Part shown: one piece after another, positions 1 through 64,000 of the stretch
Layout of the letters: each line of letters opens with the position of its first letter
Position numbering within the stretch: position 1 is the stretch's first letter
From: Candidatus Zhuqueibacterota bacterium
GTDB taxonomy: Bacteria > SM23-31 > JBHPGK01
Direction of reading: 5' to 3'
DNA length: 64,000 nucleotides
Assembly (NCBI GenBank): GCA_042570605.1
Contig: JBHPGK010000001.1
Span: 8,644 to 72,643 of the forward strand
The notes under the pieces: generated by a model
Told to the model about the DNA's origin: nothing
Databases searched by the model: none
What the model saw: the letters and a program-made list of their open reading frames with translations, nothing else
Translations under genes and position numbers: made by a program

Positions 1-2558
1 GGAAGGTTGGTGTATTTAGGTTTTGATCTTTCCAGATTAATTTTCAGTGAATCATTTATATCCACCAGTTCAACTGCATTATTAAGGAATTCATTCATTT
101 TCTTTTTAACATTTTCCAGTATTTTGGAATCGCTGCTGTCGGAAATTGAAACTGCAGTCAGATCTACATCAAGATTTGAATTTACAAACGCTTCAAAGCA
201 CATCCCTCTAAAATATTCTGAAACCGTTCCCCTGTTCATACCGCCGATCTGGTCTGCAGTTCTCGATACGGAACCATAGCCGAATCCCTCCTCTCTGAGT
301 TTCTCCAGCATTATATCCGGTAGATTATCCTTTGTTTTTGAGTGTTCATGTACAGATTTCTGGATTTCTTCCGGTAGATCTGATATTTTGATAACATTTC
401 TGTTCTCACTGTTTGCAAATATTAATGCTCTTTTGATTGAATTTTCCAGTTCTCTGACATTTCCGGGCCAGCCATAATTTTTTAAAGAATCAAATGCAAG
501 TTTTGATATACCGATATCTTTAAATCCTTCTCTGCTGATAAAATATTTGATCAAAATGTCAAGGTCTTCCAGGCGTTCTTTTAAAGGAGGAATTTTTATA
601 TTAAAAGCGTTTATCCTGAAATACAGGTCTTCCCTGAATTCGCCTTCATTTACTACTGATTTTATATCCTTATTGGTAGCGGTTATTACCCTGACGTCAA
701 CTTTTTTTGTAACCTCTCCTCCTACACGCTCAAATTCACCTTCCTGAAGAATCCTGAGCAGTTTAACCTGAAAGGCAAGGCTGGTTTCAGTAATTTCATC
801 AAGAAACAAAGTGCCTCCGTCAGCGAGTTCAAATCTCCCCTTTTTATCGGATACCGCTCCGGTAAAAGCACCTTTCTGATGACCAAACAGTTCGCTCTCC
901 AACAACGTTTCTGTCAGAGCACCGCAATTAACAGCTATAAAAGGATTGTCCTTTTTCTTAGAAATATTATGAATAGTCCTGGCGATCAATTCCTTACCTG
1001 TTCCGCTGTCACCGGAAATCAGAACCGGGATATTTTCATTTGCAATTTTCTCAGCAAGATCTAATATTGCCTCCATTTTTCCGGCCGGATTGTATATAAT
1101 ACCCGGATACTTCTGCTCTTTTAATTCTTCGGGTTCACTTACCTTAATAATTTCTTCATCCTTTATCCGGCTTTTCAGATTATTGATTTCTTCCCTGTAG
1201 ACATGGATCTTTTCAATGATCTCATTTTTTATTACGGAATCCTCTTTTTCCTTTTCGATCTTTATTAATTCCTTTTGCAGATCTTTAAGAATATTTTCTT
1301 TTTCTGCGAGGGATATTTCAATTTCGTCTTTAGCTTCTTCCAAATGCTCACGTTTCACTTTTTCTTCGGAAAACAGGAACGAGATACCGGCTAAAAAGGC
1401 TGCTATATTTAATAGAAAACCCGGTACAAATTCCATATAAATATCAAAAAAGAGTACCCCAATATTTACAAGAAAAAAAAGCCCGAAAAATGATAGACCG
1501 AATAGTATTCCTTTTGCCCCGGGAAACCGGATGATCATAAAAAGCATTAGTAATGCAATAATTATTGAAAATAACCAGGAAAGGATAAACCCAATGTCTG
1601 TAAGAAAATCGTTTTTGATAATATTATCTATGACATTAGCAAAAACTATACTGAAAGTAGAATTGTTTTCAAGCGGAAATGACTGTGGGATACTTTTCCC
1701 TTCTGCAATTACGGAAATCAAAAATATTTTATTCTTTAATGATCCGGTATCACCATTATTTATTATATCCCATATTTCAAGGAATGAATATTTTGTTACG
1801 CTGTTCGTTGATGATTTGAAATTAACAATTCCAATTCCATCTTCAATGTTATCGACCGTTATATTCCCGATTCTGAGTTTATTATTGTCAAAATGAAATT
1901 CATTACTGCCGGTTTCTTTTTTTAAAACATGTCCTGCTGTACATAATGGAAAGCTTGGATATTTTTTCCCTGCATATTCTGCAAAAAGATTCAATTTTCT
2001 CACTTTCCCGTCAATATCGGTAATTAAATTTGTGAATCCCAATCCGCTGAAACTTTCAGCAAATTTTTGTTCAGGCGGGTTAAATATTTGTCCAAATGCA
2101 AAACTTTCGGCAAATATGTTTAGAGAAGGTTCTACAATATTTATTACGGGTTCTTCAAGTTTTTCATGAGTAATGTCATTAAAATAAAAAACTGAGAAAA
2201 TATTATCGTATTGTTTTATTGTTTCTACAAAAAATATATCATATTCCGGAAAATCAAATGACTCTTTTTCCAGAAGTATTGAAAATCCTATGGATAGTGG
2301 TTCCAGATTCTCCAGTTCTCCAACCAGCAAGGCATAATAGTTTTTTGTTAAAGGCCAGCCGCCCAGACTTTTGATATCTTCATTATCCAGATATATTACT
2401 ACGATCCTGTCGTCTAATTCTTCCTCGCCCCGTAAAAGAAATTTTAGATCATAAGAACTTAATTCTAACTTCTGTAAAAATCCAAAATTGAGATTAAAAA
2501 CTACGGAAAGTACAAAGATGATGATTACAACAAAAGCTGATTTTTTATTCCTGTTCAA
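1..2558 (-). CDS. Membrane-anchored sigma-54-dependent transcriptional activator with an N-terminal CHASE2-like periplasmic sensor domain. It is partial: the C-terminus runs off the window start.
   Basis: The minus-strand translation gives an N-terminal TM helix, a CHASE2-like region (IVVIYLDNEDIKSLGGWPLTKNYYALLVGEL), three TM helices, a coiled coil, then a sigma-54 AAA+ domain with GDSGTGKE and YGWPGNVRELEN motifs. It is absent from the ORF track because it has no stop codon inside the window. A TTG start near 2558 was inferred. Confidence 0.7.
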   Translation of the reverse strand, partial: MNRNKKSAFVVIIIFVLSVVFNLNFGFLQKLELSSYDLKFLLRGEEELDDRIVVIYLDNEDIKSLGGWPLTKNYYALLVGELENLEPLSIGFSILLEKESFDFPEYDIFFVETIKQYDNIFSVFYFNDITHEKLEEPVINIVEPSLNIFAESFAFGQIFNPPEQKFAESFSGLGFTNLITDIDGKVRKLNLFAEYAGKKYPSFPLCTAGHVLKKETGSNEFHFDNNKLRIGNITVDNIEDGIGIVNFKSSTNSVTKYSFLEIWDIINNGDTGSLKNKIFLISVIAEGKSIPQSFPLENNSTFSIVFANVIDNIIKNDFLTDIGFILSWLFSIIIALLMLFMIIRFPGAKGILFGLSFFGLFFLVNIGVLFFDIYMEFVPGFLLNIAAFLAGISFLFSEEKVKREHLEEAKDEIEISLAEKENILKDLQKELIKIEKEKEDSVIKNEIIEKIHVYREEINNLKSRIKDEEIIKVSEPEELKEQKYPGIIYNPAGKMEAILDLAEKIANENIPVLISGDSGTGKELIARTIHNISKKKDNPFIAVNCGALTETLLESELFGHQKGAFTGAVSDKKGRFELADGGTLFLDEITETSLAFQVKLLRILQEGEFERVGGEVTKKVDVRVITATNKDIKSVVNEGEFREDLYFRINAFNIKIPPLKERLEDLDILIKYFISREGFKDIGISKLAFDSLKNYGWPGNVRELENSIKRALIFANSENRNVIKISDLPEEIQKSVHEHSKTKDNLPDIMLEKLREEGFGYGSVSRTADQIGGMNRGTVSEYFRGMCFEAFVNSNLDVDLTAVSISDSSDSKILENVKKKMNEFLNNAVELVDINDSLKINLERSKPKYTNL

Positions 2559-2579
2559 TCTATCTACCGGATTCCTTTT

Positions 2580-4085
2580 TTAACGTTCTTCCTCTGCAAA
2601 AACTTCAGCCGTAAAAACGAAAAACTCAGTGCCGTCCATTTTCCAGGCATCTTTCGGCAATCCCGCTTTCATGCAGGTATACTCGATAAAGGTCTGTCTG
2701 TCCCATTTTTCCTCAACCGGTACCTGGGGCAGTAAAAGCCCCTGCCGGTTTCCCCTCTTGATGATCAGTCCGTGCTTACCGACAACCACATTTTCGGGAT
2801 CTTTCATCTGTGAGATCGGGCTCAGCACAGATATTTCCAGCTTCAGATCTTTAAGCTCGTTTTCCGAAACAGGAGCAAACCTGGGATCTTCAACCGCAGC
2901 AAGCCTGGCAACATCACCAACGGTCTCGTATAAAGTTTTTACCGGAACAATATAACCTATACAGCCTCTCAGATTTCCATTTTTCTTAATAGTAACAAAA
3001 GCGCCCCTTTTTTGCAACAGAATATCTGATTTTGGTGAAAATTCTTCAGGTTTTGCCCCCTTAACGGCAGAATTTATGGAATTCCATGCTATTTCAAACA
3101 GCAGTTTTCTGTCTTTTTCACTCAAAGACGTATCACTGTCCGGAGATTTTCCATCAGATTTATAAAATACCGCACCCATATACCCGACAACCCTGTTCTT
3201 ATCTCCATATTGATTATCTCCGGAGTTTGCATATTTTGTGATCCTAACACTTTTTGCGCCGAGTTTTTCAGATGCTATCATTGCAGAAACTACGGGGAAT
3301 CCGCCGCAGGCTTCAATCTGCCTTTTACTCAATCCATCAGCCAATCCCTTATAATCATAATTTTCCACACAGTCGACGAACTTCTTATCCAGAGCATTCG
3401 CATCATCGTACGTATGAAAATGCGATAGATCGCTGCTTGCAACGATAAGGGCACTTTTGTTCTTCAATACTTTTGCCAATGCGTTTCCCAGTGATGAGGC
3501 GACCCTGTAATTCTGTTCTCCCATAATAATCGGGACAATTTTAAAATCCCCTAATACAACTTGAAGAAAAGGAAGCTGAATTTCAAGGGAATGCTCGCTG
3601 TTTCCTGCAGTCGAGACCTTATGCCCTTTATCGGAAAAATTCAGTACGTCAGTTTCTTTAACTAATTTTCCCGCTATATCTTTATCAATGTCGATTTTAC
3701 CCAGCGGTGTTTCATAAGCACTGCCGTCATATACAGAACATCCGAGAAAATATTCCCGGTGCGAAGGGGCGATCACAACTACAGTTTCATATTTCCTGCC
3801 TGCCAGATTTTTATAAGCACTTGCCGCAATTTCACCTGAGTACGCATACCCTGCATGAGGAGATACTACTGCCCTGATCTCACCACCGGTCTCAACCGGC
3901 TGGACCTTGTCCAGATATGACTGAATTGTTTTCCTCAGTCCCTCTATATCACCGGGATACCAGCTTCCCGCAACTGCAGGTTTCCTGACTTTTCCTTTTG
4001 TCTGAATAAGATACGGTATTCCGAAAACCGATGAAATTACGAGTATTACAAAAAATAAAGTAATTATATTTTTTTTCATTGCCAT
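2580..4085 (-). CDS. AmmeMemoRadiSam system protein B (MEMO1-like) fused to protein A (AMMECR1 domain), with an N-terminal signal peptide or anchor.
   Basis: A MEMO1-like region (AGSWYPGD...VVSPHAGYAYSG) is followed by an AMMECR1 region (RGCIGYIVP...VEDPRFAPV). The N-terminus is hydrophobic (MAMKKNIITLFFVILVISSVFG). It overlaps the next gene by 10 nt. Confidence 0.8.
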   Translation of the reverse strand: MAMKKNIITLFFVILVISSVFGIPYLIQTKGKVRKPAVAGSWYPGDIEGLRKTIQSYLDKVQPVETGGEIRAVVSPHAGYAYSGEIAASAYKNLAGRKYETVVVIAPSHREYFLGCSVYDGSAYETPLGKIDIDKDIAGKLVKETDVLNFSDKGHKVSTAGNSEHSLEIQLPFLQVVLGDFKIVPIIMGEQNYRVASSLGNALAKVLKNKSALIVASSDLSHFHTYDDANALDKKFVDCVENYDYKGLADGLSKRQIEACGGFPVVSAMIASEKLGAKSVRITKYANSGDNQYGDKNRVVGYMGAVFYKSDGKSPDSDTSLSEKDRKLLFEIAWNSINSAVKGAKPEEFSPKSDILLQKRGAFVTIKKNGNLRGCIGYIVPVKTLYETVGDVARLAAVEDPRFAPVSENELKDLKLEISVLSPISQMKDPENVVVGKHGLIIKRGNRQGLLLPQVPVEEKWDRQTFIEYTCMKAGLPKDAWKMDGTEFFVFTAEVFAEEER

Positions 4086-5215
4086 ACTCCCGGAATAGTA
4101 GTATTACATTTACTGCACCTGCCCTTTTCGAAATTTTTCAAATTCACTGAATAACCTAACCTTTGAATCACAACTGATTTGCATTTTGGGCAGTATGTAT
4201 GTCCACCTTTATGACCGATAGGGACATTCCCGAGGTACACGAAATTCAGCCCTTCGGCATCACATATTTCCTTTGCTGTTTCGAGGGTTTTTACCGGTGT
4301 CGGCGGAATGTTTTTTAGTTTGTACATCGGGTAATACCTGCTGAAATGAACGGGAACATCTCCTCCAAGCTCACTTTTGATCCATTTCGCCAGTTCCCTG
4401 ATCTCCTCCGGTTTATCATTCTGCTCAGGGATCATCAGATAAACAATTTCAAACCAAACACCTCTTTTTTTGAGTAAAACAAGAGTATCGAGTACAGGTT
4501 TTAACTTCCCCATTACGAGCTCTTTATAAAACCTGTCTGTGAATGCTTTAAGATCTATCTTGACGCCGTCAAGTACGTTTAAAAGGTCATCAAGAGGCTT
4601 CTGATTTATGTATCCATTCGAAATAATTACACTTTTAATTCCCTTTTTTCTGCCTTCAACTGCCGTATCATACATATATTCATAAAAGATCACAGGTTCA
4701 GAATAAGTGTACGCTATAGACGCACAGTTATTTCTTTTTGCTGATTCGGCAATCAGGTCAGGCGGTGCATAAACAGCTTTGACCTGCTCAGGTCTCATCT
4801 GGGAGATCTCCCAGTTCTGGCAGAATTTACACTCCACGTTGCACCCGACAGTTGCAATAGAAAAAGCTGTTGTCCCCGGCAAGAAATGGTAAAGAGGCTT
4901 TTTTTCAATGGGATCAGCATGTATAGAACAGGGACGTGAATACACCAGCGTATAATATTTACCACCCCTGTTTTCCCTTACACCGCAGTACCCTCTTTCC
5001 AGGTCATCTATTTCACATTCCCGCGGGCAAAGCTTACAGACTATCTTTTTGTCGGGCAGTTTTTCATAGTAGCGCGCTTCTTTGACAAATCTATCATCAT
5101 CGTCAATTCCCAGATTTTTCAGATTTAAGTCAAATACTGCTGCCGTGCATACAGCCGGTAAGCTTAAAAGACTGTCTTTCAGAAATTTTCTTCTTGTTAG
5201 TTTTTTGGGCATCAT
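4076..5215 (-). CDS. AmmeMemoRadiSam system radical SAM enzyme with an N-terminal twin-arginine (Tat) signal.
   Basis: It has the CX3CX2C motif (GCNVECKFC) and an N-terminal Cys cluster (CKLCPRECEI...GYCG) typical of TIGR04337-type enzymes. The N-terminus, MMPKKLTRRKFLKDSLLSLPAVCTAAV, matches the Tat consensus S/T-R-R-x-F-L-K. It overlaps the upstream gene by 4 nt. Confidence 0.8.
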   Translation of the reverse strand: MMPKKLTRRKFLKDSLLSLPAVCTAAVFDLNLKNLGIDDDDRFVKEARYYEKLPDKKIVCKLCPRECEIDDLERGYCGVRENRGGKYYTLVYSRPCSIHADPIEKKPLYHFLPGTTAFSIATVGCNVECKFCQNWEISQMRPEQVKAVYAPPDLIAESAKRNNCASIAYTYSEPVIFYEYMYDTAVEGRKKGIKSVIISNGYINQKPLDDLLNVLDGVKIDLKAFTDRFYKELVMGKLKPVLDTLVLLKKRGVWFEIVYLMIPEQNDKPEEIRELAKWIKSELGGDVPVHFSRYYPMYKLKNIPPTPVKTLETAKEICDAEGLNFVYLGNVPIGHKGGHTYCPKCKSVVIQRLGYSVNLKNFEKGRCSKCNTTIPGVWQ

Positions 5216-6192
5216 ACTGTAATTATTTTAATCTTTTCCGGATCATTTGTTCCAATTCCTAACTCGGCAGCGGTATTAATATACGTAGGTTCCCGGTTTT
5301 CTTCCTTCAAAGAGGGCAGATTATTTTTTTCACGTAATTCCTCAATAATGCTTACACCCACCGTATCCAGAGCAACAGGATCCGTTCCGATAAAAATCCC
5401 GTTATAGGGGAAACTCCACCGTGGGAAGAACGGCGGTCCGCCGTTATACTGGCAGTTCAGAGCATCCATTATGGTAATTACGGTCTTATTTTTTATCAGC
5501 GGATAATCATACAGGTCAGCAATATAGGGATCTCCAGTCTGTTCGTGGTACTTGTTCGGATTATGAATTATTCCATACATGTTTTTCATGGCGCCTGTAT
5601 AACCGCATATACCGTGGTCCTTCAGGACAGGCACATTAATGATAACATCACATTCTTCCGTTAATATACGGGAAAACAGACTCCCGACTGATCTGTTGAT
5701 CCTCAGGTTCCGTTCAAAACCTTTATGATCATTTCCGTAGCATCTGTATTTACTGCCTTGTGTATTTGTTTTGTATCCGGCACTTTTAAGGTCGCTGCTT
5801 AGGCGGTCAAATACGATAATTTTATCATCACTAATACCGGCTTCCGCAAGCTGCTTAACGATCGCTTCGGTCAATTCGACCTGAGTGGATGCGCCCCCTT
5901 TACCTGCAAGACAGTTGATCTTAATACCTACGGTCGAACCGCCGGGTAAAATCTTTTTCCAGCCGTCAACATGACTGTCTACATTAAAGAAGGATTTTAT
6001 ACCCTTTTCAAGGAGAGTATTTACTTTATCAGCATCAAGATCGTTTCTCGATATCCTGATACCGTCATCCTGCGCGATAATGACTTTTGAATCTTTCCGG
6101 TAAAAAGATTTTGATGCTCCTGCAGTACCTTTTTTTAAGTACAAACCGCCGGAAAAGAGTGTAAAATATTTGAAAAAATCCCTTCGTTTCAT
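5212..6192 (-). CDS. DUF362 family protein with a Tat-type signal peptide.
   Basis: NVPVLKDHGICGYTGAMKNMYG and GIKINCLAGKGG resemble DUF362 (PF04015). The N-terminus is MKRRDFFKYFTLFSGGLYLKKGTAGA. It is translationally coupled to the radical SAM gene. Confidence 0.65.
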   Translation of the reverse strand: MKRRDFFKYFTLFSGGLYLKKGTAGASKSFYRKDSKVIIAQDDGIRISRNDLDADKVNTLLEKGIKSFFNVDSHVDGWKKILPGGSTVGIKINCLAGKGGASTQVELTEAIVKQLAEAGISDDKIIVFDRLSSDLKSAGYKTNTQGSKYRCYGNDHKGFERNLRINRSVGSLFSRILTEECDVIINVPVLKDHGICGYTGAMKNMYGIIHNPNKYHEQTGDPYIADLYDYPLIKNKTVITIMDALNCQYNGGPPFFPRWSFPYNGIFIGTDPVALDTVGVSIIEELREKNNLPSLKEENREPTYINTAAELGIGTNDPEKIKIITV

Positions 6193-6406
6193 ATCGGTAT
6201 AAAATATACCTCATATCAAGGCAATTGTCAAGAAATAGTAAAGGAGGAAATCTGAATGTTAAAATCAAAAATTAAATATAAAAACTACATATCAAAATCT
6301 AAAATCAAATTTTGTCAAAAATGAAATAATTTATTAACCGCGAGAGGCTTATACTAATGATGTCTTGGAATGTCATTGACTGCTCAGGAATATTTGATTA
6401 AATATA

Positions 6407-6967
6407 TCACTCCTCATAAGTCAGTGAAACCTTATCAAACCATCCGGTACCATTTCCCGCCATCCAGAGGTATACTCGAATATTTTGTGTTTTTTCAGGA
6501 GTATCTATTGAAATAGAATATCTTTTCCAGCCGACAGGGTAGGAGGTTATTTTATCTATTTCTATAAAATGATAAGATAAAATTTCATGATCTGCTTTTT
6601 GTACATTGATATGTGCAGAAATATTACCGACAGTTTTTCCATAAGTTTTCATATAGATTGAAAATGTGAGATTTTTACCGGCGGGAACATTATAAACCGT
6701 CTGATAAAACATTCCGTATTTTGATACCTGTGATACTGAACTTTCTATTTTCAAACATTTTTCTCCGAAAATTGCAGATTCAGTATCAATCGCTCCTGTA
6801 ATATTAAGAGTATCCGATCCGCCATAACCCCAGTATTTCGGAATTTTATCGCCTGCTTCAAAATCACCATTTTTGAGCAATTCTATAATTTCAGGTTTAT
6901 TTGGGCTGCAGTTTGAAAATAATACAAATATGATGATTACTGCCGATACAAAGATATTTTTTTTCAT
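6407..6967 (-). CDS. Small lipoprotein with a CBM4/9-like carbohydrate-binding fold (186 aa).
   Basis: There is a signal peptide ending ...LFSNCS. NGDFEAG...YWGY and GNGTGWFDKVSL motifs are present. It is paralogous to 9656..10216. Confidence 0.5.
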   Translation of the reverse strand: MKKNIFVSAVIIIFVLFSNCSPNKPEIIELLKNGDFEAGDKIPKYWGYGGSDTLNITGAIDTESAIFGEKCLKIESSVSQVSKYGMFYQTVYNVPAGKNLTFSIYMKTYGKTVGNISAHINVQKADHEILSYHFIEIDKITSYPVGWKRYSISIDTPEKTQNIRVYLWMAGNGTGWFDKVSLTYEE

Positions 6968-7197
6968 TTTTACCTCCTTTTAATTGAGGCTCCCTGTCAT
7001 AATATATTATTACAATAATTATGCCGGAATAAGAAATAAGAAATTTATTCTCGTAACATCTTAATTATCAGTAACTTATGAAATGTACTGTGATAAATAT
7101 AAATATTGTTGAAACTGCGGGAAGTCTGAAAGAATGCGGGAAATGATGTAAAAATGTTAAGAATTAACAATCTTTATCTATTAATTGAAGGAATTAA

Positions 7198-7228
7198 AAG
7201 GAGGACATTGCTCAATGTCCTCTTTTTA
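7198..7228. terminator. Hairpin plus T-run, terminator-like palindromic repeat (GGAGGACATTGCTCAATGTCCTCTTTTT).
   Basis: It is a perfect 9-bp stem followed by T5. Near-identical copies occur at 42231-42260, and a variant at 42088-42118. Confidence 0.4.
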
Positions 7229-7593
7229 CACAAATGTTTTAACGGTATTGTTAAACCAGGGGTTGTCACATGGATATGTGAAAATTTTATTGTAGGGAAC
7301 GGTCGCGACCGTTCCCTACATCAATTGTCATCATTATGATTTTAAATTTTAGCTTACGAAGGTGTTTTTCCACAAAGTGGTCAATTCTTGACATGGTCTC
7401 CCAAATATGAGAGGAGACCCTGAAACAAGTTCAGGGTGACATTTTTGGAGTTGCGCAACAGACACTTTCACAGGAATGACACTTTCTGTGAGTGTTTTGA
7501 ATAGCCCCCTATCATTTACTGTCTTGATTCATTTCCTGAGGCTTCTTATTCAACCACGGGCTTTGGAACCTTAGCCTTTCTTCTCTCATATCG

Positions 7594-7673
7594 CTTTGCA
7601 CTATGCCCTTTGCACTTTGCTCTCTGCACTTTGCTCTATGCCTATGCACTATGCCCTTTGCTCTCTGCTATTT
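7594..7673. repeat. Degenerate heptanucleotide tandem repeat, (TGCNCTN) about 11 copies.
   Basis: tgcacta tgccctt tgcactt tgctctc tgcactt tgctcta ... is read directly. It abuts the stop codon of the M1 peptidase gene. Confidence 0.7.
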
Positions 7674-9647
7674 AATAAATACGAACTTCTTAACATCCTT
7701 AAATCTCGGGGTTTCCATTTTTACAAAGTATACGCCTGAGCTTAATTCAAAGTAAAAGTCATTCGTCAAATCCCACCTTTTTATATATATCCCAGCCGGC
7801 TGGTCATACACATAAAATTCTTTTACTTCCTGCCCGAGGATATTATAAAATGTGATCTTTACATCCGTTTTGACAGGTATATAGTATTTTACTCCGATCT
7901 CAGGTATTTCTGACTGCACACACGGATTGGGAAAAGGCTGGAATAATTTGAAATCGTCAGGGACAGGAGTAGTAAGATGCCTTTTCTTTAAAACTTTGTA
8001 ATTCGGATCGATGATTATGTTTTTGGGCTGCTCGTCAACCGTAAATGTAAAATCATCACTTCTTTTATTGAATACTATATCCTCGATCTGCATAGTACCG
8101 TTTTCCAAAAGAATTCCAATCTCAAGCAGCAGATGAAATGTCGGACCTTCCTCCTGTACCTGGCTGAGGTTAAGGTCTACTTTATAACTGCCTCCAACAC
8201 TCTGTGATGTCCAGTCATATTCAATTTCCGGCAGACCTATGTCAAAAAGCCACTGGTCAAAGAACCACCTGAGATTCAAACCGGATAACTCTTCACACAA
8301 TAGTATAAAATCCTCTGTATTAATATTCCCCCATTTAAACCGGTTTAAGTGCTCACGTGTAATGTTCCAGAAAACGTCGTCACCCACTATATTCCGCAGC
8401 ATATGCAGTACCCATGCACCTTTTTGATATTCATTCGTTCCGAAAATATATTCATACGGCGGGTCATAAATAGCATATCTGAATCCTGCATCAGCATTGA
8501 ACACTGCCTGCTCCATGCCATTCAGGTAATTGATAAAACTGTCTTCACCATATTTATACCTGAACCATTCGCCCGTATAATAGGTTGCGAAACTTTCATT
8601 CAGCCAGATATTTCTAAAATCAAGGCAGGTAACAAGGTCACCGAACCACATATGTACAAGCTCATGGGCAAAACCACCCTCAGCCCCACCGTGTCCGTTT
8701 ATCCAACTTTCACTCATTGTCGTAATGCTCGTATGCTCCATACCTCCGCCCCAGCCTCTCATTTCCATATGCCCGTATTTATCATAGGGGTAAGGTTCAT
8801 CAAAAAGCTGTACATACAATTCCATCATTTCGGCAATATTCCTGAGATCAAAAGCGGCTGCTGCTGAATCCTCCGGAAAAATATAGTTAAGAATAGGGAT
8901 GCTGTCCCCGTCTGCCACATACCAGTCGGTAGCAACTGTATAATCGGAAATTGAAAATGCCATTAAATACGTTGTTAAAAAGTGGTCTTCCTTCCAGTGA
9001 TAAGTAATTGTATTATCGGGATTTGCTATTTCTTCAATAAGTATGCCGTTTGAAGCGACCTTGTACATCTCAGGTACGGTAATTTCACACTCCCAGGTCG
9101 CTTTATCCCAGGGCTCATCAAAACAGGGCATCCAGTACCTCGCATCCCAGGGTTCAGACAGAGTAAATGCGTTCTTATCGTTATAAAAAAATCCAATATT
9201 GTCAGAATTGGTATATCGGTAATAAATATCTACAATTCCATTTTCATTATTGATAAGAGGACTGCTCAAATCGATCGATAAAAATCCCGGAATGATACTA
9301 TGACTTATTTTATCCCATGTAGGATCCGTGCTTTCGGGGTCCGAAAACAGGACACTGTCTATTTCCAGATACAGGGAATGAAATCTGATATTTGTCAGAT
9401 TTGCTTCATTGCTTTTAAAAGAAATTTTTACATTTCCCGAGTATTCTCGGTTTGTCATGGGAACATTCAATTTCAGGTAATACTTTATCACATCAAACGA
9501 ATGCGAGGAATCTGCAAAAATATGACTGCCTTTATTTAGAAATTGATTTGCTTTCAAGAGACTGTTTTTCGGATTTTCTAATAAATTCTGGGCAAATATA
9601 ATATTTGATAAAAATAAAATCAGAAGCAGGACTGTCTTATGTCGCAT
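7668..9647 (-). CDS. M1 family zinc aminopeptidase, secreted via T9SS (C-terminal sorting domain).
   Basis: HELVHMWFGD...(18)...E and GGMEH motifs are present. There is an N-terminal signal. The C-terminal roughly 80 aa resemble a T9SS CTD (GVYFVKMETPRFKDVKKFVFIK). Confidence 0.85.
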   Translation of the reverse strand: MRHKTVLLLILFLSNIIFAQNLLENPKNSLLKANQFLNKGSHIFADSSHSFDVIKYYLKLNVPMTNREYSGNVKISFKSNEANLTNIRFHSLYLEIDSVLFSDPESTDPTWDKISHSIIPGFLSIDLSSPLINNENGIVDIYYRYTNSDNIGFFYNDKNAFTLSEPWDARYWMPCFDEPWDKATWECEITVPEMYKVASNGILIEEIANPDNTITYHWKEDHFLTTYLMAFSISDYTVATDWYVADGDSIPILNYIFPEDSAAAAFDLRNIAEMMELYVQLFDEPYPYDKYGHMEMRGWGGGMEHTSITTMSESWINGHGGAEGGFAHELVHMWFGDLVTCLDFRNIWLNESFATYYTGEWFRYKYGEDSFINYLNGMEQAVFNADAGFRYAIYDPPYEYIFGTNEYQKGAWVLHMLRNIVGDDVFWNITREHLNRFKWGNINTEDFILLCEELSGLNLRWFFDQWLFDIGLPEIEYDWTSQSVGGSYKVDLNLSQVQEEGPTFHLLLEIGILLENGTMQIEDIVFNKRSDDFTFTVDEQPKNIIIDPNYKVLKKRHLTTPVPDDFKLFQPFPNPCVQSEIPEIGVKYYIPVKTDVKITFYNILGQEVKEFYVYDQPAGIYIKRWDLTNDFYFELSSGVYFVKMETPRFKDVKKFVFIK

Positions 9648-9655
9648 TTTTACCT

Positions 9656-10216
9656 CTATTTAATATGAATTAAGGATGCATTATCAAACCACACGGTACC
9701 GTTACCCTGATGATACAGGACAAGGTCTAACCGGACGGCTTCGGGTGAGATCCGTTTCTTTACAGAGTATTTTCTCCATGAATTTGAGCCATTAATTGTA
9801 AAATACTCGCTTGTTGATTCAAAATCAATCACATTTCCCCTATGATCAACAGCCTGCAAAATTACGGCTGCAGAACCGATAGTAACATCTACAGTTTTAA
9901 CATAGGCAGAGAATTCCAGTTCTTTACCCTTTGGAAATGTAGTCTGATTCTGGTAATAGTAGGACCTGATATCATCATAATATTCAAGATTTTCAATTTT
10001 TATGCACCTCTGCCCGGAAAATACATTTTCCGCATCAATGCCGGTTATAAATTTTGTCTGGTAGGGATTAGAAACATTCCACCCGGCCGGGGGTTCCGTG
10101 CCTTCTTCAAAATCACCATTAATTAATACATCTTCCTGATACGGTTTATAGATGCTCTTACCACAGAAAGCAGAAACAACAAAAGCAAAAAGAAGCAAAT
10201 ATTTTAAATTTTTCAT
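9656..10216 (-). CDS. Small secreted CBM4/9-like protein, paralog of 6407..6967 (186 aa).
   Basis: It has a signal peptide and INGDFEEG...GWN and GNGTVWFDNASL motifs. It is the same length as its paralog. Confidence 0.5.
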   Translation of the reverse strand: MKNLKYLLLFAFVVSAFCGKSIYKPYQEDVLINGDFEEGTEPPAGWNVSNPYQTKFITGIDAENVFSGQRCIKIENLEYYDDIRSYYYQNQTTFPKGKELEFSAYVKTVDVTIGSAAVILQAVDHRGNVIDFESTSEYFTINGSNSWRKYSVKKRISPEAVRLDLVLYHQGNGTVWFDNASLIHIK

Positions 10217-10377
10217 GAGATTCCCTTAAAAATGATTGGATAGCCAAAATAATATACGATTAAAACTTAATATTTACAATATAGACGATACTACTTGAAG
10301 GAAGTAAAGGAAATTTTTGATTCTTAAGGAAATCAGTTAGGAATGAATGCTTTCATATAAGTAACCAAAGGCTGTGT

Positions 10378-10600
10378 TTGTCATTCCCTTGAAAGTGCGT
10401 GTTTCCCAACTCTATGTTTGAAAGCGTTAAGAGCCAGGAACTGTCATCCTGAACTTGTTTCAGGATCTCATCATACATTTGGAAGATCCTGAAACAAGTT
10501 CAGGATGACATTTTTGGAGTTGGGAAACACTCACGAAAAAGGGAATCCAGGATGGGAGTGGATTTATAATTATGGATTCCCGATTACTCGGGAATGACAC
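10378..10600. repeat. Nested palindromic MITE-like element.
   Basis: tgtcatcctgaacttgtttcaggatc and gatcctgaaacaagttcaggatgaca form a 26-bp inverted repeat. An outer inverted repeat is cgtgtttcccaactc with gagttgggaaacac. Related copies lie at 7415-7475 and 42340-42520. Confidence 0.6.
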
Positions 10601-10786
10601 TTAAGGATTCTGATTCTGTTTTATGTTATAAATGAATTAAAAGTAAAAATTGGCAACAAACTTAAAAAACTTTGAATTTAATAGATATAAAAATTCATAC
10701 AAAAAATATGTATTTTCATAATTTTGACTTCTGTTAAAGATAAAAAGGTTATTACCTGAATACTAAAAAATTGATTTTAGTTTTGA

Positions 10787-12040
10787 TCAGAAATTGATCT
10801 CTCCCTGAGGTGTGATTATTTTTACAAGTTTATATTCTCCATTCTTATACCGGTCAATAAATACATATCGCCGTGATAATTCTCTATAATCCCATATCTG
10901 GTATTTTTCGCCGATTGCTATTCCTTCATCCCGGGTACTAATTTTATCCGGCCTGCCTAATTTTACATATGTTTCTCCCATATCTGATTCCCAACCACGC
11001 TCAAACGCAGTAGAAAATTTCATATTAGCATAGCTTATCCTGTAAAAATATTCTTTCATCAGATCAAAATTCTTATCCTCTTCAGGTTCCATGTTCTTCC
11101 AGTATTCCAAAAATTCCAAACGCTGCCGGTCTTCAGGAAGCTCAAGCAAAGCTTTTTTCTCATCACTTTTTAAAATGTATTTCATATATTCGATACCTTC
11201 AGGAAGACGTACAGCATCAACTGGAAAATTTACCCACAATAAATTGACGGTCTTTTCCAATTTTATATCATCATGCAGTAATTCTAATTTATAACTCCCG
11301 GACTCTATCTCATATCCTGAAAGAAAGACTTTGACCGGAATGATCTTATTTTGTTCGATATTAACAGAATCATAATGAGAAAACAGCGTCTCATCAGGCT
11401 TATAAATTGAGGATATTTTCCATTCAATTATACTGCTTTGAGAAATTTTATTACTAAATATTTCAGCATAAAGTGTCAGTCCCTTTTCGAAATCAACTTT
11501 TATCTCTTTCAGGTCTTTAAAAAAACGGAACTCATCTTCAGATAAAGATTTTCCTTCAAAAGCGACAATTTCAGTAATTGTATATTCCTTATCCCAGTAA
11601 TCTTGAACTTTGATCTTTTCCCTTTTCTGAATAAGTTTTCCGGAATCTTTATTCTTTACTTCCAGAATAAAATCGTATTTAGAGGGTTTTAATTCAAAAT
11701 ATATGTATTCATTTATAAATTTTTCCCGTGAACCTGTTTCTTCGTAACTTTTTACAACGACATTTTCTTCCCAGTATTTACTTTCGATCAATTTTAAATC
11801 CTCATCATATAATTCAACTGAAAATTCATATTTTGACTCAAAAACAGAATCATTTTTGAAAAATTCAAGGTTATTAAAAAATTCCATTATGTAAATTGAA
11901 AGAGATGAGCATCCTTCATTCTCAGAAGGATGCTCAAAAAGCATAACATTAAAAGGCTGTTTGTCTTCCTGAGAGAATATAGTAACCGTCATTGAAAACA
12001 ACAGCGATATTATCAATAATTTTATTGTAAAATTTTTCAT
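10787..12040 (-). CDS. GWxTD domain-containing secreted protein.
   Basis: There is a signal peptide. The C-terminal region has RGWESDMGETYVKLGRPD, which resembles the GWxTD signature (TIGR04514-like). Confidence 0.5.
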   Translation of the reverse strand: MKNFTIKLLIISLLFSMTVTIFSQEDKQPFNVMLFEHPSENEGCSSLSIYIMEFFNNLEFFKNDSVFESKYEFSVELYDEDLKLIESKYWEENVVVKSYEETGSREKFINEYIYFELKPSKYDFILEVKNKDSGKLIQKREKIKVQDYWDKEYTITEIVAFEGKSLSEDEFRFFKDLKEIKVDFEKGLTLYAEIFSNKISQSSIIEWKISSIYKPDETLFSHYDSVNIEQNKIIPVKVFLSGYEIESGSYKLELLHDDIKLEKTVNLLWVNFPVDAVRLPEGIEYMKYILKSDEKKALLELPEDRQRLEFLEYWKNMEPEEDKNFDLMKEYFYRISYANMKFSTAFERGWESDMGETYVKLGRPDKISTRDEGIAIGEKYQIWDYRELSRRYVFIDRYKNGEYKLVKIITPQGEINF

Positions 12041-12120
12041 ATAATTTATTTAATAAATTCAGAGCAAATTATCAACATTTAAATAAATAATCCCGGATAC
12101 CCTCCATTTTCCGCCATATA

Positions 12121-12205
12121 TGTCATTTCGAGAGGAGCCCGAAGGGCGCAACGAGAAATCTTAGATTTTAGATTTCTCTCCCGCTGAGCGGGATTCGAAA
12201 TGACA
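12121..12205. repeat. Palindromic intergenic repeat of the GTCATTYCGAG...CGAAATGACA family.
   Basis: tgtcatttcgag...gagaaatcttagattttagatttctc...cgaaatgacaa has nested inverted repeats. Related motifs are dispersed through the window. Confidence 0.6.
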
Positions 12206-12229
12206 ACTAATATAGAATGCATATATTCT

Positions 12230-12691
12230 TTAAACAATCAAAGCCATAACAATAGCATCTTCCTTATTATCGGAATAATAGGCTTCTTTGGTACCGATGA
12301 CTTTAAAACCAAATTTCTCATATAAATTAATAGCAGGTTTGTTACTTTTCCTCACTTCGAGATAAAAGAAATTTGCCCCAAGCTCTCTGCCCTTTTCAAT
12401 AATAAGTTTCAGTAAATAGCTGCCTATCCCTTTTCTCCTGAAATCCTCTATCACAGCGAAATTTCCAATATGATATTCATTAATTCCTTTCCAGGAAAAA
12501 CAATAAGCGATCATCCTGTTATTATAAATAAGTTTGTAAGAAACAGAATTCGATCGGTGAGCAAGTTCAAACTTTAATGATTCTTTAGACCATGGATTAG
12601 GGAATATTTCCTTCTCCAGATCTGCAAGTTCATCGAGGTCATCTATCGTTAATTTTTCAAGTTTAAGAGAATTCAGGTCGAAATCGCTCAT
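12230..12691 (-). CDS. rimI: Ribosomal-protein-alanine N-acetyltransferase (GNAT).
   Basis: It is a GNAT fold (YLEVRKSNKPAINLYEKFGF) in the conserved rimI-tsaB-tsaE arrangement. Confidence 0.7.
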   Translation of the reverse strand: MSDFDLNSLKLEKLTIDDLDELADLEKEIFPNPWSKESLKFELAHRSNSVSYKLIYNNRMIAYCFSWKGINEYHIGNFAVIEDFRRKGIGSYLLKLIIEKGRELGANFFYLEVRKSNKPAINLYEKFGFKVIGTKEAYYSDNKEDAIVMALIV

Positions 12692-13356
12692 TATACTGGA
12701 AAGCCCCTTAAATATAAAGGTTCTAAAGTGAAAATATCATCTTTTTCACCCCGGTACAATTTTTCATAACCAAGCTTCGCTATAATACCGCTTCTGAGTC
12801 CAATTTGATCAAACGGGATTATTTTAATAAAATCGATCCCTTCAAATTTATCAGATATTTCCTGTTTTAATTTACCAAGTAAAACATTCTGTTCATTAAC
12901 ATTTAATTTCTCTAAAAACGCATCGGTATTATAGATAAAATAATCGGTTTCTTTTTCTATCCTGTTTTCAGCTATTTTAAACCTGCATGTATAAAGTTCA
13001 TCTCGTCTGAACGGTAAAAGTGCCCATACTTTCTCTACACTTCCGGTATACTGCACCGCTAAAGTATCAAGCGTAGGGACACCAATAATCGGAACATTCA
13101 ATCCAAAAGCTATACCTTTTGCTGCGGCAAGTCCAATTCTTAAACCGGTATATGAACCGGGACCGATAGAGACGGCGACCCCTGAAATATTTTCTATATC
13201 CAGGTTCTTTTGGTAAAGCAGATCTTTTAGCTGTTTAAAAATAAGAGCAGAGTGTGCATTTTTCCCGTCTGTATTTTTCTCGGCTATTATCCCCTTTTCA
13301 TCCGCTAATGCCACACCGCAGATATCAAGAGCTGTTTCTATTCCTAAAATGATCAT
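12691..13356 (-). CDS. tsaB: tRNA threonylcarbamoyladenosine biosynthesis protein TsaB.
   Basis: MIILGIETALDICGVALA is a YeaZ-type N-terminus. Its start and stop overlap the flanking rimI and tsaE. Confidence 0.85.
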   Translation of the reverse strand: MIILGIETALDICGVALADEKGIIAEKNTDGKNAHSALIFKQLKDLLYQKNLDIENISGVAVSIGPGSYTGLRIGLAAAKGIAFGLNVPIIGVPTLDTLAVQYTGSVEKVWALLPFRRDELYTCRFKIAENRIEKETDYFIYNTDAFLEKLNVNEQNVLLGKLKQEISDKFEGIDFIKIIPFDQIGLRSGIIAKLGYEKLYRGEKDDIFTLEPLYLRGFPV

Positions 13357-13772
13357 GTAAAATCGATCCTGATATTTCGCCAGTTTATATTATTTTTATC
13401 ATATTCAATAAATATATTTTTCGTCTGTTCAGGCAGAAAAATCTGGGCTATATCCGGCCATTCAAGCAGGCAGATACCATCACTGAAGAAGAACTCATCT
13501 ACACCCAGATTAAAGACTTCATCTGAAGTTTTCAACCGGTAAAAATCAAAATGATATATTTTAATTTTTCCCGTATATTCATTGATCAATGTAAAAGACG
13601 GGCTGCTCACGATCCCATCATACCCGAGCCCCCGGCAAATTCCTCTGATCAGCGTCGTTTTACCTGCCCCAAGTTCACCATAAACAGAAACGACATCGCC
13701 TTTTTTGATTTTTTGTGAGATCTTTTTCCCGAACTCGATAGTCTCTTCAGCGCATTTCAACTTTGCCGTCAA
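13353..13772 (-). CDS. tsaE: tRNA threonylcarbamoyladenosine biosynthesis ATPase TsaE.
   Basis: It has a GELGAGKTTLIRGI P-loop. YjeE-like size. Confidence 0.85.
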   Translation of the reverse strand: MTAKLKCAEETIEFGKKISQKIKKGDVVSVYGELGAGKTTLIRGICRGLGYDGIVSSPSFTLINEYTGKIKIYHFDFYRLKTSDEVFNLGVDEFFFSDGICLLEWPDIAQIFLPEQTKNIFIEYDKNNINWRNIRIDFT

Positions 13773-15356
13773 TTAGCCTTTCCCCTCCAGGCGCACTACA
13801 GGCAGGATCATCTCCTCCATCGAAATACCGCCGTGTTGAAAACTGTCTTTATACATATTTACAAATTTATGATAATTGGTAGGATAAACAAGAAAATTTT
13901 CCTCTTTTGCCAATACATAATTACAGTGAACCCCTACTACCGGAAGTTTATAATCTTCAGGATTTTTAATGATCAGAGTATCTTTTAATTCTGAATTAAG
14001 ATTCCTGCCAACTTTATACCTCAAATTAGTAGATGTATCTTTGTCACCTTTTATTTGTGAAGGTTTTGAAACACGGATACTTCCGTGATCAGTTGTTAAA
14101 ATTACGATCGATTTTGACTTTGAAATGCTTTTCAGTATATTAAACAAATGAGAATGTAAGAACCACGATGAGGTTAAAGATCTGAATGCCGCCTCATCAG
14201 GCACGATCTGCTGTAAGATTTCGGATTCACTTCTTTTATGAGTTAAATTATCCACGAAATTGAACACTAACGAAGTAAGAGGTGTTTTCAGGTAATTATT
14301 AATGTTGTTTTCAATCGTTTCAAGCTCTCTTTTCTCAAGGATCTTGAAGTATTTCGGTTCAATATCAAATTTTACTCCCCTTCGGGCAAGATGTTTTTCA
14401 AGGAACTCTTTTTCAAACCGGTTTCTGCTCGATTCATCCAGTTCTCCGCTTCTCCATAGATCGGGAAACTGTCTTTCTATTTCTCTGGGGTATAAACCGC
14501 TGAAAATTGAATTCCTTGAATAAGGTGTGGCAGACGGGAGGATGGAATAATAATATTCCTTTTTAATATTAAAATAATCGTAAAGAATGGATTCCAGGGA
14601 AAGCCACTGGTCAAGCCTCAAACAGTCGATAATAATAAAAAAGACATTTTTTCCGTCCTGCAGCTCGGGGATAACATATTTCGACACTATATCTGTCGAT
14701 AGAACAGGTCTATCGCTGCTGTGAATCCAGTTCCTGTAATTTTTTTCTATATATTTTGAGAATTCAATATTGCATTCTCTTATCTGATCTTTAAGAGACT
14801 GTTCCAGTCCCAGGTCGGGGAATTTATCGAGTTCCACCCACCATTCAGCAAGTTTCGCCCAGATTTCTATCCATTCATCATACGTCGGTCCCATGTTCAG
14901 TAATTGTGAAATGCGGACAAATTCAGATGTATAATCTTTCGATATCCTGGCACTTTCTATTTCTTTTGTCTCAAGTATCCTTTTTATTGTAAGAAGTATC
15001 TGGCTTGGATTAACAGGTTTGGTTAAATAATCATCAATTTTACCGCCGATTGCATCTTCCATCAATGTCTCTTCTTCATTTTTTGTAATCATTATTACAG
15101 GCAGCGCTGGATTATATTCCTTGATTTCCGATAATGTCTGAAGTCCGTCTTTACCGGGCATCATTTCATCTAATAACACAAGATCAAATTTTTCCATTCG
15201 TGAGAGAATTACCGCATCCTCACCGTTAGAAACGGTTTTCATGGTAAATCCTTTGTTTTCAAGAAAAATAACATGAGGTTTCAGAAGATCGATCTCATCA
15301 TCCGCCCATAAAATTTTCCCTTTACTTCTTTCCATAAAACACCTCTTAATGTTCAA
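13773..15356 (-). CDS. porX: PorX-like response regulator: CheY-like receiver fused to a PglZ (alkaline-phosphatase-like) domain.
   Basis: The N-terminal receiver is ILWADDEIDLL...LVLLDEMMPGKDG. The C-terminal PglZ-like region has TTDHGS and HGGISMEEMILP. Its 527 aa match PorX architecture. Confidence 0.65.
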   Translation of the reverse strand: MNIKRCFMERSKGKILWADDEIDLLKPHVIFLENKGFTMKTVSNGEDAVILSRMEKFDLVLLDEMMPGKDGLQTLSEIKEYNPALPVIMITKNEEETLMEDAIGGKIDDYLTKPVNPSQILLTIKRILETKEIESARISKDYTSEFVRISQLLNMGPTYDEWIEIWAKLAEWWVELDKFPDLGLEQSLKDQIRECNIEFSKYIEKNYRNWIHSSDRPVLSTDIVSKYVIPELQDGKNVFFIIIDCLRLDQWLSLESILYDYFNIKKEYYYSILPSATPYSRNSIFSGLYPREIERQFPDLWRSGELDESSRNRFEKEFLEKHLARRGVKFDIEPKYFKILEKRELETIENNINNYLKTPLTSLVFNFVDNLTHKRSESEILQQIVPDEAAFRSLTSSWFLHSHLFNILKSISKSKSIVILTTDHGSIRVSKPSQIKGDKDTSTNLRYKVGRNLNSELKDTLIIKNPEDYKLPVVGVHCNYVLAKEENFLVYPTNYHKFVNMYKDSFQHGGISMEEMILPVVRLEGKG

Positions 15357-15362
15357 ATAAAA

Positions 15363-16043
15363 TCAGCTGTTCATCCTCCTGATCTCGTTAACAAACCTGT
15401 GGGCTTCCCTGACAGGTTCAGATAACCGGTACTTCTTTATTGTTTTTTTTACTATCTCAAGACTTTTATCAAAGTCGACTTTATGTCCCGGTGATATATA
15501 TATCGGTTTTACTTTCGCCCTGCTTCTGAAAACAATCCCTACTTTTTTTTCTTTATAGATCAAATCGCAGCTGGAACCATAATTTTCTTTTAATTCGGCG
15601 TGCTCGCCCACCAGTTTTTTTTTAGCCACTCCGACTGCCGGCAGATCAAGAAGCACCCCTACATGTGATGCAAGTCCGAATCCCCGTGGATGAGCGATCC
15701 CGTGTCCGTCACAAATTACTACGTCCGGAACGTTTGTTAATTTCTCAAATGATCTCATTAAAACCGGGGCTTCCCTGAAGCTTAAATACCCCGGAACATA
15801 AGGGAAATTTGCCTTATCAATACAATAGGCTTTTTCTACAACTTTCAGAGTATCAAGTTCCATGACAACCACAGCAGAATATAAAAGATCCGATCCCCGG
15901 GAATATGAAACATCTGCACCTGCAACAGTATTTATATTTTCGCACCTGTTTTCAATGATCAAATATTTTTCTCTCAAAGATTCCTGTATCTTTTTAGCTT
16001 CACTGACGGTAATTTCCCATTTATGAAACTGTTTGATCTTCAT
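15363..16043 (-). CDS. nfi: Endonuclease V (deoxyinosine 3' endonuclease).
   Basis: VAGADVSY...PYVPGYLSFREAPVL...ICDGHGIAHPRGFGLASHVG motifs are present. Confidence 0.85.
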   Translation of the reverse strand: MKIKQFHKWEITVSEAKKIQESLREKYLIIENRCENINTVAGADVSYSRGSDLLYSAVVVMELDTLKVVEKAYCIDKANFPYVPGYLSFREAPVLMRSFEKLTNVPDVVICDGHGIAHPRGFGLASHVGVLLDLPAVGVAKKKLVGEHAELKENYGSSCDLIYKEKKVGIVFRSRAKVKPIYISPGHKVDFDKSLEIVKKTIKKYRLSEPVREAHRFVNEIRRMNS

Positions 16044-16066
16044 AAACTAAAATTTAAACTATTTTT

Positions 16067-16435
16067 TCAACCTAAAAGTTTCTTTACTTCCTTCACCAGC
16101 CGGTTTATATGAACAGGTTTGGCAAAAAATTTCGAGACACCGAGCTTTTTCAGATCAAATACCCTTTCTCTGTTCAAAGTAGATGACAAAACAAAAACAG
16201 GTACGTCCTTGTTAAAGACCCTTATAAGTTTCATGGTCTGCTGTCCATCCATAACCGGCATCATATAGTCTATAATAATAAGGCTTATCTCCTGGTCCGT
16301 TTCATTCAGGAATTGTATTCCTTCCTTTCCGTTACGGCACAAAATGCAATCATACTTCTTTTCAAATTTTTTCAGCAGGAGAATCCGAATTGGTTTTGTA
16401 TCATCTATAATAAGAATTTTCTTTAGCTCAGGCAT
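16067..16435 (-). CDS. Single-domain response regulator (CheY-like receiver).
   Basis: ILIIDD...IIIDYMMPVMDG receiver motifs are present. It is 122 aa. Confidence 0.7.
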   Translation of the reverse strand: MPELKKILIIDDTKPIRILLLKKFEKKYDCILCRNGKEGIQFLNETDQEISLIIIDYMMPVMDGQQTMKLIRVFNKDVPVFVLSSTLNRERVFDLKKLGVSKFFAKPVHINRLVKEVKKLLG

Positions 16436-18606
16436 TCCCGGATTCTCTCTTTTAAAGAAGTATATCTCTGAGAAACTTTATTATTGTTTATGGCAATATT
16501 CAGAGCTTTATAAGTACCGATCATAATAATAACTTTTTTGGCTCTTGTTACCGCAGTATAAAGCAGATTCCTCTGGAGCATTATATAGTGCTGCGTTGTA
16601 AAAGGAATTATAACGTAATCATATTCGCTCCCCTGGCTTTTATGGACTGTGATCGCATAAGCAAGGGTGATTTCATCCAGCTCTTTGAACTCATAGACTA
16701 TTTCTTTACTTTCAAAGCCTATAAGTAATCTTGATTCCTCAAGATCAACCGCTTTAATTATTCCGATGTCCCCGTTATAAATATCCTTATCATAATTATT
16801 CCTGGTTTGTAATACCTTATCGCCAACCTTATACAGACTGTTTCCCCGCTTAATGCCGGCTCTTCTGGTGTTCAAAGACTCTTGAAGAACATTATTGAGG
16901 TTTATCGCACCGATCTCCCCTTTATGCATAGGCGTTAAGATCTGGATATCATTAAGAGGATCACAGCCGTATTTCCCCGGAAGCCTTACTTTGCAGAGTT
17001 CTTTAATTCGCTCAACGATCATTTCCGGAGACTCTTCATAAATAAAGAAAAAATTCTCATCGTTTTTATTATCTATATGGATTTTGTCTCCGCTGTTTAT
17101 CCGGTGTGCATTTAATATAATACTGTTCATACTCTCCTGGCGGAATACTTCATCAAGATGCGTGAGCTCAATTTTATCGGAACTAAGCAGGTCCTTTAGT
17201 ACATTTCCCGGGCCAACGGATGGAAGCTGGTCATCATCACCTACCAGGATAAGCCTCGTGTCAAGGCTAATACCCTTTAAAAGACTCTTAAAAATAAAAA
17301 CGTCCATCATTGAACTTTCATCAACTATTACAACATCCTCAGGTATGGGATTTGATTCGTCCCGTGAAAATTCACCGCTTCGGGGAGTATATACCAGAAG
17401 CCTGTGTATTGTCTTGGCAGGTATACCGCAGGTCTCCTCCATTCTTTTGGCGGCTCTTCCGGTAGGAGCACACAAAGTAACCTTTAATTTCATCTTTCGG
17501 AACAGCTCGATTATGCCGTTTATTATTGTAGTTTTACCTGTTCCGGGACCACCGGTTAAAATAAATATCTTATTATTGACCGCTTTTTTTATCGCTTCTT
17601 TCTGTTTTACCGCAAACTTGATCCCCATCTTAAGTTCAATGTTTGGAATTTCCCCGTCAAGAACTGCAGTGTCTATTTTTTTGAATGGAACGGATAATAT
17701 CCTCTGAATTTTATTCGCAATATATGTTTCCGCTTCATAGTGTGATATCAGAAATACATTATCATTTTCAATAATGATCCTTTTATCCTTCAGAAGTTCA
17801 TTTATTCCTTCTTCAAGTTTTTCCGGATTTATGCTTAAAAGTTCTTCCGCATTTTCCAGTAATATATTTTTCGGCAGGAACACATGTCCTTCTTCCGAAG
17901 CGGAATCAAGCAGATAGACCAGAGCGGCTTTTACACGGTTTATTGAATCCCTTTCTTCACCCAGTTTCTCTGCAATGCTGTCGGCTGATTTAAATCCAAT
18001 CCCCTTAATATCATATATTAACTGATAAGGATTTGAATTAACAACTTCTATTGAATTAAGGCCGTATCTGTCAAATATCTTTAAAGCGAAACTGATACCG
18101 ATATTATGGGACTGCAGGAAAATGATTATATCTTTTAGTGACTTATATTCATCCCATCCTTTGGATATCTGCTCCAGTTTTACTTTCCCGATCTTGTCAA
18201 CTTCAAGGAGTCTTTTTGGTTTTTTATCAATTATCTCAAGTGTATCCTTACCGAAATGACTTACTATGGCTTCTGCGGTCTTCGGACCGATATATTTAAT
18301 AAGACCGGAACCCAAAAATTTCTCTATTCCATCTGTAGACATCGGGGTAATAGATTCATAATCAATTATTTCGATCTGAGGACCGAATTTTTTGTGAACA
18401 GTCCACTCTCCTCTCAACTTTATGGATTCGCCAATATTTAAGGAGGGCAGATTTCCGGTAATGGTGTGAATTTCTCTGGTTTCTGTATCTTTGATTTTTG
18501 CGACGGTATATCCGTTTTCAGGATTTTGAAAGAGGATTTTCTCAACAACACCTTTTAAAGAGAACTCTCCGGATTTTTTATCTTCAAATAGATTTTCATT
18601 TTTCAT
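16423..18606 (-). CDS. recD2: RecD2-like SF1B ATP-dependent DNA helicase.
   Basis: There is a Walker A motif (LTGGPGTGKTT), TLCAPTGRAAKRM and LILVGDDDQLPSVGPG. It has an N-terminal OB/HhH region and is 727 aa. Confidence 0.8.
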   Translation of the reverse strand: MKNENLFEDKKSGEFSLKGVVEKILFQNPENGYTVAKIKDTETREIHTITGNLPSLNIGESIKLRGEWTVHKKFGPQIEIIDYESITPMSTDGIEKFLGSGLIKYIGPKTAEAIVSHFGKDTLEIIDKKPKRLLEVDKIGKVKLEQISKGWDEYKSLKDIIIFLQSHNIGISFALKIFDRYGLNSIEVVNSNPYQLIYDIKGIGFKSADSIAEKLGEERDSINRVKAALVYLLDSASEEGHVFLPKNILLENAEELLSINPEKLEEGINELLKDKRIIIENDNVFLISHYEAETYIANKIQRILSVPFKKIDTAVLDGEIPNIELKMGIKFAVKQKEAIKKAVNNKIFILTGGPGTGKTTIINGIIELFRKMKLKVTLCAPTGRAAKRMEETCGIPAKTIHRLLVYTPRSGEFSRDESNPIPEDVVIVDESSMMDVFIFKSLLKGISLDTRLILVGDDDQLPSVGPGNVLKDLLSSDKIELTHLDEVFRQESMNSIILNAHRINSGDKIHIDNKNDENFFFIYEESPEMIVERIKELCKVRLPGKYGCDPLNDIQILTPMHKGEIGAINLNNVLQESLNTRRAGIKRGNSLYKVGDKVLQTRNNYDKDIYNGDIGIIKAVDLEESRLLIGFESKEIVYEFKELDEITLAYAITVHKSQGSEYDYVIIPFTTQHYIMLQRNLLYTAVTRAKKVIIMIGTYKALNIAINNNKVSQRYTSLKERIRECLS

Positions 18607-18609
18607 AAA

Positions 18610-19482
18610 TCATAAATTTATTTCCATGCCTTCAACAGCGCCCACGAGTTCATAGTTATTATTCTTCTCATCGATAGTCTTTTTTATTTTCGCTATTCTG
18701 GCATCCAATTGTTTATCGGTATGTTCAGGATCGTAATGGAAAAACGCCAGCTTTTTTACTTCTGCCTGCTGGGCTACTGAGTTTGTAAATTCCATAGTTC
18801 CATGTCCCCAACTGACCTTTCTCTCATATTCTTCCTCAGTATACTGCCCCTCCATCAACAACAGATCCACTCCTTTAATAAATTTAATAAATTTCTCTTC
18901 AAAAAACTGAACCCACGGCACTGTAGGATCCCATTTATCTCTCATGGTACCGCTGTAAGGTTCATTGTCAGATACGTATGCAATTGAATTATTTTTTGTA
19001 TCCAGTCTGAAACCCACTGTAATACCCGGATGATTGAGAAAGAAGAACGTCAATTCAAAAGGACCAATATTTACTTTATCGTTAAGTTCCACAAAATTTA
19101 TATGCGACCGGAAAATCGAAAAATCGACTGGAAAATAATTAGTGTCCATCTGTCCCTTTATGATCTTCTCAAAATCCATATCAATTCCCCGAACACCGTA
19201 AAAATTTATTTTATTTCCCGGTATATATGCCGGCTGAAAGAAAGGTATCCCATGAATATGGTCCCAGTGGGTATGGCTGATCAATATATGCAGCTCAAGT
19301 TTTTTATCCTTAAACTCTTTGACCAGAGACCTGCCTAATTCTCTGATTCCTGTTCCGGCATCGATAATAATAATAGTATCTTTTTCTCTGACTTCGATGC
19401 ATGAAGTGTTACCACCGTATTTTAAAGTGGATTTACCCGGTACAGGAGCAGAACCTCTGGTGCCCCAGAATTTAATTTTCAC
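18610..19482 (-). CDS. MBL-fold metallo-hydrolase.
   Basis: HTHWDHIHG is the HxHxDH motif. Confidence 0.7.
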   Translation of the reverse strand: MKIKFWGTRGSAPVPGKSTLKYGGNTSCIEVREKDTIIIIDAGTGIRELGRSLVKEFKDKKLELHILISHTHWDHIHGIPFFQPAYIPGNKINFYGVRGIDMDFEKIIKGQMDTNYFPVDFSIFRSHINFVELNDKVNIGPFELTFFFLNHPGITVGFRLDTKNNSIAYVSDNEPYSGTMRDKWDPTVPWVQFFEEKFIKFIKGVDLLLMEGQYTEEEYERKVSWGHGTMEFTNSVAQQAEVKKLAFFHYDPEHTDKQLDARIAKIKKTIDEKNNNYELVGAVEGMEINL

Positions 19483-19840
19483 TTAATAATTCCTCTAATT
19501 TATCAAGAACATCTTCCCATTTGAACGGTTTCGGGATAAAACCTTCAGCCCCTATCTCATAAGCTTTTTTTATATCCGATTCATAAGATTTTGCAGAAAC
19601 AAAAATCACATGAATGTACTTCAATTCATCGTCTGACTTGATCTCCTGGCAAATGGAAAATCCATGAACGAAAGGCAGAAGAATATCCAGAATGACAAGA
19701 TCAGGTTTCCACTGTCTTACTTTCTCCATAGCTTTTCGCCCGTCAGATACCCCGATAACGGAATAATTGTATAACTGCAGATTATCGATGAAAAGCTTAA
19801 CAATGTCTTCATCATCGTCAATGATCAATATTTTTTTCAT
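19472..19840 (-). CDS. Single-domain response regulator (CheY-like receiver).
   Basis: ILIIDDDEDIV...LVILDILLP receiver motifs are present. It is 122 aa. Confidence 0.7.
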   Translation of the reverse strand: MKKILIIDDDEDIVKLFIDNLQLYNYSVIGVSDGRKAMEKVRQWKPDLVILDILLPFVHGFSICQEIKSDDELKYIHVIFVSAKSYESDIKKAYEIGAEGFIPKPFKWEDVLDKLEELLSEN

Positions 19841-19842
19841 AA

Positions 19843-21573
19843 TTACATCTTTTCCGGTGCTTCCATAGATAAAAGGCGCAGTCCCTCTTTCAAAACGATC
19901 CCGGTTGATTTTGTAAGGAGTACCCTTTCTTTAGACAAAGTTTCTGATTCAGCGCTTAAAATGGAAAATTTATTATAAAATTTGTTAAAAATTCGGGCAA
20001 GGTCATATAAATACACTGAAATTCTCGAAGGATTCCGGCTGATCGCTGCTTCACTTACATATTTTTTAAATAAAAATATCTGTTTTGCAATATTCAGTTC
20101 TTCTTCATTCCCGATCTCCAATAATTCCTCGGATTTTTGTATCTTTTCCTTAACATTTTTCAAAACACTTGAAATTCTCGCATAGGTATATTGGATATAT
20201 GGTCCTGTATCACCGTCAAAACTTATTGATTCATCAGGATTAAAATGAATATCTTTTAGCGGGTGAACCTTAAGAATATAGTATTTAATTGCCCCGATCC
20301 CAACCTGTTCAGAGATTTGGTTTAATTCCTTTGCACTAAAATCCCTGTTCTTTTTCCTGATCTCTTTTTTAACAAGATTTTTCATCTCATCCATTAACTC
20401 ATCAGCATCAACAACTTTCCCCTCCCTTGATTTCATTTTACCCTCCGGCAAATAGACCATCCCGTAACCAAAATGAAAACATTTATCAGCCCAGTCGTAA
20501 CCGAGTTTTTTCAAAATAGTGAAAAGTATCTTAAAATGAAATTTCTGTTCCGAAGCTACAACAAAAACCGACAGGTCGGGTGAAAAATCATCAAACTTCA
20601 ATTTCGTCGTTCCGATATCCTGGGTAATATAAACAGAGGTCCCGTCCCTTCTCAAAAGGACTTTAACGCCAAGGTCGTCTTTTGAGAGATCTATAATGAC
20701 CTCTCCTTTATGATTCTTTGTGCATATATTTTTTTCCAGAGCGTCAAGGACCATCTGTCTCCCAAGCCTGAAAGTATCACTTTCATAGTAAATTTTGTCG
20801 AACCGGCATCCAAGCCTGTTGTATGTTTTCTGAAATCCCTTGTAAACCCATCTGTTCATTTTCCGCCACAGTGTTAATACGCTTTCCACACCCTGTTCCC
20901 ACTGCCTCAGCATTTCATATGCTTCATTGAGAAGATCAGGATTTTCCTTGGATTTCTGCTCGAACATCACATAATAATCGCCTACAAAATGGTCTCCCTT
21001 CTTCCGGGCGGATGATGGAGCTTTGTTCTCTCCCCACTTTTGATAAGCGATCATGGACTTGGTTATGTGAATACCGCGGTCATTGATCAGATTTACTCTC
21101 GCTACATCATATCCTGCCTTTTCAAAGATATTGCCTAACGATACACCGAGAACATTGTTTCTGATATGCCCCAGGTGCTGGGGTTTATTGGTATTCGGAG
21201 CAGAATATTCTATCATTATTGTCTGGTCACTACCAAAATCTGAGCTGCCAATCCTTTTCCCGAGATCCAGTGTTTTGTTAACAACAGACCTGATAAAATC
21301 CTTTTTTTCAAGAATAATATTAATAAAAGGACCTTCAGCTTCGATCTTACTTGTAAAAGGCAGCCCGCCAATTTTTTCAACTATTTCATCTGCGATCTCT
21401 TTTGGATTTTTCTTCAGCAGCTTTGCCAGAAAAAAACAGTCGAATCCAAAATCCCCTTTGGCATCTTCCGGTGTTGGTTCAAGTCTGATCTCATATTCTT
21501 GCTTTCCCAGTTCCGGAAAACTTTTCCTAATCCCCTTATCGATACTTTTATTTAATATGTCTATTGTTTCCAT
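19843..21573 (-). CDS. argS: Arginine--tRNA ligase.
   Basis: It has a HIGH-type motif (PQHLGHIRN), a KMKSREGK (KMSKS) motif and the ArgRS anticodon-binding C-terminus. Confidence 0.9.
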   Translation of the reverse strand: METIDILNKSIDKGIRKSFPELGKQEYEIRLEPTPEDAKGDFGFDCFFLAKLLKKNPKEIADEIVEKIGGLPFTSKIEAEGPFINIILEKKDFIRSVVNKTLDLGKRIGSSDFGSDQTIMIEYSAPNTNKPQHLGHIRNNVLGVSLGNIFEKAGYDVARVNLINDRGIHITKSMIAYQKWGENKAPSSARKKGDHFVGDYYVMFEQKSKENPDLLNEAYEMLRQWEQGVESVLTLWRKMNRWVYKGFQKTYNRLGCRFDKIYYESDTFRLGRQMVLDALEKNICTKNHKGEVIIDLSKDDLGVKVLLRRDGTSVYITQDIGTTKLKFDDFSPDLSVFVVASEQKFHFKILFTILKKLGYDWADKCFHFGYGMVYLPEGKMKSREGKVVDADELMDEMKNLVKKEIRKKNRDFSAKELNQISEQVGIGAIKYYILKVHPLKDIHFNPDESISFDGDTGPYIQYTYARISSVLKNVKEKIQKSEELLEIGNEEELNIAKQIFLFKKYVSEAAISRNPSRISVYLYDLARIFNKFYNKFSILSAESETLSKERVLLTKSTGIVLKEGLRLLSMEAPEKM

Positions 21574-21635
21574 ATACTTACTTATATTTCCCTTTAATAT
21601 TGTACAGACTTTGTATTAAAACTACTAACTCTTCT

Positions 21636-21700
21636 CCTAATTCCTAATTCTTAATTCCTAATTCTTAATTCTTAATTAATAATTATTAATTGTTAATTCC
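21636..21700. repeat. AT-rich microsatellite (TAATTC/TTAATT units).
   Basis: ctaattcctaattcttaattcctaattcttaattcttaattaataattattaattgttaatt lies between the cstA 3' end and the argS start. Confidence 0.7.
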
Positions 21701-23284
21701 CCTCACTTTCTTAAAAGCCAGTCCTGCCTGGACAACTGCAACAATAAAGAGCAGGAGGCTCAAAAAACTTAATAAATACTGACCCTTTGAAAATGTATTT
21801 AAAATCAGCACAAACAGTGCAGATAATGCAACAACAAACATAAATATCATCGGGATAATGGTAAACCACGATTTTATTTTTTTACCTGAAAGCCAGATCG
21901 TAACGGCAAGCAGCGCCAATGCCGCCAGGAGCTGGTTTGCCGATCCGAACAGCGGCCAGATAACCTGCCATTTCCCGGATAGTGCCAGGACAGATGCCGC
22001 TGCAACAGTAATTACAGTTGCAATATACCTGTTACTGCCCAAAATTGAACTCTTTGCTTCACCTCTTTTCGAAAAAAACTCCTGGAAAGTATACCTTCCA
22101 AGGCGTGTAGCTGTATCAAGTGTGGTCAAAGCAAAGGCTGATACAGCCAGGGAGGTGAATATAACTCCTACTCTATGCGGAACTCCAAAACTGTTAAAGA
22201 ACGACGCAACTCCCTCGGAAAAAAGACCAACGGGATTTGAACTAAGCTCCGCATACCGGCTTTTTGTCAGAATTATTACCGTGATGATAGAGATCACCGC
22301 CAGCAGGCTTTCGATCAACATGCCTCCATAACCGATTACACGCGCATCGCTTTCTTTATTCAATTGCTTAGAGGTCGTACCGGAAGCTACAAGTGAATGA
22401 AAACCCGATATTGCTCCACAGGCAACTGTAACGAACAGGATCGGGAATAGATAGCCTAAATTCTGGTTAAAACCGGTATAACCTACATACTGAATTGAGG
22501 GACGCAGGATAAAAATCCCAATAAAAGCACCTGCGATAAGGACATACAGCAAAAATGAATTCAGATAATCTCTCGGCTGCAGGAGAATCCATACCGGTAC
22601 AACCGACGCAATAATAACATATCCGAGTAACAGGTACGTCCATGAAGAGATAGAAAGCTGCAGCGGAAACAAAACACCAAGATATATACAGAATCCCAGG
22701 AGTGCTACCCCGATAACTGATGCGGCACCAAGAGGGATATTCCTCCTGTAAACTCCAAATCCAAAGACTACTGCAAGGATAATAAACAGTATAGAGGCAG
22801 TCCCGGCTTCAGGTATTCTGTTGAAAGTTCTTGCCACTATTATGGTAAAAGCTGCAATAACCAGTATTAAGGTTGCCCAGGCAAATATCAGGAATAGTTT
22901 TTTTCCGAATGATCCGAGTTTTTCCTCGATCACTTCACCGATCGATCTGCCCTGATGCCGAATTGAAGCGGTCAGGGAAACAAAATCGTGAACCGCACCG
23001 ATAAATATTCCGCCGATTATTATCCACAGGTAAACAGGTATCCAGCCGTAGGTAGCCGCAACAACAGGACCGATAATAGGTGCAGCGCCGGCAATAGATG
23101 CGAAATGATGACCAAGCAGCACAGGAGCTTTCGCGGGGAGATAGTCGACCCCGTCCCTGTTTGTATGCGCCGGCGTTTCACGGCTGTTGTCTATACCGAG
23201 TTTTGCGGATATATATTTCGAGTAAAACCTGTATCCCAAAATGAAAAAAACAACTGCTGCCAATACCAAAAAAACCGAGTTCAA
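21686..23284 (-). CDS. cstA: Carbon starvation protein A family transporter.
   Basis: It is a multi-TM protein with GHHFASIAGAAPIIGPV and GAVHDF motifs typical of CstA. Confidence 0.85.
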   Translation of the reverse strand: MNSVFLVLAAVVFFILGYRFYSKYISAKLGIDNSRETPAHTNRDGVDYLPAKAPVLLGHHFASIAGAAPIIGPVVAATYGWIPVYLWIIIGGIFIGAVHDFVSLTASIRHQGRSIGEVIEEKLGSFGKKLFLIFAWATLILVIAAFTIIVARTFNRIPEAGTASILFIILAVVFGFGVYRRNIPLGAASVIGVALLGFCIYLGVLFPLQLSISSWTYLLLGYVIIASVVPVWILLQPRDYLNSFLLYVLIAGAFIGIFILRPSIQYVGYTGFNQNLGYLFPILFVTVACGAISGFHSLVASGTTSKQLNKESDARVIGYGGMLIESLLAVISIITVIILTKSRYAELSSNPVGLFSEGVASFFNSFGVPHRVGVIFTSLAVSAFALTTLDTATRLGRYTFQEFFSKRGEAKSSILGSNRYIATVITVAAASVLALSGKWQVIWPLFGSANQLLAALALLAVTIWLSGKKIKSWFTIIPMIFMFVVALSALFVLILNTFSKGQYLLSFLSLLLFIVAVVQAGLAFKKVRGINN

Positions 23285-23298
23285 ACTTAGCTCCCTAA

Positions 23299-23634
23299 TT
23301 AAGCCTTATCACTCACCACTTCATTTATCCAGTTTAAATATTCCCTGCTACCCTGATCGATCCCGAATGAAATTATCTCCGGGACTTCATAACTGTGCAG
23401 TTCTTTTACTTCTTTTTCAATATCTTTGAATTTACCCTTAGTACTTTTTACCACCAGCAGGTATTCATCATCTCTGCAGAGTTCCTCTTTCCAGATATAA
23501 ACTGACTTTATCCCGGGAATAATATTCACACATGCCGCCAGTCTTTCTTCGACCAGTTTGAAAGCAATTTTTTCCGCTTCTTCATGAGAAGGGGCAGTTA
23601 TAAAAATAATGATATATTGTTGTTTTTCACTCAT
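23299..23634 (-). CDS. cutA: Divalent-cation tolerance protein CutA.
   Basis: IIFITAPSHEEAEKIAFKLVEERLAACVNIIPGIKSVYIWK is present. The track ORF has an N-terminal extension overlapping ggt. The true start is probably the internal Met in MSEKQQ. Confidence 0.7.
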   Translation of the reverse strand: MSEKQQYIIIFITAPSHEEAEKIAFKLVEERLAACVNIIPGIKSVYIWKEELCRDDEYLLVVKSTKGKFKDIEKEVKELHSYEVPEIISFGIDQGSREYLNWINEVVSDKA

Positions 23635-23635
23635 A

Positions 23636-25360
23636 TTAATAACCTGCCGCTTTTCCCTCGAGCCGCGGATCAGCAGCGCCGAATAAAAGCTTATTCTTAG
23701 CGTCATACAGGATCGAATGGGCATCGCCGATTGAACCTCTTTCCTTCACTTCATGCCCCATTTTTCTAAGATTTTCAATAACATCAACAGGCAGCCCCTT
23801 TCTTTCGGGCTGTATCCTGTCCGGGAACCATTGATGATGTATCCGCACCGCATTAACGGCATCCTGTATGTTCATTTTATGGTCTATAACATTCATTATC
23901 ACCTGGAAAACAGTTGTGATTATTGTAGCGCCTCCCGGTGTACCGGTTACCATAAAAAGTTCTCCGTCTTTTTCTACGATGGTTGGCGTCATACTGCTCA
24001 GCATCCTTTTACCCGGCTGAATGGAATTTGCATACCCTCCGATAAGACCGTAAATATTAGGATACCCCGGTTTTATACTGAAATCGTCCATTTCGTTGTT
24101 CAACAAAAATCCCGCACCATCAATTACTACATGAGAACCGTACCCGCCGTTAAGCGTGGTTGTAGTTGCCACAGCATTACCCCATCTATCTACAACAGAA
24201 TAGTGGGTTGTCTCCTCGCTTTCATACCCAGCGGGTTTGCCGTGTGATATTTCCCTGCTGTCTGAAGCAAGGTCTGTTTTAATTGATTTACGGAGCTTTG
24301 CAGCATATTCCTTAGATATCAATCCTTCTACAGGAATATTTACATAATCCGGGTCCCCGAGATATTCAGCCCTGTCTGCATAAACCCTTCGTTCAGCTTC
24401 TGTCAGAAGATGTATGGTTTTCGATGAGTTATGTCCCAGGCTTCCAATATCATATTCTTCAACGATATTTAATAGTTGGGCTATAGCGACACCCCCGGAA
24501 CTGGGCGGGGACATTGAAATTATATTATACCCCCTGTAATCAAATTCTATTGGTTTTCTGATTTCAGCCTCATAGTCTTCGAGGTCCTCAGCAGTAATGC
24601 TGCCGCCGTTCGATTTCATTTGTTTTTCTATGAGTTGAGCGGTTTTTCCTTTATAAAAACCGTCATTCCCTTTTTCAGCAATTAATTTTAATGTTTTGGC
24701 AAGGTCTTTCTGTATAAACATATCGCCGAATTCAAAATCCCCACCGTCCTGTTTGGTGAAGATTTTTGCGGATTCCGGAAATTTAACAAAGTCTTCTTTA
24801 TGCGCATTCAGTGACTTTGCAAATCCCCACGACACTTTAAAACCCTTCTCTGCAAGCCTGACAGCAGGTTTCAAAACCTCTTCTAAAGACATTGTGCCGT
24901 ATTTTTCGAGGGCAAGGTTCATTCCGGCAACTGCTCCCGGAACTCCCGAGGCAAGATACCCCAAAGTACTGGCGTCCTCTATTACCTCACCGTTTTCATC
25001 CAGGTACATCTTCTCATGAGCAGAGCCAGGGGCTTTTTCCCTGTAGTCGACCGCAGTTTTGCTGCCGTCTTTAAACCTGATAACCATAAATCCGCCGCCG
25101 CCGATATTGCCTGCGGCAGGGAAGGTAACGGCAAGTGCATAACCGACCGCAACCGCCGCATCAACTGCATTGCCGCCATTCTTAAGTATCTCAATTCCCG
25201 CTTGTGACGCAAGTTCATGTGTAGAAACAACCATTCCGTTTTTTGCAGCGACCGGATTGTGAGACGAAGATATTAAAATGCCGGATGTAGGATAAATGAT
25301 TGTAAATAAAATGATTAAACCATAAAACAGTCTTTTCATAAAATCCCCAAAATGTATCAA
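23636..25360 (-). CDS. ggt: Gamma-glutamyltransferase.
   Basis: It has the TTHYSVVD autoprocessing Thr region, GGGFMV, and a signal peptide. Confidence 0.9.
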   Translation of the reverse strand: MIHFGDFMKRLFYGLIILFTIIYPTSGILISSSHNPVAAKNGMVVSTHELASQAGIEILKNGGNAVDAAVAVGYALAVTFPAAGNIGGGGFMVIRFKDGSKTAVDYREKAPGSAHEKMYLDENGEVIEDASTLGYLASGVPGAVAGMNLALEKYGTMSLEEVLKPAVRLAEKGFKVSWGFAKSLNAHKEDFVKFPESAKIFTKQDGGDFEFGDMFIQKDLAKTLKLIAEKGNDGFYKGKTAQLIEKQMKSNGGSITAEDLEDYEAEIRKPIEFDYRGYNIISMSPPSSGGVAIAQLLNIVEEYDIGSLGHNSSKTIHLLTEAERRVYADRAEYLGDPDYVNIPVEGLISKEYAAKLRKSIKTDLASDSREISHGKPAGYESEETTHYSVVDRWGNAVATTTTLNGGYGSHVVIDGAGFLLNNEMDDFSIKPGYPNIYGLIGGYANSIQPGKRMLSSMTPTIVEKDGELFMVTGTPGGATIITTVFQVIMNVIDHKMNIQDAVNAVRIHHQWFPDRIQPERKGLPVDVIENLRKMGHEVKERGSIGDAHSILYDAKNKLLFGAADPRLEGKAAGY

Positions 25361-25596
25361 AGAAAAGTACTAAAATTAAGAAAAAAAGTCAATTTTTAAT
25401 TTGGAGGGTAAATTAGAGATGAAATTTGACCAAAATTTTTGAAAATCACATAGTGTAAGGGCGAAGCATTTTTAAAGTAATAATTCTTTTTTAAAGGAGG
25501 TTATTCATATAAAATGCTTCGCCCCTACTTTATCATAGAAACATTAATATGGCTTGTAAAATTTTTTATATTTGAAGTACAGAATAAGATAAAACC

Positions 25597-26412
25597 TCAA
25601 AAAATCATATTTTGTTGAATAAATACTATTGCCCCCGTTTCGGGGTGGCAGTAAAAAGTGACAAGCCCTGCATCTACACCTTTTAAAGCGTAGATAAATA
25701 TTTGAAGTCCATCGGTCTTATCATATATTTCGTATTCATGTTTGAAATTATAAGTATCATCCCTGCTGTAAGTATGTTCTTTTTCACCTGTAAAGTCATG
25801 ATATGTATACGTATAACCGATGATATTACTCATAATTTTATCTTTATCAAACTGTACAGGTTTTTCAATTTTTATATCCGGGATCAGACCGGACTGAATA
25901 CTTTTTATTCTGCCTTCTCCGGAGAAACATAAATAAAGAATATGCCGGCTCACAAAATCCCAGTGTTTTCCGTTTATACCGGTCTGAATGAACCTTACAC
26001 TGAATTCATCCCAATCATTACTTATATTAGAATTGTAAAATTCAAGATTCTGCGCACTGCACCCGAACAGGTCTTCCCATTCTGTATAAAACTGCAATGC
26101 TCTTTCAATGCAGTCATTCTCATCATTCAAATTAAGCCCCTCGCTGAACACTATGGGATATGGTCTCTGAAAGCTTGCTTTTTCAAGGTACGAAGATGCA
26201 GGATTGAAATCGAGGTCCCACAGGGTATTCAGGTTATTATATTCAGTTAAAAAACTGTCCCACTTTTCCTGTATTTTTTCGTCCCTTTCCCAGTTGTAGG
26301 AAATAATATAAGGGTTTTTTGAATAAACTGTATCATCCGAACCGGTCAAGGAACATGAAAAGAAGGTCAAATGAATCAAAAGGAAATATTTTATGATTTT
26401 TACACAAATCAT
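25597..26412 (-). CDS. Paralog 1 of the six-member tandem lipoprotein family (unknown function).
   Basis: It has the FFSCS lipobox-like N-terminus and shared motifs NPYIISYNWE..IQEKWDSFL, WEDLFGC..NLE and a C-terminal YCHPETGAI. Confidence 0.6.
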   Translation of the reverse strand: MICVKIIKYFLLIHLTFFSCSLTGSDDTVYSKNPYIISYNWERDEKIQEKWDSFLTEYNNLNTLWDLDFNPASSYLEKASFQRPYPIVFSEGLNLNDENDCIERALQFYTEWEDLFGCSAQNLEFYNSNISNDWDEFSVRFIQTGINGKHWDFVSRHILYLCFSGEGRIKSIQSGLIPDIKIEKPVQFDKDKIMSNIIGYTYTYHDFTGEKEHTYSRDDTYNFKHEYEIYDKTDGLQIFIYALKGVDAGLVTFYCHPETGAIVFIQQNMIF

Positions 26413-26440
26413 ATTATTTTATTGTTTTTAGAGTGTTATC

Positions 26441-27283
26441 TTAATAAATACTCACAAGTATTTTTTCTGTTGTTTCCGGATGATAGTAAATTGTACATTT
26501 ATAATTATGGTCATCTTCAATCCAATAATATTTGATTCCTTTCAAATAGTAAACATATGCCTTATTTTCGGTATATTGTAAATATATTTCAAAATCGTCT
26601 TTTATATTGTAACTGTCTTTTGAGGTGAACTCATGATCAGGATACATAATAGAGCTGCCTGATAAATGAAATTTATGTTTATATCCCATCGTGCTGTGAA
26701 TCATATTATGAATATATGCTTTTTCAGGTTTTTCAATTTCCACATCCGGATATAATGCAGAAACGATCTGCAACAATTCACCATTTGTATTTACTCTAAA
26801 TCTGATCCATCGTCTGTAAACAAATTTTACTCTCCTATTATTAAGTTTTACCTGTTCAAATCTATAATTAAAATAATTCCCATAAAGGCTGTAGTCGTCC
26901 AGACGTTCAAATTCCAGATTCTCCACTTTACACCCAAACAGATCCTGCCACTTTTCATAAAATCCTAACAGGTCAGGGATAAAATCTTCCTTATTCGAGC
27001 TTGTAATTGAATCCGGAATAATTTTTGGTAAATTATTTTCAAAATAAGTTTGCATTAAATAGGATGTAGGCTTCATGAAAATTGTACCCTTGTCCATTGT
27101 CGCAGCATTATAAAAATCCAGAAATTGTTCCCATCTATCCTGAATCTGATTTTCTTTTTCCCAGTTGTAGGATATGATCACGGGATTGGCTGTTGTACTT
27201 TTTTCATCAGTTCCTGTAAGGGAACAATTATGTATAATTAAGACCGCTAATGATAAGAATTTTAAATATTTTAGATAATACAT
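26441..27283 (-). CDS. Paralog 2 of the tandem lipoprotein family.
   Basis: NPVIISYNWEKENQIQDRWEQFL, WQDLFGC and a C-terminal YYHPETTEKI are present. Confidence 0.6.
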   Translation of the reverse strand: MYYLKYLKFLSLAVLIIHNCSLTGTDEKSTTANPVIISYNWEKENQIQDRWEQFLDFYNAATMDKGTIFMKPTSYLMQTYFENNLPKIIPDSITSSNKEDFIPDLLGFYEKWQDLFGCKVENLEFERLDDYSLYGNYFNYRFEQVKLNNRRVKFVYRRWIRFRVNTNGELLQIVSALYPDVEIEKPEKAYIHNMIHSTMGYKHKFHLSGSSIMYPDHEFTSKDSYNIKDDFEIYLQYTENKAYVYYLKGIKYYWIEDDHNYKCTIYYHPETTEKILVSIY

Positions 27284-27295
27284 ATTTTTTAAATT

Positions 27296-28135
27296 TTACA
27301 GAATTTTAATATGTATAATTTCCCCCGTTTCAGGGTGGTAATAAATAGTACATTTAATTGTAAATCCACGTTCGACCCATGAAAATACAATTCCTTTTAA
27401 ATAATAGGTCAGGAAATAATTTTCTTCATAATCTACAAATAGTTCAAAGCCGTCCTTTAATTCAAAACTGTCATTAATTGAGAAAGTATGTTTCTCCGGG
27501 TACGGAAAAGAAGACCAGAGTGGGGCATTTATTTCAAAAGTATGACCAATTGTATTGTTGATCATGCGGCTCAAAAATGCATTATCAGGAATATCTATTT
27601 CAACATCGGGAATAAGAGAAGATATTATTCTGGTCAATTGCCCGGATGAACTTATATAGAACTCAATAGACTGTATAAGAACAAACACGCAATCTATTTT
27701 ATTTAACCTTTTCTGGATAAAACGCATATAGAAAGATCCTGTATCGCTGTATCTAAAGATATTATACAACTCCAGGTTTTCAACTGAGCAGCCGAACAGG
27801 TCCTGCCATTTCTCATAAAATTCAAGAATTTCGTCAATTAACTCAGTCTGGTTTAATAATACCGCGGGATCGGTAATAACTACAGGAAGATTGTTATTAA
27901 ATTTTGCATAAGTCAAGTATGAAGTTGATTTTATGAAGCGTGTTTTTTCAGTATCAGGTTCTGCGTTATATAAAGTCAGGAACTCAGCCCATCGCTCTTT
28001 GATATTATTATCAATTCTTGGATCAAAAGCAGTAATCACAGGATTAGAAGAGGTGTTTATATTTTCTCCGGGTGAGAAAATATCCGAGCAGGAAAAAATC
28101 AACAAAAATAATATACAAATAATGATCTTTTTCAA
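27296..28135 (-). CDS. Paralog 3 of the tandem lipoprotein family.
   Basis: It has an FSCS lipobox and WQDLFGCSVENLE and YYHPETGEI motifs. Confidence 0.6.
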   Translation of the reverse strand: MKKIIICILFLLIFSCSDIFSPGENINTSSNPVITAFDPRIDNNIKERWAEFLTLYNAEPDTEKTRFIKSTSYLTYAKFNNNLPVVITDPAVLLNQTELIDEILEFYEKWQDLFGCSVENLELYNIFRYSDTGSFYMRFIQKRLNKIDCVFVLIQSIEFYISSSGQLTRIISSLIPDVEIDIPDNAFLSRMINNTIGHTFEINAPLWSSFPYPEKHTFSINDSFELKDGFELFVDYEENYFLTYYLKGIVFSWVERGFTIKCTIYYHPETGEIIHIKIL

Positions 28136-28173
28136 GAGAGTCTCCTTTTAAGGATCATTTTTGAAAACAATTT

Positions 28174-29004
28174 TTAATTAGAATTTATTAACACTATCTC
28201 CCCCGTTTCAGGGTGGCAGTATACTGAATAGGTACTCGAGCCGTCCTGTTCAATAACATTTACGCATTTTAAAAAATATACATAATATTCTAATTCCGTT
28301 CTCTCAACATATACATTAAAATTCTCGCTAACCTCGTACCGGTCATCCTCAGTAAAGACCCGCACTACTTCGCCTGAATTCGGCGGATACACATAAGAAT
28401 ACCCGATAATATTTGACAGTATTTTATCATGGTCATACCTGTCAGGAACGGTAAGACCAAGGTCGGGAACAAGGGAATTATACAAATACCTGAAATTACC
28501 TGAATCGGTCACACCAATTACTATCTCGGGATTAAGTATAAAGGAAACATCCTGACCGTTCAGTTTTTTTTGAATAAAACTTATAGTAAATAAACGAAAA
28601 TCTGACCGGTATTCGAATTTATACATAATAAGACTTTCCGCTCCCGTTCCGAACAAGCCTTTCCATGTATCCAGGAATTCCAGTACTTTCTCGATAACTG
28701 CGTCCCGGTCATAAGCAATAAGAGTATCAGAAATGATGCGCGGCTGAGTCGCCCAGAAATGTATGTCATCGATATACGATGTCACCGGATTAAAATCCAT
28801 TGTAACATAACCGTCCTGAGACATATTATGCTGAGTAAGAAATTCAGACCATTTTTCCCGGATCTGTTCATCCCGGTACTCACTGAAAACGATCTTGACC
28901 GGATTATTTGAGTAGGAATATTCTTCATTAAGGTCCAATGACCGTTTTGAACAGGAGAAAACAAGAAATAGTGTTAAATTAAGGATAATATTTCTTCTTG
29001 ACAT
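28174..29004 (-). CDS. Paralog 4 of the tandem lipoprotein family.
   Basis: It has an FSCS lipobox and a YCHPETGEIV motif. Its 5' end overlaps the upstream paralog by about 26 nt, so the start is uncertain. Confidence 0.55.
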   Translation of the reverse strand: MSRRNIILNLTLFLVFSCSKRSLDLNEEYSYSNNPVKIVFSEYRDEQIREKWSEFLTQHNMSQDGYVTMDFNPVTSYIDDIHFWATQPRIISDTLIAYDRDAVIEKVLEFLDTWKGLFGTGAESLIMYKFEYRSDFRLFTISFIQKKLNGQDVSFILNPEIVIGVTDSGNFRYLYNSLVPDLGLTVPDRYDHDKILSNIIGYSYVYPPNSGEVVRVFTEDDRYEVSENFNVYVERTELEYYVYFLKCVNVIEQDGSSTYSVYCHPETGEIVLINSN

Positions 29005-29848
29005 AAATTATCTCCCCCGTTTCAGGGTGGCAGTAAATGACAAATCCCCATATTGAATTGCCAGTGTCCTTGACTTCAATTCCCTTGAGAAAATACATAT
29101 TATAAAAGGTTTCTTTTCTTTCAATATGTATTTCAAATCCATCTCTTATTTTATGCAGGTTTCCTGTATTTATTTTAAATGTGTTGTAGCTGTGCATATT
29201 ATTAATAGAGTGCCCGATTATACTTTTCATAATTTTATCCATATTACATTCTTTTGGAAATTCAGGATAGTCATTTAAAAAAATAGTATTCCAGAATCCC
29301 GATAATTCGCCGGTTTCTTTGATTGAAAATATGATACCGGGCTGGTCTATGAAAGGAACTTCCCTTCCCCCTATCCCATACTGCCTGAAATTAATTCTGA
29401 ATTGTTTATCCTCCTCGTAATATTCACTGCTATATACTCTAAAATTTGCATTAACTGAACCAAAAAGGTCACTCCATTCAAATAAAAAATCAATCAATCT
29501 GTCTTCAAGTATTTCTTTGTTTTCTGGATTAAACTCCTCATTAAAAATAACAGGTTTATAATCATTAAAATGTGATGATTCAAAATAAAATGTTACCGGA
29601 TCAAAACGAAAGTTCCCTTTATAATTATCAGGAATATTATAGGCACTTAAAAAATCTGTAAATCTTTCCTGTACTATGAGGTTTATTTCGCCACTGGCTT
29701 TTAGCTGGAAAGGATTCTCAAAATATTCCTTATCTTCAGTTCCATTGATATTTGAACAGCTCAAAAAACAAAACAAAACCACAGACAATACAATATTATC
29801 AAACATTGTTTCAAAAAATTTGTCGGTAATTTTGTAAAAAATTTTCAT
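28979..29848 (-). CDS. Paralog 5 of the tandem lipoprotein family.
   Basis: It has an FLSCS lipobox, WSDLFG and YCHPETGEII motifs. The internal Met at 29806 is a possible start. Confidence 0.55.
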   Translation of the reverse strand: MKIFYKITDKFFETMFDNIVLSVVLFCFLSCSNINGTEDKEYFENPFQLKASGEINLIVQERFTDFLSAYNIPDNYKGNFRFDPVTFYFESSHFNDYKPVIFNEEFNPENKEILEDRLIDFLFEWSDLFGSVNANFRVYSSEYYEEDKQFRINFRQYGIGGREVPFIDQPGIIFSIKETGELSGFWNTIFLNDYPEFPKECNMDKIMKSIIGHSINNMHSYNTFKINTGNLHKIRDGFEIHIERKETFYNMYFLKGIEVKDTGNSIWGFVIYCHPETGEIIYVKKKYYP

Positions 29849-29888
29849 GCTTCAAAAATCGGTTTTATCATTATCAAACAAAAGAGAA

Positions 29889-30767
29889 TCACCACCCTAC
29901 ATACATAATTTCCCCGGTTAATGGATGACAGTAAATTGTAAAAGGGATCCATGGCTCTTCTCTATAATCCACATTTTGTAAATATTCGACAGCTTTAACC
30001 ACATAAATTAATATAGCATTACCTTCATATTTAGTTAAAACAGAGTAACCATCCTTAAATCGAAAGTTGTCATTCTCATTTAATATATATAATTGAGACC
30101 ATTCACCATAAACGGCTTGAGAAGTAATATTTTCAAGTATTTTTTCCTTATTAAAGTAAGGGGGAATTTCAAGGTATACATCAGGAATGAGATCATTCCT
30201 TATTCCTGATAAAAAGCCGTAACAGTCTAAACTTATATATAAACTTCTGTCATATAATATGTTAACAGGGATTCCATTGATTTTTTTCTGAATAAAACGA
30301 ACATTGATCGATCCTTCATCACCAAATGAAATCTCTTCAATCTCCAGGTTATTTGCATCACAACCAAAGAGATCTTCCCACTTATCAACAAAATGGGTTA
30401 TTCTATTAAAAACCACTGCGGTATCAGTACATGATAATGTATCTCTAAATATTCTCGGTTTATCTTTATCAGTTATATACACATTACCCAAATATGAAGA
30501 TATTATATTTGGATTGAATATCATTTCTAATCCTCTGCACTCATATTCAGATAAAAATTGATCCCATTTTTCATAAAATTTGTCTTTCCTTTCTTTATCA
30601 TATGTTATTATAGCCGGATTAGCAGGCAAATTATTTTCGCCTGTTGGTCCATACAGATCAGAACAAAAATTGAATAAAGTTATAAAAATAAACAGGGATG
30701 AAATCAGCCTATTAGATGAGAAAAACCTTCGGAAGAGTTTTAATACCCCTTGCATTTTTTTCTTCAC
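29889..30767 (-). CDS. Paralog 6 of the tandem lipoprotein family.
   Basis: It has an NFCS lipobox and WEDLFGCDANNLE and YCHPLTGEIM motifs. Confidence 0.55.
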   Translation of the reverse strand: MKKKMQGVLKLFRRFFSSNRLISSLFIFITLFNFCSDLYGPTGENNLPANPAIITYDKERKDKFYEKWDQFLSEYECRGLEMIFNPNIISSYLGNVYITDKDKPRIFRDTLSCTDTAVVFNRITHFVDKWEDLFGCDANNLEIEEISFGDEGSINVRFIQKKINGIPVNILYDRSLYISLDCYGFLSGIRNDLIPDVYLEIPPYFNKEKILENITSQAVYGEWSQLYILNENDNFRFKDGYSVLTKYEGNAILIYVVKAVEYLQNVDYREEPWIPFTIYCHPLTGEIMYVGW

Positions 30768-31372
30768 CCGGGTTAATTACGAAAAATAAGCCCTTCTAAT
30801 AATATAGACGAAAAAAAATTCAAAAGGTAAATATTATTTTTTATTTTTGTAATTGGTTTAGAGCGAACAGAACTGTCCGGTAAAAACAAAAATTTATTTT
30901 TACTATCATTGCGAAGCGTCCCGATCCCGCTAAGCGGGAGGGACATCGAAGCAATCTCACTGTTCGGAGAAACTGACGATAAGATTCTTCTCCCCCAAGT
31001 TCTCGGGGGAATATAGGATGGGCGTGGCTATTAATTACAGATTCTCAATCAACAGACTGTGTGAAAACGGTATAAAAATAAGTACAAACGTATCATGAAG
31101 GAGTTCCATCCCAAGAGTTGAGATAGGGATGACTGAAACAATCTCATAATATATTTAATAATAATACCTCAGCGGTGAGATTGCTTCGTTGCTACGCGCC
31201 TCGCTATGACAGTAAAAATATTAAAATTATATAAAATCCTGCATTTTCACACAGTCTGCAACTCGGGAATAACAGTATTTGACGCAATATCAAGTAAAAA
31301 CTGGTTTTCCAAAGAATAAATTGGGAAATTGGCCTAAATTTGTTAAATTGAATCTTTAAATTTTGAGGAGAT

Positions 31373-31771
31373 ATGGAAGTATTCTGCTGGGGACAGGAAA
31401 AACTTATAAACATCGAGTCCTGCTTCGATTGTAAGGATTCCGGTAAATGCAAACAATATCAGAAGGCGCTCACAAGGCATCCTGACAGAATTGCATCTTT
31501 GAAAAGAAAATGGACAAACAAGTCCCCACAGATAGAGATAATAATAAGGAGGAAAGAAATGTCAAAAAAATCCGATAAGAAATCTCAGTCTTCATCTAAA
31601 AAAGACCCGAAATATGCCTACTTTTATGACAAGAAAGGACAGGAAGTCTTTCACGTCGGGACTGAAAAGGATATACAGAAACTCTACCATTCAGGCGGGA
31701 GTGTCAGCAAGATATTCAAACTCGGCGATGAAATGGAAGTTATCGTAAAGCTGGTAAAGAAAAAAACCTGA
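31373..31771 (+). CDS. Hypothetical small basic protein (weak call).
   Basis: It is the only ORF in an otherwise non-coding, repeat-rich region, and has a K/S-rich middle. No recognisable motif. Confidence 0.2.
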   Translation: MEVFCWGQEKLINIESCFDCKDSGKCKQYQKALTRHPDRIASLKRKWTNKSPQIEIIIRRKEMSKKSDKKSQSSSKKDPKYAYFYDKKGQEVFHVGTEKDIQKLYHSGGSVSKIFKLGDEMEVIVKLVKKKT

Positions 31772-31807
31772 TATTCTAATTTAAAAAATTTTATAAAAAT
31801 TGAACGC

Positions 31808-34444
31808 TTAAAACCAGGCTTTTAATGTAACGATCCTTTTATTGGGAACATAAAGATTTACAGAATTACCTTTATTTATACTTAATTCTTCAATTTTATC
31901 TTCTTTAAGATCGACATTCTCAATTTTTTTCAGGTCTTTGTAAAATGTGATCTTCCCTTTGAGTTTCCTGTTCGATATATTGTAAAACCTGACAATAAGA
32001 GCTTCATCATTTTCAGCTCTTTTAATTGTGCTTACAACCAGTTCCTCAGGTTCAACTCTGACAAAACTCAGGTCCAGCGGCAGTTCACCATCAGACTTGT
32101 CAATGTTCTTGGTTATGATAGGCGAACAGGACTGAAAAGCCAGCTGATAGCTTTTCGATTCGAACAGGTCACCGTCATGAGGAATTATTGAATAATGAAA
32201 ATGATAATCGCCAAGACACTGAGCTTCCGGTGTGGGGATAGCGGGTCCCGCATGTCCTTTCCTTGTCATAAGGTCGTCCCTTGAAAGCCATCCGACTGAC
32301 CGCAGGAGTGTGATCATAATTGCGTGTTTGTTCTTATGGGGGACCATCTCATATTCTCTTAATCCTCTTGCAGCAACACATAAACCGAATTTCCCGTTAT
32401 TGATATCCACGAACTTGTGAAAATTCTTTGTCGGCGAGGGGGACTCCGCCCAGTCTTTTTTTACGGGGATGTCAATGTCCCTTTCAAGTACGGTAAAATG
32501 ACCCCCGGCAAATGCTTTCTGGACAGAAACATTAGCGGGGAAAGAAACCCTTATCCTGTGATCTTTTGCCTTGTTCGCAACCTCGGTACGGATATCTATT
32601 TTCCGGGATTCGGATTTCAGTGATATATATGAGGTAACCGGGCATATGACAATTTTGTTGCTTCTGGATTTCCTGTCCATCGATAGTGACGCAGGTATTG
32701 CAAGCTCTGAAGTTACTTTGAAGATCGCCTCAAGCTGATTAAACGACTGCAGACGCATTTTCACATTGCTCAGATTCGAGTAAAATTTAATCGAATTTTT
32801 TATTGGAGAATAATTATATTCATCACCGGCATCTTCTGAATCTTCAAACAGATTTAATCCTTCAAAGATTTTACCTGTTTTCTTATCGAGAATACTTAAT
32901 GAACCGTCCTTTTTTATTCTCAGGGAAAGAAATTTGTTTTCTGCTCCGTCTGATATTAGCTTAAGGTCGGTTTCAAGTGCTTCGGGTTCTCCTTCAAAAA
33001 TATCGAATACCCGGTAACCGCAGGGCGGAATATTTTTTGCCTTTAAAATAATGTCATCTTCTACAACATCCTCAAAATAATTCAGATCGACAACCGTCCG
33101 TTTATCTGATTTCAATTTCAGGTATTCCACCTCGTTCCCTTCGGAGTCAACGATCCTGTATACAAATTCGTTATCCGGTTTTGTTCTTTTAAATCGCACT
33201 TTCGCTCTTAACACATCCGTTATTTCCCAGTTATGCGGATTAAAAATAACAAACGGATCACCTTTCAGAGAAGATGTATTAATACCTTTTCCAAGATCAC
33301 TTATCGAATTCCTGAGCAGCCTGTTGGCGATCTGCAGGGACTGCTGAAATCTCGGCTGCATTTCCCTGTGGATCTGGTCAATGCCGCAGCCGCATATATC
33401 ATCATGAGGATGATTTTTCAAAAGCGTTTTCCATCCTTTTATCAGGAAATCATACGGGTATTCAGAACCGTTAACCCATGCAAACGCAGATATCGGTTCT
33501 ACATATTTCTCATACGTATTTTCTATTTTATCATTAAAAAGTTTCAAATAAACTCGGGTTGAATATACTCCCTGCAGAATAGAAGTGTTTTTACCGTAAG
33601 TTAACTCACCTGAAATCGATTCCAGGATCGGATCATCGGATATAACGGTTTCCTGGTATTCTTCAATTGATCCGTGTATAACTGTCATATCATTAAATTT
33701 CTTATTCGCCTTTTTAATGATCTCCGGGAGCTCCGGCTGCGGGAACTGGTGGTCAAATCCGTTATAAATGATCACATTGTTTGTGCGCAGGTGGGGGCTC
33801 AACTCATCCACTTCCTCTCTTATCTGTTTTAAAGCTTTATCAAAACTGAAATCAGCGGGATCAACATTTGAGAAAACTTTTCCATAGCCGAGGTTCGCCC
33901 CGTTCACATAGTGCCTGAACTGGTATAGTGCAAGTATTTCTGTACCGTCCGGGGTTTTCCAGACAAATTCAGTTCCCAACTGCTCGGCTTCATCACCCAT
34001 TCCTCTGGAAAAAACGACAGTAGGAAGGCCAAATCCCTTTAATATCTGGGGAAGCTGTTCAATATGACCGAATGAATCCGGAATATACCCGGCATTCAGG
34101 GGTTCACCAAATTCTTTTGAAACTTTGCGCCCTATCAGAAGGTTTCTTAACAGCGCCTCACCGCTTACAATAAATTCATCTGCCAAAACATACCAGGGGC
34201 CTATAAAGATCCTCTTCTTTTCTACAAGCTCTTTCAGTTTTTCCTTCATATAGGGTTTTACAGCGAGGTAATCCTCGAGTAAAATTGTCTGACCATCAAG
34301 CATAAAAGACTTGTATTCCGGATCCTTCTCGAGTATATCGACAAGGTAATCGATCATTTCGACAAGTTTCATCCTGTAATCCTGAAAAGGAAGATACCAA
34401 GCCCTGTCCCAATGAGTATGGGGGACAATAAAGACCTTTAACAT
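31808..34444 (-). CDS. Glycoside hydrolase family 38 alpha-mannosidase.
   Basis: It has the GH38 N-terminal signature VPHTHWDRAWY, and its 878 aa length is consistent. Confidence 0.8.
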   Translation of the reverse strand: MLKVFIVPHTHWDRAWYLPFQDYRMKLVEMIDYLVDILEKDPEYKSFMLDGQTILLEDYLAVKPYMKEKLKELVEKKRIFIGPWYVLADEFIVSGEALLRNLLIGRKVSKEFGEPLNAGYIPDSFGHIEQLPQILKGFGLPTVVFSRGMGDEAEQLGTEFVWKTPDGTEILALYQFRHYVNGANLGYGKVFSNVDPADFSFDKALKQIREEVDELSPHLRTNNVIIYNGFDHQFPQPELPEIIKKANKKFNDMTVIHGSIEEYQETVISDDPILESISGELTYGKNTSILQGVYSTRVYLKLFNDKIENTYEKYVEPISAFAWVNGSEYPYDFLIKGWKTLLKNHPHDDICGCGIDQIHREMQPRFQQSLQIANRLLRNSISDLGKGINTSSLKGDPFVIFNPHNWEITDVLRAKVRFKRTKPDNEFVYRIVDSEGNEVEYLKLKSDKRTVVDLNYFEDVVEDDIILKAKNIPPCGYRVFDIFEGEPEALETDLKLISDGAENKFLSLRIKKDGSLSILDKKTGKIFEGLNLFEDSEDAGDEYNYSPIKNSIKFYSNLSNVKMRLQSFNQLEAIFKVTSELAIPASLSMDRKSRSNKIVICPVTSYISLKSESRKIDIRTEVANKAKDHRIRVSFPANVSVQKAFAGGHFTVLERDIDIPVKKDWAESPSPTKNFHKFVDINNGKFGLCVAARGLREYEMVPHKNKHAIMITLLRSVGWLSRDDLMTRKGHAGPAIPTPEAQCLGDYHFHYSIIPHDGDLFESKSYQLAFQSCSPIITKNIDKSDGELPLDLSFVRVEPEELVVSTIKRAENDEALIVRFYNISNRKLKGKITFYKDLKKIENVDLKEDKIEELSINKGNSVNLYVPNKRIVTLKAWF

Positions 34445-35679
34445 AATTGGAATCTCCTATTACATAATAAAATAAAATTAGCTCACAAACGAGAGTTCTA
34501 GCACATATAAAATTATAAACTTCAGGAGAATCAAGTTAGTAGTAGTTACCATAAGAAAGTTAAAAAAAATATTTTCCGTTGTCAAATGATTTTATTTTAA
34601 ATTTTTTCTTTTTTTTACACTTGTGTCCGGCAATTATTAAATAGGGATTTTTCTCCAGGTAAACCGGTACTGGAATAACACAGAAGTTGAGGTCCTTAAC
34701 GTCATTCTGAACGCAGTGAAGAATCTCACTGCAAACAGCTTCGAACAGTAGGATTGCGTACTCGTCGCGCAAAAGGTAGTGACTTCCCCGAGCAATCTCA
34801 CCGATAAGGTATTGTCATTAATTTAGTTATGAGATTACTTCAGCCATTCCGACACATCGAGACTCCTTCGTAATAACACCTCTGTACATGTTTTTTACAG
34901 TTTTTTCACAAAGGGACTACTTCGTAGCACAAAGTGATCACTTCGTGATAGGATCTCATAAATAGAAGAGAAGATTCCGATCCCGAACATTCTGGACGGA
35001 ATGACAGTTCTGCACTTTAATCGCTTTGAAAAACGAGTTGGGAAACACGCCCGCAGGCTGGAATGACGGATAAGTACTTCTTTTTAACATTAACAAGAAT
35101 GTTCCATCCTGAGAACACGGATAAATGGTCTTAAAATACATCAAGAAATAAAGGTAGAACAAGTATCTACTCTATCAAAAATTGGAATAATTAAAAAATT
35201 GAAAAGGTTCAGTATGGAAAGAAAAATTTGGACAACCCCCAAAATTTACATGGTTATAAGGTATATCTTATTGATAATGTAAATACTTATGGGAAATATA
35301 GACATGAAAAATAATTGAAGCGAAGATGTCATTATCCGCCAGAGGTGGATCCCGCCATCTGCGGGACGAGGAGCGAAGCGACGTAGTAATCTGCCGGGAT
35401 TTTAGGATTTGTCTTTGTGGTAGTAGATTGCTTCTCCCGGTAAACCGGGATCGCAATGACATTTATGCCGTGGCAGGAGATTCTCCCCAGCACTCGGGTC
35501 CCCGGAATTACAGCCATTATTAAAAAATGGGGGTAGTCCAATAAGGAAATAAAAATATCTTGATTAAATGATATTTTTATGTTAATATTAAATTTTAAAA
35601 TCAGCATATCTAACTACATGAATATTAATAAGTTATAACCCAAACGCATAATACAGGTACAATTTCCCCGGAGGGATTA

Positions 35680-36729
35680 ATGTCTGAAAAAATGAAAGCA
35701 GTTGCAAAAACGAAAAGTTCACCCGGAGCAGAACTAATTGAAACGGCTATTCCGGAGGTCAGAGAGGATGAAGTCCTTGTTAAAGTTAAGGCAACATCGA
35801 TTTGCGGCAGTGATGTCCATATTTATAATTGGGACAATTGGGCTCAAAGCAGGGTCAAAACTTTTCCCAGAATAATGGGGCATGAATTCGCAGGTGAAGT
35901 TGTTGAAGTGGGAAATAATGTAAAAAAGATCAAGGCGGGAGATCTCATATCTGCAGAAACCCATATCCCCTGCCAGAGCTGTATTCAGTGCCTGACAGGA
36001 CAGATGCATATCTGCGGAAACCTGAAAATACTGAGCCTCGACACCAACGGATGTTTTGCCGAATATGCTGTCGTTCCGGAGATCGTCTGCTGGGTAAATG
36101 ACAAAAGCATCCCATTTGAATTCGCAAGTGTTCAGGAACCTTTGGGAAATGCAGTTTACTGCTCACTTGTGGAACCGGTTACCGGAAAAACTGTCCTGAT
36201 TATGGGAGACGGACCCACCTCCCTTTTTGCAGCGGGTGTCTGTAAAGTGGCAGGAGCATCACAGGTTTACGTCGTAGGTTTAAGCCCTTACAGGCTGGAG
36301 ATCGCAAAAAAAATGGGTGCAGACCTTGTACTGAATAATAAAACAGACAATACTGTTGAAATAATACTGGACAAAACTGACGGCGTTGGTGTAGATGTTG
36401 TACTCGAAATGGCAGGTGCACAGGAAACAATCACACAGGGATTTCAACTGGTCAGGAAAGGAGGCAGATTTTCAGCATTCGGTATTGCTGCAAAACCTGT
36501 TGAACTCGATATAAATAATGCAGTAATTTTTAAGGGGGTTACCGTTTATGGTATCAACGGGCGGCTAATGTTTGATACCTGGTTCAAAGTAAGAAATCTT
36601 CTTGCTTCAAAAAAGCTGGATATCTCGCCCGTTGTCACCCATAAGCTCAAACTGGAGGACTTCGAAAAGGGATTTGACCTTATGCGGACTTTTCCTCAGA
36701 AATGCGGTAAGGTCGTCTTGTTCCCTTAG
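35680..36729 (+). CDS. tdh: L-threonine 3-dehydrogenase.
   Basis: It is a Zn-ADH fold with ICGSDVHIYNWDNW and GHEFAGEVVEVG. It is close to E. coli Tdh throughout and has a GGAGG SD. Confidence 0.9.
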   Translation: MSEKMKAVAKTKSSPGAELIETAIPEVREDEVLVKVKATSICGSDVHIYNWDNWAQSRVKTFPRIMGHEFAGEVVEVGNNVKKIKAGDLISAETHIPCQSCIQCLTGQMHICGNLKILSLDTNGCFAEYAVVPEIVCWVNDKSIPFEFASVQEPLGNAVYCSLVEPVTGKTVLIMGDGPTSLFAAGVCKVAGASQVYVVGLSPYRLEIAKKMGADLVLNNKTDNTVEIILDKTDGVGVDVVLEMAGAQETITQGFQLVRKGGRFSAFGIAAKPVELDINNAVIFKGVTVYGINGRLMFDTWFKVRNLLASKKLDISPVVTHKLKLEDFEKGFDLMRTFPQKCGKVVLFP

Positions 36730-36765
36730 GGTAAACAGAACATCATAAAAAACGGGGGGAATCTC

Positions 36766-37974
36766 ATGTACGGTAAATTTAAAAGGTTTCTTTTAACTGA
36801 ATTGGAAACTATTAAAAATGCCGGTTTATACAAAGAAGAAAGGGTATTAACTTCTCAGCAGGGTGTCCAGATTGAAACCGACAAAGGATTAAAAGTCTTA
36901 AATTTTTGTGCTAATAATTATCTTGGTCTTTCAACTGATCCAAGAGTCATTTCTGCCGCTGAAAAAGTCTGCAAAAAATGGGGCTATGGTTTATCATCTG
37001 TAAGATTCATTTGCGGTACTCAACAGGTTCATAAGGAATTAGAAAAAAAATTGAGCGAATTCCTGAGTACAGAAGACACTTTATTATATTCCTCATGTTA
37101 CGATGCAAACGGCGGAGTATTTGAACCGCTGCTTAATGAAGATTGTGCAATAATCTCAGACGAACTTAATCATGCTTCAATTATCGATGGCGTCAGGTTA
37201 TGCAAAGCAAAACGTTTCAGGTATAAAAACAATAACATGAGCGACCTTGAAGACAAGATCAAGGAAGCGGCGGATTCAAAATATAAGATCATTGCGACTG
37301 ACGGTGTATTCTCTATGGACGGCATTATTGCTAAAGTAGATGAAATTTGTGACCTTGCAGATAAATACGACGCAATGGTCCTGGTCGATGACTCCCATGC
37401 TACAGGTTTTATAGGACAATCGGGAAGAGGAAGCCATGAACACTGCGGAGCCGTAGGAAGAGTGGATATAATTACCACAACTTTCGGCAAAGCCCTGGGA
37501 GGAGCATCCGGGGGATGCGTATCCGGAAGAAAAGAAATAATTGAATATTTAAGACAGAAATCCCGGCCTTATCTCTTTTCAAATTCTCTCGCCCCGATTA
37601 TCGCCGGTACAACCCTGGAAGTACTCGATATGCTCTCAAATACCACAGAATTAAGAGACAAACTTGAGGAAAACACAAAATATTTCAGAAAAGGCATTGA
37701 AGACTCCGGTTTTAAGATCGTGCCGGGTAATCACCCCATTGTCCCTATATTATTCGGTCATCTGCCGGACGATGCAAAACTCGCTCGTGATTTTGCCGGT
37801 GAAATGTTGAAAGAAGGTATTTATGTTATTGGATTTTCCTATCCTGTGGTGCCTAAAGGGAAGTCCAGAATCAGAGTTCAGATCAGTGCAATGCATACAA
37901 AAGAGCATATTGACTTTGCAATTGATAAATTTATTAAAACAGGAAACAAATTTGATATTTGGAATAGGAATTGA
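36766..37974 (+). CDS. kbl: Glycine C-acetyltransferase (2-amino-3-ketobutyrate CoA ligase).
   Basis: NFCANNYLGL, SVRFICGTQ, ATDGVFSMDG and TFGKALGG (PLP Lys) are present. It matches E. coli Kbl closely across its length. Confidence 0.9.
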   Translation: MYGKFKRFLLTELETIKNAGLYKEERVLTSQQGVQIETDKGLKVLNFCANNYLGLSTDPRVISAAEKVCKKWGYGLSSVRFICGTQQVHKELEKKLSEFLSTEDTLLYSSCYDANGGVFEPLLNEDCAIISDELNHASIIDGVRLCKAKRFRYKNNNMSDLEDKIKEAADSKYKIIATDGVFSMDGIIAKVDEICDLADKYDAMVLVDDSHATGFIGQSGRGSHEHCGAVGRVDIITTTFGKALGGASGGCVSGRKEIIEYLRQKSRPYLFSNSLAPIIAGTTLEVLDMLSNTTELRDKLEENTKYFRKGIEDSGFKIVPGNHPIVPILFGHLPDDAKLARDFAGEMLKEGIYVIGFSYPVVPKGKSRIRVQISAMHTKEHIDFAIDKFIKTGNKFDIWNRN

Positions 37975-38344
37975 TATAATAGAAATAGACAGGATTTCAC
38001 GCGAACTCTCAAAAGACAACGGTTTCAAAGAAAAAATATATACTTCACTGGAAATCGAGACCGGAGAATCCTTTGACAATCCGGCAAAGTACTTCGCCGG
38101 ATGTTTTAGTGCAAAAGAAGCTTTTTTCAAGGCACTGGGTACCGGATGGCGCTATGGAATGACATTTAAAGAGATAGAGACATTCCAGGAAAATGAAAAA
38201 ACATTAAGCCTGAGGGTATCCGGAAAAGCAAAAGATTTTATTAACAATAATCTGATAAAAAAGACATGTATCACTCTGGCAATTACAGATAAATTTGCTG
38301 CCGCCCTGGTTGTTTTGGAGCTTGAGGATACAGAAGACCGCTGA
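37952..38344 (+). CDS. acpS: Holo-[acyl-carrier-protein] synthase (4'-phosphopantetheinyl transferase).
   Basis: GIGIDIIEIDRI...FSAKEAFFKALGTG matches AcpS. The track ORF begins inside kbl, so the real start is probably the TTG/ATA region near 37952. Confidence 0.65.
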   Translation: MIFGIGIDIIEIDRISRELSKDNGFKEKIYTSLEIETGESFDNPAKYFAGCFSAKEAFFKALGTGWRYGMTFKEIETFQENEKTLSLRVSGKAKDFINNNLIKKTCITLAITDKFAAALVVLELEDTEDR

Positions 38345-38506
38345 CATTCATTTTTTCCCTTCACTTCGAAAATCTTCATTAAGTGATAAAAATCACAATA
38401 TTTGTTAATATTTTCACAATATTTCTTGTTATAAAAAGTATTTTTTTTTAACTTACTATCCTTTTTCATTAATCAAACCCGGAGTAGAATAAACAGGGAG
38501 AAGCAA

Positions 38507-40213
38507 ATGTCAAATATCGGTTCATATGATGAAATAATTAAGGATTTTAAATGGTCAATATCGGAGAGTGAACTTGGTTACAATAATGGTGACGTTATAA
38601 ATATCGGCTGGTATTGTTCCGACAGAGTATGTAAAATGGGAAAATCTGAAAAAACTGCGCTGATCTGGGAAGGACACGGAGGGATTGAAAAAAGTTACAC
38701 TTTTAATGATGTCAGGCTTGCCAGTAATACAATTGGCGATTTTCTAAGAAACACCGGTGTAAAAGAAGAAGACCGGGTCTGCCTGTTTATGGACAGGATA
38801 CCTGAGCTTTACCTGGGATTTTTAGGTATTTTAAAGATCGGAGCCATTGCACAGCCTCTGTTTTCTGCATTTGGAGATGAATCACTATTCGTCAGGCTGG
38901 AAAATGCGCAAACGAGGGCAATTATTACCCAGAGAAAGCATGTTTCAAAGGTCAGAAAAATCATAGACAGGCTGCCTTTTCTCGAATATATCATTATCGT
39001 GGATCATGACGGAAAAAAGCTGCTACAGGAAAGGGAAATAACATTCTCCCTTGCCGAGGCTGAACCTGTCGAAGACCTGGAAATTTATCCTGCAAAGGCA
39101 GAGTCGCCGTCAGTTCTTCATTATACATCCGGTACCACCGGACAGCCTAAAGGAGTACAGAATGTCCATTATTCACTAATTTCACAATATCTTACCACAA
39201 AATGGGTCCTGGACCTGAGGGATGAGGACATATACTGGTGTACTGCCGACCCGGGATGGGTAACAGGGACCTCTTACGGTATAATCGGTCCATGGAGCAT
39301 GGGTATCACACAATGTGTTCTCGATGCCGGTTTTTCTGCGGATACATGGTATAAATTTATTGAAAAAAACAGGATAACCGTATGGTATTCAGCACCTACC
39401 GCGATCCGGTCGTTGATGAAAGCAGGTGAAGAAATTGTCAGACAGTATGATCTGTCTTCTCTGAGGCATCTTGCAAGTGTAGGAGAACCTCTTAATGCCG
39501 AAGCTGTCGTCTGGTCGGAAAAAGTGTTCAACAGACCATTTCTGGACACTTACTGGCAGACCGAAACAGGCTCGATCATGCTCACGAATTTCCCGGGTAT
39601 GAAGGTAAAACCCGGTTCCATGGGGAAATCATTTCCCGGTATCACTGCCGCAGTTCTTGATCCGGAAACTTTTGAACCTATCACCGAACCCGGAAGAATT
39701 GGTTTAATAGGATTTAAACCTGGGTGGCCTGCGATGATGAGAGGTTACTGGAACAATGAAGAAACTTACAGAAAAAAATTCGAGAATGGCTGGTATATCC
39801 CTGGTGACAGGTCAAGTATAGATAATGAGGGTTATTTCTGGTTCTCAGGCAGAGATGATGATGTTATAAATACCGGAGGACACCTTGTGAGTCCATTTGA
39901 AGTGGAATCTGCACTGCTTGAACATGAAGCTGTTGCCGAGTCGGCTGTTGTAGCCAAACCTGATGAAGTTAATATGGAAGTTGTAAAAGCCTTTGTTACT
40001 TTAAAACCGGGTTTTGAGGCAAATGCAGACCTCGAATTAAAGATTATGAACTTTATTCGAAAGAAGCTTTCTCCACTGGCAATGCCTCAGGAAATCGAAT
40101 ATGTCGATTCCCTTCCTAAAACAAGGAGCGGAAAAATAATGAGGAGACTGCTTAGGGCGAAGGAATGGGGAGAAGAAACTGGAGATACTTCCACACTCGA
40201 GGATGATGAATAG
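38507..40213 (+). CDS. Acs-family (acetyl/propionyl-CoA synthetase-like) AMP-forming ligase.
   Basis: YTSGTTGQPKGV, YWQTETG and a C-terminal LPKTRSGKIMRRLLR are present. These are hallmarks of the acetyl-CoA synthetase subfamily rather than long-chain FadD. Confidence 0.8.
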   Translation: MSNIGSYDEIIKDFKWSISESELGYNNGDVINIGWYCSDRVCKMGKSEKTALIWEGHGGIEKSYTFNDVRLASNTIGDFLRNTGVKEEDRVCLFMDRIPELYLGFLGILKIGAIAQPLFSAFGDESLFVRLENAQTRAIITQRKHVSKVRKIIDRLPFLEYIIIVDHDGKKLLQEREITFSLAEAEPVEDLEIYPAKAESPSVLHYTSGTTGQPKGVQNVHYSLISQYLTTKWVLDLRDEDIYWCTADPGWVTGTSYGIIGPWSMGITQCVLDAGFSADTWYKFIEKNRITVWYSAPTAIRSLMKAGEEIVRQYDLSSLRHLASVGEPLNAEAVVWSEKVFNRPFLDTYWQTETGSIMLTNFPGMKVKPGSMGKSFPGITAAVLDPETFEPITEPGRIGLIGFKPGWPAMMRGYWNNEETYRKKFENGWYIPGDRSSIDNEGYFWFSGRDDDVINTGGHLVSPFEVESALLEHEAVAESAVVAKPDEVNMEVVKAFVTLKPGFEANADLELKIMNFIRKKLSPLAMPQEIEYVDSLPKTRSGKIMRRLLRAKEWGEETGDTSTLEDDE

Positions 40214-40306
40214 AAGAAGGAAGGCTGAGGCTAAGACTAAGGCTGAGAAAATACCCGGAATATTAAATGAAAAATATATATAACTGTTTAATAAAGGAGA
40301 CATAAA

Positions 40307-40555
40307 ATGGACGATATGAAGGATGTAGTATTAGAATATGTAATAGAAGAATACGTAGAAGATGAAGATGAGGAAATCACTTATGACTCTCCCCTTATAT
40401 CAGGAGGAATTGTTGATTCATTCTCGATGGTCTCTCTGAAAAGATTCCTGGAAAATAAATACAGCATCTCGATACCGGATGAAAAGGCAACCCCGGAAGC
40501 TTTTGATACGGTGAACAGTATTGTTTTGCTGGTAAATGAATTTTTAAATAAATAG
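40307..40555 (+). CDS. Small acidic carrier protein (DltC/aminoacyl-carrier-like ACP, 82 aa).
   Basis: GGIVDSFSMVSLKRFLE resembles the DltC GIIDSFQTVGLL phosphopantetheine-attachment site. It has an acidic N-terminus. Confidence 0.6.
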   Translation: MDDMKDVVLEYVIEEYVEDEDEEITYDSPLISGGIVDSFSMVSLKRFLENKYSISIPDEKATPEAFDTVNSIVLLVNEFLNK

Positions 40556-40639
40556 TAAAGATAATCAACCCGGATACCATAAAAAAACGAATTAAAGATA
40601 TATACTAAATTTAAATTCAATTCATTCAGGAGATAAATT

Positions 40640-41887
40640 ATGAGTTTTAGTGAGAAAACAAGATCGATATACCGGGAACAACTGGAGGGCATAAAAAAAG
40701 CCGGGATTTTTAAGGTTGAAAGATTTATACATTCCGAACAGGCAGCCGACATTGAAGTTGAATTTCCTTCCGGTTCAAATTTAAAAAAAGTGATCAATAT
40801 GTGTGCCAACAATTATCTGGGTCTTTCCAGCCACCCGGAAGTTATTAAAGCGGCTCATGAAGGTCTGGATAAACGCGGTTACGGAATGTCTTCGGTCCGC
40901 TTTATATGCGGAACACAGGATATTCATAATGAGCTGGAATCAAAAATGACGGAGTTTTTGGGTACGGAAGCTACCATTCTCTTTCCTTCCTGTATGGATG
41001 CAAATGCCGGTGTATTTGAAGCGATCCTGACAAACGAGGATGTAATAATATCCGACCGTCTTGTACATGCTTCACTGGTCGACGGCATCAGGCTGTGCAG
41101 CGCCGCACATGACACAATTAAACACTCGAACATGGATCATTTAGAGAAAAAGCTCCAGCTTCATGCGGATAAACGGCTGAAGCTAGTGGTTACCGATGGT
41201 GTATTCTCAATGGACGGGGATACTGCAAAACTGGATGAGATGGTAGACCTGTGCAAAAAGTATGATGCAATGCTGCTTGTTGATGATTCCCATGCAACCG
41301 GATTCATAGGTAAAACAGGACGAGGCGTTCACGAAAAATACGGTCTTTTAGGTAAGATCGATATTATTACCACGACTTTCGGTAAAGCTCTCGGCGGAGC
41401 ATCGGGAGGATGTGTTTCCGGAAGGGCGGAAATCGTTGAAATGTGCAGGCAGAAAGCAAGACCATACCTGTTTTCCAATACTATAGCTCCGGTGGTTGTA
41501 TCAGGAGTTTTAAGAGTTTTAGAAATCCTTTCGGAAACCACCGAACGCAGAGACAAACTGGAAAAGAACAGCGAATACTGGCGCAAAGGGCTGACTGAAG
41601 CCGGATTATTGATAAAAGAGGGTGACACTCCAATTGTCCCAGTAATGTTTTTTAATGCAAAACTTTCGCAGGATTTTGCTAAAGACCTTTACGAGGAAGG
41701 GATATATGCAATAGGTTTCTTTTTTCCGGTTGTGGCTCAGGGGCAGGCAAGAATAAGGACGCAGATATCGGCAGCTCATGAAATACATCATCTCGATAAA
41801 GCGCTCGACGCATTTACAAAAGTCGGTAAAAAATACGATATTTTAGGAAAAACCAAACAGGAAATTATCGGGAAATACGGAATGTAG
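40640..41887 (+). CDS. Second Kbl-type alpha-oxoamine synthase (glycine C-acyltransferase paralog).
   Basis: NMCANNYLGL, SVRFICGTQ, VTDGVFSMDG and TFGKALGG are present. It is clearly Kbl-like but diverged from the upstream kbl (for example Cys to Met in the substrate pocket region, FFFPVVAQGQARIR). Confidence 0.8.
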   Translation: MSFSEKTRSIYREQLEGIKKAGIFKVERFIHSEQAADIEVEFPSGSNLKKVINMCANNYLGLSSHPEVIKAAHEGLDKRGYGMSSVRFICGTQDIHNELESKMTEFLGTEATILFPSCMDANAGVFEAILTNEDVIISDRLVHASLVDGIRLCSAAHDTIKHSNMDHLEKKLQLHADKRLKLVVTDGVFSMDGDTAKLDEMVDLCKKYDAMLLVDDSHATGFIGKTGRGVHEKYGLLGKIDIITTTFGKALGGASGGCVSGRAEIVEMCRQKARPYLFSNTIAPVVVSGVLRVLEILSETTERRDKLEKNSEYWRKGLTEAGLLIKEGDTPIVPVMFFNAKLSQDFAKDLYEEGIYAIGFFFPVVAQGQARIRTQISAAHEIHHLDKALDAFTKVGKKYDILGKTKQEIIGKYGM

Positions 41888-42087
41888 AAATTTAGTCTAC
41901 CGGACGAAATTAACTACAGATAAAAAAAATACTGGTAAAATGAAAAAATGTTTTTTATATTATTAACAGCCTAATGTAATGTCATATGGCAGGGGGTATG
42001 TTTGATAGGGAGAAAGGACCGGTAATTTAACCGGTCTTTTTTCATTTTAGACGCAAAAGTAGAAAAGTATTTGTAAGAAAGCGCACA

Positions 42088-42118
42088 TTACTCAATGTCC
42101 GCTTTTTTGTATAATTAT
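42088..42118. terminator. Terminator-like hairpin plus T6, a variant of the GGACATTG..CAATGTCC repeat.
   Basis: gcgcacattactcaatgtccgctttttt is present. Confidence 0.35.
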
Positions 42119-42230
42119 TTCAACATACATTTCTTATTATTTTAAATACATATGCGAGGGCATTAATGCCCTCTCTTAATGCCGGAAGGTGCTTAAAACC
42201 ACCTTATAATAAAAGTCTTAAATACTAATA

Positions 42231-42260
42231 GAGAGGACATTGAGCAATGTCCTCTTTTTG
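42231..42260. terminator. Terminator-like hairpin plus T5, a copy of the repeat at 7198-7228.
   Basis: gagaggacattgagcaatgtcctcttttt is near-identical to the 7198 copy. Confidence 0.4.
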
Positions 42261-42339
42261 TAAATCAATAATTTCCAAACGCAGATAGACTATCCGTCAC
42301 AAAGTGATCACTTTGTGAAAAAACAATAAAAACTAAACG

Positions 42340-42620
42340 AATTGATGTCATTCCCGCAGAAGTGCGTGTTGCTCAACTCTTTTTTTGAAAGAGATAAGAG
42401 TCCGGAATTGTCATTTCAAACGTAGTGAGAAATCTAAACAAGCCTTTCTTAGACCCTGAACCAAGTTCAGGGTGACAGGCTTGGAGTTGAGCCACACACA
42501 CGGAAGCGGGAATATCATGGAGTTTTTACTTCGTGGGGGTAGATTGCTTTCCTGGTAAACCGGGATCAGGACTTGCCTCGCAATGACACTATTGAGCGTG
42601 TCATTCCCGACTCCGATCCA
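42340..42620. repeat. Composite repeat region containing MITE-like nested palindromes and a GTAGATTGCTTYCCYGGTAAACCGGGATC module.
   Basis: It holds a cctgaaccaagttcagggtgaca copy, a gtgcgtgttgctcaactc / gagttgagccacac inverted repeat, and a module shared with 35419-35466 and 44823-44930. Confidence 0.55.
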
Positions 42621-42736
42621 CGCCGGAGGCGGACACGCGGGAATCTCCTACCATAAAAACAAATGTATCTAAGTTTTCACTAAGTGATCACTTAGTGTCA
42701 AACAGTCTCAGGGCAGCAGCACAATATATACATACA

Positions 42737-44413
42737 TCACTTCAACAATACAAGCTTCTTCGACCGTATAAAATCCACCGCTTTAAACCTGTATATGTAA
42801 ACACCGCTGGAGACCGGAAAACCTGAATTATTTGTGCCATCCCAAAACACAGAATGAGGGCCAGCATAATTGAATTGATTGTTCAAAAGCGTTTTTATTT
42901 CTTGACCGAGGATATTGTATATTTTAAGGATTACTTCAGTTTCTTTTTTTAATTCGAACTTTATCTTAGTCCCAGAATTAAAAGGATTTGGGTAATTCTG
43001 ATATAGGATATGTTCGTCAGGCACATTATAATCAACAATAGTCACCCATCGTCTCTTTGAACTTTCGTAATATTTACCGTCTGTATCTTCAAGGTAATTT
43101 ACAACAGTGTAAACATATTTCTTACCTTTTTCAACATCCGTATCTAAAAATTCAATAATGCTTGAATTAATTTCTTCTTTTGGTATAGTGTCAAGAAGGG
43201 TAATATTATCTATATATCTTAAATAGTCTTCAGTATATTCAGTTTTGTAAATTTTATATCCTGAAAAACCTGACCTTTCTGTAAACGGATTAATATAATT
43301 TATTTCATTAACATTCCATGTCAGTTCGATACCGCTGCTTCTCTTATTGTAAGTTACTTCAGGAGAGGCAAGAATGGGCGATTTCCACCCGCTTCTGTAA
43401 GTCCTCCTCGCCCATTTAAAGTTTTCAACCATGTTGTCCAAACCTTCCCCCACTCCAAAAGCGAATACAATTTTAGCTGTATCTCCAGGTGCGATATTAT
43501 AAGGCCCCCAACCGATATAAATATAACCAACTATAGTAGGTGAAGTTGAACCTTGCATGTAGGTAGAAATATTATTCTCCATTTTTTGAATAATTTCCGC
43601 GTAATCGCTATCGTAAATATTTTGATAACCCCAAAAATAATAAGCCGGTGTATGCTCAGGATATTTTTCATATTCTGTAGCAGGAGAATAAATTGAACAA
43701 GTACCAAAATAACCGGGACATTCTCCGTTTGGACCTCCCGCATCATCAGGTGAATAGTCAGGACTATCTCCATCGTAGGCATAAGCTATATAAATTTTTT
43801 CATCAGGAATAAACCCTGCATCATTACCTATGAATAAGTCTGTATGGTCATCCTTATAAAACCGTTTTACTTCTGGTTGTTCGACAGGTGAGATATCAAC
43901 ACAAAATTTTCTGTGCAGACAAAGTCCTTTTACCGTATCTATTCCTTCATTAATTAGAATGTATTCGAAAATAATAAAATCGTTCCTGAATTCTTCGGAA
44001 AATCCATAAGTATTAAATAATCCTCGTATAAAAGGTCTATCATTATATTGTTCTGTGTTTCTGTCAAAAAAGTCTGTTCTTGTATCAAGGTCTGATACTG
44101 CTGTTTTATCATCTATCACAGATTTAATATTTAAAGTGTATTCAGGCATAAATTGATTTAAGATAACATGTCTATATTCATTATTATCAATATAATAAAT
44201 TCGGGTATCAGCATAACTGGAATATATAGAATTGTTGTTGTATTTGGGATAATATATAAAGGCACCCCAATCACCATTATATAGACCAAAATCCCATAAA
44301 TAGACCTCAAAACTGCCTACATCATAATGAAATTGATTATTTTGAGAGTTTGACGGAACTGAACATACAAAAAGACTGATTAACACTACAATTTTTAAAA
44401 GATGTCTTTTCAT
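42737..44413 (-). CDS. Secreted protein with a T9SS C-terminal sorting domain (function unknown).
   Basis: There is a signal peptide. The C-terminus YQNYPNPFNSGTKIKFELKKETEVILKIYNILGQEIKTLL...GVYIYRFKA is a canonical T9SS type-A CTD. Confidence 0.65.
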   Translation of the reverse strand: MKRHLLKIVVLISLFVCSVPSNSQNNQFHYDVGSFEVYLWDFGLYNGDWGAFIYYPKYNNNSIYSSYADTRIYYIDNNEYRHVILNQFMPEYTLNIKSVIDDKTAVSDLDTRTDFFDRNTEQYNDRPFIRGLFNTYGFSEEFRNDFIIFEYILINEGIDTVKGLCLHRKFCVDISPVEQPEVKRFYKDDHTDLFIGNDAGFIPDEKIYIAYAYDGDSPDYSPDDAGGPNGECPGYFGTCSIYSPATEYEKYPEHTPAYYFWGYQNIYDSDYAEIIQKMENNISTYMQGSTSPTIVGYIYIGWGPYNIAPGDTAKIVFAFGVGEGLDNMVENFKWARRTYRSGWKSPILASPEVTYNKRSSGIELTWNVNEINYINPFTERSGFSGYKIYKTEYTEDYLRYIDNITLLDTIPKEEINSSIIEFLDTDVEKGKKYVYTVVNYLEDTDGKYYESSKRRWVTIVDYNVPDEHILYQNYPNPFNSGTKIKFELKKETEVILKIYNILGQEIKTLLNNQFNYAGPHSVFWDGTNNSGFPVSSGVYIYRFKAVDFIRSKKLVLLK

Positions 44414-44935
44414 TTTAGTATTATTAGTTAAATAGGTTTGAATATTTGATATAAATTTTACCCCATGTTTTTTATATCGGTTTTTCCTTAATAGGGAGAT
44501 TTATATATTAATGACGACTCAATCAAAGTAAAAGTAACAATTATTATAAATTTTTTGTTATTTGTGTAGACTTATCTCGAAAAGTATAGTTTATATCAGG
44601 CTTATTCAGAACTTTATTAATGACTCCATAATAGTAAATCTCATAATCTAATTCAAGTTATTTTCTGCTTCGTCATTCCAGCGAAGGTGTGTGTGGCTTA
44701 ACTCTTTTGTATAATAGAAATAAAAACACTGCGTGTCATTCGCGGTGCTATGGAACATCCTACACCTATACCCAGGGACAGGCTTTCTCCCCCCTGAGTA
44801 CTCGGGGAAATCTCATGAATTATGTACTTCGTGGGGGTAGATTGCTTTCCCGGTAAACCGGGACAGGCTGTTAGTTCCTGATCCCGGTAAACCGGGATCA
44901 GGACTTGCCTCGTAATGACAGTTCTGGCTCTGCCT

Positions 44936-44972
44936 TCTTCAAAAAAGAAAAAGTCATGGAATTTTCCATGAC
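44936..44972 (-). terminator. Rho-independent terminator of the MacB/HlyD operon.
   Basis: It is a perfect hairpin gtcatggaa-ttt-tccatgac followed on the minus strand by TTTTTCTTTTTT. Confidence 0.6.
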
Positions 44973-44985
44973 CTTCCTTATGAAT

Positions 44986-45022
44986 TTTAATTATTAATTA
45001 TTAATTATTAATTATTAATTTT
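44986..45022. repeat. (ATTAATT)n microsatellite.
   Basis: ttaattattaattattaattattaatt lies immediately 3' of the permease stop codon. Confidence 0.7.
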
Positions 45023-46261
45023 CTATTCATATCGTAGTGCATCAACACAGTCAATGCTTGCAGCACGGCGGGCTGGGAATGTGCCGAATATAATACCCAC
45101 AGCAGCGGATACTACAAATGCCACGAAAACCGATAACGGAGTGATCTTGGTAGTAAACTCAGCAAAACTGCTGACTATTAATGACATTGTTATTCCGAGT
45201 ATTACTCCAATAATCCCGCCAACAAGGCTGAGCCCGATAGACTCCAGTAAAAACTGGGTCATGATCTCTTTTTTCCTTGCACCTACAGCACGGCGGATAC
45301 CGATCTCGCGTGTACGTTCCAGAACGGTCGCCAGCATGATATTCATAATACCGATACCGCCCACAAGCAGTGAAATAGCGGCAATCGAACTTAAAACGAG
45401 GTTGTATATCCGTCTTTCCTTTTCCTCCTGTTTGAGCAGCTCATACGGAATAACAATATCAAAATCATCGTTATTATAATGGCGGCGGCTTACAATCCGG
45501 CGGATCACCGCGGCACTTTCAACAAGTTCATCAGAGTTCCGAATCTTTACAGTTAACTGGTCGATCTGGCTTGAGAGCTTTTCCTTTTTTTCGAATCTTC
45601 TTAAGATAGAGGATAGCGGGATATAAATATCCTGGTTTAAATTACGTGCAGCCAATTCACCTACAGTTTCTGTGAAAAGCGCTTTCGAACCCATTATGCC
45701 GATCACCTCAAACCACTGGTCATCGATCTTTACTTTTTTACCAAGCGGGTCCTCCACAGGGAAAAGCGTACTTGCTACCTCAGCGCCAAGTATGCAGACG
45801 CGGAGTTCCCTGTTATAATGGTCCTCAGATAAAAAAGTACCGGTCTTAGGTTCAATATTCAGTATCTCCTGAAATGCGGGTGTTACACCTACAAGATTAA
45901 CCTTGGAAGATTTATCCTCATATTTTGCTTCGACTTCAAGCTCAGATTGCGGAGCGACTTTTTCAATTGTCGGGACAATGTTTTTAATAGATTCAGCATC
46001 GGACAATGAAAGTCCCTGGGAGAATTTTGCACGGATTTCCTCAAGCTCTTTATCACTTAATTTTTTATCCCGAATGATAATATTATTTACACCAAGCGCT
46101 TTAAATTTTTCAAGTGCTTCTCGTTTAGCTCCTTCTCCGATTGCGAGCATTGCAATAACAGCAGCAACACCGAAAATGATACCGAGCATGGTTAAAACCG
46201 AGCGGAGCTTATGGACTTTCAGTCCTTCTATGCCAATCAGAAGATTCTCTTTAACATTCAT
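45023..46261 (-). CDS. MacB-type ABC transporter permease (MacB periplasmic core plus FtsX domain), with no fused ATPase.
   Basis: It has an N-terminal TM, a large periplasmic domain and three C-terminal TMs with the FtsX-like IGIMNIMLATVLERTREIGIRRAVGA motif. It is 412 aa. Confidence 0.8.
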   Translation of the reverse strand: MNVKENLLIGIEGLKVHKLRSVLTMLGIIFGVAAVIAMLAIGEGAKREALEKFKALGVNNIIIRDKKLSDKELEEIRAKFSQGLSLSDAESIKNIVPTIEKVAPQSELEVEAKYEDKSSKVNLVGVTPAFQEILNIEPKTGTFLSEDHYNRELRVCILGAEVASTLFPVEDPLGKKVKIDDQWFEVIGIMGSKALFTETVGELAARNLNQDIYIPLSSILRRFEKKEKLSSQIDQLTVKIRNSDELVESAAVIRRIVSRRHYNNDDFDIVIPYELLKQEEKERRIYNLVLSSIAAISLLVGGIGIMNIMLATVLERTREIGIRRAVGARKKEIMTQFLLESIGLSLVGGIIGVILGITMSLIVSSFAEFTTKITPLSVFVAFVVSAAVGIIFGTFPARRAASIDCVDALRYE

Positions 46262-47463
46262 TAAATTTCTCCCAGTCCGTTCTTTAATAAAATTTTGTCG
46301 CCCGGATTCAGGTTCCCTTTTACCATTGCTTCTTTGCTGTTTTTCGGGCCGACGGTTACCTTAGTCTTTTTCGGTCCATTCCCATTCTCAACATAGACAA
46401 AATACTCTCCTCCCTCCTGCCGGATGCAATTACTATTGACGAAAAGAGTATCTTTAAATTCTGCAATCACAAATTCGCAGCTTACAGTCATACCCGGTTT
46501 TAATATCTTGTCAACATCATCAAGCAGAACCACTAAATCAAAAACTTTGATCTTTGACTGCCTGTCCTTTTTACGGGATATATTGCTGACACTGATAATC
46601 GAACCGGTAAACGCTTTTTTTGGAAATGCATCTAACCTTACATAAGCTTTCTGCCCGACATGCACTTTCCCGATATCCATCTCACTGACAGTCGCTATGA
46701 CCTTCATCTGACTCATGTCTGGCAATAAAATTATGCCGTCTCCCCACCATACCTGGTCTCCAACAGCAACTTTTCTTCTGCCGCTCCCGCTCCATATTTG
46801 ACCATATTCGATCATCCCGTTTGCCGGAGCCCTCAGCGTATATGCATCGATAGCCTTTTTTGCCTGCTCGATATCCGATTTTATCTGAGAGAGCTTCAGT
46901 TCATTTATCAGCCTATCCTCATTATGCATTATTTTTGTTTTTTCTATCTTTTTAATTGTCCTGTTATAATTGATTTCAGCTATTTGAAGACTTACTTTTG
47001 AAATTTCTCTTTTGGTCGGAGATTCAAATTTGTCCTTTTCAGCCCGCAGTTTTACCGATCTCAGATCCGCTTCACTTGATTTTAATGACGCATTTAACTC
47101 TTTTAATTCGTTCTGCTGAGAGGTTTTAAGCTTATTGAATTCGGATTCCGCAATTGCCAGTTCACGTTTTTTGCCCTCCAACCTCTGCATTACTTTTGAA
47201 TTGTCAAGTTCTCCTATAACATCCCCTTTTTTGACATATGTGCCTTCAGCTGCAAGTTCAACAACTTTCGGCTGTTCAAAAAAACCTCTTATCATCGGTG
47301 CTGAGACCGACTTGGAATTAACTGCCCTTAATTCCCCTGTTTCAGTTATTGTGGAATAAAACCTGCCCTGCTGAACCAGGACAAAATGATTATTTCCTGA
47401 AGAACCGCCGCAGGCAAAACAGATCAGGAATAATAACTGAAAATAAAATATATATCTTTTCAT
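46261..47463 (-). CDS. HlyD-family periplasmic adaptor (membrane fusion protein), copy 1.
   Basis: There is a signal or lipobox (FACGGS), a long coiled coil, and beta-barrel/lipoyl-like motifs. Its start overlaps the permease stop. Confidence 0.75.
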   Translation of the reverse strand: MKRYIFYFQLLFLICFACGGSSGNNHFVLVQQGRFYSTITETGELRAVNSKSVSAPMIRGFFEQPKVVELAAEGTYVKKGDVIGELDNSKVMQRLEGKKRELAIAESEFNKLKTSQQNELKELNASLKSSEADLRSVKLRAEKDKFESPTKREISKVSLQIAEINYNRTIKKIEKTKIMHNEDRLINELKLSQIKSDIEQAKKAIDAYTLRAPANGMIEYGQIWSGSGRRKVAVGDQVWWGDGIILLPDMSQMKVIATVSEMDIGKVHVGQKAYVRLDAFPKKAFTGSIISVSNISRKKDRQSKIKVFDLVVLLDDVDKILKPGMTVSCEFVIAEFKDTLFVNSNCIRQEGGEYFVYVENGNGPKKTKVTVGPKNSKEAMVKGNLNPGDKILLKNGLGEI

Positions 47464-47492
47464 ATTTACCCTTCAATTAAACCTTAAATTTT

Positions 47493-48707
47493 CTAAAATG
47501 ACATTTCTGTCGGATCAACCAGTGCCACAGCATCACCTTCAACCAATCCCTCAACAATTATTACAAAATTATCATTTTCCTCACCCAATTTTACTTTACG
47601 CGGCTCAAATCCGCTTCCATTTTTCAGGTAGACTATGTTCTCACCGTCTTTTTTGAAAAGAGCATCAAGCGGAATACTTATAGTCTCGAGGATATTATTT
47701 ACGATGATCTCACAGCTTACAGTCATTCCCGGAATCAGTTTTTCATCATTGCCATCCATTAGAGCAATTATATCAAATACTTTTACTTTCGACTCCCTGT
47801 CTTTGAGCCTCGCAAGTGTGGCAATATCTGTTACATGACCGCTGTAGCTCGAATCGGGATACGCATCAAGTTTAACGATTACTTTCTGGTCCATTCCCAT
47901 TTTGGCGATATCCACTTCGTTGATAGGGACTTTAACTCTCATCAGGCTCAGATCCGGTAATCCAACCAGAGGATACCCGGGCCAGGTCTGATCGTTAACT
48001 GTAAATTTTTCCCCTGTTCTCCAGTTCTTTTCAACTATGGCAATCCCGGGATTGGGTGCTTTAACAGTAAGCATTTCCATAGTTAACTTAGCTTCATCCA
48101 GCTTATTCTGGGCTTGCAGCACCTTTAGATCAAGTGTATTGATTTCCTCTTTCTGAATACTCTTTTTATTCTCTATTTCCTGCTGCGCTTTATCAAGATT
48201 AATTGTTGCCTTTTCCAGATCAAGTTCTATTCTTTTTCTCTCAACTTCAGCATCATACTTTTTCAATTTCAGATTTAATTCGGAAATCTTGTGATTCAAG
48301 TTTGCAATTGCGAGATTAGTAACGAGTTCGTCCAATTGAGATTCATGGTTCGCTTTTGTTTTCCTGAGCTCGGATTTTGCAATTTCCAGTTCAGCTTCAG
48401 CATCTGATATGGTTTTCAACACATCGGATTTATCAAACTCCATCAAAACTTCATCCTTTTCCACCTGTTTTCCGTCTTCCACCATTTTCGTAATCTTCAG
48501 ATTAGATACTATATGCCATGGAATCGGGGGAGCGAATATCATTTTAGAGTTTACTGCCTCCAGTTCGCCTGTTTCTGTAACACTGATAATAAAATTACTC
48601 TTTTTGACAGTATAACAGTCAATTTCTTCATTTAAACTATGTTTACACGCAGAGACCAATATCATAAAAAGCAATAAAATTACAATTACCGGAGAATTCT
48701 TTGGCAT
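47493..48707 (-). CDS. HlyD-family periplasmic adaptor, copy 2.
   Basis: It has coiled-coil and MFP motifs. The likely start is the internal Met in MPKNSPVIV, so the track ORF start at 48770 is probably over-extended. Confidence 0.7.
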   Translation of the reverse strand: MPKNSPVIVILLLFMILVSACKHSLNEEIDCYTVKKSNFIISVTETGELEAVNSKMIFAPPIPWHIVSNLKITKMVEDGKQVEKDEVLMEFDKSDVLKTISDAEAELEIAKSELRKTKANHESQLDELVTNLAIANLNHKISELNLKLKKYDAEVERKRIELDLEKATINLDKAQQEIENKKSIQKEEINTLDLKVLQAQNKLDEAKLTMEMLTVKAPNPGIAIVEKNWRTGEKFTVNDQTWPGYPLVGLPDLSLMRVKVPINEVDIAKMGMDQKVIVKLDAYPDSSYSGHVTDIATLARLKDRESKVKVFDIIALMDGNDEKLIPGMTVSCEIIVNNILETISIPLDALFKKDGENIVYLKNGSGFEPRKVKLGEENDNFVIIVEGLVEGDAVALVDPTEMSF

Positions 48708-48788
48708 AATGCGCTCCTTTATATGGATTTTAAATTTAAATTTGTTCTTTATATATTTTTTCATATACATTTATGTATAAATACACTC

Positions 48789-50015
48789 TTATTTGATCTG
48801 TGAACTGCCCGGTTCACGTAAAGAGAGTTTTTCTCCATTGTTAACGCCGTTCTTAATTTCAATAAAATCATCGCCCTTATATGCAAGATCAACCTGCCGC
48901 TGCTCAAATTTATCTCCATCCTTAATATAAACAACATTGTTGCTGTCCTTTTCAAAAACACATTCCTTTGGAACTACAATTGCGTTCTCTAATTCCTCAA
49001 CAAAAATTTTACATTCGGCAGTGAGACCCGGAGTAAGAACGATATCAGTGCTGTCAAGATCAACTGTCACTCTTACCATCTTAACTTTAGACCTTCTATA
49101 GTTGATCAATACCGGCTTGGCGATTTTATCGACCATGGATACTTTTCCCGGCAGATCAAAATAACCGGATGATGAAACCGAAACTACAGCCTTCTGTCCT
49201 GTTTTAAGTTTTTGCGCATCTGTCTCGCTTACCTGAAGTTCAACCTGCATTACCGACAGGTCAGGAATTTTCACAAGCGGGTATCTTGTACGAACCATGT
49301 CGCCAAGCTCGTTCTTTTTATTTGTCCTTCTGTTAATTTCATATACAACAATTCCATCCATTGGAGCCTTTACAGTTAACTGCTCTTTGAAACGGTCATA
49401 CTGTTTCAATTTATTCTCTATTTGCTTTATCTTCATCTGCATAGAATTGATCTCTTCTTTTTTAACATTTTCCAATGATACCAGTTTTTTCCTGGTTTTT
49501 TCAGCTTCAATGTCAAATTTCTCAATCTCCAGTTTCTCGATTTCCTGTTTTGTCGGTGCTATAAACTCAAGTTCAGCCAAACGCAGTTTTTTAGATTCGG
49601 CAGAAGTTTCAAAAATTTTCAAATTCGATTCCAATTGTGACCGCTGTTCATCCAATTCAGTTTCCTTTTTTTTCAACTCCGCATTTTTCATTTCAATTTC
49701 ATTTAATGTGTTCTCGTATTCTCTTTCAAGCCGTTCATCTTTCATTACCGCTATAGTATCCCCTTCTTCCACCACAGTTCCTTCTGGTATTATATAAGAG
49801 AGTTCTTTCTGATAGTCAAGGCTCTGAGGAACTGAGATAGACCGGTTCACCTTAGCGTCCAGGACCCCGACAGATGTAACTGCTACACTGAAATTTTTTT
49901 CAACAGCTGTATAAGTAATACTGGATTTTGATTTGTCTGCAGAAGCGCAGTTCAAAAGAAAAGCAAATAATAAAAAAGGTATTGTCTGTAAAAATATTTT
50001 TTTTGTCATAACCAA
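48789..50015 (-). CDS. HlyD-family periplasmic adaptor, copy 3.
   Basis: It has a signal peptide, a coiled coil and C-terminal MFP beta domains. Confidence 0.7.
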   Translation of the reverse strand: MVMTKKIFLQTIPFLLFAFLLNCASADKSKSSITYTAVEKNFSVAVTSVGVLDAKVNRSISVPQSLDYQKELSYIIPEGTVVEEGDTIAVMKDERLEREYENTLNEIEMKNAELKKKETELDEQRSQLESNLKIFETSAESKKLRLAELEFIAPTKQEIEKLEIEKFDIEAEKTRKKLVSLENVKKEEINSMQMKIKQIENKLKQYDRFKEQLTVKAPMDGIVVYEINRRTNKKNELGDMVRTRYPLVKIPDLSVMQVELQVSETDAQKLKTGQKAVVSVSSSGYFDLPGKVSMVDKIAKPVLINYRRSKVKMVRVTVDLDSTDIVLTPGLTAECKIFVEELENAIVVPKECVFEKDSNNVVYIKDGDKFEQRQVDLAYKGDDFIEIKNGVNNGEKLSLREPGSSQIK

Positions 50016-50428
50016 ATACTATAACGAAAATGTTTTCTTATTTTTTTCACCCAATACCCCTGACAATAATGAATGATACTTATAGTTAATATTTTTTAAT
50101 AAACAAACTTTTTATAAATCAATTCTGGTGATTATTTTTCCCTTTTGTTCAAATTTTACGAAAATATTATTAGAAAGTTCCAAAAATGAAAGAAATATTA
50201 TTTTAATAATTTCCAGCATATTAATTCGTAATAATAATTCCATAATGACAATATTTGTTCTCATAAAATTTTTCTTATTATAACTGAATAAGTTATTCTG
50301 CACGAATAATTTTCACGCTTACCTTTTATATATTAGACTGTATTTTTTGGAAAAGGTTTTAAATAAATTTAACTTACCCTTGAATTTCTTTTTCAGTATG
50401 TGTATTTTACCAAAAAAAGTGAGAAATA

Positions 50429-51454
50429 ATGAGAGCCGTATATCAAGGAAAAAAAACAATTGAATTCGAAAGGGATATAATCCCTGAATTAAAAGACGAT
50501 GAACTATTGATAAAAGTAACAGGATGCGGTGTCTGCGGTACGGACGTGCATATTTACAATGGTGAGATATCTGTTGCTGAACCGCCCGTGGTGATCGGGC
50601 ATGAAATTACAGGGATCGTTGAAAACACCGGGAAAGATGTCAAAGATATAAACTCTGGTACACCTGTGGCTGTTGATCCTGTAATTCCCTGCCGGACCTG
50701 TTATTACTGCCGGTCGGGCAAACCGAACCTGTGTGACAATTTGGCTGTTATCGGTTATCATCTCGACGGCGGTTTTGAACGCTATACCAAAGCCCCAAGA
50801 AGCCAGGTTTATCCCCTGTCGGAAAATGTCAGCGCAAAGGGCAGAATACTCGTTGAACCTGCCGCATGTGTAATAAACGGCTACGATAAACTCGACATGA
50901 AGCCCGGCAGCACTGTACTTGTTTTGGGTGCTGGTCCGATCGGGCTTATCTGGCTTCAGCTTCTTAAACATTCACCGGTGAAACTTATAGTACAGACTGA
51001 TATTGTTGAAATGAGGTGTAAAAAAGCAAATGAACTTGGGGCAGACATTGTGTTAAACAGAGCTGAGTCGGATCTAAAAGAGTTTACAGCAAAAAATTTC
51101 AAAGAAGGTTTTGATATTGTTATAGACGCAACGGGAGATCCGAAAGCAGTTGAAGAAGGCATTGAATTAACCGCAAAGATGGGCACGATGATGATCTTCG
51201 GACTTACACCTCAAGGCTCAACTGTCTCATTTGAACCGCTTAAAGTTTATGACAGGGAAATGAGAATAATTTCCTCCAAAATGCCGCCTTTGACACTGGA
51301 GCGGGCTGTCCGCCTTATCGAAAGCGGAAAGATCGACTATGAAAAAATAGTGTCTCATACTTTTCCGCTTGAAAAACTTCCCGAAGCCCTCGATATGTTT
51401 GAGAACGGAAAGGATAAGGTTCTTAAAATGCTGATCGATCCCTGGATGGAATAA
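50429..51454 (+). CDS. Zinc-dependent medium-chain dehydrogenase (Tdh/sorbitol-dehydrogenase-like).
   Basis: GCGVCGTDVHIYNGE and GHEITGIVENTG are present, with a GAGPIGL Rossmann motif. Confidence 0.8.
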   Translation: MRAVYQGKKTIEFERDIIPELKDDELLIKVTGCGVCGTDVHIYNGEISVAEPPVVIGHEITGIVENTGKDVKDINSGTPVAVDPVIPCRTCYYCRSGKPNLCDNLAVIGYHLDGGFERYTKAPRSQVYPLSENVSAKGRILVEPAACVINGYDKLDMKPGSTVLVLGAGPIGLIWLQLLKHSPVKLIVQTDIVEMRCKKANELGADIVLNRAESDLKEFTAKNFKEGFDIVIDATGDPKAVEEGIELTAKMGTMMIFGLTPQGSTVSFEPLKVYDREMRIISSKMPPLTLERAVRLIESGKIDYEKIVSHTFPLEKLPEALDMFENGKDKVLKMLIDPWME

Positions 51455-51456
51455 TA

Positions 51457-52572
51457 CTAATCAAGCCTTTTATTAAATCTGAATACACTTAAACCGAATA
51501 TCCCTATCCCGAACAGGAGAAGGATCAAAAATTCATCCCACAGTACGTCAAATCCGTTACCTTTAAGGAATATTCCCCTCACAATGATAATAAAATACTT
51601 CAATGGAATAAAATGAGTAATGAATTGTATGATATCCGGCATATTCTCAATCGGAAAGATAAATCCGGAAAGATAAATAAAAGGCATCATAAAAAAGAAA
51701 ACTGAGGTCATCATTGCCTGCTGCTGAGTCCGCGATATTGTCGAAATAAACAATCCCAATCCAAGAGTTGTAGTGATAAAGACAGCACTCAAAATATAGA
51801 GCAGAAAAAGGCTGCCTTTTATCGGAATTCCGAACCAGAAATACGAAACAAGAAGTACAAGGTTTATATCAACAAAACCGATCAGAACAAAAGGTATCAA
51901 TTTCCCTGCTATCAATTGAACACGGGATACAGGGGTTACTATAAGCTGTTCCATGGTCCCTATCTCTTTCTCTTTGACTATTACCATCGATGTCAGCATC
52001 ATCGTAACGATCATCAGGAGAAAACACAAAACTCCCGGAACCATAAAATTCCTGCTCTTAAGCTCAGGATTATACCAAGATCTGAACTCAATATTTACTT
52101 TCGAATATTTCACCGGAATATTAATGTTTTTTAGAAGTTCACCGGTAAATTTCATTATTGCGGCTCTTGAATACCCTATCCCTATCGTAGAGGAATTGGC
52201 ATCGCTGCCGTCAACAATCAACTGAACGGGCGATTGTTCTCCCGTTTTTATATTATTTTCAAAGCCGGAAGGTATTACCAGCCCCATAGACACCTTGTTT
52301 CTCTGTATGGAGCGTTCCAGGTCGGTATAATTATCGAACTTATCTTTTAAAGTAAAATAACCGGAGGCGGTAAATTTCGAGATCAATCTTCTTGAATAAT
52401 AACTGTTATCCTTATCGTAAACAGCTAACGTGATATTCCTGACATCAAGAGTTACTGCGTATCCCAGGAGGATCAACTGAAGGATCGGAGCAACAAATAT
52501 AGGCGGAAGCAGTTTTTTATCCCTGAAAAGCTGTATCAATTCCTTTTTTACCAAATATTTTATTCTTTTCAT
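51457..52572 (-). CDS. ABC-2 type transporter permease.
   Basis: It has 6 TM segments and ABC-2 (YbhS/YbhR-like) topology. Confidence 0.75.
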   Translation of the reverse strand: MKRIKYLVKKELIQLFRDKKLLPPIFVAPILQLILLGYAVTLDVRNITLAVYDKDNSYYSRRLISKFTASGYFTLKDKFDNYTDLERSIQRNKVSMGLVIPSGFENNIKTGEQSPVQLIVDGSDANSSTIGIGYSRAAIMKFTGELLKNINIPVKYSKVNIEFRSWYNPELKSRNFMVPGVLCFLLMIVTMMLTSMVIVKEKEIGTMEQLIVTPVSRVQLIAGKLIPFVLIGFVDINLVLLVSYFWFGIPIKGSLFLLYILSAVFITTTLGLGLFISTISRTQQQAMMTSVFFFMMPFIYLSGFIFPIENMPDIIQFITHFIPLKYFIIIVRGIFLKGNGFDVLWDEFLILLLFGIGIFGLSVFRFNKRLD

Positions 52573-53697
52573 CTACAGGCTCTTTTTTAATCTTAATGAA
52601 CTTATCATTATCATAAATACAGAGAAGGCAGTTAACAGCAGGAACGGTTCCCAAAAACTCAAAAAACCGCTTCCCTTGAGTATAATACTTCTTAATATTA
52701 CAAGAAAATATCTTAACGGTACCAGGTAAGTTACAAATTGTATCACTTTCGGCATACTGCTGATAGGAAATACAAACCCGGAGAGTATCATCGAAGGAAG
52801 CATAGTAGAAAGTAATGCGATCATAAATGCCACCTGCTGCGATTCTGTAATTGTCGATATAAGCATACCAATACCAAGAGCGCTGAATACAAATATTAAA
52901 ACAGATATGAACAGATAAAAAATGCTGCCTTTTATGGTTATATCAAACAGGATCATACCGACAATTAAAATAAAAAATGAGGTCAGCAGAGAAATAAGCA
53001 TATAAGGAAGTGTTTTCCCTATTATCAATTCCTGGGCTTTGATCGGTGAAACACTTATCTGCTCTATAGTAAATCTTTCCTTTTCACGCACAATTGAAAG
53101 TGATGTAGCAATGACGCAGACCATCATTAAAATAAATCCGATTAGTCCGGGCACAAGAAATTTAGCGCTTTTCAATTCCGGATTATACCATATCCGGTGT
53201 ATTATATCAACAGGCAGGGCTTCTTTTTTAATACCGGTTTTTTTGAACGCTTCAATCAGGATCTTTTTTGAAAAATCCTGGATATACATATTCAGGTTGC
53301 CCAGTGCTGTCATTCCCGTATTAGAATTGGTACCGTCAAGGAGAACCTGAATATTCGCATTTTCCCCGCTTATTAATTTATCTGAAAAATCTTCCGGTAT
53401 TACAATACATAGTGCTGCATCTCCTCTGTTAAGATACCCGTCTATCTGGTTATAAGATGTCAGGTGGTACCGTATATCAAAATGGTCATAAAGCCTGAGC
53501 ATTGTTATTAACCGCCTGCTGGAATCCGAATTATCATAATCCAGAACGGCAGTTTTAACATTTTTTACATCAAAATCTACGGCATAACCGAATAATAGAA
53601 GCAGAAAAGCCGGGAACACAATTAAAAGCAGCAAGGTACGCTTGTCCCTTGAAATCTGATGAAATTCCTTTACTATGACTGCAGCTAACCTATGCAT
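52573..53697 (-). CDS. ABC-2 type transporter permease (paralog).
   Basis: It has the same architecture as the downstream gene and is contiguous with it. Confidence 0.75.
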   Translation of the reverse strand: MHRLAAVIVKEFHQISRDKRTLLLLIVFPAFLLLLFGYAVDFDVKNVKTAVLDYDNSDSSRRLITMLRLYDHFDIRYHLTSYNQIDGYLNRGDAALCIVIPEDFSDKLISGENANIQVLLDGTNSNTGMTALGNLNMYIQDFSKKILIEAFKKTGIKKEALPVDIIHRIWYNPELKSAKFLVPGLIGFILMMVCVIATSLSIVREKERFTIEQISVSPIKAQELIIGKTLPYMLISLLTSFFILIVGMILFDITIKGSIFYLFISVLIFVFSALGIGMLISTITESQQVAFMIALLSTMLPSMILSGFVFPISSMPKVIQFVTYLVPLRYFLVILRSIILKGSGFLSFWEPFLLLTAFSVFMIMISSLRLKKSL

Positions 53698-54631
53698 TTT
53701 TCTCCTGAGATTTTATCAGTTCAATAAATACGTCTTCCATAGACGGAACAATTTCCCTGATGTTTTTAAAAGTGATATTCTCCTCCCTCAAAAACTTTTC
53801 AAGAAATAATTTATCCACATGTGAGACAGCCGGTATCAGATGAACTTTTAGCCCAAAGATCGAAACATCGGCAGTAAATTCCCCGGACTGTAAAATCTCC
53901 ATCAATTTCAATGAATCTTCAGCTTCGATCTCGAATACCTTACTCTTAATTACATTCCTTTTCAGTTCAGACGGAGCGCCTTTTATTATAATTCTGCCGT
54001 CATAAATAAAGGCAAGTTTGTTGCAGTATTCAGATTCTTCAAGATAATGAGTTGTTACAAACACCGTTGTGCCACTTTGTGCGATCGATTGAATTAGATT
54101 CCAGAAATTCCGGCGGGAAAGCGGGTCAACCCCGCTGGTCGGCTCATCCAGAAAAACGATCTTTGGCTTGTGCAGGAGAGCGCAGGATAATGCCAGCCTC
54201 TGTTTCCAACCCCCTGCCAATTCACCCGCAGGTTTATTCCCCTCTCCAATGAGACCCGCTTCAGCAATTGCCTTTTCAACTCTATCCGAAAGCTCTTTAT
54301 CATCGATACCGTATATACCGCCGTAAAAAGACAGGTTTTCCTTTACGGTCAGGTCTTCATATAATGAAAACCTCTGTGACATGTATCCGATTGACCGTTT
54401 AACATTTTCAGGCTCATCAACAATATTGAAGCCGCCAACAAATGCATTACCTGACGATGGTTTCAAAAGTCCGCAGAGCAAACGTATCGTTGTTGATTTA
54501 CCGGCACCGTTAGCACCCAAAAATCCGAAGATATCTCCTTTTTTCACCTCAAACGAAACATTATCGACAGCAGTAAATTTGCCGAACTTCATTGTTAGTT
54601 CATTAACGGATATGGAGACGGAATCATTCAT
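53690..54631 (-). CDS. ABC transporter ATP-binding protein.
   Basis: Walker A (GANGAGKST), LSGGWKQRL and Walker B (IVFLDEPTSGVDP) motifs are present. Confidence 0.85.
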   Translation of the reverse strand: MNDSVSISVNELTMKFGKFTAVDNVSFEVKKGDIFGFLGANGAGKSTTIRLLCGLLKPSSGNAFVGGFNIVDEPENVKRSIGYMSQRFSLYEDLTVKENLSFYGGIYGIDDKELSDRVEKAIAEAGLIGEGNKPAGELAGGWKQRLALSCALLHKPKIVFLDEPTSGVDPLSRRNFWNLIQSIAQSGTTVFVTTHYLEESEYCNKLAFIYDGRIIIKGAPSELKRNVIKSKVFEIEAEDSLKLMEILQSGEFTADVSIFGLKVHLIPAVSHVDKLFLEKFLREENITFKNIREIVPSMEDVFIELIKSQEKNA

Positions 54632-55931
54632 TTATACCTGCAGCTTTTTTCAGTTCAGCGAGATTAATGTTAAAATCCATAATACTTTTAGTTACTTCGA
54701 GTTTTGCCTTGAGAAGGTCAACTTCAGCATCGAGAAGTTCTGAGTTCAGCAGCAGACCGCTGCTGTATTTATCCTTTGATATCCTGTAGTTCTCCTCCGC
54801 CTGCTCGACCATTTTTTTACTTACTTTATATCTTTTAACAGATTCGTCGATCTGAAGAAAAATTCTTTTGATATCCAGTTCAATATCACTCTGCAGATTT
54901 TCAAGGTCTGACCGGAATTTTTTATAATCATTATCAGCCGCTTCGTAATCCATTTTCCTTTTTCCCCATTTCCAGAGGGTAAACTGCACCATTACTCCTG
55001 CATTCCACGTATCTTTCCACTGGTCTTTAACAGGGAAAATATTCCTGTTAGGTTTTGCATAGTTGTAATTTCCTAAAAGATAAACAGAAGGAAAAAATGA
55101 AGATTTTATCATTTCCCTGCCCGCTTCAGCTGATCTCAGCATACTTTTCATTGAGTTCAATAGAGGCCTGTCTTTAAATGCGCTGTTAAGAACTGCATTG
55201 AAATCATAATTAAAATCGGGAGACAATAATTTATAGTCTATTTCAAACTGTGAATCCAGCGGAATATTCATTAATTTGCTGAGGATCGTCCTGTTTAAAT
55301 TTATCCCCTTTTCAATAGAAGTGTTTAAAAGTTCCAGATTGGAAAGCTGAACTTCAACTCTTTTTACATCATTTTCTGAAGCCATCCCGTTTTCACGCAG
55401 ATTTATCACATCCGTTAAATGGGACATTACCATTTTAATAGATTCATTGACGACCTTTTCCGATTCGATTGCCTGAGCAAGTTTCCAGTAATAATTTTTA
55501 ACCGCAAACCTGATATTATTTTTCACCTCTGCAAGGCTGTTCTCTTTTGCAGTGAATATATTTTGTGCAATTTTTATATTTGAGCTGATCCTTTTCCCGG
55601 TAAAGACAGGCTGCTTTACTGTAAGGTTCAAACCGTAATTATCTTCAATTGAAGGGAATATATTCAGCCTCTGTCCGGTCGGCATGGTTATGGAAAAAGG
55701 TTCCATTCCGCTCAACCTTGTATAGCTCCCGGAAAACTCTACTGATGGCAATCGTTCCGTTTTTGCACTCAATACTTTATGCTGAGCAGATCCGACTTCG
55801 AATTCTGCAGACCTGATATTTCCGTTATTCTCAAGAGCCCGCTTTACACAGTGATCTAAAGTAAATGTAGTTTTTTCCTGTGCAAACACTGCAGAACATA
55901 ATAAAAGCACTATAATAAACTTAAACTTCAT
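54624..55931 (-). CDS. TolC-family outer membrane efflux protein.
   Basis: There is a signal peptide. It has two repeated coiled-coil/beta halves of a TolC-like OMP and is 435 aa. Confidence 0.75.
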   Translation of the reverse strand: MKFKFIIVLLLCSAVFAQEKTTFTLDHCVKRALENNGNIRSAEFEVGSAQHKVLSAKTERLPSVEFSGSYTRLSGMEPFSITMPTGQRLNIFPSIEDNYGLNLTVKQPVFTGKRISSNIKIAQNIFTAKENSLAEVKNNIRFAVKNYYWKLAQAIESEKVVNESIKMVMSHLTDVINLRENGMASENDVKRVEVQLSNLELLNTSIEKGINLNRTILSKLMNIPLDSQFEIDYKLLSPDFNYDFNAVLNSAFKDRPLLNSMKSMLRSAEAGREMIKSSFFPSVYLLGNYNYAKPNRNIFPVKDQWKDTWNAGVMVQFTLWKWGKRKMDYEAADNDYKKFRSDLENLQSDIELDIKRIFLQIDESVKRYKVSKKMVEQAEENYRISKDKYSSGLLLNSELLDAEVDLLKAKLEVTKSIMDFNINLAELKKAAGINE

Positions 55932-56865
55932 TATCTTTTTCTCCCGCTGTTTCCTTTAATTTAATTAAAAAGATATCCTCCAGGGATGGGCTTATAGTCC
56001 TGAAATCAAGAATCTGAAAGCCCTTTTCAAGAATTCTATTTTTTAATATTTCAGCACTGATCTTTTTTTCATCAATAACAACATGGATCCGGTCGCCGAA
56101 AGACTGAATATTTTCGATATCCTCTATACCGTTTAAAAATTTGAAAACATCATGCAGCGGAGAACATACTATTTCAACCACCTCTTTATCAAAAGAGTCT
56201 TTTACAGCACCCGGGTAATTACACTCCAGGATACTGCCGTCATACATGAAAGCGACCCTGTCACATCTCTCCGCCTCATCAAGATAAGGGGTAGTAACAA
56301 ATATCGTTATCCCCTCCTTTTTCAATCCTGCCAGTATCTGCCAGAATTCCCGCCTTGAAACCGGATCCACCCCCGTGGTCGGTTCATCGAGAAATAATAT
56401 CTCGGGAGAGTGGATCAAGGTACAGGCTAAAGCGAGTTTCTGTTTCATCCCGCCTGAAAGTCTTTCTGCGAGCCTGCCCGAAAATTTTTCAATGCCCATC
56501 CTCTCAAGAAGAATTTTCTTTTTATCCCTGAAATCTTTGATGTTATGTATTTTCGCAAAGAATTTTATATTTTCATCGATCGTTAGATCCCCATACAGCG
56601 AGAATTTCTGAGATAGATATCCGATCCGCTGCTTTATCTTATCCCGGTCTTTTTTCCCGTCAAGACCGAATACGGAAAAACTGCCTGAATCATTTTTCAA
56701 AATACCGCAAAGCGTTCTTACAAGAGTTGTTTTTCCTGCTCCATCCGGGCCTACCAGCCCAAACAACTCTCCTTCATTTACCTCCATATTTAAACCTGAT
56801 ACAGCGGTAACTTTACCGTAGTTTTTCACAAGATTATCTATTATTATTATTTTTTCCATAATCAA
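55921..56865 (-). CDS. ABC transporter ATP-binding protein.
   Basis: Walker A (GPDGAGKTT), LSGGMKQKL and ILFLDEPTTGVDP motifs are present. Confidence 0.85.
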   Translation of the reverse strand: MIMEKIIIIDNLVKNYGKVTAVSGLNMEVNEGELFGLVGPDGAGKTTLVRTLCGILKNDSGSFSVFGLDGKKDRDKIKQRIGYLSQKFSLYGDLTIDENIKFFAKIHNIKDFRDKKKILLERMGIEKFSGRLAERLSGGMKQKLALACTLIHSPEILFLDEPTTGVDPVSRREFWQILAGLKKEGITIFVTTPYLDEAERCDRVAFMYDGSILECNYPGAVKDSFDKEVVEIVCSPLHDVFKFLNGIEDIENIQSFGDRIHVVIDEKKISAEILKNRILEKGFQILDFRTISPSLEDIFLIKLKETAGEKDNEV

Positions 56866-56871
56866 AAAGTC

Positions 56872-57837
56872 TTACTGCAGCTTCAGAATAACATCAGCCG
56901 GCAGACCTGATTTCAATAATCCTTCACTGTTATAAATCTTAATTTTTACTCCAAAAACCAGTTTCTCCCTTTCATCCTTAGTCTGAATATTTTTAGGTGT
57001 GAACTCCGCTTCTTCAGCTATGAATTTAACATTTCCGCGAAATACTCTGTCTTCATATGTATCAATTTTTATTTCTGCTTCCTGACCGGTTTTGACTCTA
57101 CCGATATTTCTGTCACTTATATAAACAGTTATCCACATGCTGTCAGTCTTTGTAACAGTCAGGAGAAGACCATTTGGCAGTACTCTTTCTCCGGTTTCGA
57201 CAAGTTTATTTGTAACTGAGCCTTTCACCGGTGAAGTAATAGAACAGTCAGAAATTCTTTTTTCAACTAATTCAAGATTCGCCTCAGCCATTGACCTGTT
57301 TGCCTGTGCCATCTCGATCTCTTCGAGCCTTGCTCCTTTTACCAGCTTTTCCAGTACCTTCTTTGATGCCTGGTAATTAGCCTGTGCTACTTCAAAACCG
57401 GCTGTAGCATTTTCCAATAAACTTTTAGTTGCACTCCCCTTTTCGTATAAATTCTTTAACCTGTTGAAATTAGATTCAGCTTTCTCAAATGCAGCTTTTG
57501 CCCCTTTTACATTCTCCTGAGCTCGTTGAATATCTTCTTCTCTCGCTCCGGCAAGGATCAGTTTCAATTTTGCAGAAGCCGCATCGAACTGCGCTTTTAC
57601 AAGTTTCCGCTGAATTTTGAAATCGGAATCGTCAATTTTGAGCAGAACATCTCCCGGCAGGACTTTTTCCCCTTCTTCCACAAAAATATTTGCGACTTTC
57701 CCGGCAACAGGAGAGCTGATATCCACATGTACAGCCTCGATAGTACCTGTCCCCTCCAGCACAAAATCATTATTATTACCGGTGCAAAAGAACAATAAAA
57801 GAACAACTGATAACATGAAAAATTTACTGAACTTCAT
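56872..57837 (-). CDS. HlyD-family secretion/adaptor protein (YbhG-like).
   Basis: There is a signal or anchor, a coiled coil and MFP motifs. It is the first gene of the efflux operon. Confidence 0.75.
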   Translation of the reverse strand: MKFSKFFMLSVVLLLFFCTGNNNDFVLEGTGTIEAVHVDISSPVAGKVANIFVEEGEKVLPGDVLLKIDDSDFKIQRKLVKAQFDAASAKLKLILAGAREEDIQRAQENVKGAKAAFEKAESNFNRLKNLYEKGSATKSLLENATAGFEVAQANYQASKKVLEKLVKGARLEEIEMAQANRSMAEANLELVEKRISDCSITSPVKGSVTNKLVETGERVLPNGLLLTVTKTDSMWITVYISDRNIGRVKTGQEAEIKIDTYEDRVFRGNVKFIAEEAEFTPKNIQTKDEREKLVFGVKIKIYNSEGLLKSGLPADVILKLQ

Positions 57838-58039
57838 ATTTTATCCTTTCAAATATTTTTCTTCTGATTATACTTTGAAAAATGGAATTACTTTTTTTAA
57901 AATCAAACCATTACTTTCCTTGTAATTTTAATAATGAGATTCTTCGCTACGCTCCCACGCCACGGCGGGACAGGCAGAATGACGAAATAGCATAGATCTT
58001 CAGCGTCATTCTGAACGCAACGCAATGAAGTGAAGAATC

Positions 58040-58669
58040 TCATCTTACCTTTATCCCGTTAAGCACAAGGTCAATTATACTTTCTTTTCTCTTCTGAACA
58101 AATTCATCGCAATCTTCAGTCTTTATATTCCAGATCTCATCCATAACCGGCTTGGAAAGAAAGTAGAAAACCGACATTCCCAGCACACTGATAATAGTCT
58201 GAATAGAATCAACATCTCTTATTTCGCCTTTGGATTTTGCTTCATCCAGTATCATTTTAATCGTGACTGGGGAAAAAAGCCAGTTTTCCTCAGTAACGAA
58301 TCCACCAATAATTCTTTTAATAACCGGTGCTCCGTCAATGATCTCCCTCATAATCAGCCTGGTTATCCGTACATTTTCAGCCAGGAAATCAATATAAATG
58401 CTGATAAAATTCTTAATTTTATTCTCTATGGCAATATCTTTCTTAAAAGCCTGTTCAACGGTCATAAAAATTTTTGTAAAAATATACTCCAATGATTTCT
58501 CATAAAGTGTATCTTTATCGGTATAATAATAATGGAGCATAGCCTTATTTATATCCGCTTTCTTTGCGATCTCATGCATCCTGGCGCCGTACTTCCCCTT
58601 TTCAATAAAGACATCGATCGCCGCAGCCAGGATCCTTTCTTTTGCATCAGCAGGTATTTCTTTTTTCAT
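58040..58669 (-). CDS. TetR/AcrR family transcriptional regulator (CecR/YbiH-like position).
   Basis: It has an N-terminal HTH (ERILAAAIDVFIEKGKYGARMHEIAKKADINKAMLHYYY). It sits directly upstream of the hlyD-ABC operon. Confidence 0.75.
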   Translation of the reverse strand: MKKEIPADAKERILAAAIDVFIEKGKYGARMHEIAKKADINKAMLHYYYTDKDTLYEKSLEYIFTKIFMTVEQAFKKDIAIENKIKNFISIYIDFLAENVRITRLIMREIIDGAPVIKRIIGGFVTEENWLFSPVTIKMILDEAKSKGEIRDVDSIQTIISVLGMSVFYFLSKPVMDEIWNIKTEDCDEFVQKRKESIIDLVLNGIKVR

Positions 58670-58929
58670 CTTTTAACCATTCGGTTTAATTAACTGTTTG
58701 GTTTATCTATACGGTTAATATAAGGAAAAGTTATAAATCTGTCAAGGATTTTTTGGAATAAAATTTAATCAACTAAGAGATGTTAAAGGAATGGTTTTAT
58801 TTCAGTAGTGTCCGGTAAAAAATAAAAAGACTTATACTTATGTTCTTGTTTTAATAGAACTTTAATCAAAATATATTAAATATTATTTGATTTTGAAAAA
58901 AATGATCGAATTGCAAAAATTATAAGCAA

Positions 58930-59015
58930 CTGGATTCCAGCCTTCGCTGGAATGATAGTTCCTATGTTCTTGTTATTATTCATGTTGTGTCATTCCAGCG
59001 AAGGCTGGAATCCAG
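58930..59015. repeat. Perfect 26-bp inverted repeat (CTGGATTCCAGCCTTCGCTGGAATGA) with a 34-nt spacer.
   Basis: Arm 1 is at 58930-58955 and arm 2 at 58990-59015. It is a member of the GGAATGAC/GTCATTCC family. Confidence 0.65.
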
Positions 59016-59082
59016 TTTTTTGATGTACGTAAAATATATTTTTATTTTTTTACCGAACAGTAGTGGTTTTATTTATTAAAAT

Positions 59083-59586
59083 TTACTGACAGTTTTTCTT
59101 ACTCCTTCTCTCCAGCAGCACTACATCCCGCCATATACCGTTCAATTTCCCGATCTTTTCTCTAATTTCCACTTCTCTGAATCCGCATTATTTAAATAAA
59201 TTTATACTGGTTTTATTTTCGGGAAAGATACCTGCCTGCAGTGTCCATAAGGTAAATCTTTCTGATTCCCCGATCAAGCTGTTCAGTAAAAATTCACCTG
59301 TACCCTTCCCTCTTTTTGCTGTTTCAACATAAATACTGACTTCTGCAGCACCGGAATACGCAGTTCTTGAAGACACCGGGTTCAGTGCAGTCCAACCAAT
59401 AATTTTTTCTCCGGAAACCGCTACAATCCTGCATTTATCAAGATGATTTTTGTTCCACTCTTCGCATTCCGGCACAATAGTTTCAAATGTAGCATTTCCG
59501 GTCAGAATACCCTGTTTGTATATCTCCTTGACATGAGACCAGTCCCCTTTTTTCATTTTTCTGATTATACAATCCATAAACAGCAA
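59083..59586 (-). pseudogene. GNAT family (phosphinothricin-acetyltransferase-like) N-acetyltransferase interrupted by an in-frame TAA.
   Basis: The track ORF ends ...GIFPENKTSINLFK*. The same frame continues CGFREVEIREKIGKLNGIWRDVVLLERRSKKKNCQ*, which is the conserved PAT C-terminus. The stop at 59188-59190 is a single A-to-T substitution in a Lys codon. Confidence 0.55.
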
Positions 59587-59593
59587 TTCATGA

Positions 59594-60973
59594 TTAATAC
59601 AATCCTGCTTTCTTAAGAGCCTGAACTGCGCCCTCCTGTTTCATCAAAGCTTCTATTTCCTCAACAGTTCTGGGGATTCCTTTAGTTAAAACTTCACAGC
59701 CGTCTTCAGTGATCAATATGGTGTTTTCAACCCTTACACCGAGGTTCTCATCCGGGAAAACTGCAAAGGGTTCATTCGCAAAAACCATTCCCGGCTTTAA
59801 TACAGACGGTCCCCCTCCAACATCATGTACAGCCATTCCTACATAATGTCCAAATCCCCCTCGCATCCTTTGAAAAACATCATCCGAAAGATCAAACCCC
59901 TGCTTTGTCAGGATATCCTCAACCCCTGTTCTTACTTCACTAATTGTAAGCCCTGGTTTATAGAGGCTGATACAAGCATTGTGTACTGCAAGCACCGTTT
60001 CATATATTTCCCGCTGTCTTGGTGTAAATCTCCCATTTACCGGATAGGAAACTGTGATATCTATATCGTAATAGTCAAAATCGGGACCGGCATCTACTAC
60101 AAGGAAATCTCCGTCCTCAAGAACCCGGTCGTATTTATAGTAATGCAGATACGGGTGGTTTTCTCCGGAACATAAGATGGTATAATAGGCAAGGTCATTA
60201 GCACCTTCCTTCTTGCAGTAATATTCAAACAGAGATGCAAGTTCATATTCATGCATGCCGGCGCCGGTGGATCTCATAAGTTCAATATGCGCATTTACCG
60301 CAATTTTGGCAGCTTTTCTCAGAATTTCGATCTCAGCCGGAGACTTGATTATTCGTAATTCAGTTATCATCTGACTGCAGTCCTTAACCTCGATATCGCT
60401 ATACCTGGTTTTTAAATGCTTTATAAATTGTTGTTCCCTGGTCATTCTCCCATCCCATTCATTGTTCTCCATAGTTCTTCTGAGAGTCCTGAGTTTTTCG
60501 TACTTACATTCTCTCATCAATTCTTCGGGAATATTAGAAGTATAAAAGATTTTCGTCTGTGATCTGAGTTTTTCCAAATAAGTAGAAAATTCTTCAATTG
60601 GGTAGACTTTTTCGATACCGGTAACGTTTTTTGGATCTCTAACTAAATCCAGACTGATCCCTTCGTTACGCGCTCCTCTTTCGGAAATTGTAAAAAACAG
60701 AATACTCTCTTTATTGATCCCGTCAATTATTAAAATCGAATTTGGAATTGTTACACCGCTAAAGTACATAAAATCATTGTTCTGGTAATGTTCATTATAT
60801 CCCACCCTTAATTGTGCGCCAAGAATGATAGCAATTCCATCCGGTATTTGCTGCATCAGTTTAGTCCTTCTGGCAGAGTACTCTGATTTTTCAAATATAC
60901 CGGCTGATAATGTGGAGGAAATTATAAGCGGGAATACAAATAATGATACTAAAACCAAAGTTCTTTTTTTCAT
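59594..60973 (-). CDS. M24B family Xaa-Pro aminopeptidase (aminopeptidase P) with a signal peptide.
   Basis: HYVGMAVHDVGG and the pita-bread fold metal ligands (D..D..H..E..E pattern) are present. There is an N-terminal signal. Confidence 0.8.
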   Translation of the reverse strand: MKKRTLVLVSLFVFPLIISSTLSAGIFEKSEYSARRTKLMQQIPDGIAIILGAQLRVGYNEHYQNNDFMYFSGVTIPNSILIIDGINKESILFFTISERGARNEGISLDLVRDPKNVTGIEKVYPIEEFSTYLEKLRSQTKIFYTSNIPEELMRECKYEKLRTLRRTMENNEWDGRMTREQQFIKHLKTRYSDIEVKDCSQMITELRIIKSPAEIEILRKAAKIAVNAHIELMRSTGAGMHEYELASLFEYYCKKEGANDLAYYTILCSGENHPYLHYYKYDRVLEDGDFLVVDAGPDFDYYDIDITVSYPVNGRFTPRQREIYETVLAVHNACISLYKPGLTISEVRTGVEDILTKQGFDLSDDVFQRMRGGFGHYVGMAVHDVGGGPSVLKPGMVFANEPFAVFPDENLGVRVENTILITEDGCEVLTKGIPRTVEEIEALMKQEGAVQALKKAGLY

Positions 60974-61243
60974 CTTTATCTCCGTAATTTAAAAAAATAT
61001 ACTTTTTCCTAATATCACCAATTTCTATCAAACAAAAAGGTAGAACGGCAGTTTCCGTGGAAATATGACACTAATTTAACATTTATTCTAATTATGGCAA
61101 ATGATATCGAGTTGATTGAGAACTGATAATTTTTCATTTCTGGTAATTTAACCGGTTTTTACAAAAAATTCAGTTAAAAAATACTTGCATTTATTCTATT
61201 CCATTTTTACATTTACGAGGTTAATAAAAGAAAGTTTAAAATT

Positions 61244-61303
61244 ATGAAATTATTATCTGATAAAATCTGGTGGTGGAAAACTAATTTATGGAGGCAGGTC
61301 TGA
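61244..61303 (+). promoter_or_regulatory. Candidate Trp-rich leader peptide (MKLLSDKIWWWKTNLWRQV) for ribosome-mediated attenuation.
   Basis: The 19-codon ORF has three consecutive TGG codons plus a fourth. It lies 40 nt upstream of a strong intrinsic terminator and is followed by trpB2. Its SD is weak. Confidence 0.4.
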
Positions 61304-61342
61304 TTAAATTCGGAAAATAACATTATAAATATAAATGTTAAA

Positions 61343-61374
61343 AACGCGGACCTGGAGGTTCGCGTTTTTTTTAT
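61343..61374 (+). terminator. Intrinsic terminator / attenuator hairpin immediately upstream of trpB2.
   Basis: aacgcgga-cctggagg-ttcgcgtt is an 8-bp stem (one G-U pair) followed by a T8-A-T4 tract. The RBS AAGGAGG and the trpB2 ATG follow within 25 nt. Confidence 0.55.
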
Positions 61375-61396
61375 TTTCAACAAGGAGGAAACAATT

Positions 61397-62695
61397 ATGG
61401 AAACCAGAAAGACAATGCTCACAGAAACAGAATTACCAAAATTCTATTACAACATTCTTGCCGACCTGGAAAATCCTTTAAGCCCGCCGCTTAATCCCGG
61501 AACAAAAGAACCGATAGGACCCGATGACCTTGCACCGATCTTCCCAATGGGATTGATCCGGCAGGAAGTCTCCACCGAAAGGTTCATTGAAATACCTAAG
61601 GAAGTTCTGGATGTATACAAGATATACCGCCCGACGCCTCTGGTTAGGGCAAGAAACCTCGAAAAACATCTCGACACTCCGGCAAAGATATATTATAAGA
61701 ACGAGAGTGTCAGCCCCACGGGAAGCCATAAAACTAATACTGCTATAGCACAGGCATTTTATAATAAGATTGAGGGAGTAAAAAAACTATCCACAGAAAC
61801 CGGTGCCGGGCAATGGGGCAGCGCACTTTCTTTTGCATGTAATATCTTTGATATGGAGTGCAGTGTTTATATGGTCAGGATAAGTTATGAACAAAAACCC
61901 CACCGGAGAACAATGATGGAGCTTTTTAATGCCAAGATAGTTCCCAGCCCTTCTGACAAGACAAATATAGGACAAAGATTTCTTGCACAGCATCCGGATA
62001 CTCCCGGAAGCCTTGGGATAGCGATCTCTGAAGCTCTTGAAGAAGCTGTTAGCGATGATAATACTAAATACTCTCTCGGCAGCGTTCTAAGCCATGTCCT
62101 GCTTCATCAAACAATTATCGGGCTGGAGACTGAAAAGCAGCTTGAAATTGCAGGTGATGCTCCTGACGTAATAATCGGCTGCTGCGGGGGAGGCAGTAAT
62201 CTCGGAGGCATAAGCTTTCCATTTATTAAACGTAAATTAAAAGGAGAAAATATCAGGGTAATTGCGGTAGAACCAAAGGTATGTCCTTCACTTACATGCG
62301 GAGACTTCAAATATGATTTCGGCGACACAGGAGAGATGACTCCCTTACTGGAAATGTTCAGCCTCGGACATGGATTTGTTCCTCCGCCGATCCATGCCGG
62401 AGGATTGAGATATCATGGCGCAGCACCTCTGGTGAGCAGGCTGGTGAAAGACAAATTGATCGAAGCGCAGTCTTTTGAGCAGACAGAGACTTTTGAGGCA
62501 GGGGCAATTTTTACAAAAACTGAAGGGATAATCCCTGCTCCGGAATCTGCGCATGCAGTCAAATCTGCAATACAAGAAGCTGTTAAATGTAAATCAGAGG
62601 GCAAAAAGAAGGTAATTATATTCAACTTGAGCGGACACGGACATTTTGATATGTCCGCATATGAGAATTATCTGAATAATGGTCTATCTACATAG
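61397..62695 (+). CDS. trpB2: TrpB2-type tryptophan synthase beta-like PLP enzyme.
   Basis: It has the PLP-Lys motif [15 protein letters not shown] and GAGQWGSA, and is 432 aa. The long N-terminal extension is typical of TrpB2 rather than TrpB1. Confidence 0.8.
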
Positions 62696-63015
62696 ATCTT
62701 TATTCGAAAGACATAATTCTTGAATGCTTTTTTAAAATCTGAAGAATTTATCATGAAGAGCATAGTAAGGTAAATGGTCATTACGAGGGGTCCCGTCCTC
62801 CCGAATTTTCGGGGGGCCGGGGCGCCAGCCTGCCTCTCTCCCTGTACAATCAGGACTCAGAATGACAACTTTTATTACAAATTGGGGATATTAATGTTTT
62901 TATTCAGCAAATTTCTTGAAATTTACTGAAATTTACCTTAAATTCTTAATGTTTTACCGGATATTTTTATAATTATGATATTTTTTAAGAAAAATCTCAT
63001 CCTTGAGGGTTTAAC

Positions 63016-64000
63016 ATGAATAAACTTTTAGATATTTTTTCTTCAGATTCAGATGACATTGAAATTGCAGGAATTAATAATCTTACGCGACTCTGTAAAT
63101 ATCATCCAAAGAAAAAAGATGATTTCTTAGATGGTTTAGAGCTTGCTGAAGACCTTGCAAGTAACGATGGTGTAACTCTATATACCACAGGAACCAATAT
63201 TACTCCGGATAGAATTGCTCGTTTGACGAACCTTCAGGAGAATAATCCAAATATGGTCATGCAGTTCAAACTTAAAAGAAGTCAGCAGTTAATCAGTAAT
63301 TTTAAAGGTGATATCTCAAAAAAATTAATTAAAATTCTTGCATTCAGAAAAAATTATAAAGTATATGCATCTCTAATGGGCTCAATAGAAAAGGATATTG
63401 AACTACTTGTAAATGACCTTCTTGCAGATGAAAATATTGTTTTAAGTATCTATAAAATGAAATTTATAGTTGACTCTTCTGAAAATAAAAATGCTGCCAT
63501 GTATTTTAATCATACAATATCTGTTGTTCTTTTTGCTTATGCAATTGCCAGAACAGGAGAAATGAGAGAGATGCTGAAATTTGAGGATGAAGATTTTAAA
63601 GAACTGCTTAAAGCAGCCTTTTTCCACAATATAGGTGCTATTGTTGACATCGAATCGATCCTCGGATTAGACGAAGGACAACGTGAAATAAAGTATCATG
63701 AATCAAACAGGAACAGCGGTTATTTACTGAACAATGTAAGACTGGGTGTGGATGCTATGGATGCGATCCGATACGTGGGAGAATACTTTTTTAACCAGAC
63801 TGATTTTATTAACCGGGAGGACGATAAAGGAAGCTGGATGGCAAATTTGATCCTGATTGCCGACAAATACGCAAGACTGGAAAGCGGACTTTTTGGAGTA
63901 AAATTAAAACCTTCTCATATTGTTGACAGATTAAATGTAGAAGCAGCAAACAAGAAACTGAATGTCAATGTTGTAAGAGCTTTGACCCTGGTACTAAAAT
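63016..64000 (+). CDS. Hypothetical protein, possibly HD-domain-like; partial, running off the window end.
   Basis: The ORF is open to the window end, with FHNIGAIVD and HTISVV His-containing motifs. Assignment is weak. Confidence 0.3.
   Translation, partial: MNKLLDIFSSDSDDIEIAGINNLTRLCKYHPKKKDDFLDGLELAEDLASNDGVTLYTTGTNITPDRIARLTNLQENNPNMVMQFKLKRSQQLISNFKGDISKKLIKILAFRKNYKVYASLMGSIEKDIELLVNDLLADENIVLSIYKMKFIVDSSENKNAAMYFNHTISVVLFAYAIARTGEMREMLKFEDEDFKELLKAAFFHNIGAIVDIESILGLDEGQREIKYHESNRNSGYLLNNVRLGVDAMDAIRYVGEYFFNQTDFINREDDKGSWMANLILIADKYARLESGLFGVKLKPSHIVDRLNVEAANKKLNVNVVRALTLVLK

Follow-up and report, generated by a model that had tools for sequence, protein, structure and literature searches.

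The 64-kb stretch of DNA from a KSB1 bacterium analysed here (the window) carries a cassette of three minus-strand genes for a DUF362 protein, a radical SAM (rSAM) enzyme and a MEMO-AMMECR1 fusion. With moderate confidence, it can be read as a form of the AmmeMemoRadiSam system that is extracytoplasmic and faces the periplasm. More than 10 bacterial phyla show this arrangement, which suggests that a whole lineage of a normally cytoplasmic enzyme class acts outside the cytoplasm.

Organization of the cassette

The genes and their surroundings are as follows.

5212..6192, minus strand: DUF362 protein (PF04015), 326 aa, opening the operon
4076..5215, minus strand: AmmeMemoRadiSam-type radical SAM enzyme (TIGR04337), 379 aa
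2580..4085, minus strand: MEMO (protein B) fused to AMMECR1 (protein A) (TIGR04336 and TIGR04335), 501 aa (499 aa from the ATG at 4079)
6203..6231, minus strand: sigma-70-like promoter match, TTGACA, 17 nt, TATATT (11/12), ending 11 nt before the DUF362 ATG
1..2558, minus strand: CHASE2 sensor fused to a sigma-54 AAA+ activator, running off the window (context only)

The operon of three overlapping genes described in the earlier note was found as proposed, with all three ORFs on the minus strand at these positions. The DUF362 stop and the rSAM start overlap by 4 nt (ATGA, 5215-5212), and between the rSAM stop and the fusion start the overlap is 10 nt with the ATG at 4085 or 4 nt (ATGA) with the ATG at 4079, which is the start given by NCBI (P0391). 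The AmmeMemoRadiSam genes are clustered and translationally coupled. The promoter match is a match to the consensus only, such sites not being more frequent in the region than in shuffled sequence, and a promoter at this position would leave the transcript with a very short leader or none. The gene for the CHASE2/sigma-54 activator has a TTG start 21 nt past the fusion stop; it is not conserved beside the cassette in related loci and is, hence, probably not part of the system.

The radical SAM enzyme and its leader

The rSAM enzyme matches TIGR04337 with 386.9 bits (cutoff 220) over a core of residues 47-378. It carries the cysteine motifs C60-x2-C63-x3-C67-x9-C77, the radical SAM motif C125-x3-C129-x2-C132, and C342/C345/C367/C370. 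Ten of these cysteines (C60, C63, C67, C77, C125, C129, C132, C342, C345 and C370) do not vary across 72 sequences, and C367 is kept in at least 90%. The family assignment made in the earlier note holds. The nearest solved relative by sequence is the PFL-activating enzyme (PFL-AE), and the other NCBIfam matches are of the PFL-AE/NrdG type. The AlphaFold2 model has a pLDDT of 88, which is high from about residue 41 and low over residues 1-40, and the core is preceded by the following leader.

5078..5215, minus strand: twin-arginine leader of the rSAM enzyme, residues 1-46, reading MMPKKLTRRKFLK, D, the uncharged SLLSLPAVCTAAVF (14 aa) and an acidic linker to the core

The N-terminus quoted in the earlier note is exact, and TRRKFLK at residues 7-13 fits all defined positions of the Tat consensus S/T-R-R-x-F-L-K. 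The motif is followed by the 14 uncharged residues (homologue median 19) and a possible TAA↓V site, where the arrow marks the cleavage point. Against TIGR01409 the leader scores 14.4 bits, under the cutoff of 16.7, and it has no match to the Pfam model (PF10518). A leader of the form [ST]RRxF[LI]K was found upstream of the core in 174 of 181 rSAM homologues (53-73% identity, more than 10 phyla), with RR present in 114 of the top 120, and this retention supports the Tat leader that had been proposed. The family consensus is [IL][STDN]RRxF[LI]K; 89% have F at +2 and 86% have L/I at +3. TIGR01409 is matched by 47 of 76 homologue leaders (E ≤ 0.05; best 4.6e-6) and formate_TAT (TIGR02811) by 10 of the 76, and the homologue P0051 has a precomputed Pfam TAT_signal domain. 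The h-regions of the rSAM leaders are rich in Cys (4.6%, with at least one Cys in 89%), whereas DUF362 leaders have 1.4% Cys; a plain cleaved signal as the sole explanation does not account for this richness. In a few relatives (P0164, P0136) the rSAM itself begins with a Sec-type or lipoprotein N-terminus, which is hard to reconcile with Fe-S loading.

The DUF362 protein

The DUF362 protein matches PF04015 with 93.3 bits (gathering score 24) over residues 88-280. Its AlphaFold2 model has a pLDDT of 88.5, with a core that is high from about residue 32 and values below 50 at residues 13-31; the leaders of both this protein and the rSAM lie mostly below 65.

6115..6192, minus strand: DUF362 leader, residues 1-26, with MKRRDFFK (n-region), YFTLFSGGLYL (h-region) and KKGTAGA↓S (c-region)

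The N-terminus that the earlier note quoted for this protein as a second Tat-like signal is exact as well. RR (RRxF/L) is present in 107 of 120 DUF362 homologues, and 29 DUF362 neighbours at related loci bear it as well; in the window, KRRDFFK at residues 2-8 is only a near match to the Tat consensus, and neither TIGR01409 nor Pfam matches the leader. The h-region comprises only 11 uncharged residues, and the c-region has an AxA site together with basic residues. In RR-bearing homologues a lipobox Cys often follows (e.g. LSGLPGC↓Q, LMAGAC↓K), a combination that makes sense only for an exported lipoprotein.

The MEMO-AMMECR1 fusion

The fusion matches TIGR04336 at residues 34-307 with 279.9 bits (cutoff 26) and TIGR04335 at residues 328-496 with 185.9 bits (cutoff 99). 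Both Pfam models, Memo and AMMECR1, are also matched, and the LRGCIG motif is present.

3987..4085, minus strand: hydrophobic N-terminus of the fusion, residues 1-33, reading MAMKKN, IITLFFVILVISSVFGIPYLI, QTKGKV

This N-terminus holds a 21-residue hydrophobic stretch with a weak VFG↓I site; it could be a Sec signal or a signal anchor, and may be uncleaved. Its orientation and cleavage are ambiguous because more K/R residues lie after the hydrophobic segment than before it. A hydrophobic N-terminus (Sec or lipoprotein signals) was found in 77 of 84 scorable fusion homologues, many of which have canonical signal peptidase I sites (AFA↓ED, AQA↓GE) or lipoboxes (LSAC↓ES, LAAC↓GR). The fusion was confirmed as first described, with both domains above cutoff, and its hydrophobic N-terminus is a candidate signal or anchor.

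Start codons and chance

It could be argued that the real starts lie downstream or that the RR motifs are fortuitous. The DUF362 gene has an in-frame TTG at codon 17, and none of the three starts is preceded by an evident Shine-Dalgarno sequence, both of which favour such an artefact. Against it, a scan of the rSAM gene from codon 2 to codon 80 found no in-frame ATG, GTG or TTG, and since the core begins at residue 46/47, it needs the RR leader; the downstream start that would have refuted the earlier note is thus not present in this gene. The HMM coordinates and AlphaFold2 agree that the extensions fall outside the conserved cores, orthologues of the rSAM in more than 10 phyla keep the leader, and signals are conserved across phyla in all three proteins at 53-73% identity. 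Among the window's ORFs of 120 aa or more, only three have RR-x-hydrophobic within the first 40 residues, two of which are the adjacent rSAM and DUF362 genes; judged from the sequence, the co-location of two RR leaders exceeds chance. The start-codon scan and the cross-phylum conservation of the leaders effectively refute an artefact, which we regard as exceedingly improbable.

Distribution and relatives

The cassette, as DUF362-rSAM-BA or BA-DUF362-rSAM, was also found in KSB1, Calditrichota, Ignavibacteriota, Acidobacteriota, Sumerlaeota, Phycisphaerales and Omnitrophota. DUF362 lies directly upstream of the rSAM gene at 29 of 80 related loci, so that its linkage as well as the leader proved to be conserved, and a signal-bearing MEMO-AMMECR1 fusion adjoins the rSAM gene at 21 of the 80. 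Anammox lineages keep the RR-bearing rSAM, with DUF362 and fusion genes absent within 6 kb. In a crude NJ tree, the RR-bearing rSAMs fall into a single block that also holds membrane-anchored and fused forms, and 88 leaderless sequences (about 335 aa) lie outside it. The rSAM with an RR leader is not a one-off but belongs to a large lineage within the family that seems not to have been described before; no published description of an exported-type AmmeMemoRadiSam lineage was found in the searchable literature.

Some rSAMs of the RR-bearing block are fused to a NapH-like Fer4_5 domain with a flavinylatable FMN_bind domain, or to DsbD_2. In P0135, P0137 and P0138 the order is FMN_bind ([ST]GA[ST]), three TM helices, CX3CP, two TM helices, CX3CP, one TM helix and then rSAM; if FMN_bind lies outside and the CX3CP motifs lie inside, counting the helices predicts an rSAM domain outside the membrane. 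P0159 has an RR/TM segment followed by FMN_bind and rSAM, with no TM helix between the domains. In P0133 and P0141 a six-TM DsbD_2 precedes the rSAM, and in P0137 the same DsbD_2 C-terminus runs into FMN_bind. Other members of the family (P0132, P0215, P0186) have plain N-terminal TM anchors. The TM counts of the fusion proteins come from our own hydropathy window rather than from a trained predictor. Genes for NapH-like, FMN_bind or DsbD_2 proteins were not found beside the cassette in the window or in its closest relatives.

A proposed periplasm-facing system and its alternatives

Among the possibilities raised in the earlier note, folding and cluster loading in the cytoplasm followed by export is the one favoured here. 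The rSAM, with its three Cys clusters, would need Fe-S centres assembled in the cytoplasm; together with DUF362 it would fold there with its cofactors and cross via Tat on the RRxF(L/F)K leaders. Tat substrates are typically loaded with cofactors before export, and the ten invariant and one near-invariant Cys of the rSAM fit this. The MEMO-AMMECR1 fusion would be threaded through Sec and remain membrane-anchored or be secreted. We infer that the three proteins would act jointly at the outer face of the cytoplasmic membrane on an envelope substrate, for which a membrane lipid or isoprenoid would fit best, as it can be reached from both sides of the membrane. Memo/AMMECR1/rSAM systems have reportedly been linked by bioinformatics to isoprenoid modification, with which the lipid proposal agrees. 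Electrons for the reductive cleavage of SAM would come from across the membrane. In sister lineages, the conduit fused to the rSAM would be the NapH-like polytopic Fe-S module with its covalently flavinylatable FMN domain and/or DsbD_2, and the FMN domain could stand in for the flavodoxin of cytoplasmic rSAM enzymes. No donor is fused in the window, so this part may fall to DUF362 or to something encoded elsewhere. SAM might leave together with the folded enzyme that binds it, to serve one turnover or be reused catalytically, or it might arrive by another route. Against export count the weakness of the window leaders, with the sub-cutoff rSAM score and the unmatched, short DUF362 h-region, and the fact that we know of no periplasmic pool of SAM or of a low-potential reductant in bacteria. 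The Cys-rich rSAM h-regions, the ambiguous orientation of the fusion's hydrophobic segment, the Sec-type or lipoprotein N-termini of P0164 and P0136 and the lack of an electron-conduit gene beside the cassette also speak against this reading. No TatA-like ORF or other Tat gene was found within the window.

Export could also occur with the radical chemistry remaining cytoplasmic, the rSAM modifying or activating DUF362 and/or another partner before leaving, and then being carried out with that partner or exported by its own leader to be inert outside. This would remove the problem of SAM and reductant, since SAM and flavodoxin are cytoplasmic, and the nearest characterised relatives of the rSAM, by sequence and by NCBIfam matches, are protein-activating enzymes. 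In the HXS system, an effector matured by an rSAM is reported to bear the Tat signal, in keeping with modification before export (PMC13128918). DUF362, as a Tat-type and hence folded substrate, could be modified in the same manner, whereas the fusion, being of the Sec type and hence unfolded, cannot be a substrate prior to export. A maturase also needs no Tat leader of its own, yet nearly all homologues keep one, and in the anammox lineages the RR-bearing rSAM persists without the neighbouring partners. Furthermore, the placement of rSAM domains behind a last TM helix or right after an extracytosolic FMN domain points to external electron delivery, and chemistry confined to the cytoplasm is on this evidence unlikely.

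We consider it somewhat less probable still that the RR leaders serve as anchors in the membrane, or are Tat motifs that have become vestigial, with the catalytic domains on the cytoplasmic face of a membrane-associated system. NarG keeps a remnant Tat motif for chaperone binding and could serve as a model, and a cytoplasmic site would meet the need for SAM and reductant. The sub-threshold TIGR01409 scores of the window leaders, the atypical, Cys-rich h-regions of the rSAMs, the excess of positive charge after the fusion anchor and the plain TM anchors of P0132, P0215 and P0186 are all consistent with it. However, the lipoboxes right after the DUF362 Tat h-region and the signal peptidase I/II sites in fusion homologues argue for true export, as do the significant Tat-model matches of 47 of the 76 rSAM leaders and the FMN_bind-rSAM protein P0159, in which no TM helix intervenes. 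Even an uncleaved anchor with N-terminal positive charge would place the C-terminal domain outside.

Comparison with known systems

The contexts of Memo, AMMECR1 and radical SAM genes are said to have been treated by Burroughs et al. 2019 (JBC). The window matches all three models of the canonical AmmeMemoRadiSam system (TIGR04335 for A, TIGR04336 for B and TIGR04337 for the rSAM) well above cutoff, with CX3CX2C and the N- and C-terminal Cys motifs intact and the genes similarly clustered and coupled. In contrast, canonical rSAMs (about 330-350 aa) start at the domain itself, with a core from about residue 5, and the solved AMMECR1 (207-230 aa) and MEMO1 (about 294 aa) proteins lack an N-terminal extension, whereas in the window B is joined to A in one protein, a DUF362 protein of the Tat type comes in as a further conserved partner, and an export signal is predicted on every protein.

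Hydrogenase small subunits, formate dehydrogenase, NrfC/NapG-type ferredoxins and reductive dehalogenases are Tat-exported Fe-S or cofactor enzymes. They share with the rSAM an S/T-RRxFLK leader on a protein that receives its metal clusters in the cytoplasm; here, however, the passenger belongs to the radical SAM enzymes, which also require SAM and an electron of very low potential. To our knowledge, and as far as the searched literature shows, no radical SAM enzyme has been described as a Tat substrate.

The best PDB folds for the DUF362 model are LarA-family nickel-pincer-nucleotide racemases (7s91, E 1.6e-5, TM 0.47), and the LarA-fold protein probably carries a cofactor too. It has an invariant KDH-x9-K...H segment, with conserved H193-x9-K203 and H210/H216, and its KDH-x9-K spacing presumably recalls the His174/Lys184 pair of LarA. 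Identity to LarA is only 11-16% and TM-scores only 0.4-0.5; no sequence-level similarity of DUF362 to any solved structure was found, and a residue-level alignment with LarA was not obtained. DUF362 is also shorter (326 aa against about 420) and predicted to be exported. DUF362 and LarA/DUF2088 belong to one Pfam clan, CL0471 (PMC11770544).

PF12801 proteins of the NapH type that carry an extracytosolic FMN-binding domain at the N-terminus have been described as modules that pass electrons across the membrane to extracytosolic redox enzymes, and the sister rSAMs are fused to exactly such NapH-like/NosR-like modules, with PF12801 (two CX3CP motifs) and FMN_bind with the ApbE motif; radical SAM, Memo, AMMECR1 and DUF362 are not mentioned in the main text of that study (Meheust et al. 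2021, PMC8238504). The window's own cassette lacks the module.

The enzymes anSME and QhpD are radical SAM maturases of exported proteins. In these and in the reported HXS system (PMC13128918), the rSAM is likewise genetically coupled to proteins destined for the periplasm; there, the rSAM is cytoplasmic and signal-less and only its substrate is exported, whereas the rSAM of the window bears a conserved Tat leader.

Organization of the cassette

The cassette is formed by three minus-strand genes that lie head to tail between 2580 and 6192, with a sensor-activator gene next to them at the window edge.

5212-6192, minus strand: DUF362 protein, 326 aa (PF04015, 93 bits)
4076-5215, minus strand: radical SAM (rSAM) enzyme, 379 aa (TIGR04337, residues 47-378, 386.9 bits vs a cutoff of 220)
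2580-4085, minus strand: MEMO-AMMECR1 fusion, 501 aa (system protein B, Memo-like, TIGR04336, residues 34-307; system protein A, AMMECR1-like, TIGR04335, residues 328-496)
1-2558, minus strand: CHASE2 periplasmic sensor and sigma-54 AAA+ activator in one gene, cut off by the window edge

The DUF362 stop and the rSAM start have an ATGA in common, and the rSAM stop overlaps the start of the fusion by 10 nt, or by 4 nt with the ATG at 4079, which is the NCBI start. A promoter-like match (TTGACA-17-TATATT) ends 11 nt before the ATG of DUF362, the first gene. The earlier note had described a three-gene AmmeMemoRadiSam cassette here, and its coordinates, families and overlaps were all found to be accurate. 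The three proteins are 100% identical to database entries from candidate division KSB1 bacterium. No RNA element, riboswitch or other, was matched in Rfam at E ≤ 1 around the operon (2300-7700), and Tat machinery genes were not found within the 64-kb window. The CHASE2-sigma54 gene has a TTG start 21 nt past the final stop of the cassette, and no terminator-like site was seen between the two; it is probably not a cassette member, as its linkage with the cassette is not kept in related loci.

Conservation of the leaders

In the rSAM enzyme, an RRx[F/L] motif precedes the core in 114 of the 120 best homologues (58-72% identity), and in 174 of 181 once 80 genome loci are included. The leader consensus is [I/L]-[S/T/D/N]-R-R-x-F(89%)-[L/I](86%)-K(65%), with a median longest uncharged stretch of 19 residues past the RR and a median RR-to-core distance of 39 residues. 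When 76 leaders were scanned singly against Tat models, 47 matched TIGR01409, the NCBI Tat-signal model, at E ≤ 0.05 (best 4.6e-6) and 10 matched the formate-dehydrogenase Tat model. RRxF/L is likewise found in 107/120 DUF362 homologues, many of which carry a lipobox-like Cys after the h-region (LSGLPGC-Q, LMAGAC-K, FIFGC-T), the signature of an exported lipoprotein; this holds too for the 29 DUF362 genes that neighbour rSAM in related loci. The fusion has a hydrophobic N-terminus in 77 of 84 scorable homologues, many with textbook signal peptidase I sites (AFA-ED, AQA-GE) or lipoboxes (LSAC-ES, LAAC-GR), and the six 'short' homologues look like starts called at an internal Met.

Between codons 2 and 80, the rSAM gene contains no ATG, GTG or TTG in frame, so that any translation of the conserved core would include the leader; each of the three starts has an in-frame stop 15-21 nt ahead of it. 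The export signals that the earlier note had read on every component are conserved in relatives, and its proviso that the true starts might lie downstream of the RR segment does not hold for the rSAM enzyme. AlphaFold2 models of rSAM and DUF362, based on 70-72 homologues, had a mean pLDDT of 88, with a confident core from about residue 41 (rSAM) and 32 (DUF362); both leaders were of low confidence, a short helix across the RR motif being followed by a disordered stretch. The two leaders in the window score below the curated Tat model threshold: that of rSAM (5078-5215) reaches 14.4 bits against TIGR01409, just under the 16.7 cutoff, and the h-region of DUF362 is short.

The h-region of the rSAM leaders is rich in cysteine, with at least one Cys in 89% and at least two in 56%, mostly at +11/12 and +15/16 from the RR and often as CxxC or CxxxC (LPCLAACAGG, SACAACALAG). 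Cys makes up 4.6% of these leaders vs 1.4% of the DUF362 leaders of the same loci. A lipobox reading was rejected because the Cys are located midway along the h-region, with flanking residues unlike those of a lipobox. Among the homologous proteins P0164, P0136 and P0126, some rSAM relatives carry a signal of the lipoprotein type (LLALLSGC) or of the plain Sec type directly on the rSAM, and others have a beta-propeller or CBM_11 domain between signal and rSAM; P0126 has RNRF where others have RRxF. Export of an Fe-S enzyme by Sec would be puzzling.

Distribution and place in the family

A scan with one genome per species gave 511 relatives, and the loci of the best 80 were analysed. These 80 span KSB1, Calditrichota, Ignavibacteriota, Latescibacterota, Acidobacteriota, Sumerlaeota, Phycisphaerales, Omnitrophota, Thermodesulfobacteriota, Eisenbacteria and many anammox Planctomycetes. 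DUF362 lies directly upstream of rSAM at 29 of the 80 loci, which bears out the linkage raised earlier, and a signal-bearing fusion adjoins rSAM at 21, in the order DUF362-rSAM-fusion or fusion-DUF362-rSAM. At the anammox loci with RR-bearing rSAM, no DUF362 or fusion gene was found within 6 kb and synteny is variable. In one Terriglobia locus (L079, about 3800-7005), a 733-aa ORF contains both DUF362 and rSAM, with a second RR-type leader between the domains; this ORF may be an artefact of read-through or assembly in a high-GC contig, or else a genuine fusion with an internal leader retained.

A search with the rSAM core alone against 1.84 billion cluster representatives yielded 1543 relatives at E ≤ 1e-30. 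Among the best 150 of these there are leaderless forms of about 335 aa that start right at the core, RR-leader forms of 370-400 aa, present down to 39% identity, and forms with TM anchors or N-terminal fusions. A crude neighbour-joining tree, indicative only, groups all 42 RR forms with anchored and fused forms in a single block of about 61 leaves; outside this block, 88 leaves comprise all but three of the leaderless forms along with a few that are extended or fused. Three motifs of the enzyme hold ten invariant Cys and one that is nearly invariant. At leaderless loci (P0134, P0146, P0153), Memo or AMMECR1 is not adjacent; the signal-less comparison for an all-or-none pattern of signals was drawn from the lengths of solved structures.

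The DUF362 protein

Neither single-sequence nor profile searches of DUF362 against PDB sequences gave a match. The top PDB fold matches of its model are LarA-family nickel-pincer-nucleotide (NPN) racemases (E 1.6e-5 to 8e-4, TM 0.4-0.5), in line with the placement of DUF362 and the LarA family in one Pfam clan (PMC11770544). Elsewhere, DUF362 occurs in fusions with CBM9 and dockerin modules, an extracellular context (PMC5742341). An invariant segment at residues 191-216 reads KDHGxxGxxGxxK...HNPNKYH, and contains H193-x9-K203, H210 and H216. The H-x9-K spacing presumably resembles that of the LarA His174/Lys184 pair that holds the nickel-pincer cofactor. By this analogy, DUF362 may bind an NPN-like cofactor, and its use of Tat would be explained if a cofactor were loaded before export.

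Fusions and electron conduits

The fusions are the richest source of mechanistic information in the rSAM family. In P0135, P0137 and P0138, an FMN_bind domain and a polytopic NapH-like module (PF12801) are joined to rSAM, and each of these proteins carries the flavinylation motif of ApbE (ITGAT) and a pair of CX3CP motifs; a hydropathy window gives the order FMN_bind, three TM, CX3CP, two TM, CX3CP, one TM, rSAM. With FMN_bind taken as outside and the CX3CP sites as inside, on the NapH/NosR topology with which the charged loops agree, the final helix crosses the membrane and the rSAM domain would therefore lie outside. P0159 runs RR/TM, FMN_bind, rSAM, with no helices between the last two, and the gene upstream encodes a DsbD_2 and PF12801 membrane protein. 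In P0133 and P0141, a six-helix DsbD_2 (by hydropathy window) precedes rSAM, and its loops 1, 3 and 5 are rich in K/R, which implies that both termini are outside; consistent with this, the DsbD_2 C-terminus of P0137 runs into FMN_bind. PFL-activase-type enzymes are usually reduced in the cell by flavodoxin, which is an FMN protein, and hence a tethered FMN domain is a sensible external stand-in. No electron-conduit gene was found adjoining the cassette in the window.

Other neighbours

In 28 of the 80 loci, across Planctomycetota, Thermodesulfobacteriota, Acidobacteriota and Proteobacteria, RR-bearing rSAM adjoins a multi-TM protein (725-880 aa) whose central domain is a spermidine synthase (PF01564); this protein is usually convergent with rSAM and is absent from the window. 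Examples from four related loci are:

L018, 7421-9901, minus strand
L026, 3212-5584, minus strand
L052, 7241-9874, minus strand
L088, 6370-8631, plus strand

The L088 copy shares its strand with a DsbD_2-rSAM fusion, the stop of which it overlaps by 11 nt. As the fold binds (dc)SAM, the protein may bear on SAM supply or a shared substrate.

In the window, two paralogous 186-aa lipoproteins (6407-6967 and 9656-10216, minus strand) flank an M1 aminopeptidase (7668-9647, minus strand). The first has a weak CBM_4_9 match (25.0 bits vs a gathering score of 25.9); the aminopeptidase has a signal peptide and a C-terminal tail that, read by eye, resembles a T9SS sorting domain. Next, at 10787-12040, comes a GWxTD-domain protein. 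Further on (25597-30767, minus strand), six tandem paralogues of 271-292 aa each have lipoprotein-like N-termini and a mature part opening with a common 'NPV(I/K)I(S/V)...'; this is a lineage-specific lipoprotein array.

Proposed system and alternatives

The simplest account, and a moderately probable one, is a periplasm-facing variant of AmmeMemoRadiSam, in which rSAM and DUF362 would leave the cytoplasm folded through Tat, the fusion would be exported by Sec and electrons would reach rSAM across the membrane. Export of the system would argue for a membrane or envelope substrate. An isoprenoid-modification context has reportedly been proposed for Memo/AMMECR1/rSAM systems by Burroughs in 2019, and an envelope substrate fits it better than a nucleotide substrate. 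As one joint reading, held tentatively, an old multi-phylum lineage of PFL-activase-like rSAM would be Tat-exported with its clusters, perhaps with SAM pre-bound, would receive its electrons in the periplasm (or anammoxosome) from dedicated transmembrane conduits, with the NapH-like module with covalent FMN, the DsbD_2 module or DUF362 as candidates, and, together with Memo and AMMECR1, would modify an envelope lipid or polymer.

The sub-threshold leaders in the window, the short h-region of DUF362, the Cys-rich rSAM h-regions, the Sec-type relatives and the missing conduit gene do not fit the periplasm-facing reading, and we know of no extracellular source of SAM, which also counts against it. 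To our knowledge, radical SAM enzymes are regarded as strictly confined to the cytoplasm, given their requirement for SAM, for Fe-S assembly and for an electron donor of very low potential. That rSAM acts in the cytoplasm before export is considered unlikely; the predicted topology of the fusions would place the rSAM domain outside. It is somewhat less likely still that the RR leaders are a non-translocating anchor or a vestigial Tat motif: the window leaders do fall short of the model threshold, and over half of the leaders scanned match it. A start-codon artefact was rejected in view of the conserved leader and the lack of a downstream rSAM start, and artefactual leaders are thus highly improbable. 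What probability remains falls to some explanation not thought of.

Significance and comparison with known systems

There is a substantial chance that the cassette points to something more fundamental: radical SAM chemistry that takes place beyond the cytoplasm. A conserved lineage from more than 10 phyla, with Tat leaders, exported partners and some fused conduits, suggests a non-cytoplasmic rSAM; either the chemistry has been relocated across the membrane or the Tat leader has been put to a new use. Conservation of Memo and AMMECR1 extends from bacteria to humans, with links to disease, and we know of no established biochemical function for them. If true, the extracytoplasmic reading points to their substrate class: naturally exported Memo/AMMECR1 argues against a nucleic-acid substrate, at least in the exported lineage, and favours the membrane or envelope. 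The compact three-gene operon and the fusion proteins offer experimental handles.

In the searchable literature, no description of a Tat-signal-bearing or exported radical SAM enzyme was found, and AmmeMemoRadiSam is mentioned only incidentally. The raw feature is already visible in databases, since automated domain annotation flags a Tat signal on at least one rSAM homologue (P0051). Radical SAM, Memo, AMMECR1 and DUF362 are not mentioned in the main text of a study in which a NapH-like protein with an extracytosolic FMN_bind domain was described as a module that transfers electrons across the membrane for extracytosolic redox enzymes (Meheust et al. 2021, PMC8238504). The module joined to rSAM in P0135, P0137 and P0138 is exactly the unit defined there.

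Follow-up and report, generated by a model that had tools for sequence, protein, structure and literature searches.

Secreted proteases and lytic enzymes are kept inactive until they are outside the cell, usually by a covalently attached prodomain. PepSY and FTP prodomains embrace the peptidase as chaperone-inhibitors, and the PepSY domains of YpeB do likewise, in trans, for SleB (PMC13556211); in Bacillus, YpeB carries three extracytoplasmic PepSY domains, and SleB is a cortex-lytic enzyme. PepSY proteins with a signal peptide only are a recognised class, group 2 of Yeats, Rawlings and Bateman (2004), in which a signal peptide is followed by 1-5 PepSY domains and which includes the Streptomyces lipoprotein SspA (PMC4282423). 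The broader PepSY/BLIP/SmpA_OmlA/DUF2874 (PepSY_like) superfamily, treated in the BVU2987 paper, comprises periplasmic putative inhibitors that have been proposed to act as inhibitory binders (PMC2954215).

The array described here, from an uncultured KSB1 bacterium, lies at 25597-30767 of the window, the 64,000-nt stretch of DNA that was analysed. Its proteins resemble the propeptides of M4 (MCP-02, PDB 3nqy/3nqz chain A) and M36 (fungalysin, PDB 4k90 chain B) peptidases in their predicted FTP+PepSY fold. Unlike those propeptides, they end after the PepSY-like module, are neither fused to nor beside an M4/M36 catalytic domain, carry a lipoprotein-type signal and a third module, and occur as six tandem paralogs with no Pfam FTP match and with PepSY below threshold family-wide. 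By contrast with YpeB, they would be anchored by a lipobox-type Cys and lack an adjacent partner gene; to our knowledge, and judging from taxonomy, the organisms that carry the family are not endospore formers. They are like the group 2 proteins in having an export or lipoprotein signal and then PepSY-type modules only (PMC4282423), but group 2 passes the Pfam PepSY threshold whereas the array proteins do not, and the latter look like a whole FTP+PepSY prodomain, not like simple repeats of PepSY; in the literature on this class we found no six-gene arrays described. With the PepSY/BLIP superfamily they share small exported alpha+beta modules, often tandem and frequent in the Bacteroidota/FCB group, for which action by binding of a partner domain has been proposed (PMC2954215).

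Six old paralogs in a tandem array

The six genes are consecutive same-strand ORFs of 271-292 aa each, tightly spaced with gaps of -26 to +40 nt (Table 1), and the ORFs together with their homology confirm the tandem array of six diverged minus-strand paralogs reported in a preliminary description of this DNA. Pairwise amino acid identity is 24-43%, with g5 the most divergent copy (24-28% against the other five) and g3 the nearest relative of g2 within the array (43%). The proteins share a structural core and differ at about 70% of positions; only 24 alignment columns are invariant, mostly aromatic or Pro/Gly core positions. The family HMM scores g6 at 284 bits. The deposited annotation leaves out the signal of both terminal genes, giving 246 aa for g6 (P0007) and 250 aa for g1 (P0002), and our ORF analysis puts right both truncated starts.

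Table 1. Features of the array and its flanks, with positions in the window
Feature	Position	Strand	Description
spacer	30768..31372	-	605 nt, upstream of g6; membership in the array unit by position only
g6	29889..30767	-	292 aa, GTG start; first gene of the array; from ORF and alignment
g5	28979..29848	-	289 aa; FGS in place of FGC
22-nt string in g5	29014..29035	-	part of a 27-nt run identical to g4
g4	28174..29004	-	276 aa; lipobox LVFS/C; FGT in place of FGC
22-nt string in g4	28200..28221	-	0 mismatches
g3	27296..28135	-	279 aa; TTG start with AAGGAG upstream; lipobox LIFS/C; YYHPETGEI
22-nt string in g3	27322..27343	-	2 mismatches; 18-nt run identical to g4 and g5
g2	26441..27283	-	280 aa; non-canonical IIHN/C; YYHPETTEK
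g1	25597..26412	-	271 aa; lipobox TFFS/C; YCHPETGAI; last gene of the array
22-nt string in g1	25632..25653	-	1 mismatch
hairpin	25450..25533	.	23-nt arms, 87% complementary, 38-nt loop

These genes are old paralogs of one rare, unannotated protein family. In the tree, g1 groups at 100% with P0003, its 66% identical ortholog from an ENA metagenome, g5 groups with P0014 at 97%, and g2 and g3 group with a Caldithrix-type clade at 100%; because array copies interleave in this way with the homologs of other organisms, the duplications are old and the copies have been individually maintained. That several copies have separate orthologs elsewhere speaks against a recent diversifying burst, and the earlier picture of a currently diversifying array is not supported. 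Tandem copies occur elsewhere as well (two in L008, three on the 2.1-kb contig L010), at least two further family members are present in the array's own genome, and a Blastocatellia branch is more populous, being found in many metagenome assemblies and forming 333 clusters at 90% identity.

Alignment bears out the shared blocks noted at the outset, including the C-terminal motif: NPxI, W..FL..YN, W.DLFG..NLE and Y[CY]HPETGEI are all present in the array. The two Cys that had been taken as invariant are not, since that of FGC is replaced in g4 and g5 and YCHP becomes YYHP in g2 and g3, so that both are kept in g1 and g6 only. With each Cys lost from two copies, the idea that an invariant Cys pair forms a disulfide or metal site is not supported.

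Upstream of g6, the 605-nt spacer is presumed to hold the array's promoter and leader; nested long-range inverted repeats lie within it at 30895-31258 (fold z = -6.9), and it has no Rfam match. At the other end, a hairpin in the 236-nt spacer that separates the g1 stop from the GGT gene may mark the end of the array transcript, although it was not called by the terminator scan.

Export signals and predicted fold

All six proteins begin with an n-region containing K/R, a hydrophobic h-region and then Cys-Ser, and in the family at large 24 of 26 members have a Cys behind the hydrophobic stretch. The lipoprotein-type signals of the preliminary description therefore stand as signal-like segments with a Cys in every copy, whereas a canonical lipobox is confined to half of them: PROSITE PS51257 is matched by g1, g3 and g4 only (12/26 family-wide), the departures being N at -1 in g2, F at -1 in g6 (...LFNF/CS) and C at -4 in g5. 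Both structure models place a helix at the N-terminus, next to which lies a low-confidence linker in g1 and a segment with a pLDDT of ~58 in g5; in each protein a flexible linker comes after the signal-like helix and its conserved terminal Cys. Judging from these signals, the products are probably exported, lipid-anchored at the Cys and located in the envelope.

The remaining body of roughly 240 residues is predicted with high confidence as three alpha+beta modules (g1, pLDDT 88.2, pTM 0.79; g5, pLDDT 89.9, built on a different, 26-sequence alignment). The top Foldseek hits in the PDB were 3nqy_A and 3nqz_A, the vibriolysin MCP-02 propeptide, with probability 1.0, and in both models the most complete superpositions, about 150 residues covering both domains, were with M4/M36 prodomains and YpeB. 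The nearest solved structures are the FTP+PepSY propeptides of M4 (thermolysin-type) and M36 (fungalysin-type) peptidases and the tandem PepSY of YpeB. The modelled PepSY fold, a helix against an antiparallel beta-sheet, superposes on solved PepSY structures, and the modelled FTP+PepSY two-domain structure superposes as a whole with the M4/M36 propeptide.

In Pfam no family match reaches threshold for the array family, in keeping with the initial failure to recognise it. PepSY (PF03413, gathering threshold 24 bits) alone among Pfam families is matched by at least two members, and its matches all stay below threshold: none of the six window proteins has one even at E<=1; they occur in 3 of the 26 members of the family (best E 0.0048) and in 20 of 29 members of a distant branch (best E 0.0019), with P0030 scoring 12.6 bits. 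In the P0030 alignment, the only one shown, positions 30-59 of the 60 in PF03413 are covered, which correspond to the C-terminal hairpin. The signature of this hairpin, D-x-x-T-G-x-[ILV], is present in the distant branch as YVDAxTGE[IL], aligned with Y[CY]HPETGEI in the KSB1 branch, and the C-terminal YCHPETGEI is the family's version of the PepSY '...DAxTGE...' terminal hairpin. FTP (PF07504) gave no match at E<=10 in the 26 members or at E<=1 in the 29 distant members, and hhalign detected no internal sequence repeat. As to whether the six belong to a well-characterised family, a case the preliminary description had raised against itself, sequence profiles place none of them, and structure gives the fold of an FTP/PepSY prodomain.

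Candidate function

Analogy with these prodomains, together with the models, suggests that the array proteins are most likely tethered chaperone- or inhibitor-like binders of secreted hydrolases. Each would be a free-standing tethered prodomain that clasps the catalytic domain of a secreted enzyme, perhaps a peptidase, perhaps a cell-wall or other lytic enzyme, which would be stabilised and/or silenced close to the cell; with about 70% of positions differing among the six copies, their partners would differ too. The explanation as a whole, in which old lipoprotein-like paralogs serve as tethered prodomain-like hydrolase binders and have undergone micro gene conversion, is the best we can offer, and we give it slightly less than an even chance. 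A bolder version is doubtful: in KSB1 and Calditrichota, lipid-anchored trans-prodomains detached from their protease, with at least six paralogs per genome, would each serve a different secreted hydrolase at the cell surface, folding it, holding it and keeping it silent until release.

The neighbourhood does not single out a partner. The array is flanked by genes for GGT, CutA, CstA, ArgRS, a GH38 mannosidase, ADH and an aminotransferase; no M4/M36 peptidase is encoded in the 30 window ORFs that surround the array or in the genes next to homologs, and the window peptidases nearest the array are an M1 peptidase about 16 kb off and the adjoining gamma-glutamyltranspeptidase. No conserved neighbour gene or cognate enzyme was found for the family: homologs lie near a BNR-repeat protein in syntenic Caldithrix, near a TIR protein or proteins without family elsewhere, and in one lineage directly upstream of a serpin. 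The serpin placement counts in favour of the binder reading; the four contigs concerned encode an identical protein and count as one observation.

The same fold may instead do another job, in envelope proteins whose PepSY-like scaffold serves a purpose unrelated to binding hydrolases, such as modulation of sensor kinases (YycI/YycH, BqsP/Q), metal binding (lanpepsy), or outer-membrane structure and assembly (SmpA/OmlA-type). We regard this as somewhat unlikely, because M4/M36 prodomains and YpeB give the best superpositions in both models, the array has no histidine kinase or metal-uptake gene at its flanks, and the alignment of the paralogs contains no conserved acidic or His/Cys ligand set. 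A surface-lipoprotein or immunity array, evolving fast under conflict with phage, predators or toxins while a concerted C-terminal anchor motif is retained, would account for the tandem arrangement with its 24-43% identity, for the concentration of indels in two loops of the last module, for the excess nucleotide identity in a short tract, and for the tandem copies in other metagenomes. It is nevertheless improbable: the separate orthologs of the paralogs mark them as old and stably maintained, the three modules are evenly diverged, at about 30% each, and the conserved tract spans just 18-27 nt in four of the six copies. The immunity-protein reading in particular finds no toxin, secretion-system (T6SS/CDI), phage or defence gene adjacent to the array, which has no match in PADLOC or PHROG.

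A reading of these genes as non-functional relics, mis-called ORFs or a repeat assembly artefact is effectively refuted. Only the absence of annotation and of an experimental record speaks for it, whereas the six ORFs are intact, of matching length and conserved in their core motifs, the structure models are confident and concordant, and homologs are present in independent assemblies. Inter-copy nucleotide identity of 45-54% makes collapse of repeats in the assembly, which had been raised as a possible source of the shared 3' identity, impossible.

If the array proteins are free-standing tethered prodomain mimics, trans chaperone-inhibition of the YpeB-SleB type would extend to Gram-negative, non-sporulating, uncultured phyla, and a single genome could maintain eight or more specialised versions. 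Detached trans-prodomains, if real, would provide modular membrane-tethered zymogen control of extracellular digestion, or a shield against the proteases of competitors; if the proteins are ordinary envelope scaffolds, the array is merely another lineage-specific lipoprotein expansion. With the fold comes a structural way into a protein family annotated nowhere, its Blastocatellia branch included, and a hypothesis about it that can be tested.

A shared tract near the 3' ends

The 22-nt string CCCCCGTTTCAGGGTGGCAGTA occurs in g1, g3, g4 and g5 with 0-2 mismatches, where shuffles give an expectation of 0; in g5 its codons are TAC TGC CAC CCT GAA ACG GGG G, encoding YCHPETG. The longest identical runs measure 27 nt between g4 and g5 (column permutation, P<0.0005) and 18 nt between g3 and either of these (P about 0.001), and the flanks diverge at once. 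In simulations that kept the amino acids and resampled codons according to usage in these genes, at least four of six copies came within 2 mismatches only about 0.5% of the time (P about 0.005, somewhat optimistic because the tract was chosen after inspection). Simulation and permutation thus agree with the preliminary description that nucleotide identity at the C-terminal motif exceeds coding constraint. Its concerted 3' ends survive as a string in four copies, confined to a single tract of 18-27 nt rather than the 3' ends at large.

This tract is best explained as micro gene conversion between neighbours, which fits both the identity above amino acid expectation and the use of minor codons (ACG 9%, GGG 23%, TAC 25%, CAC 26%) in a set that homologs elsewhere do not share. 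Conversion would be confined to the sole segment similar enough for recombination between neighbouring copies. Against it, the tract length is close to the lower limit for homologous recombination, and with one tract of at most 27 nt, conversion can be favoured over selection as the mechanism only tentatively. Selection on the nucleic acid itself, favouring a small hairpin in the mRNA, a pause at slow codons close to the C-terminus or the ribosome-binding site of the next gene, is a rather unlikely alternative. It could draw on the minor codons common to the tract, on CCCY-GAAAC-GGGG hairpins (-7 to -12 kcal/mol) that are possible in the four string-bearing copies only, and on the GGGGGAG of the g5 string. 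However, the hairpins do not outperform shuffled sequences (z between +0.1 and -1.8), just one of the four strings is placed as a ribosome-binding site, the motif is written in different codons in homologs from other organisms, and g2 and g6 lack the string. In that one placement the 3' end of g5 overlaps the start of g4 by 26 nt and the GGGGGAG of the conserved g5 motif precedes the g4 ATG by 7 nt, so that translational coupling of g5 and g4 is possible.

The array and its relatives

ORF calling recovers six head-to-tail genes on the minus strand, g1 to g6, exactly where the preliminary description had placed them, and the short intergenic gaps between g6, the first gene, and g1, the last (40, -26, 38, 12 and 28 nt), make a single transcript likely. 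The GGGGGAG found within the conserved motif of g5 lies 7 nt upstream of the g4 ATG and could serve as a Shine-Dalgarno sequence for g4, coupling translation of the two genes; the upstream regions of g1 and g2 are AT-rich and carry no Shine-Dalgarno-like GGGGGAG. A promoter and terminator scan of the array DNA, which is AT-rich, was uninformative. The flanks are ordinary metabolism and housekeeping genes, with gamma-glutamyltranspeptidase (GGT), CutA, CstA, ArgRS, a metallo-beta-lactamase-fold protein and RecD2 downstream, and a GH38 alpha-mannosidase, an alcohol dehydrogenase and an aminotransferase upstream.

Coordinates of the array genes and of other features of the window
Feature	Position (nt)	Strand	Detail
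Hairpin between g1 and GGT gene	25450-25533		23-nt arms (87% complementary), 38-nt loop; in the spacer from the end of g1 to the start of the GGT gene
g1	25597-26412	-	271 aa ORF
g2	26441-27283	-	280 aa ORF
g3	27296-28135	-	279 aa ORF
g4	28174-29004	-	276 aa ORF
g5	28979-29848	-	289 aa ORF
g5/g4 overlap	28979-29004		26 nt, different frames
g6	29889-30767	-	292 aa ORF
Spacer upstream of g6	30768-31372		nested long-range inverted repeats within 30880-31270
Inverted repeats upstream of g6	30895-30918/31197-31220; 30944-30960/31175-31191; 31053-31067/31244-31258
ORF between upstream spacer and GH38 gene	31373-31771	+	132 aa
HlyD-type membrane-fusion paralogs	46261-50015		three consecutive (400, 425, 408 aa)
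ABC-2 permease paralogs	51457-53697		two

The six proteins can be aligned over their full length at 24-43% pairwise identity, g2 and g3 being the closest pair, and the alignment contains the sequence blocks quoted in the preliminary description. Scanning the 64-kb window with a family HMM brings up no additional copy. Two more members occur elsewhere in the same assembly (P0012, ACFL4T_08425, and P0018, ACFL4T_08375), which NCBI names 'candidate division KSB1 bacterium' and in which the array carries locus tags ACFL4T_00145 to 00165; the KSB1 genome holds at least eight family copies. The genes for P0012 and P0018 are ten locus tags apart, on other contigs.

The family as a whole is a very rare one: of 1.84 billion cluster representatives, searched exhaustively with HMMER, 31 proteins reach E<=0.001, the window's own six among them, and 18 of the 31 score below 1e-30. 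Close relatives outside the source genome come from one Caldithrix MAG and a handful of metagenomes. Used as a DNA pattern, a second motif led to one Caldithrix genome and to two metagenome loci that are genuine, its two other matches being due to chance; a DNA-pattern search with a tighter alignment gave pattern matches and no confirmed relatives. Tandem copies are found on two other contigs: L008 has two and the 2.1-kb L010 has three, each array being truncated by contig ends. A commoner, single-copy remote branch, assigned to Blastocatellia in NCBI records, comprises 333 clusters at 90% identity. A fused variant, P0017 (394 aa, L012 1115-2299), has about 150 extra N-terminal residues between the lipobox and the NPV...W..F start, and its gene adjoins one for a DUF3108 protein.

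The array had been described as diversifying. In a neighbour-joining tree, g1-g6 do not form one clade: g1 groups with P0003 (bootstrap 100%), g5 with P0014 (97%), and g2 and g3 with Caldithrix-type sequences (100%). Because array members are scattered in this way among the homologs of other organisms, the duplications are old and each copy has been kept, and this age and retention argue for distinct, maintained roles over ongoing diversification.

Predicted fold, export and possible function

The preliminary description did not recognise the family, and our searches agree: Pfam, NCBIfam, PADLOC and PHROGs offer no meaningful match to g1-g6, and PDB profile matches to COG2, DUSP5 and Spindlin, obtained with 6- and 26-sequence profiles, are at chance level. 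The predicted structures are more informative. AlphaFold models of g1 (pLDDT 88.2, pTM 0.79, from an alignment of the six paralogs only) and g5 (pLDDT 89.9, from 26 family members) each contain three alpha+beta modules, and the top Foldseek match in the PDB is the propeptide chain of vibriolysin MCP-02 (probability 1.0). Divergence is even across modules, at about 30% identity each, and the proteins differ in length at two loops of the third. The sequences agree weakly but specifically with this fold: no Pfam family other than PepSY came up repeatedly when members were scanned one by one (3/26 family members and 20/29 in the remote branch, always sub-threshold); in the only such alignment shown, that of family protein P0030, the match spans the last 30 profile positions. 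Since the remote branch ends in ...YVDAxTGE[IL]... and these sub-threshold matches recur, YCHPETGEI is the form that the PepSY terminal hairpin takes in the KSB1 type. The member scans never matched FTP (PF07504), hhalign probabilities for internal module duplication were below 1% with no repeat seen, and of the 333 relatives gathered with a distant-branch profile, none of the 120 listed has a Pfam annotation that would provide a bridge to annotated PepSY proteins. The proteins are best described as prodomain-like by fold, an assignment in which we have high confidence, and not as members of a Pfam family.

A conserved disulfide or metal site had been proposed on two supposedly invariant cysteines. 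The FGC cysteine is replaced by Thr in g4 and by Ser in g5, and the YCHP cysteine by Tyr in g2 and g3, which excludes such a site. As for the lipoprotein signals, each of the six proteins starts with a basic region that leads through a hydrophobic stretch to Cys-Ser, and the signal cysteine is kept in 24 of the 26 family members, but the strict PROSITE lipobox rule is satisfied only by g1, g3 and g4 (12/26 family-wide), position -1 being Asn in g2 and Phe in g6. Both models place an N-terminal helix ahead of the folded body, followed in g1 by a low-confidence linker, as expected of a tethered protein. We consider g1-g6 probable lipoproteins. The deposited g1 (P0002, 250 aa, starting MTGSDD) and g6 (P0007, 246 aa, starting MPANPA) have their signals cut off; both the family alignment and the four remaining paralogs support these signal peptides, and the deposited starts are probably start-codon mis-calls.

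The prodomains of M4/M36 metalloproteases (FTP plus PepSY) clasp the catalytic domain and serve it as intramolecular chaperones and inhibitors, and the PepSY domains of YpeB play the same role in trans for SleB (PMC13556211). Proteins consisting of a signal peptide and PepSY only are a recognised class, for which control of hydrolases near the cell has been proposed, and a lipoprotein with PepSY has been described (PMC4282423); for the wider PepSY/BLIP superfamily, binding of partner domains is the proposed mode of action (PMC2954215). From these precedents, the most likely function of g1-g6 would be that of membrane-tethered binders that stabilise and/or silence a secreted hydrolase, with the paralogs perhaps covering different partners. 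By analogy, then, we propose a chaperone or inhibitor function tentatively; its main rival, in which the same scaffold is put to non-inhibitory use, we regard as nearly as likely.

Genomic context points to no partner enzyme. The 64-kb window encodes no M4/M36 enzyme, and an M1 peptidase is 16 kb from the array. The adjacent GGT is separated from g1 by a hairpin-bearing spacer of 236 nt and neighbours the family in no other locus. On L002 (10001-11870; also L003-L005) a spacer of 92 nt separates the gene for P0009 from a serpin gene downstream on the same strand. We have downgraded the serpin as a functional partner, since all four contigs encode an identical protein and represent a single lineage, and since at the syntenic Caldithrix locus (L016), which shares the aminotransferase and methyltransferase of the opposite flank, a BNR/YCF48-like protein occupies the serpin's position. 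Beyond the serpin on L002 comes a DUF3160 protein of 915 aa, possibly a T9SS substrate, with weak matches to Por_Secre_tail and FlgD_ig. The remaining neighbours of homologs are mutually unrelated (a TIR protein, DUF3108, an EamA transporter and a 781-aa protein without a family). The TIR-domain protein (355 aa) follows a family member on the same strand of a short metagenome contig (L017 66-2097); the 781-aa protein, which matches no Pfam family, follows a remote-branch gene after 87 nt at two loci (L013 9051-12295 and L014).

Exported proteins with a PepSY-type module and no catalytic domain are already known. Three things are new: the sequences form a family that no curated library covers; they resemble a complete two-domain prodomain, yet stand free and probably have a lipid anchor; and in an uncultured phylum they are organised as ancient paralogs in an array of six genes. 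Discovery of a cognate enzyme set would make the array clearly more interesting.

Nucleotide identity at the C-terminal motif

The string CCCCCGTTTCAGGGTGGCAGTA, whose coding strand reads TAC TGC CAC CCT GAA ACG GGG G (Y-C-H-P-E-T-G), occurs four times with <=2 mismatches, and never in shuffles. The concerted 3' ends reported earlier reflect a real excess of nucleotide identity, but a small one, confined to <=27 nt in four copies (g1, g3, g4 and g5). Synonymous sites among the six copies are saturated, a codon being common to 48% of same-amino-acid pairs, and in the six-copy average the motif is about equal to the rest (0.55 vs 0.48). The four copies have in common minor codons of their synonymous families (ACG 9%, GGG 23%, TAC 25%, CAC 26%). 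When codons were resampled with peptides fixed, from the genes' own usage or the window's, at least four of six copies came mutually within 2 mismatches in only ~0.5% of trials. In pairwise comparison of the copies, the longest stretches of identity all fall at the motif (g4-g5, 27 nt; g3-g4 and g3-g5, 18 nt); in permutations the 27-nt run was never reached and the 18-nt runs had P ~0.001.

Collapsed repeats in the assembly are no explanation, because overall nucleotide identity between copies is 45-54%. Homologs in other organisms use different, commoner motif codons, which makes the shared minor-codon tract a local phenomenon. We read it as micro gene conversion among neighbouring copies, at the sole segment similar enough to recombine. 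Selection on RNA that keeps the tract is a live alternative. A small hairpin is possible at the string in just the g1, g3, g4 and g5 copies, but with z-scores that are not significant it is no better than in shuffles, and Rfam has no match there; a structured RNA at the string was therefore rejected. GGGGGAG is positioned as a ribosome-binding site only in g5, for g4.

Spacers and other features of the window

Minus-strand RNA of the inverted-repeat region upstream of g6 is predicted to fold at -120 kcal/mol vs -86 +/- 5 in shuffles (z = -6.9), with no Rfam match to the region. The 14-mer GTGAGATTGCTTCG occurs only in both repeat arms, plus a 2-mismatch copy at 34788, and the element might represent either a MITE-like insertion or a structured leader for the array. 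A CGAAGCA core in the arms of the hairpin beyond g1, which a simple terminator scan did not call, recurs in these inverted repeats. The 132-aa ORF beside the upstream spacer matches nothing in Pfam, PADLOC or PHROG. The likelier gene there seems to start at an internal ATG, which follows AGGAGGAAAG and would yield a lysine-rich protein of ~70 aa. The HlyD-type paralogs, which adjoin a MacB/FtsX-type permease, and the ABC-2 permeases form another local paralog cluster.

Follow-up and report, generated by a model that had tools for sequence, protein, structure and literature searches.

The window analysed here, a stretch of 64,000 nucleotides (64 kb), contains three long non-coding gaps around a tdh..kbl2 cluster and a T9SS cargo gene (42737-44413), at 34445-35679 (1235 bp), 41888-42736 (849 bp) and 44414-45022 (609 bp), hereafter blocks 1 to 3. 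A sequence-only reading of the locus had proposed that the repeats shared by these blocks mark either cassettes mobilised or rearranged by recombination or MITE insertion hot-spots, which raises the question of what the repeats are and whether they belong to these borders in particular. We conclude that the blocks are probably arrays of dispersed, lineage-specific small hairpin repeats, REP- or NIME-like and dynamic, in the genome of an uncultured bacterium of candidate division KSB1. Because the same hairpin repeats fill most of the long gaps in the window, their likeness is to the neisserial intergenic mosaic elements (NIME) and not to the edges of mobile cassettes.

The three blocks and their common modules exist as described, far above chance, and no credible ORF was found in any of them. 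The M1 module (GTAGATTGCTT..CCGGTAAACCGGGA..GCAATGACA) is present in all three gaps, always on the + strand, and the last copy is indeed duplicated internally (Table 1). A 22-nt palindrome (TCACAAAGTGATCACTTTGTGA) occurs three times (34927-34948, 42297-42318 and 42677-42698), where chance predicts 0.00 copies; the second copy had previously been placed about 9 nt away, at 42306-42327. Each 35-nt arm of the composite at 42287-42708 includes this palindrome, and all M1 modules have its half-site CTTYGTG as their 5' flank. The GTCATTC/GAATGAC inverted-repeat units are likewise real: the 7-mer has 14 of its 23 occurrences in intergenic DNA, which makes up 12.8% of the window (10.6-fold density, binomial P = 8e-8). 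The basic unit can be written as GTC + ATT(C/G)(C/G)...stem-loop...(G/C)(G/C)AAT + C, and is arranged singly, as inverted doublets, nested in the loops of other units, or as the outer clamp of composites 170-250 nt long. Larger homologies join 42347-42570 with 44672-44867 (226 nt, 66%) and 10380-10490 with the reverse complement of 34950-35067, identity between blocks being low overall (66-73%).

Among the composites we distinguished an alpha-frame element of ~170-300 nt with ~30-nt terminal inverted arms and a long-hairpin fold. Composites folded far better than their shuffled counterparts (z = -13.6, -6.4 and -4.1). Across 4 complete alpha-frame copies from two organisms the arms were 91% paired over 26 positions, with 5 pairs altered on both sides, a covariation reached in 0 of 500 shuffles. 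Element A carries an exact dRS3-type hairpin (GTCATTCCCGAGTAATCGGGAAT, - strand, 10576-10598). The sequences that flank elements A, B, L090 and L091 have no target-site duplication in common; a possible CAG/CAG duplication was seen only at 42287-42708, and no clean empty site was seen. A relative from JGI has its own ~300-bp composite in two unrelated gaps.

Table 1. Repeat modules and adjoining features, in window coordinates.
Feature	Position	Strand	Remarks
Element E, right half of alpha-frame only (GAGTTGCGCAACAGACAC..GGAATGAC)	7392..7481	+	outside the segment of blocks 1 to 3
Element A, complete alpha-frame, 168 nt	10379..10598	+	73% identical to B; outside the segment of blocks 1 to 3
Inverted doublet GTCATTTCGA...TCGAAATGAC	12122..12204	.	
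Array TCATTGCGAAGCG..CGAAGCAATC, module homologous to 34791-34910, GAGATTGCTTCG..CGCTATGACA	30898..31212	.	
Block 1, divergent-promoter intergenic region	34445..35679	.	between GH38 (-) and tdh (+)
Window-specific repeat array, ~930 bp	34617..35546	.	all block-1 modules inside
Hairpin unit GTCATTCTGAACGCAGTGAAGAATCTC	34701..34727	+	similar unit at 58005-58040
Module, reverse-complement homologue of 31058-31185 (131 nt, 70%)	34791..34910	-	
22-nt palindrome copy, 2 mismatches	34927..34948	.	
Element D, half copy of alpha-frame, left arm GTCATTCCAGCCTGCGGGCGTGTTTCCCAACTC	34950..35067	-	without right arm
Nested GC-rich hairpin unit GTCATTATCC...GTAGTAATC	35328..35395	+	related unit: L085 1990-2065
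M1, short form (CTTTGTGG..GTAGATTGCTT-CCCGGTAAACCGGGA-TCGCAATGACA)	35411..35461	+	
Hairpin and T-run right after kbl2	42019..42046	+	probable terminator
Two terminator-like hairpins, 42081-42107 and 42233-42259	42081..42259	.	3-copy family; third copy 7201-7227
422-bp composite, 35-nt inverted arms 42287-42321 / 42674-42708	42287..42708	.	arms 83% complementary
Element B, complete alpha-frame	42346..42516	+	outer dRS3-like stem (ATTCCCGC/GCGGGAAT) and 18-nt inner arms around smaller hairpins
M1, long form	42522..42592	+	
Hairpin unit GTCATTCCCG...GCGGGAATCTCC	42600..42648	+	67% GC; related unit: L085 2187-2229
Element C, alpha-frame, left arm only	44671..44815	+	right arm replaced
M1 with internal 34-nt duplication of CCCGGTAAACCGGGA hairpin	44820..44924	+	
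Terminator-like hairpin of macB	44948..44977	-	followed by AT-only (TAATTA)n tract 44978-45022
Two units, heads inward (..CAGAATGAC / GTCATTCTGAAC..)	57938..58040	.	3' of TetR gene
Inverted doublet of best NTS-like unit GTCATTCCAGCGAAGGCTGGAATCCAG	58928..59017	.	28-nt arms 100% complementary
GC-rich unit GTCATTACGAGG...CTCAGAATGAC, 90 nt	62777..62866	+	

What could not be confirmed is a special link between the repeats and the borders of these segments. Seven further sites in the window carry the same modules (7196-7481, 10379-10598, 12122-12204, 30898-31212, 57938-58040, 58928-59017 and 62777-62866), in gaps adjoining CBM, M1 peptidase, GWxTD, GNAT, TetR/HlyD and PALP genes. Of the 17 gaps that are 100 bp or longer, 10 contain units of the form GTCATT-stem-loop-stem-AATGAC and homologous composites, among them every one of the 7 that reach 500 bp; the adjacent genes are unrelated. 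Blocks 1 to 3 and at least 4 other gaps hold arrays in which modules of 25-220 nt are bounded by GTCATT..AATGAC. A generic scan for head plus stem found no more than 10 units, where shuffles gave 4.4 +/- 1.7. None of the modules was found in 1.29 Mb from other phyla.

The two junctions that could be compared are both kept in the nearest relative identified (90% identity in Tdh; loci L084 and L085). Aligning L084 with the window (1-1443 to 33173-34616, and 1500-3224 to 35547-37266) placed GH38 and tdh side by side, with 34617-35546 (~930 bp) replaced by 56 unrelated bp, leaving block 1 conserved only at 34445-34616 and 35547-35679. In L085 the kbl2-T9SS adjacency is retained and the kbl2 side of the gap is conserved up to 42115; the module types are those of block 2, in a different order. 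In most long gaps the hairpin family takes up the neutral centre, between conserved promoter- and terminator-proximal flanks, and its arrays turn over between close relatives by indels, reordering and module inversion while the neighbouring genes remain syntenic. In more distant KSB1 relatives the cluster is located elsewhere, the JGI relative has the T9SS gene inverted relative to macB and the cluster between other genes, and others have different genes after macB. Rearrangement has therefore happened at exactly these borders, but nothing links it to the repeats, no boundary repeats or modules being shared at the borders of the distant relatives.

These data make it unlikely that the homologous repeats serve as recombination substrates by which the tdh..kbl2 cluster and the T9SS gene are mobilised, deleted or inverted as units. 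Elements B and C do flank the T9SS gene in direct orientation with exact shared words of 24-27 nt, and their palindromic nature provides homology in inverted orientation as well; some elements (C, D and E) are present as halves, and the rearranged orders in the JGI and other relatives speak for the same model. Against this, the modules are equally present in unrelated intergenic regions, the bracketed segment is not variably present in the nearest relative, which keeps both testable junctions, distant relatives lack the modules at their borders, inter-block identity is low, and the genes of 31808-47463, which takes in the segment and its neighbours, showed no recombinase or integrase domain. 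With its orthologue the T9SS protein shares only 61% identity, compared with 89-94% for GH38, Tdh and Kbl2, which recalls NIME-flanked genes of Neisseria, but rapid divergence is usual for secreted proteins. We attribute the flanking of the cluster and the T9SS gene by repeats to the long, tolerant intergenic regions that border these genes, and not to cassette mobility. What the sequence-only reading had itself named as counter-evidence is largely seen, in that the modules are found in the majority of the window's long gaps, beside unrelated genes. The alternative wording of the sequence-only reading, MITE insertion hot-spots, came close to the evidence, in that small hairpins colonise the gaps and their content varies while the flanking genes stay.

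Arrays that act when transcribed, as terminators, insulators, mRNA-stabilising elements or small RNAs regulating their neighbours, would account for the strong predicted folding, the covarying arms and the position of arrays between convergent genes, beside terminator-like hairpins. We consider this improbable: the array is wholly missing from the orthologous GH38-tdh gap of L084 and reordered in the kbl2-T9SS gap of L085, units lie in both orientations, no Rfam match was obtained even at E <= 1, and covariation of inverted arms is expected of DNA hairpins too. There is very little to recommend the 22-nt palindrome as the operator of a dimeric transcription factor co-regulating the cluster and the T9SS gene, given that every copy lies inside repeat arrays, two of them as cores of the 35-nt inverted arms around the composite, that the block-1 copy falls in the segment missing from L084, that the orthologous gap of L085 showed none, and that the half-site recurs beside all M1 modules; in its favour are the three copies with none expected and a length and symmetry typical of operators. 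Least credible of all are chimeric joins created by repeats in a metagenome-assembled contig. Contigs of relatives do stop near arrays (L085 at 62 nt 5' of the T9SS start codon, L092 at 37 nt past the macB stop), but the GH38-tdh and kbl2-T9SS adjacencies are confirmed by independent contigs from another sample, and T9SS and macB are neighbours in the JGI relative as well.

Arrays of small hairpin repeats have a close precedent in the NIME of Neisseria, in which 20-bp dRS3 inverted repeats (ATTCCCN8GGGAAT) flank many families of ~50-150-bp RS elements, and which were described in 2007 as not seen outside that genus (PMC1797815). The dRS3 inverted repeat (ATTCCCNNNNNNNNGGGAAT) has an exact match here at 10579-10598, and GTCATTCC-N10-GGAAT, allowing at most 1 mismatch, has 3 matches versus 0.12 expected. 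As in NIME, the hairpin core and GTCATTCC flank are identical, many hairpin-bounded module families form arrays that are GC-richer than their surroundings, array positions are syntenic while number, length and order vary between relatives, and an unusually divergent secreted or surface protein gene is flanked on both sides. Unlike NIME, the host is a KSB1 bacterium of 38% GC, several stem sequences occur (ATTCC, ATTGC, ATTTC, ATCC), many units lie nested or form the clamp of a long composite, DUS and Correia elements are absent, and no connection with a phage recombinase or with transformation is known in this case. Given the KSB1 source and the absence of the modules from the sequence of other phyla, the arrays work like NIME but are not members: the repeat set is lineage-specific and comes from a KSB1 MAG.

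In 2025 such hairpins were tied in several phyla to Ssn ssDNA nucleases, single-domain GIY-YIG enzymes (SsnA, cd10448) that cut NTS/Ssn-related motifs (SRM) as ssDNA (PMC11893778). Nearly every unit in the window has a GTCAT head, matching the conserved, oriented 5' (C)GTC flank and semi-palindrome of these motifs. The published SRM pattern (HGTCWYN(0-2)YYVSBRHN(0-5)WNVSBRGN(0-2)RNCYNB; PMC11893778), applied strictly, matched once, at 58988-59015, a unit whose sole difference from the NTS consensus is a compensatory C-G to A-T change in the stem; other units share head and stem, mostly with longer or nested loops. An ssn (cd10448) gene, which the motif often flanks in genomes that encode one, was seen neither in the window nor in the KSB1 loci examined.

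With the REP/BIME and REPIN elements of E. coli and Pseudomonas, which go with RAYT transposases, the units share the form of short extragenic palindromes with a conserved head, sited at operon ends and between genes, here in inverted doublets (10443-10509, 12122-12204, 58928-59017) and mosaics. The head here is mostly GTCAT, as opposed to GTAG/GTGG, and nesting is more extensive; GTAG is present in M1 (GTAGATTGC) and in a perfect palindrome at 7292-7319, most heads being GTCA. A RAYT (IS200/IS605-like Y1 transposase) gene, which in those systems is flanked by REPs, was absent from the scanned window genes. The alpha-frame shares its length, terminal inverted arms and long-hairpin fold with MITEs (Correia, RUP, ERIC), but lacks a consistent target-site duplication and a known parent IS, ends in a generic dRS3-like hairpin, and has interiors unrelated between copies of different organisms.

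The units would spread and be reshuffled as single-stranded DNA hairpins by an enzyme specific for hairpins, whose gene would lie in another part of the genome. The likeliest candidate is a single-domain GIY-YIG nuclease of the Ssn type, the alternative being a RAYT-like or IS110-like enzyme, and recombination between copies and gene conversion would contribute to the reshuffling. Neither the 64-kb window nor ~130 kb of KSB1 loci yielded a GIY-YIG, RAYT or IS110 gene. By analogy, the array-gene-array layout of the T9SS gene could conceivably, as a long shot, correspond in function to the surface-protein loci of Neisseria that are flanked by NIME or arranged as NTS-gene-NTS: an Ssn-like nuclease or recombinase would recognise the hairpin arrays as ssDNA, and these would direct recombination or allelic replacement locally, the T9SS protein diversifying and its gene even inverting relative to macB. 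If true, a mechanism regarded as peculiar to Neisseria would also operate in an uncultured environmental phylum.

The analysis removes a false lead, the tdh..kbl2 cluster not being a repeat-bounded mobile cassette, and adds a KSB1 bacterium to the organisms in which dRS3/NTS-type hairpin mosaics form dynamic arrays. The unit at 58988-59015 and the covarying alpha-frame are concrete substrates for tests of the existence and action of Ssn-like enzymes in FCB-group candidate phyla. Arrays of this kind also call for caution in that they break metagenome assemblies and yield spurious small ORFs, an example being the one at 35332-35607.

The repeats in the three long gaps around the tdh..kbl2 cluster and the T9SS gene (blocks 1-3) are real, and their earlier interpretation needs correcting: they belong to a family that is dispersed through intergenic DNA and restricted to it. 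Its hairpin-forming elements have covarying arms, are nested and mosaic, and differ between relatives by gain, loss and reordering within conserved flanks. All modules named in the sequence-only reading were recovered: the recurring module M1, present once in each block with a 34-nt hairpin duplicated internally in the third copy; the 22-nt palindrome, in three copies with none expected, one of them about 9 nt from where it had been placed; and the GTCATTC/GAATGAC units, of which 14 out of 23 lie in the intergenic 12.8% of the sequence, a 10.6-fold higher density (P = 8e-8). A generic detector of “GTCAT + stem” (10 observed, 4.4 in shuffles, 7 per 100 kb as the background level in other phyla) was too noisy as a statistic, and 7-mer enrichment and BLAST homology were used in its place.

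Features in and around the repeat-bearing gaps (window coordinates)
Feature	Coordinates	Strand	Remark
GH38 alpha-mannosidase	31808-34444	-	
Block 1	34445-35679		1235 bp
tdh	35680-36729	+	
Kbl-type oxoamine synthase (first)	36766-37974	+	
AcpS-like PPTase	37823-38344	+	
Acetate-CoA-ligase-like AMP enzyme	38507-40213	+	
Carrier protein	40307-40555	+	82 aa
Second Kbl-type enzyme (kbl2)	40640-41887	+	
Block 2	41888-42736		849 bp
T9SS cargo protein	42737-44413	-	
Block 3	44414-45022		609 bp
macB	45023-46261	-	
Three HlyD-like genes	46261-50015	-	
M1, block 1	35411-35461	+	
M1, block 2	42522-42592	+	
M1, block 3	44820-44924	+	
Alpha-frame A	10379-10546		complete
Alpha-frame B	42346-42516		complete
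Alpha-frame C	44671-44815		left arm only
Alpha-frame D	34950-35067		left arm only
Alpha-frame E	7392-7481		right arm only
Inverted doublet	10443-10509		
Inverted doublet	12122-12204		
Inverted doublet	58928-59017		28-nt perfect arms

Self-BLAST of the window revealed larger homologies (42347-42570 with 44672-44867; 10379-10546 with 42346-42513, 168 nt, 73%; 10380-10490 with 34950-35067 read in reverse complement) and tied blocks 1-3 to the gaps 6968-7667, 10217-10786 and 30768-31372; 31058-31185 likewise aligns with 34791-34910 in reverse complement. Further units built to this design lie at 12122-12204, 57938-58040, 58928-59017 and 62777-62866; in all, units are present in 10 of 17 gaps that measure 100 bp or more and in every one of the seven that reach 500 bp. 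The repeats are not particular to this cluster, and the genes beside them elsewhere are unrelated (CBM protein, M1 peptidase, GWxTD protein, GNATs, TetR/HlyD efflux operon, PALP enzyme). The window has a G+C content of 37.7%. Blocks 1-3 contain no credible ORF. No Rfam family reached the gathering score anywhere in the window, only a chance snoRNA match appeared at E <= 1 over 34300-45100, and a tRNA search found none. ORFs of 65-91 aa at 35332-35607 (-) and 35326-35523 (+) consist wholly of repeat modules, the 91-aa one (35332-35607) having no family match, and probably represent the sort of spurious gene call that such repeats produce.

Nearly all units follow the design GTC-ATT(C/G)(C/G)...stem-loop...(G/C)(G/C)AAT-C and occur singly, as inverted doublets or nested in the loop of another unit (for instance GACCCTGAACCAAGTTCAGGGTGAC at 42451 versus GACCCTGA[ATCCCGCTTAGCGGGAT]CAGGGTGAC in L085, a locus of the closest relative). 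They also clamp long composites from the outside. One such composite, the alpha-frame, has a dRS3-like stem plus inner arms of 18 nt around other hairpins, with folding z-scores against shuffles of -13.6 (A), -6.4 (B) and -4.1 (C). Scanning metagenomes with the left-arm pattern of the alpha-frame yielded two loci only, both complete alpha-frames on SDBU01 contigs with unrelated interiors. Taken over the four complete copies, arm pairing is 91%, with five pairs altered on both sides, a covariation matched by 0 of 500 shuffles. At one arm position none of the four copies pairs (alignment A2 columns 19/54; window 10398/10531 and 42365/42498), a conserved mismatch within an otherwise covarying stem. 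The half copies C, D and E, together with an L085 copy whose arms come from two different subtypes, show the family to be mosaic and recombining. In block 2, 35-nt inverted arms (42287-42321 and 42674-42708) enclose B, M1 and the unit 42600-42648; their cores are two of the 22-nt palindromes, and the palindrome half-site CTTYGTG forms the 5' flank of every M1. The palindromes are modules like the rest; we considered an operator function for them and rejected it, as the copies sit in repeat arrays, two of them as arm cores.

We compared these elements with known hairpin repeat systems. In Neisseria, NIMEs are arrays of more than 100 RS-element families flanked by copies of dRS3 (ATTCCCN8GGGAAT), syntenic yet variable among strains, located beside more divergent genes and reported as unseen outside that genus (PMC1797815). 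The single-domain GIY-YIG nuclease SsnA binds and cuts NTS (CGTCATTCCCGCGMAVGCGGGAATCYRG) and the broader SRM as ssDNA, and NTS/SRM are known from several phyla (PMC11893778). The window holds an exact dRS3 match (10579-10598), and the unit 58988-59015 fits the SRM pattern, its sole departure from NTS being a compensatory change in the stem. On the environmental contig SDBU01001121 (L091, 2821-2843), GTCATTCCCGCGCAAGCGGGAATCC, nearly exactly the Neisseria NTS consensus, directly adjoins an alpha-frame composite. With these dRS3- and NTS-like units and with their layout and turnover, the arrays match NIME/BIME-type mosaics in architecture and dynamics: they are a NIME/REP analogue with dRS3/NTS-type units, ordinary in kind and unusual in host, a candidate division KSB1 bacterium. 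A hairpin-specific enzyme, most likely of Ssn type, would spread and reshuffle the units as ssDNA hairpins, and recombination among repeat copies would add to the reshuffling. No GIY-YIG, RAYT or IS110 gene was found in the window or the examined KSB1 loci; for GIY-YIG, neither a motif search of ORFs nor tblastn with two probe sequences gave a match.

One of the two earlier readings took the arrays for borders of mobilised cassettes, which is not borne out, since the repeats are dispersed across the window and both testable junctions are kept in the closest relative (ENA sample ERZ23498365; amino acid identity 89% for GH38, 90% for Tdh, 93.5% for Kbl2). The GH38/tdh adjacency is retained (L084 1-1443 matching 33173-34616 and 1500-3224 matching 35547-37266), with only the promoter-proximal flanks conserved and 34617-35546, including all block-1 modules, replaced by 56 unrelated bp, which preclude a clean comparison of empty and filled sites. 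The convergent kbl2/T9SS pair is also kept: homology extends from kbl2 to 42115, past which the 777-bp gap of L085 shares its module types with the window (alpha-frame, M1, a unit resembling 42600-42648, an NTS-like hairpin) in changed order and orientation. The arrays thus turn over while the genes around them remain syntenic. Only more distant relatives show larger rearrangements, and these have no tie to the repeats described here. In a JGI relative (Tdh 76%), the whole tdh..kbl2 cluster is flanked by a HAL-type lyase plus tRNA on one side and by an M23 peptidase on the other, and a different composite of about 300 bp (GTCATTTCGA-type) has one copy upstream of tdh and a second in an unrelated gap; in relatives whose MacB is 80-81% identical, different genes follow macB and the modules are lacking. 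A Kbl2 scan of genome contigs returned 80 loci, all from other phyla, which provided a 1.29-Mb negative control free of the modules and, with no close relative among them, were of no use for flanking synteny.

Some room is left for mobilisation or rearrangement of the bracketed genes by the repeats. B and C flank the T9SS gene as direct repeats with exact words of 24-27 nt, its product is only 61% identical to the L085 orthologue (89-94% for GH38, Tdh and Kbl2), and in the JGI relative the orthologue (46%) adjoins macB in inverted orientation. This array-flanked, divergent gene parallels the NIME-flanked genes of Neisseria, but low identity and inversion are also expected from a fast-evolving secreted protein and ordinary genome flux, and the divergence may merely reflect the former.

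Two palindromes in the window are not of the GTCAT type: a perfect 28-nt one with a REP-like GTAG head at 7292-7319 (GTAGGGAACGGTCGCGACCGTTCCCTAC) and an imperfect 84-nt one at 25450-25533 (GTAAGGGCGAAGCATTTT...AAAATGCTTCGCCCCTAC). A further imperfect palindrome of 226 nt (58858-59083, 63%) has the NTS-like doublet 58928-59017 at its centre; its layout resembles the NTS-ssnA-NTS arrangement, but only 34 nt and no gene separate the hairpins. Both macB and gene 21686-23284, on the minus strand, are followed directly after the stop codon by an AT-only microsatellite tract of TAATT/TAATTA type (44978-45022 and 21638-21699, respectively); the one behind macB is missing from a relative at 89% nucleotide identity (L092). 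At 25597-30767, six tandem paralogous minus-strand genes (271-292 aa), two of which were scanned and had no Pfam match, share a conserved 41-nt segment (CCCCCGTTTCAGGGTGG).

The PPTase, acetate-CoA-ligase-like, carrier and Kbl-type synthase genes (37823-41887) form a four-gene module that recurs across MAGs (loci L001-L080) labelled Aminicenantes, Zixibacteria, Cloacimonadota, Bacteroidales, Ignavibacteriales, Delongbacteria, Elusimicrobia, Anaerolineae and others, with amino acid identities of ~65-86% for ligase, carrier and synthase and only ~29-45% for the PPTase. This unusually high cross-phylum conservation suggests that the module has spread horizontally or that its pathway is under strong constraint. 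The gene that follows tdh in the close relative (L084 2727-3227) shares only 62% identity with the first Kbl-type gene of the window, next to a tdh at 90%, which may represent a paralogue replacement within the cluster.

Follow-up and report, generated by a model that had tools for sequence, protein, structure and literature searches.

A conserved module of acetate-type ligase, stand-alone carrier protein and Kbl-clade alpha-oxoamine synthase as a candidate carrier-linked acetyl shuttle in threonine/glycine metabolism

Introduction

The joint use of a ligase, a carrier protein and an alpha-oxoamine synthase (AOS) follows a logic that is already known. In Caulobacter and other Rhodobacteria the ligase AasR acylates only its own specialized carrier, AcpR, and not CoA, and serine palmitoyltransferase (Spt), itself an AOS, prefers acyl-AcpR as its thioester substrate (PMC9386255). 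The module that we describe here shares this logic and gene neighborhood. However, the AasR/AcpR system combines a long-chain fatty acid with serine into a sphingolipid base, and AasR is expected to be a long-chain ligase of the FadD type, whereas in the present module the ligase is of the acetate-activating Acs type, the carrier resembles PltL, PigG and DltC, the AOS belongs to the Kbl clade and fails the Spt equivalogs, and Tdh and Kbl are found alongside. The ligases and carriers of both systems are probably not orthologous. Another AOS, BioF, can use acyl-ACP. In the BioW/BioF pair an acid-activating step also feeds a thioester to an AOS (PMC9544090), but the AOS of our module does not reach the bioF equivalog cutoff (361 vs. 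426 bits), the ligase pocket is acetate-sized and no other biotin genes were found near the module.

The closest relatives of the carrier, both in sequence and in structure, are those of the DltA/DltC, PltF/PltL and PigI/PigG pairs. PigG, PltL and DltC are each charged directly by stand-alone ANL enzymes, and for DltC an AcpS-type phosphopantetheinyl transferase (PPTase) is documented structurally (7r49, AcpS bound to DltC). However, these carriers are loaded with amino acids (D-Ala, Pro) for teichoic acid or pyrrole pathways, in contrast with the acetate pocket of the ligase described here, and neither DltB/DltD nor pyrrole genes were found among the module neighbors.

The separate enzymes have familiar counterparts as well. 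The kbl-tdh pathway of E. coli works with free CoA and, unlike this module, needs no carrier, PPTase or ligase. Acs and the module ligase have the same fold, acetate pocket, catalytic Lys609 and hinge, and the use of Acs in the reverse, ATP-forming direction has precedent. A Pat-like acetyltransferase and Sir2 are the classical controls of acetate-activating Acs, and such genes are found near the module too. The differences lie in a remodeled A8 loop, in a carrier gene that follows the ligase gene and in the proposed thiol acceptor, a protein instead of CoA. No paper describing the whole system was found in the searchable literature, in agreement with a preliminary description of this DNA that had not recognized the combination as a described system.

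Results

Gene content of the cluster

The window, i.e., the whole stretch of 64,000 nucleotides analyzed, comes from a Candidatus Zhuqueibacterota bacterium (contig JBHPGK010000001.1). All six open reading frames of the block claimed in the preliminary description are present, co-directional on the + strand between positions 35680 and 41887:

35680..36729, + strand: tdh, MDR-type Zn-dependent L-threonine 3-dehydrogenase, 349 aa
36766..37974, + strand: kbl1, canonical glycine C-acetyltransferase (2-amino-3-ketobutyrate CoA ligase), 402 aa
37952..38344, + strand: acpS, holo-(acyl-carrier-protein) synthase, ~130 aa, TTG start
38507..40213, + strand: Acs-type AMP-forming acetate-activating ligase, 568 aa; proposed acetate:[carrier protein] ligase
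40307..40555, + strand: stand-alone carrier protein, 82 aa; phosphopantetheine attachment Ser38 in GGIVDSF
40640..41887, + strand: AOS2, Kbl-clade alpha-oxoamine synthase, 415 aa; proposed acetyl-S-carrier-dependent glycine C-acetyltransferase

The genes on both sides of this island, for a GH38 mannosidase, a T9SS-tailed protein and a MacB/HlyD efflux system, are unrelated and lie on the minus strand, and tdh, kbl1 and the AOS2 gene belong to a single tightly packed gene string. The acpS gene lies within an ORF at 37823-38344 in which homology starts only at residue 44; its true start, read from the sequence, is the TTG at 37952, which gives MIFGIGIDI and a 23-nt overlap with the kbl1 stop. 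AcpS scores 73.5 bits with TIGR00516 (cutoff 59.8) and 60.8 bits with Pfam ACPS. Tdh and Kbl1 are ordinary members of their families, the standard threonine-to-glycine pair that they had been taken for. Tdh, with the Pfam domains ADH_N and ADH_zinc_N, passes the L-threonine 3-dehydrogenase equivalog NF003808 (418.7 bits, cutoff 380) and scores 435.9 bits with TIGR00692, while Kbl1 passes both glycine C-acetyltransferase equivalogs, NF005394 (620 bits, cutoff 460) and TIGR01822 (616 bits, cutoff 493). Kbl1-type proteins have a median identity of 60% to a provisional E. coli Kbl sequence, and K147 and K362 are retained in them.

Conservation of the module

At least 572 species genomes, from about eight phyla, have a gene for the carrier; they belong mostly to uncultured anaerobes, which we take to be for the most part acetate-producing fermenters. 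We compared the neighborhoods of the carrier gene over 80 species-level loci, with denominators that vary by gene. The ligase gene was directly upstream of the carrier gene in 64 of 70 loci and the AOS2 gene directly downstream in 68 of 72, with acpS directly upstream of the ligase in 49 of 66; the ligase-carrier-AOS2 order was also found in Bacteroidales, Acidobacteriota and Zixibacteria contigs. Being conserved in 80 species-level loci, the arrangement is far beyond chance and represents a real functional module, so that the coherent unit of PPTase, ligase, carrier and second AOS proposed earlier is borne out, and these genes are not scattered in relatives. The full six-gene block is not universal. 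Proximity of canonical Kbl and Tdh (within 9 kb) was scored in the 46 loci having 7 kb on both sides, and Kbl was present in 34 but Tdh in only eight. What is conserved is the core acpS-ligase-carrier-AOS2, in most cases with Kbl1 close by.

Two non-homologous kinds of Tdh adjoin the module, the MDR type in the window and an SDR type (match to 7ol1, E 5e-131) whose gene shows translational coupling to acpS in loci of Zixibacteria, Ignavibacteria and Acidobacteriota. The minimal set of Zixibacteria is tdh-acpS-ligase-carrier-AOS2, with no canonical Kbl nearby. An AceTr acetate channel (275 bits), which carries the NCBIfam name of an uptake transporter, lies directly downstream in 16 loci, Pat-like acetyltransferases are nearby in 17 and a Sir2 deacetylase is found in the Zixibacteria loci L006 and L007. 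No other carrier-using enzyme was conserved among the neighbor clusters.

The most conserved set (acpS, ligase, carrier, AOS2 and Kbl1), plus the acetate channel and a Pat-like regulator, is exactly what a glycine-catalyzed acetyl relay would require. Acetate would be loaded onto the carrier, AOS2 would make 2-amino-3-ketobutyrate and Kbl1 would cleave it with CoA, the five proteins acting jointly as a multi-part acetyl-CoA synthetase. However, the net reaction would be that of the single Acs enzyme, with an unstable intermediate en route and no thermodynamic gain, and the Zixibacteria loci have Tdh without canonical Kbl. We regard such a relay as very improbable.

The ligase and the carrier protein

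The ligase contains the motifs YWQTETG and LPKTRSGKIMRRLLR, and its best solved relative is AcsA 9g79 (572 aa). The four acetate-pocket residues of Acs are all retained (V310, T311 and V386 identical in 69 of 69 ligases, W414 in 67), which bears out the short acyl group suggested before, and K609, D517 and R584 are also kept. In contrast, the A8 loop is remodeled among the 69 orthologs, with V516D and R526L in every one and G528S in 67, while S523 is always replaced, by G (51) or A (18). R526 of Acs is one of three conserved arginines required for CoA binding or for the second half-reaction (PMC10455477). All 69 module ligases have Leu at this position, whereas three CoA-using Acs, the closest solved one included, have Arg. 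A shortened CoA-loop region is uninformative since AcsA 9g79 has the same shortening. Judged by these alignments, the thiol-acceptor loop of the ligase is changed and its acetate pocket kept.

The carrier had been described as DltC-like, with a modifiable serine. In 32 sequences of several phyla the stretch PLISGGIVDSFSMVSLKRF does not vary, Ser38 included. In profile searches Pfam PP-binding stayed below threshold (17.4 vs. 20.8) and the best NCBIfam match, ACP_for_OlsHI, was also below its cutoff (56 vs. 130 bits). However, the predicted structure is confident (pLDDT 90), with a carrier fold and Ser38 at the N-terminus of helix 2, and its nearest structural neighbors are PigG, PltL and DltC. 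Its resemblance to carriers of the DltC type holds.

The second alpha-oxoamine synthase

AOS2 scores above the cutoffs of the Kbl equivalogs (561 and 557 bits) but not above those of Spt, BioF, ALAS and CqsA. It retains K244, H136, D210, H213, R368 and Val79; all the catalytic residues are kept. The AOS2 sequences (n = 77) form a monophyletic clade, in which F112M, N135V (beside the PLP-stacking His136) and A133R (adjoining the active-site His) are found in 77 of 77. AOS2 also has an insertion in its N-terminal part and is extended at the C-terminus. At K147 and K362, where 100% and 86% of Kbl1-type proteins have a basic residue, more than 90% of AOS2 have a non-basic one, but AOS2 gains basic residues elsewhere, e.g., A133R. 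Identity between phyla is 81% for AOS2 vs. 60% for Kbl1. From sequence comparison, AOS2 is a separate, unusually conserved clade and not a recent duplicate of Kbl1, in agreement with the preliminary description, which had called it diverged.

A reading along the lines of the preliminary description is that AOS2 would join the acetyl group of acetyl-S-carrier not to glycine but to a different amino acid, or to 2-amino-3-ketobutyrate itself, giving a new small aminoketone, pyrazine or signal molecule. Several substitutions lie beside active-site residues (F112M, N135V, Y108F and S109P), AOS2 is followed by a third AOS paralog in some loci of Zixibacteria and Ignavibacteria, and Tdh/Kbl operons are reported to give pyrazines via aminoacetone (PMC9814548). 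However, AOS2 behaves as a Kbl in the equivalog comparisons, no tailoring enzymes, exporters or receptors were conserved among the neighbor clusters, and a protein that is about 80% identical between phyla and occurs in at least 572 species suits core metabolism better than a signal. We consider this product quite improbable, and nothing in the evidence points to an aminolipid or signal molecule.

A plainer explanation is that of an ordinary acetyl-CoA synthetase and a CoA-dependent Kbl isozyme, the carrier serving another pathway or being only a conserved neighbor. The ligase passes, narrowly, the acetate--CoA ligase equivalog NF003313 (743.2 bits, cutoff 729) and keeps R584 and K609, AOS2 passes its glycine C-acetyltransferase cutoffs and its homologs are publicly named so, and no fusion of the carrier with the ligase or with the AOS was seen in the 150 best representatives of clusters at 50% identity. 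Against this, the carrier gene sits between both enzymes in nearly every locus over about eight phyla, with AcpS in front and no other carrier-using enzyme conserved nearby. Besides, R526 is lost in all 69 ligases, K147 and K362 are mostly non-basic in AOS2, and AOS2 coexists with a neighboring canonical Kbl from which it is separated as a clade with higher identity between phyla. Ordinary enzymes alone are in our opinion unlikely.

Discussion

We think that the last four genes are probably a carrier-protein-dependent acetyl shuttle at the Tdh/Kbl node, whichever direction the chemistry takes. AcpS would transfer phosphopantetheine onto Ser38 of the 82-aa carrier, the ligase would catalyze acetate + ATP + holo-carrier <-> acetyl-S-carrier + AMP + PPi, and AOS2 would catalyze acetyl-S-carrier + glycine <-> 2-amino-3-ketobutyrate + holo-carrier. 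Tdh would join 2-amino-3-ketobutyrate to threonine, and Kbl1 would provide a parallel, CoA-dependent branch. A private carrier pool, whose ratio of acetylated to free form could be driven far away from the acetyl-CoA/CoA ratio, could act as thermodynamic insulation. Counted against the shuttle are the passed acetate--CoA ligase equivalog, the retained R584 and the absence of fusions among the 150 representatives.

As to direction, we weakly favor threonine breakdown yielding ATP. Tdh would oxidize threonine, AOS2 would cleave the resulting unstable keto acid and leave acetyl on the carrier, the ligase would run in reverse to give acetate and ATP from AMP and PPi, and acetate would leave by the nearby channel. 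The reason is that Tdh, Kbl1 and AOS2 share one gene string, where two parallel sinks are sensible and opposing reactions are not. Kbl-clade enzymes normally work in the cleavage direction. For an Acs that works in the ATP-forming direction there is a documented case in Syntrophus aciditrophicus (PMC4992975, PMC13404658). The complete statement, shuttle and catabolic direction together, is a tentative one, with the nearby Pat-like and Sir2 genes, the "uptake" name of AceTr and the presence of Tdh in only eight of 46 loci counted against the direction.

The same chemistry could instead run as loading and condensation, with acetate taken up, ATP spent and AOS2 condensing acetyl and glycine; a highly charged private thioester pool would drive this otherwise uphill step, and 2-amino-3-ketobutyrate would go to threonine via Tdh or decarboxylate to aminoacetone for a further product. 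To our knowledge every characterized ANL-carrier pair works in the loading direction, DltA/DltC and PltF/PltL among them, and AOS enzymes that use ACP condense. The AceTr, Pat-like and Sir2 genes mirror the acetate-scavenging set of actP-acs and Pat/CobB, and the Zixibacteria set contains exactly the enzymes required. AasR likewise loads AcpR (PMC9386255). However, a canonical, cleaving Kbl adjoins in the window and in 34 of 46 loci, so that the new keto acid would be split to acetyl-CoA and nothing more than the Acs reaction would be achieved. No enzyme for aminoacetone was found among the conserved neighbor clusters, threonine synthesis from aspartate is near universal, and the hosts presumably produce acetate. 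We find the loading direction somewhat unlikely.

In either direction, primary threonine, glycine and acetate metabolism fits better than an aminolipid or signal pathway, because the widespread and very conserved module is associated with Kbl, two kinds of Tdh, an acetate channel and regulators of the Pat/Sir2 type. If the shuttle reading is true, acetyl groups would move between acetate and an intermediate of threonine breakdown on a dedicated carrier protein instead of on CoA.

Organization of the block and its flanks

The six plus-strand open reading frames proposed in the preliminary description were all found at their predicted positions, as were the motifs YWQTETG, LPKTRSGKIMRRLLR and DSF that had been read in them. 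The genes are the following.

Genes of the block in the window
35680-36729, + strand: tdh, MDR-type threonine dehydrogenase (NF003808, 418.7 bits, cutoff 380)
36766-37974, + strand: kbl1, canonical Kbl (Kbl equivalogs, 620 and 616 bits)
37823-38344, + strand: ORF containing the acpS domain (homology from ORF residue 44 onward)
38507-40213, + strand: ligase, acetate-type AMP-forming (NF003313, 743.2 bits, cutoff 729)
40307-40555, + strand: carrier-like protein of 82 aa (best curated-model match below cutoff)
40640-41887, + strand: AOS2, the second alpha-oxoamine synthase (NF005394, 561 bits, cutoff 460; TIGR01822, 557 bits, cutoff 493)

The start of acpS is a TTG at 37952 (giving MIFGIGIDI), with a 23-nt overlap with the stop of kbl1. 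The block forms a plus-strand island, and its minus-strand neighbors (a GH38 mannosidase, a T9SS-tailed protein and MacB/HlyD efflux components) are unrelated. No Rfam family or riboswitch reached the gathering threshold across the whole window, the only match to a known RNA at E ≤ 1 in 34300-42800 was at chance level, and promoter and terminator scans gave no enrichment over shuffled sequences.

The non-coding flanks (34445-35679 and 41888-42736) are unusually long and carry dispersed repeat segments of 40-170 nt with 72-95% identity, copies of which occur in other intergenic regions of the window (7196-7465, 10379-10546, 31126-31185 and 44672-44920). These segments seem to belong to a family of short repeats scattered between genes and not to be peculiar to the operon, and the possibility that they were the ends of a mobile element was rejected since most of them recur in this dispersed way. 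A 20-nt perfect palindrome, CACAAAGTGATCACTTTGTG, for which the chance expectation is none, has only three occurrences in the 64 kb (allowing ≤3 mismatches), one in the 1.2-kb non-coding stretch 5' of tdh (34928-34947) and two in the 850-nt stretch past AOS2 (42298-42317 and 42678-42697). Its role may be that of an operator, of a terminator-like element or of a repeat end. Elsewhere in the window there are six tandem paralogs of 271-292 aa on the minus strand (25597-30767; mutual identity 26-44%), the two members tested having no Pfam match, and a second MDR-type zinc dehydrogenase of 341 aa (50429-51454, +), ca. 32% identical to Tdh over the compared part.

Conservation across genomes

The carrier has more than 8000 relatives in the databases, and the best 120, which are 80-100% identical, span KSB1, Zixibacteria, Bacteroidales, Cloacimonas, Aminicenantes, Acidobacteriota and Delongbacteria. 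The window itself matches a MAG of candidate division KSB1. When one genome per species was scanned, the carrier was encoded in at least 572 species of about eight phyla, including Bacteroidales, Aminicenantes/Acidobacteriota, Zixibacteria, Delongbacteria, Cloacimonadota, Ignavibacteria, KSB1 and Bipolaricaulota. These groups are prominent in anoxic sediments and digesters. No cultured host appeared among the best 80 genome loci or the best 120 homologs each of the carrier and AOS2, all of which came from MAGs or metagenomes, and tblastn gave no match to the carrier in 72,556 plasmids.

Contigs of Bacteroidales, Acidobacteriota and Zixibacteria share the order ligase (567-568 aa), carrier (81 aa), AOS (415 aa). 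We counted neighbors in the best 80 of the at least 572 species loci, taking 18 kb per locus (46 full loci for counts over 9 kb); the gene calls are crude ORF calls, so that the few genes counted as “missing” could reflect frameshifts or artifacts of the calling. The ligase was immediately 5' of the carrier gene in 64/70 loci, AOS2 immediately 3' of it in 68/72 and AcpS immediately 5' of the ligase in 49/66, with a canonical Kbl at ≤9 kb in 34/46. As a yardstick, chance alone is estimated to place a single-copy gene such as kbl in far fewer than 1% of 18-kb stretches drawn at random. Therefore, the block is not a scattered assortment of genes, and the module described from the window holds as a unit whose conserved core is acpS-ligase-carrier-AOS2, usually with Kbl1 alongside. 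Between Kbl1 and AcpS there were no additional conserved pathway genes, only lineage-specific insertions.

The genes of the block differ in how their identity falls off with distance, as measured over 80 species loci (L008-L087) plus the window.

Median amino acid identity within and between phyla
AOS2: 84.8% within, 81.2% between
Ligase: 79.9% within, 76.7% between
Carrier: 79.1% within, 75.0% between
Kbl1: 82.2% within, 60.0% between
AcpS: 57.9% within, 46.8% between

AOS2 was more conserved than Kbl1 in 98% of 741 matched genome pairs. The near-equal values within and between phyla for ligase, carrier and AOS2 suggest either lateral spread of the three genes together or saturation under very strong constraint.

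The ligase

The nearest solved relative of the ligase is a 572-aa AcsA (9g79, E 8.5e-167). The acid used by the ligase is predicted to be acetate because the pocket residues of Salmonella Acs are kept (V310, T311 and V386 in 69/69 orthologs, W414 in 67/69), and by these residues and its NF003313 score it belongs with Acs. K609, D517, R515 and R584 are likewise kept in 69/69. The differences from three CoA-using Acs enzymes are concentrated in the A8 loop, where the 69 ligases have V516D (69/69), R526L (69/69), G528S (67/69) and Gly (51) or Ala (18) in place of S523. Three conserved arginines of Acs, R191, R526 and R584, sit in the CoA pocket and have been shown to be important for binding CoA and for the second half-reaction (PMC10455477). 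By this measure the ligase falls outside Acs: Leu takes the place of R526 in 69/69, and Pro, Gly or Ser that of R191, with R584 kept. We rejected the absence of the R191/R194 loop as evidence against CoA; since the closest solved AcsA (9g79) also lacks it, only R526 is discriminating among the three arginines. The sequence thus gives indirect signs that the ligase may transfer acetyl to the carrier and not to CoA.

The carrier and AcpS

The stretch PLISGGIVDSFSMVSLKRF of the carrier is invariant in 32 sequences drawn from its best 120 relatives. The modifiable serine that had been read in the motif DSF is borne out, Ser38 being invariant in the same sequences and located at the N-terminus of helix 2 in an AlphaFold model (pLDDT 90) that DSSP resolves into three long helices. 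The best fold and sequence matches were PigG, PltL and DltC, ahead of fatty-acid ACPs; PigG, PltL and DltC are carriers charged directly by stand-alone ANL enzymes. The proposed likeness to DltC is therefore right as to fold and sequence but does not extend to membership in DltA-D, for the carrier stays below the DltC equivalog cutoffs (NF003464, 30.3 vs. 68 bits; TIGR01688, 21.4 vs. 52), and dltB and dltD were not found among the conserved neighbor clusters. A solved AcpS:DltC complex exists (7r49), so that an AcpS-type transferase serving a carrier of the PigG/PltL/DltC type has a precedent. No protein fusing the carrier with a ligase or an AOS was found among the best 150 representatives of 1.84 billion clusters.

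The second alpha-oxoamine synthase

AOS2 passes the Kbl equivalog cutoffs and fails those of its relatives: the serine palmitoyltransferase (Spt) equivalogs (321, 274 and 233 bits vs. cutoffs of 640, 500 and 670), the CqsA/LqsA autoinducer synthases (NF005526, 200.9 vs. 428), BioF, the 8-amino-7-oxononanoate synthase (TIGR00858, 361.4 vs. 426.45), and the curated cutoff for ALAS. Kbl chemistry is therefore the default for this enzyme, and glycine C-acetyltransferase is the name that its clade bears at NCBI and JGI. For numbering we used what we take to be the E. coli Kbl reference sequence, whose K244 and H136 are numbered as expected. Aligned with it, AOS2 has the PLP-binding Lys244 together with H136, D210, H213, R368 and Val79, the last being the residue of Kbl for small amino acids (PMC11906848).

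The suspicion that the second Kbl was more than a simple duplicate proved correct. AOS2 sequences form a distinct clade, monophyletic for 77 sequences, with a median identity of 82% among themselves, 54% to Kbl1 and 52% to E. coli Kbl (60% for Kbl1 to E. coli Kbl), and every one of the best 120 homologs is exactly 415 aa long. Invariant markers of the clade include Y108F, S109P, F112M, A133R and N135V beside His136, and there are also a five-residue N-terminal insertion, a C-terminal extension of ca. 13 residues and three new histidines. These (H162, H167 and H175, in 97-100% of the clade) all lie in the 14-residue stretch KHSNMDHLEKKLQLH, where canonical Kbl has Asn, Asp/Glu and Ala, and may bind a metal or serve for docking. 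Position 147 (K147) is basic in 100% of the Kbl1-type proteins and position 362 (K362) in 86%; in more than 90% of AOS2 both are non-basic. Together with the basic residues gained elsewhere, among them the AOS2-specific R140, K178, R303 and K326, this loss might be what accompanies a change of partner, from a cofactor bearing a nucleotide to an acidic protein. The lost lysines, the separate clade and the dedicated carrier adjoining it cast indirect doubt on the use of acetyl-CoA or free CoA by AOS2.

A third AOS paralog of 417 aa, ca. 35% identical to Kbl1 and below all NCBIfam cutoffs, is found directly 3' of AOS2 in Zixibacteria and Ignavibacteria loci without a canonical Kbl nearby (L076:10747-12000; also L021, L026, L031 and L032).

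Link to threonine metabolism

The dehydrogenase partner in the window is the MDR-type Tdh. In loci of Zixibacteria, Ignavibacteria and Acidobacteriota, an “epimerase-like” SDR is encoded immediately 5' of the module, sometimes overlapping acpS, and by its matches to 7ol1 (E 5e-131), 2yy7, 4yr9 and others it is clearly an SDR-type L-threonine 3-dehydrogenase. This type of Tdh lies directly 5' in L003, L006, L017, L018, L021, L031 and L076. AOS2 is thus partnered in the genome with a threonine dehydrogenase, yet only 8/46 full loci have a Tdh at ≤9 kb. MDR and SDR Tdh are non-homologous and have the same product, 2-amino-3-ketobutyrate; both have thus been recruited beside the module. In Delongbacteria a canonical Kbl (599 bits) directly follows AOS2 instead. 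The two types of Tdh and the adjacent Kbl therefore tie AOS2 to 2-amino-3-ketobutyrate and not to lipid or signal synthesis, so that the aminolipid or signal-molecule pathway of the preliminary description, against which the failed Spt and CqsA cutoffs also speak, is not supported.

Accessory genes

Downstream of the module, Bacteroidota loci carry three genes, all on its strand: first an AceTr acetate channel (275 bits; 16 loci, e.g., L057:10566-11123), then a thioredoxin/DsbH-like protein (L057:11139-11666) and then a Pat-like lysine acetyltransferase of 894 aa that combines a part resembling ADP-forming ACS with a GNAT domain (e.g., L043:11184-13868). The Pat-like gene was found in 17 loci, one from Zixibacteria and one from Aminicenantes among them, and a Sir2 deacetylase gene follows the module in two Zixibacteria loci, L006 and L007 (L006:12234-12977). 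Control of an acetate enzyme by Pat/CobB acts via a conserved lysine, and these accessory genes fit an acetate enzyme controlled in this way. After AOS2 and Kbl, 8/8 Delongbacteria loci have a protein of ca. 1254 aa with a kinase-like N-terminus (...YEIIRLLGEGGMGNVYLVKD...; e.g., L008, ca. 2.9 kb past the carrier gene start).

Proposed reactions and their direction

In the scheme that we propose, AcpS would prime the carrier, the ligase would catalyze acetate + ATP + holo-carrier <-> acetyl-S-carrier + AMP + PPi, and AOS2 would catalyze acetyl-S-carrier + glycine <-> 2-amino-3-ketobutyrate + holo-carrier. Tdh would join 2-amino-3-ketobutyrate to threonine, and Kbl1 would be the CoA-dependent branch.

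In its logic, the scheme comes closest to the described AasR/AcpR/SPT system of Caulobacter, whose dedicated ligase acylates no carrier but its own and whose AOS has the resulting acyl-carrier as its preferred substrate (PMC9386255). The module shares with systems of this type the neighboring ligase, carrier and AOS genes, across about eight phyla, and a carrier fold with a conserved Ser for phosphopantetheine. It differs in having an Acs-type ligase, with acetate as the predicted acid, and a Kbl-type AOS, in a setting of threonine/glycine metabolism. Acylation of the carrier instead of CoA, and a preference of the AOS for the acyl-carrier, have indirect signs in the window module. The combination had not been recognized as a described system, and indeed neither an acetate:carrier ligase nor a Kbl dependent on a carrier turned up in the literature searched, which left most subscription journals outside its coverage.

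By rough reasoning, the acetylated/free ratio of a private carrier pool could be made to differ by orders of magnitude from that of acetyl-CoA/CoA. Such a pool would be thermodynamically sensible in both directions, because such an insulated ratio is needed either for making ATP from AMP + PPi against high acetate or for an uphill condensation. Against the catabolic direction stands the fact that, to our knowledge, all known ANL-carrier pairs run in the loading direction, as does the gene context of Pat, Sir2 and “uptake”. We still weakly prefer catabolism, because Tdh, Kbl1 and AOS2 lie in one tightly packed string, where parallel sinks for an unstable intermediate make sense and opposing reactions do not, and because Kbl-clade enzymes normally run towards cleavage. 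There is also a documented precedent for an ATP-forming Acs, in Syntrophus aciditrophicus (PMC4992975, PMC13404658). We tentatively propose, with more doubt than confidence, that a private protein-bound thioester pool couples keto-acid cleavage to the formation of ATP from AMP + PPi in widespread uncultured anaerobes, bypassing CoA, or that in reverse it spends ATP in building threonine from glycine and acetate.

Implications

The proposed carrier chemistry is amenable to direct test with four small soluble proteins. If it is true, in either direction, the ligase would be the first acetate:[carrier protein] ligase and AOS2 the first Kbl to depend on a carrier, and the catabolic direction would be a new route of substrate-level phosphorylation bypassing CoA. 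Textbook CoA-dependent Acs and Kbl would then have carrier-dependent twins that current annotation cannot separate, because AOS2 is named glycine C-acetyltransferase and the ligase passes the acetate--CoA ligase cutoff, and thousands of database entries for acetyl-CoA synthetase and glycine C-acetyltransferase would be mis-assigned. Metabolic models of these at least 572 species could then be wrong about their turnover of threonine, glycine and acetate and about their ATP yield. The principle of CoA for the common pool and a carrier protein for the insulated pool would extend from lipid and natural-product synthesis to central amino-acid metabolism.
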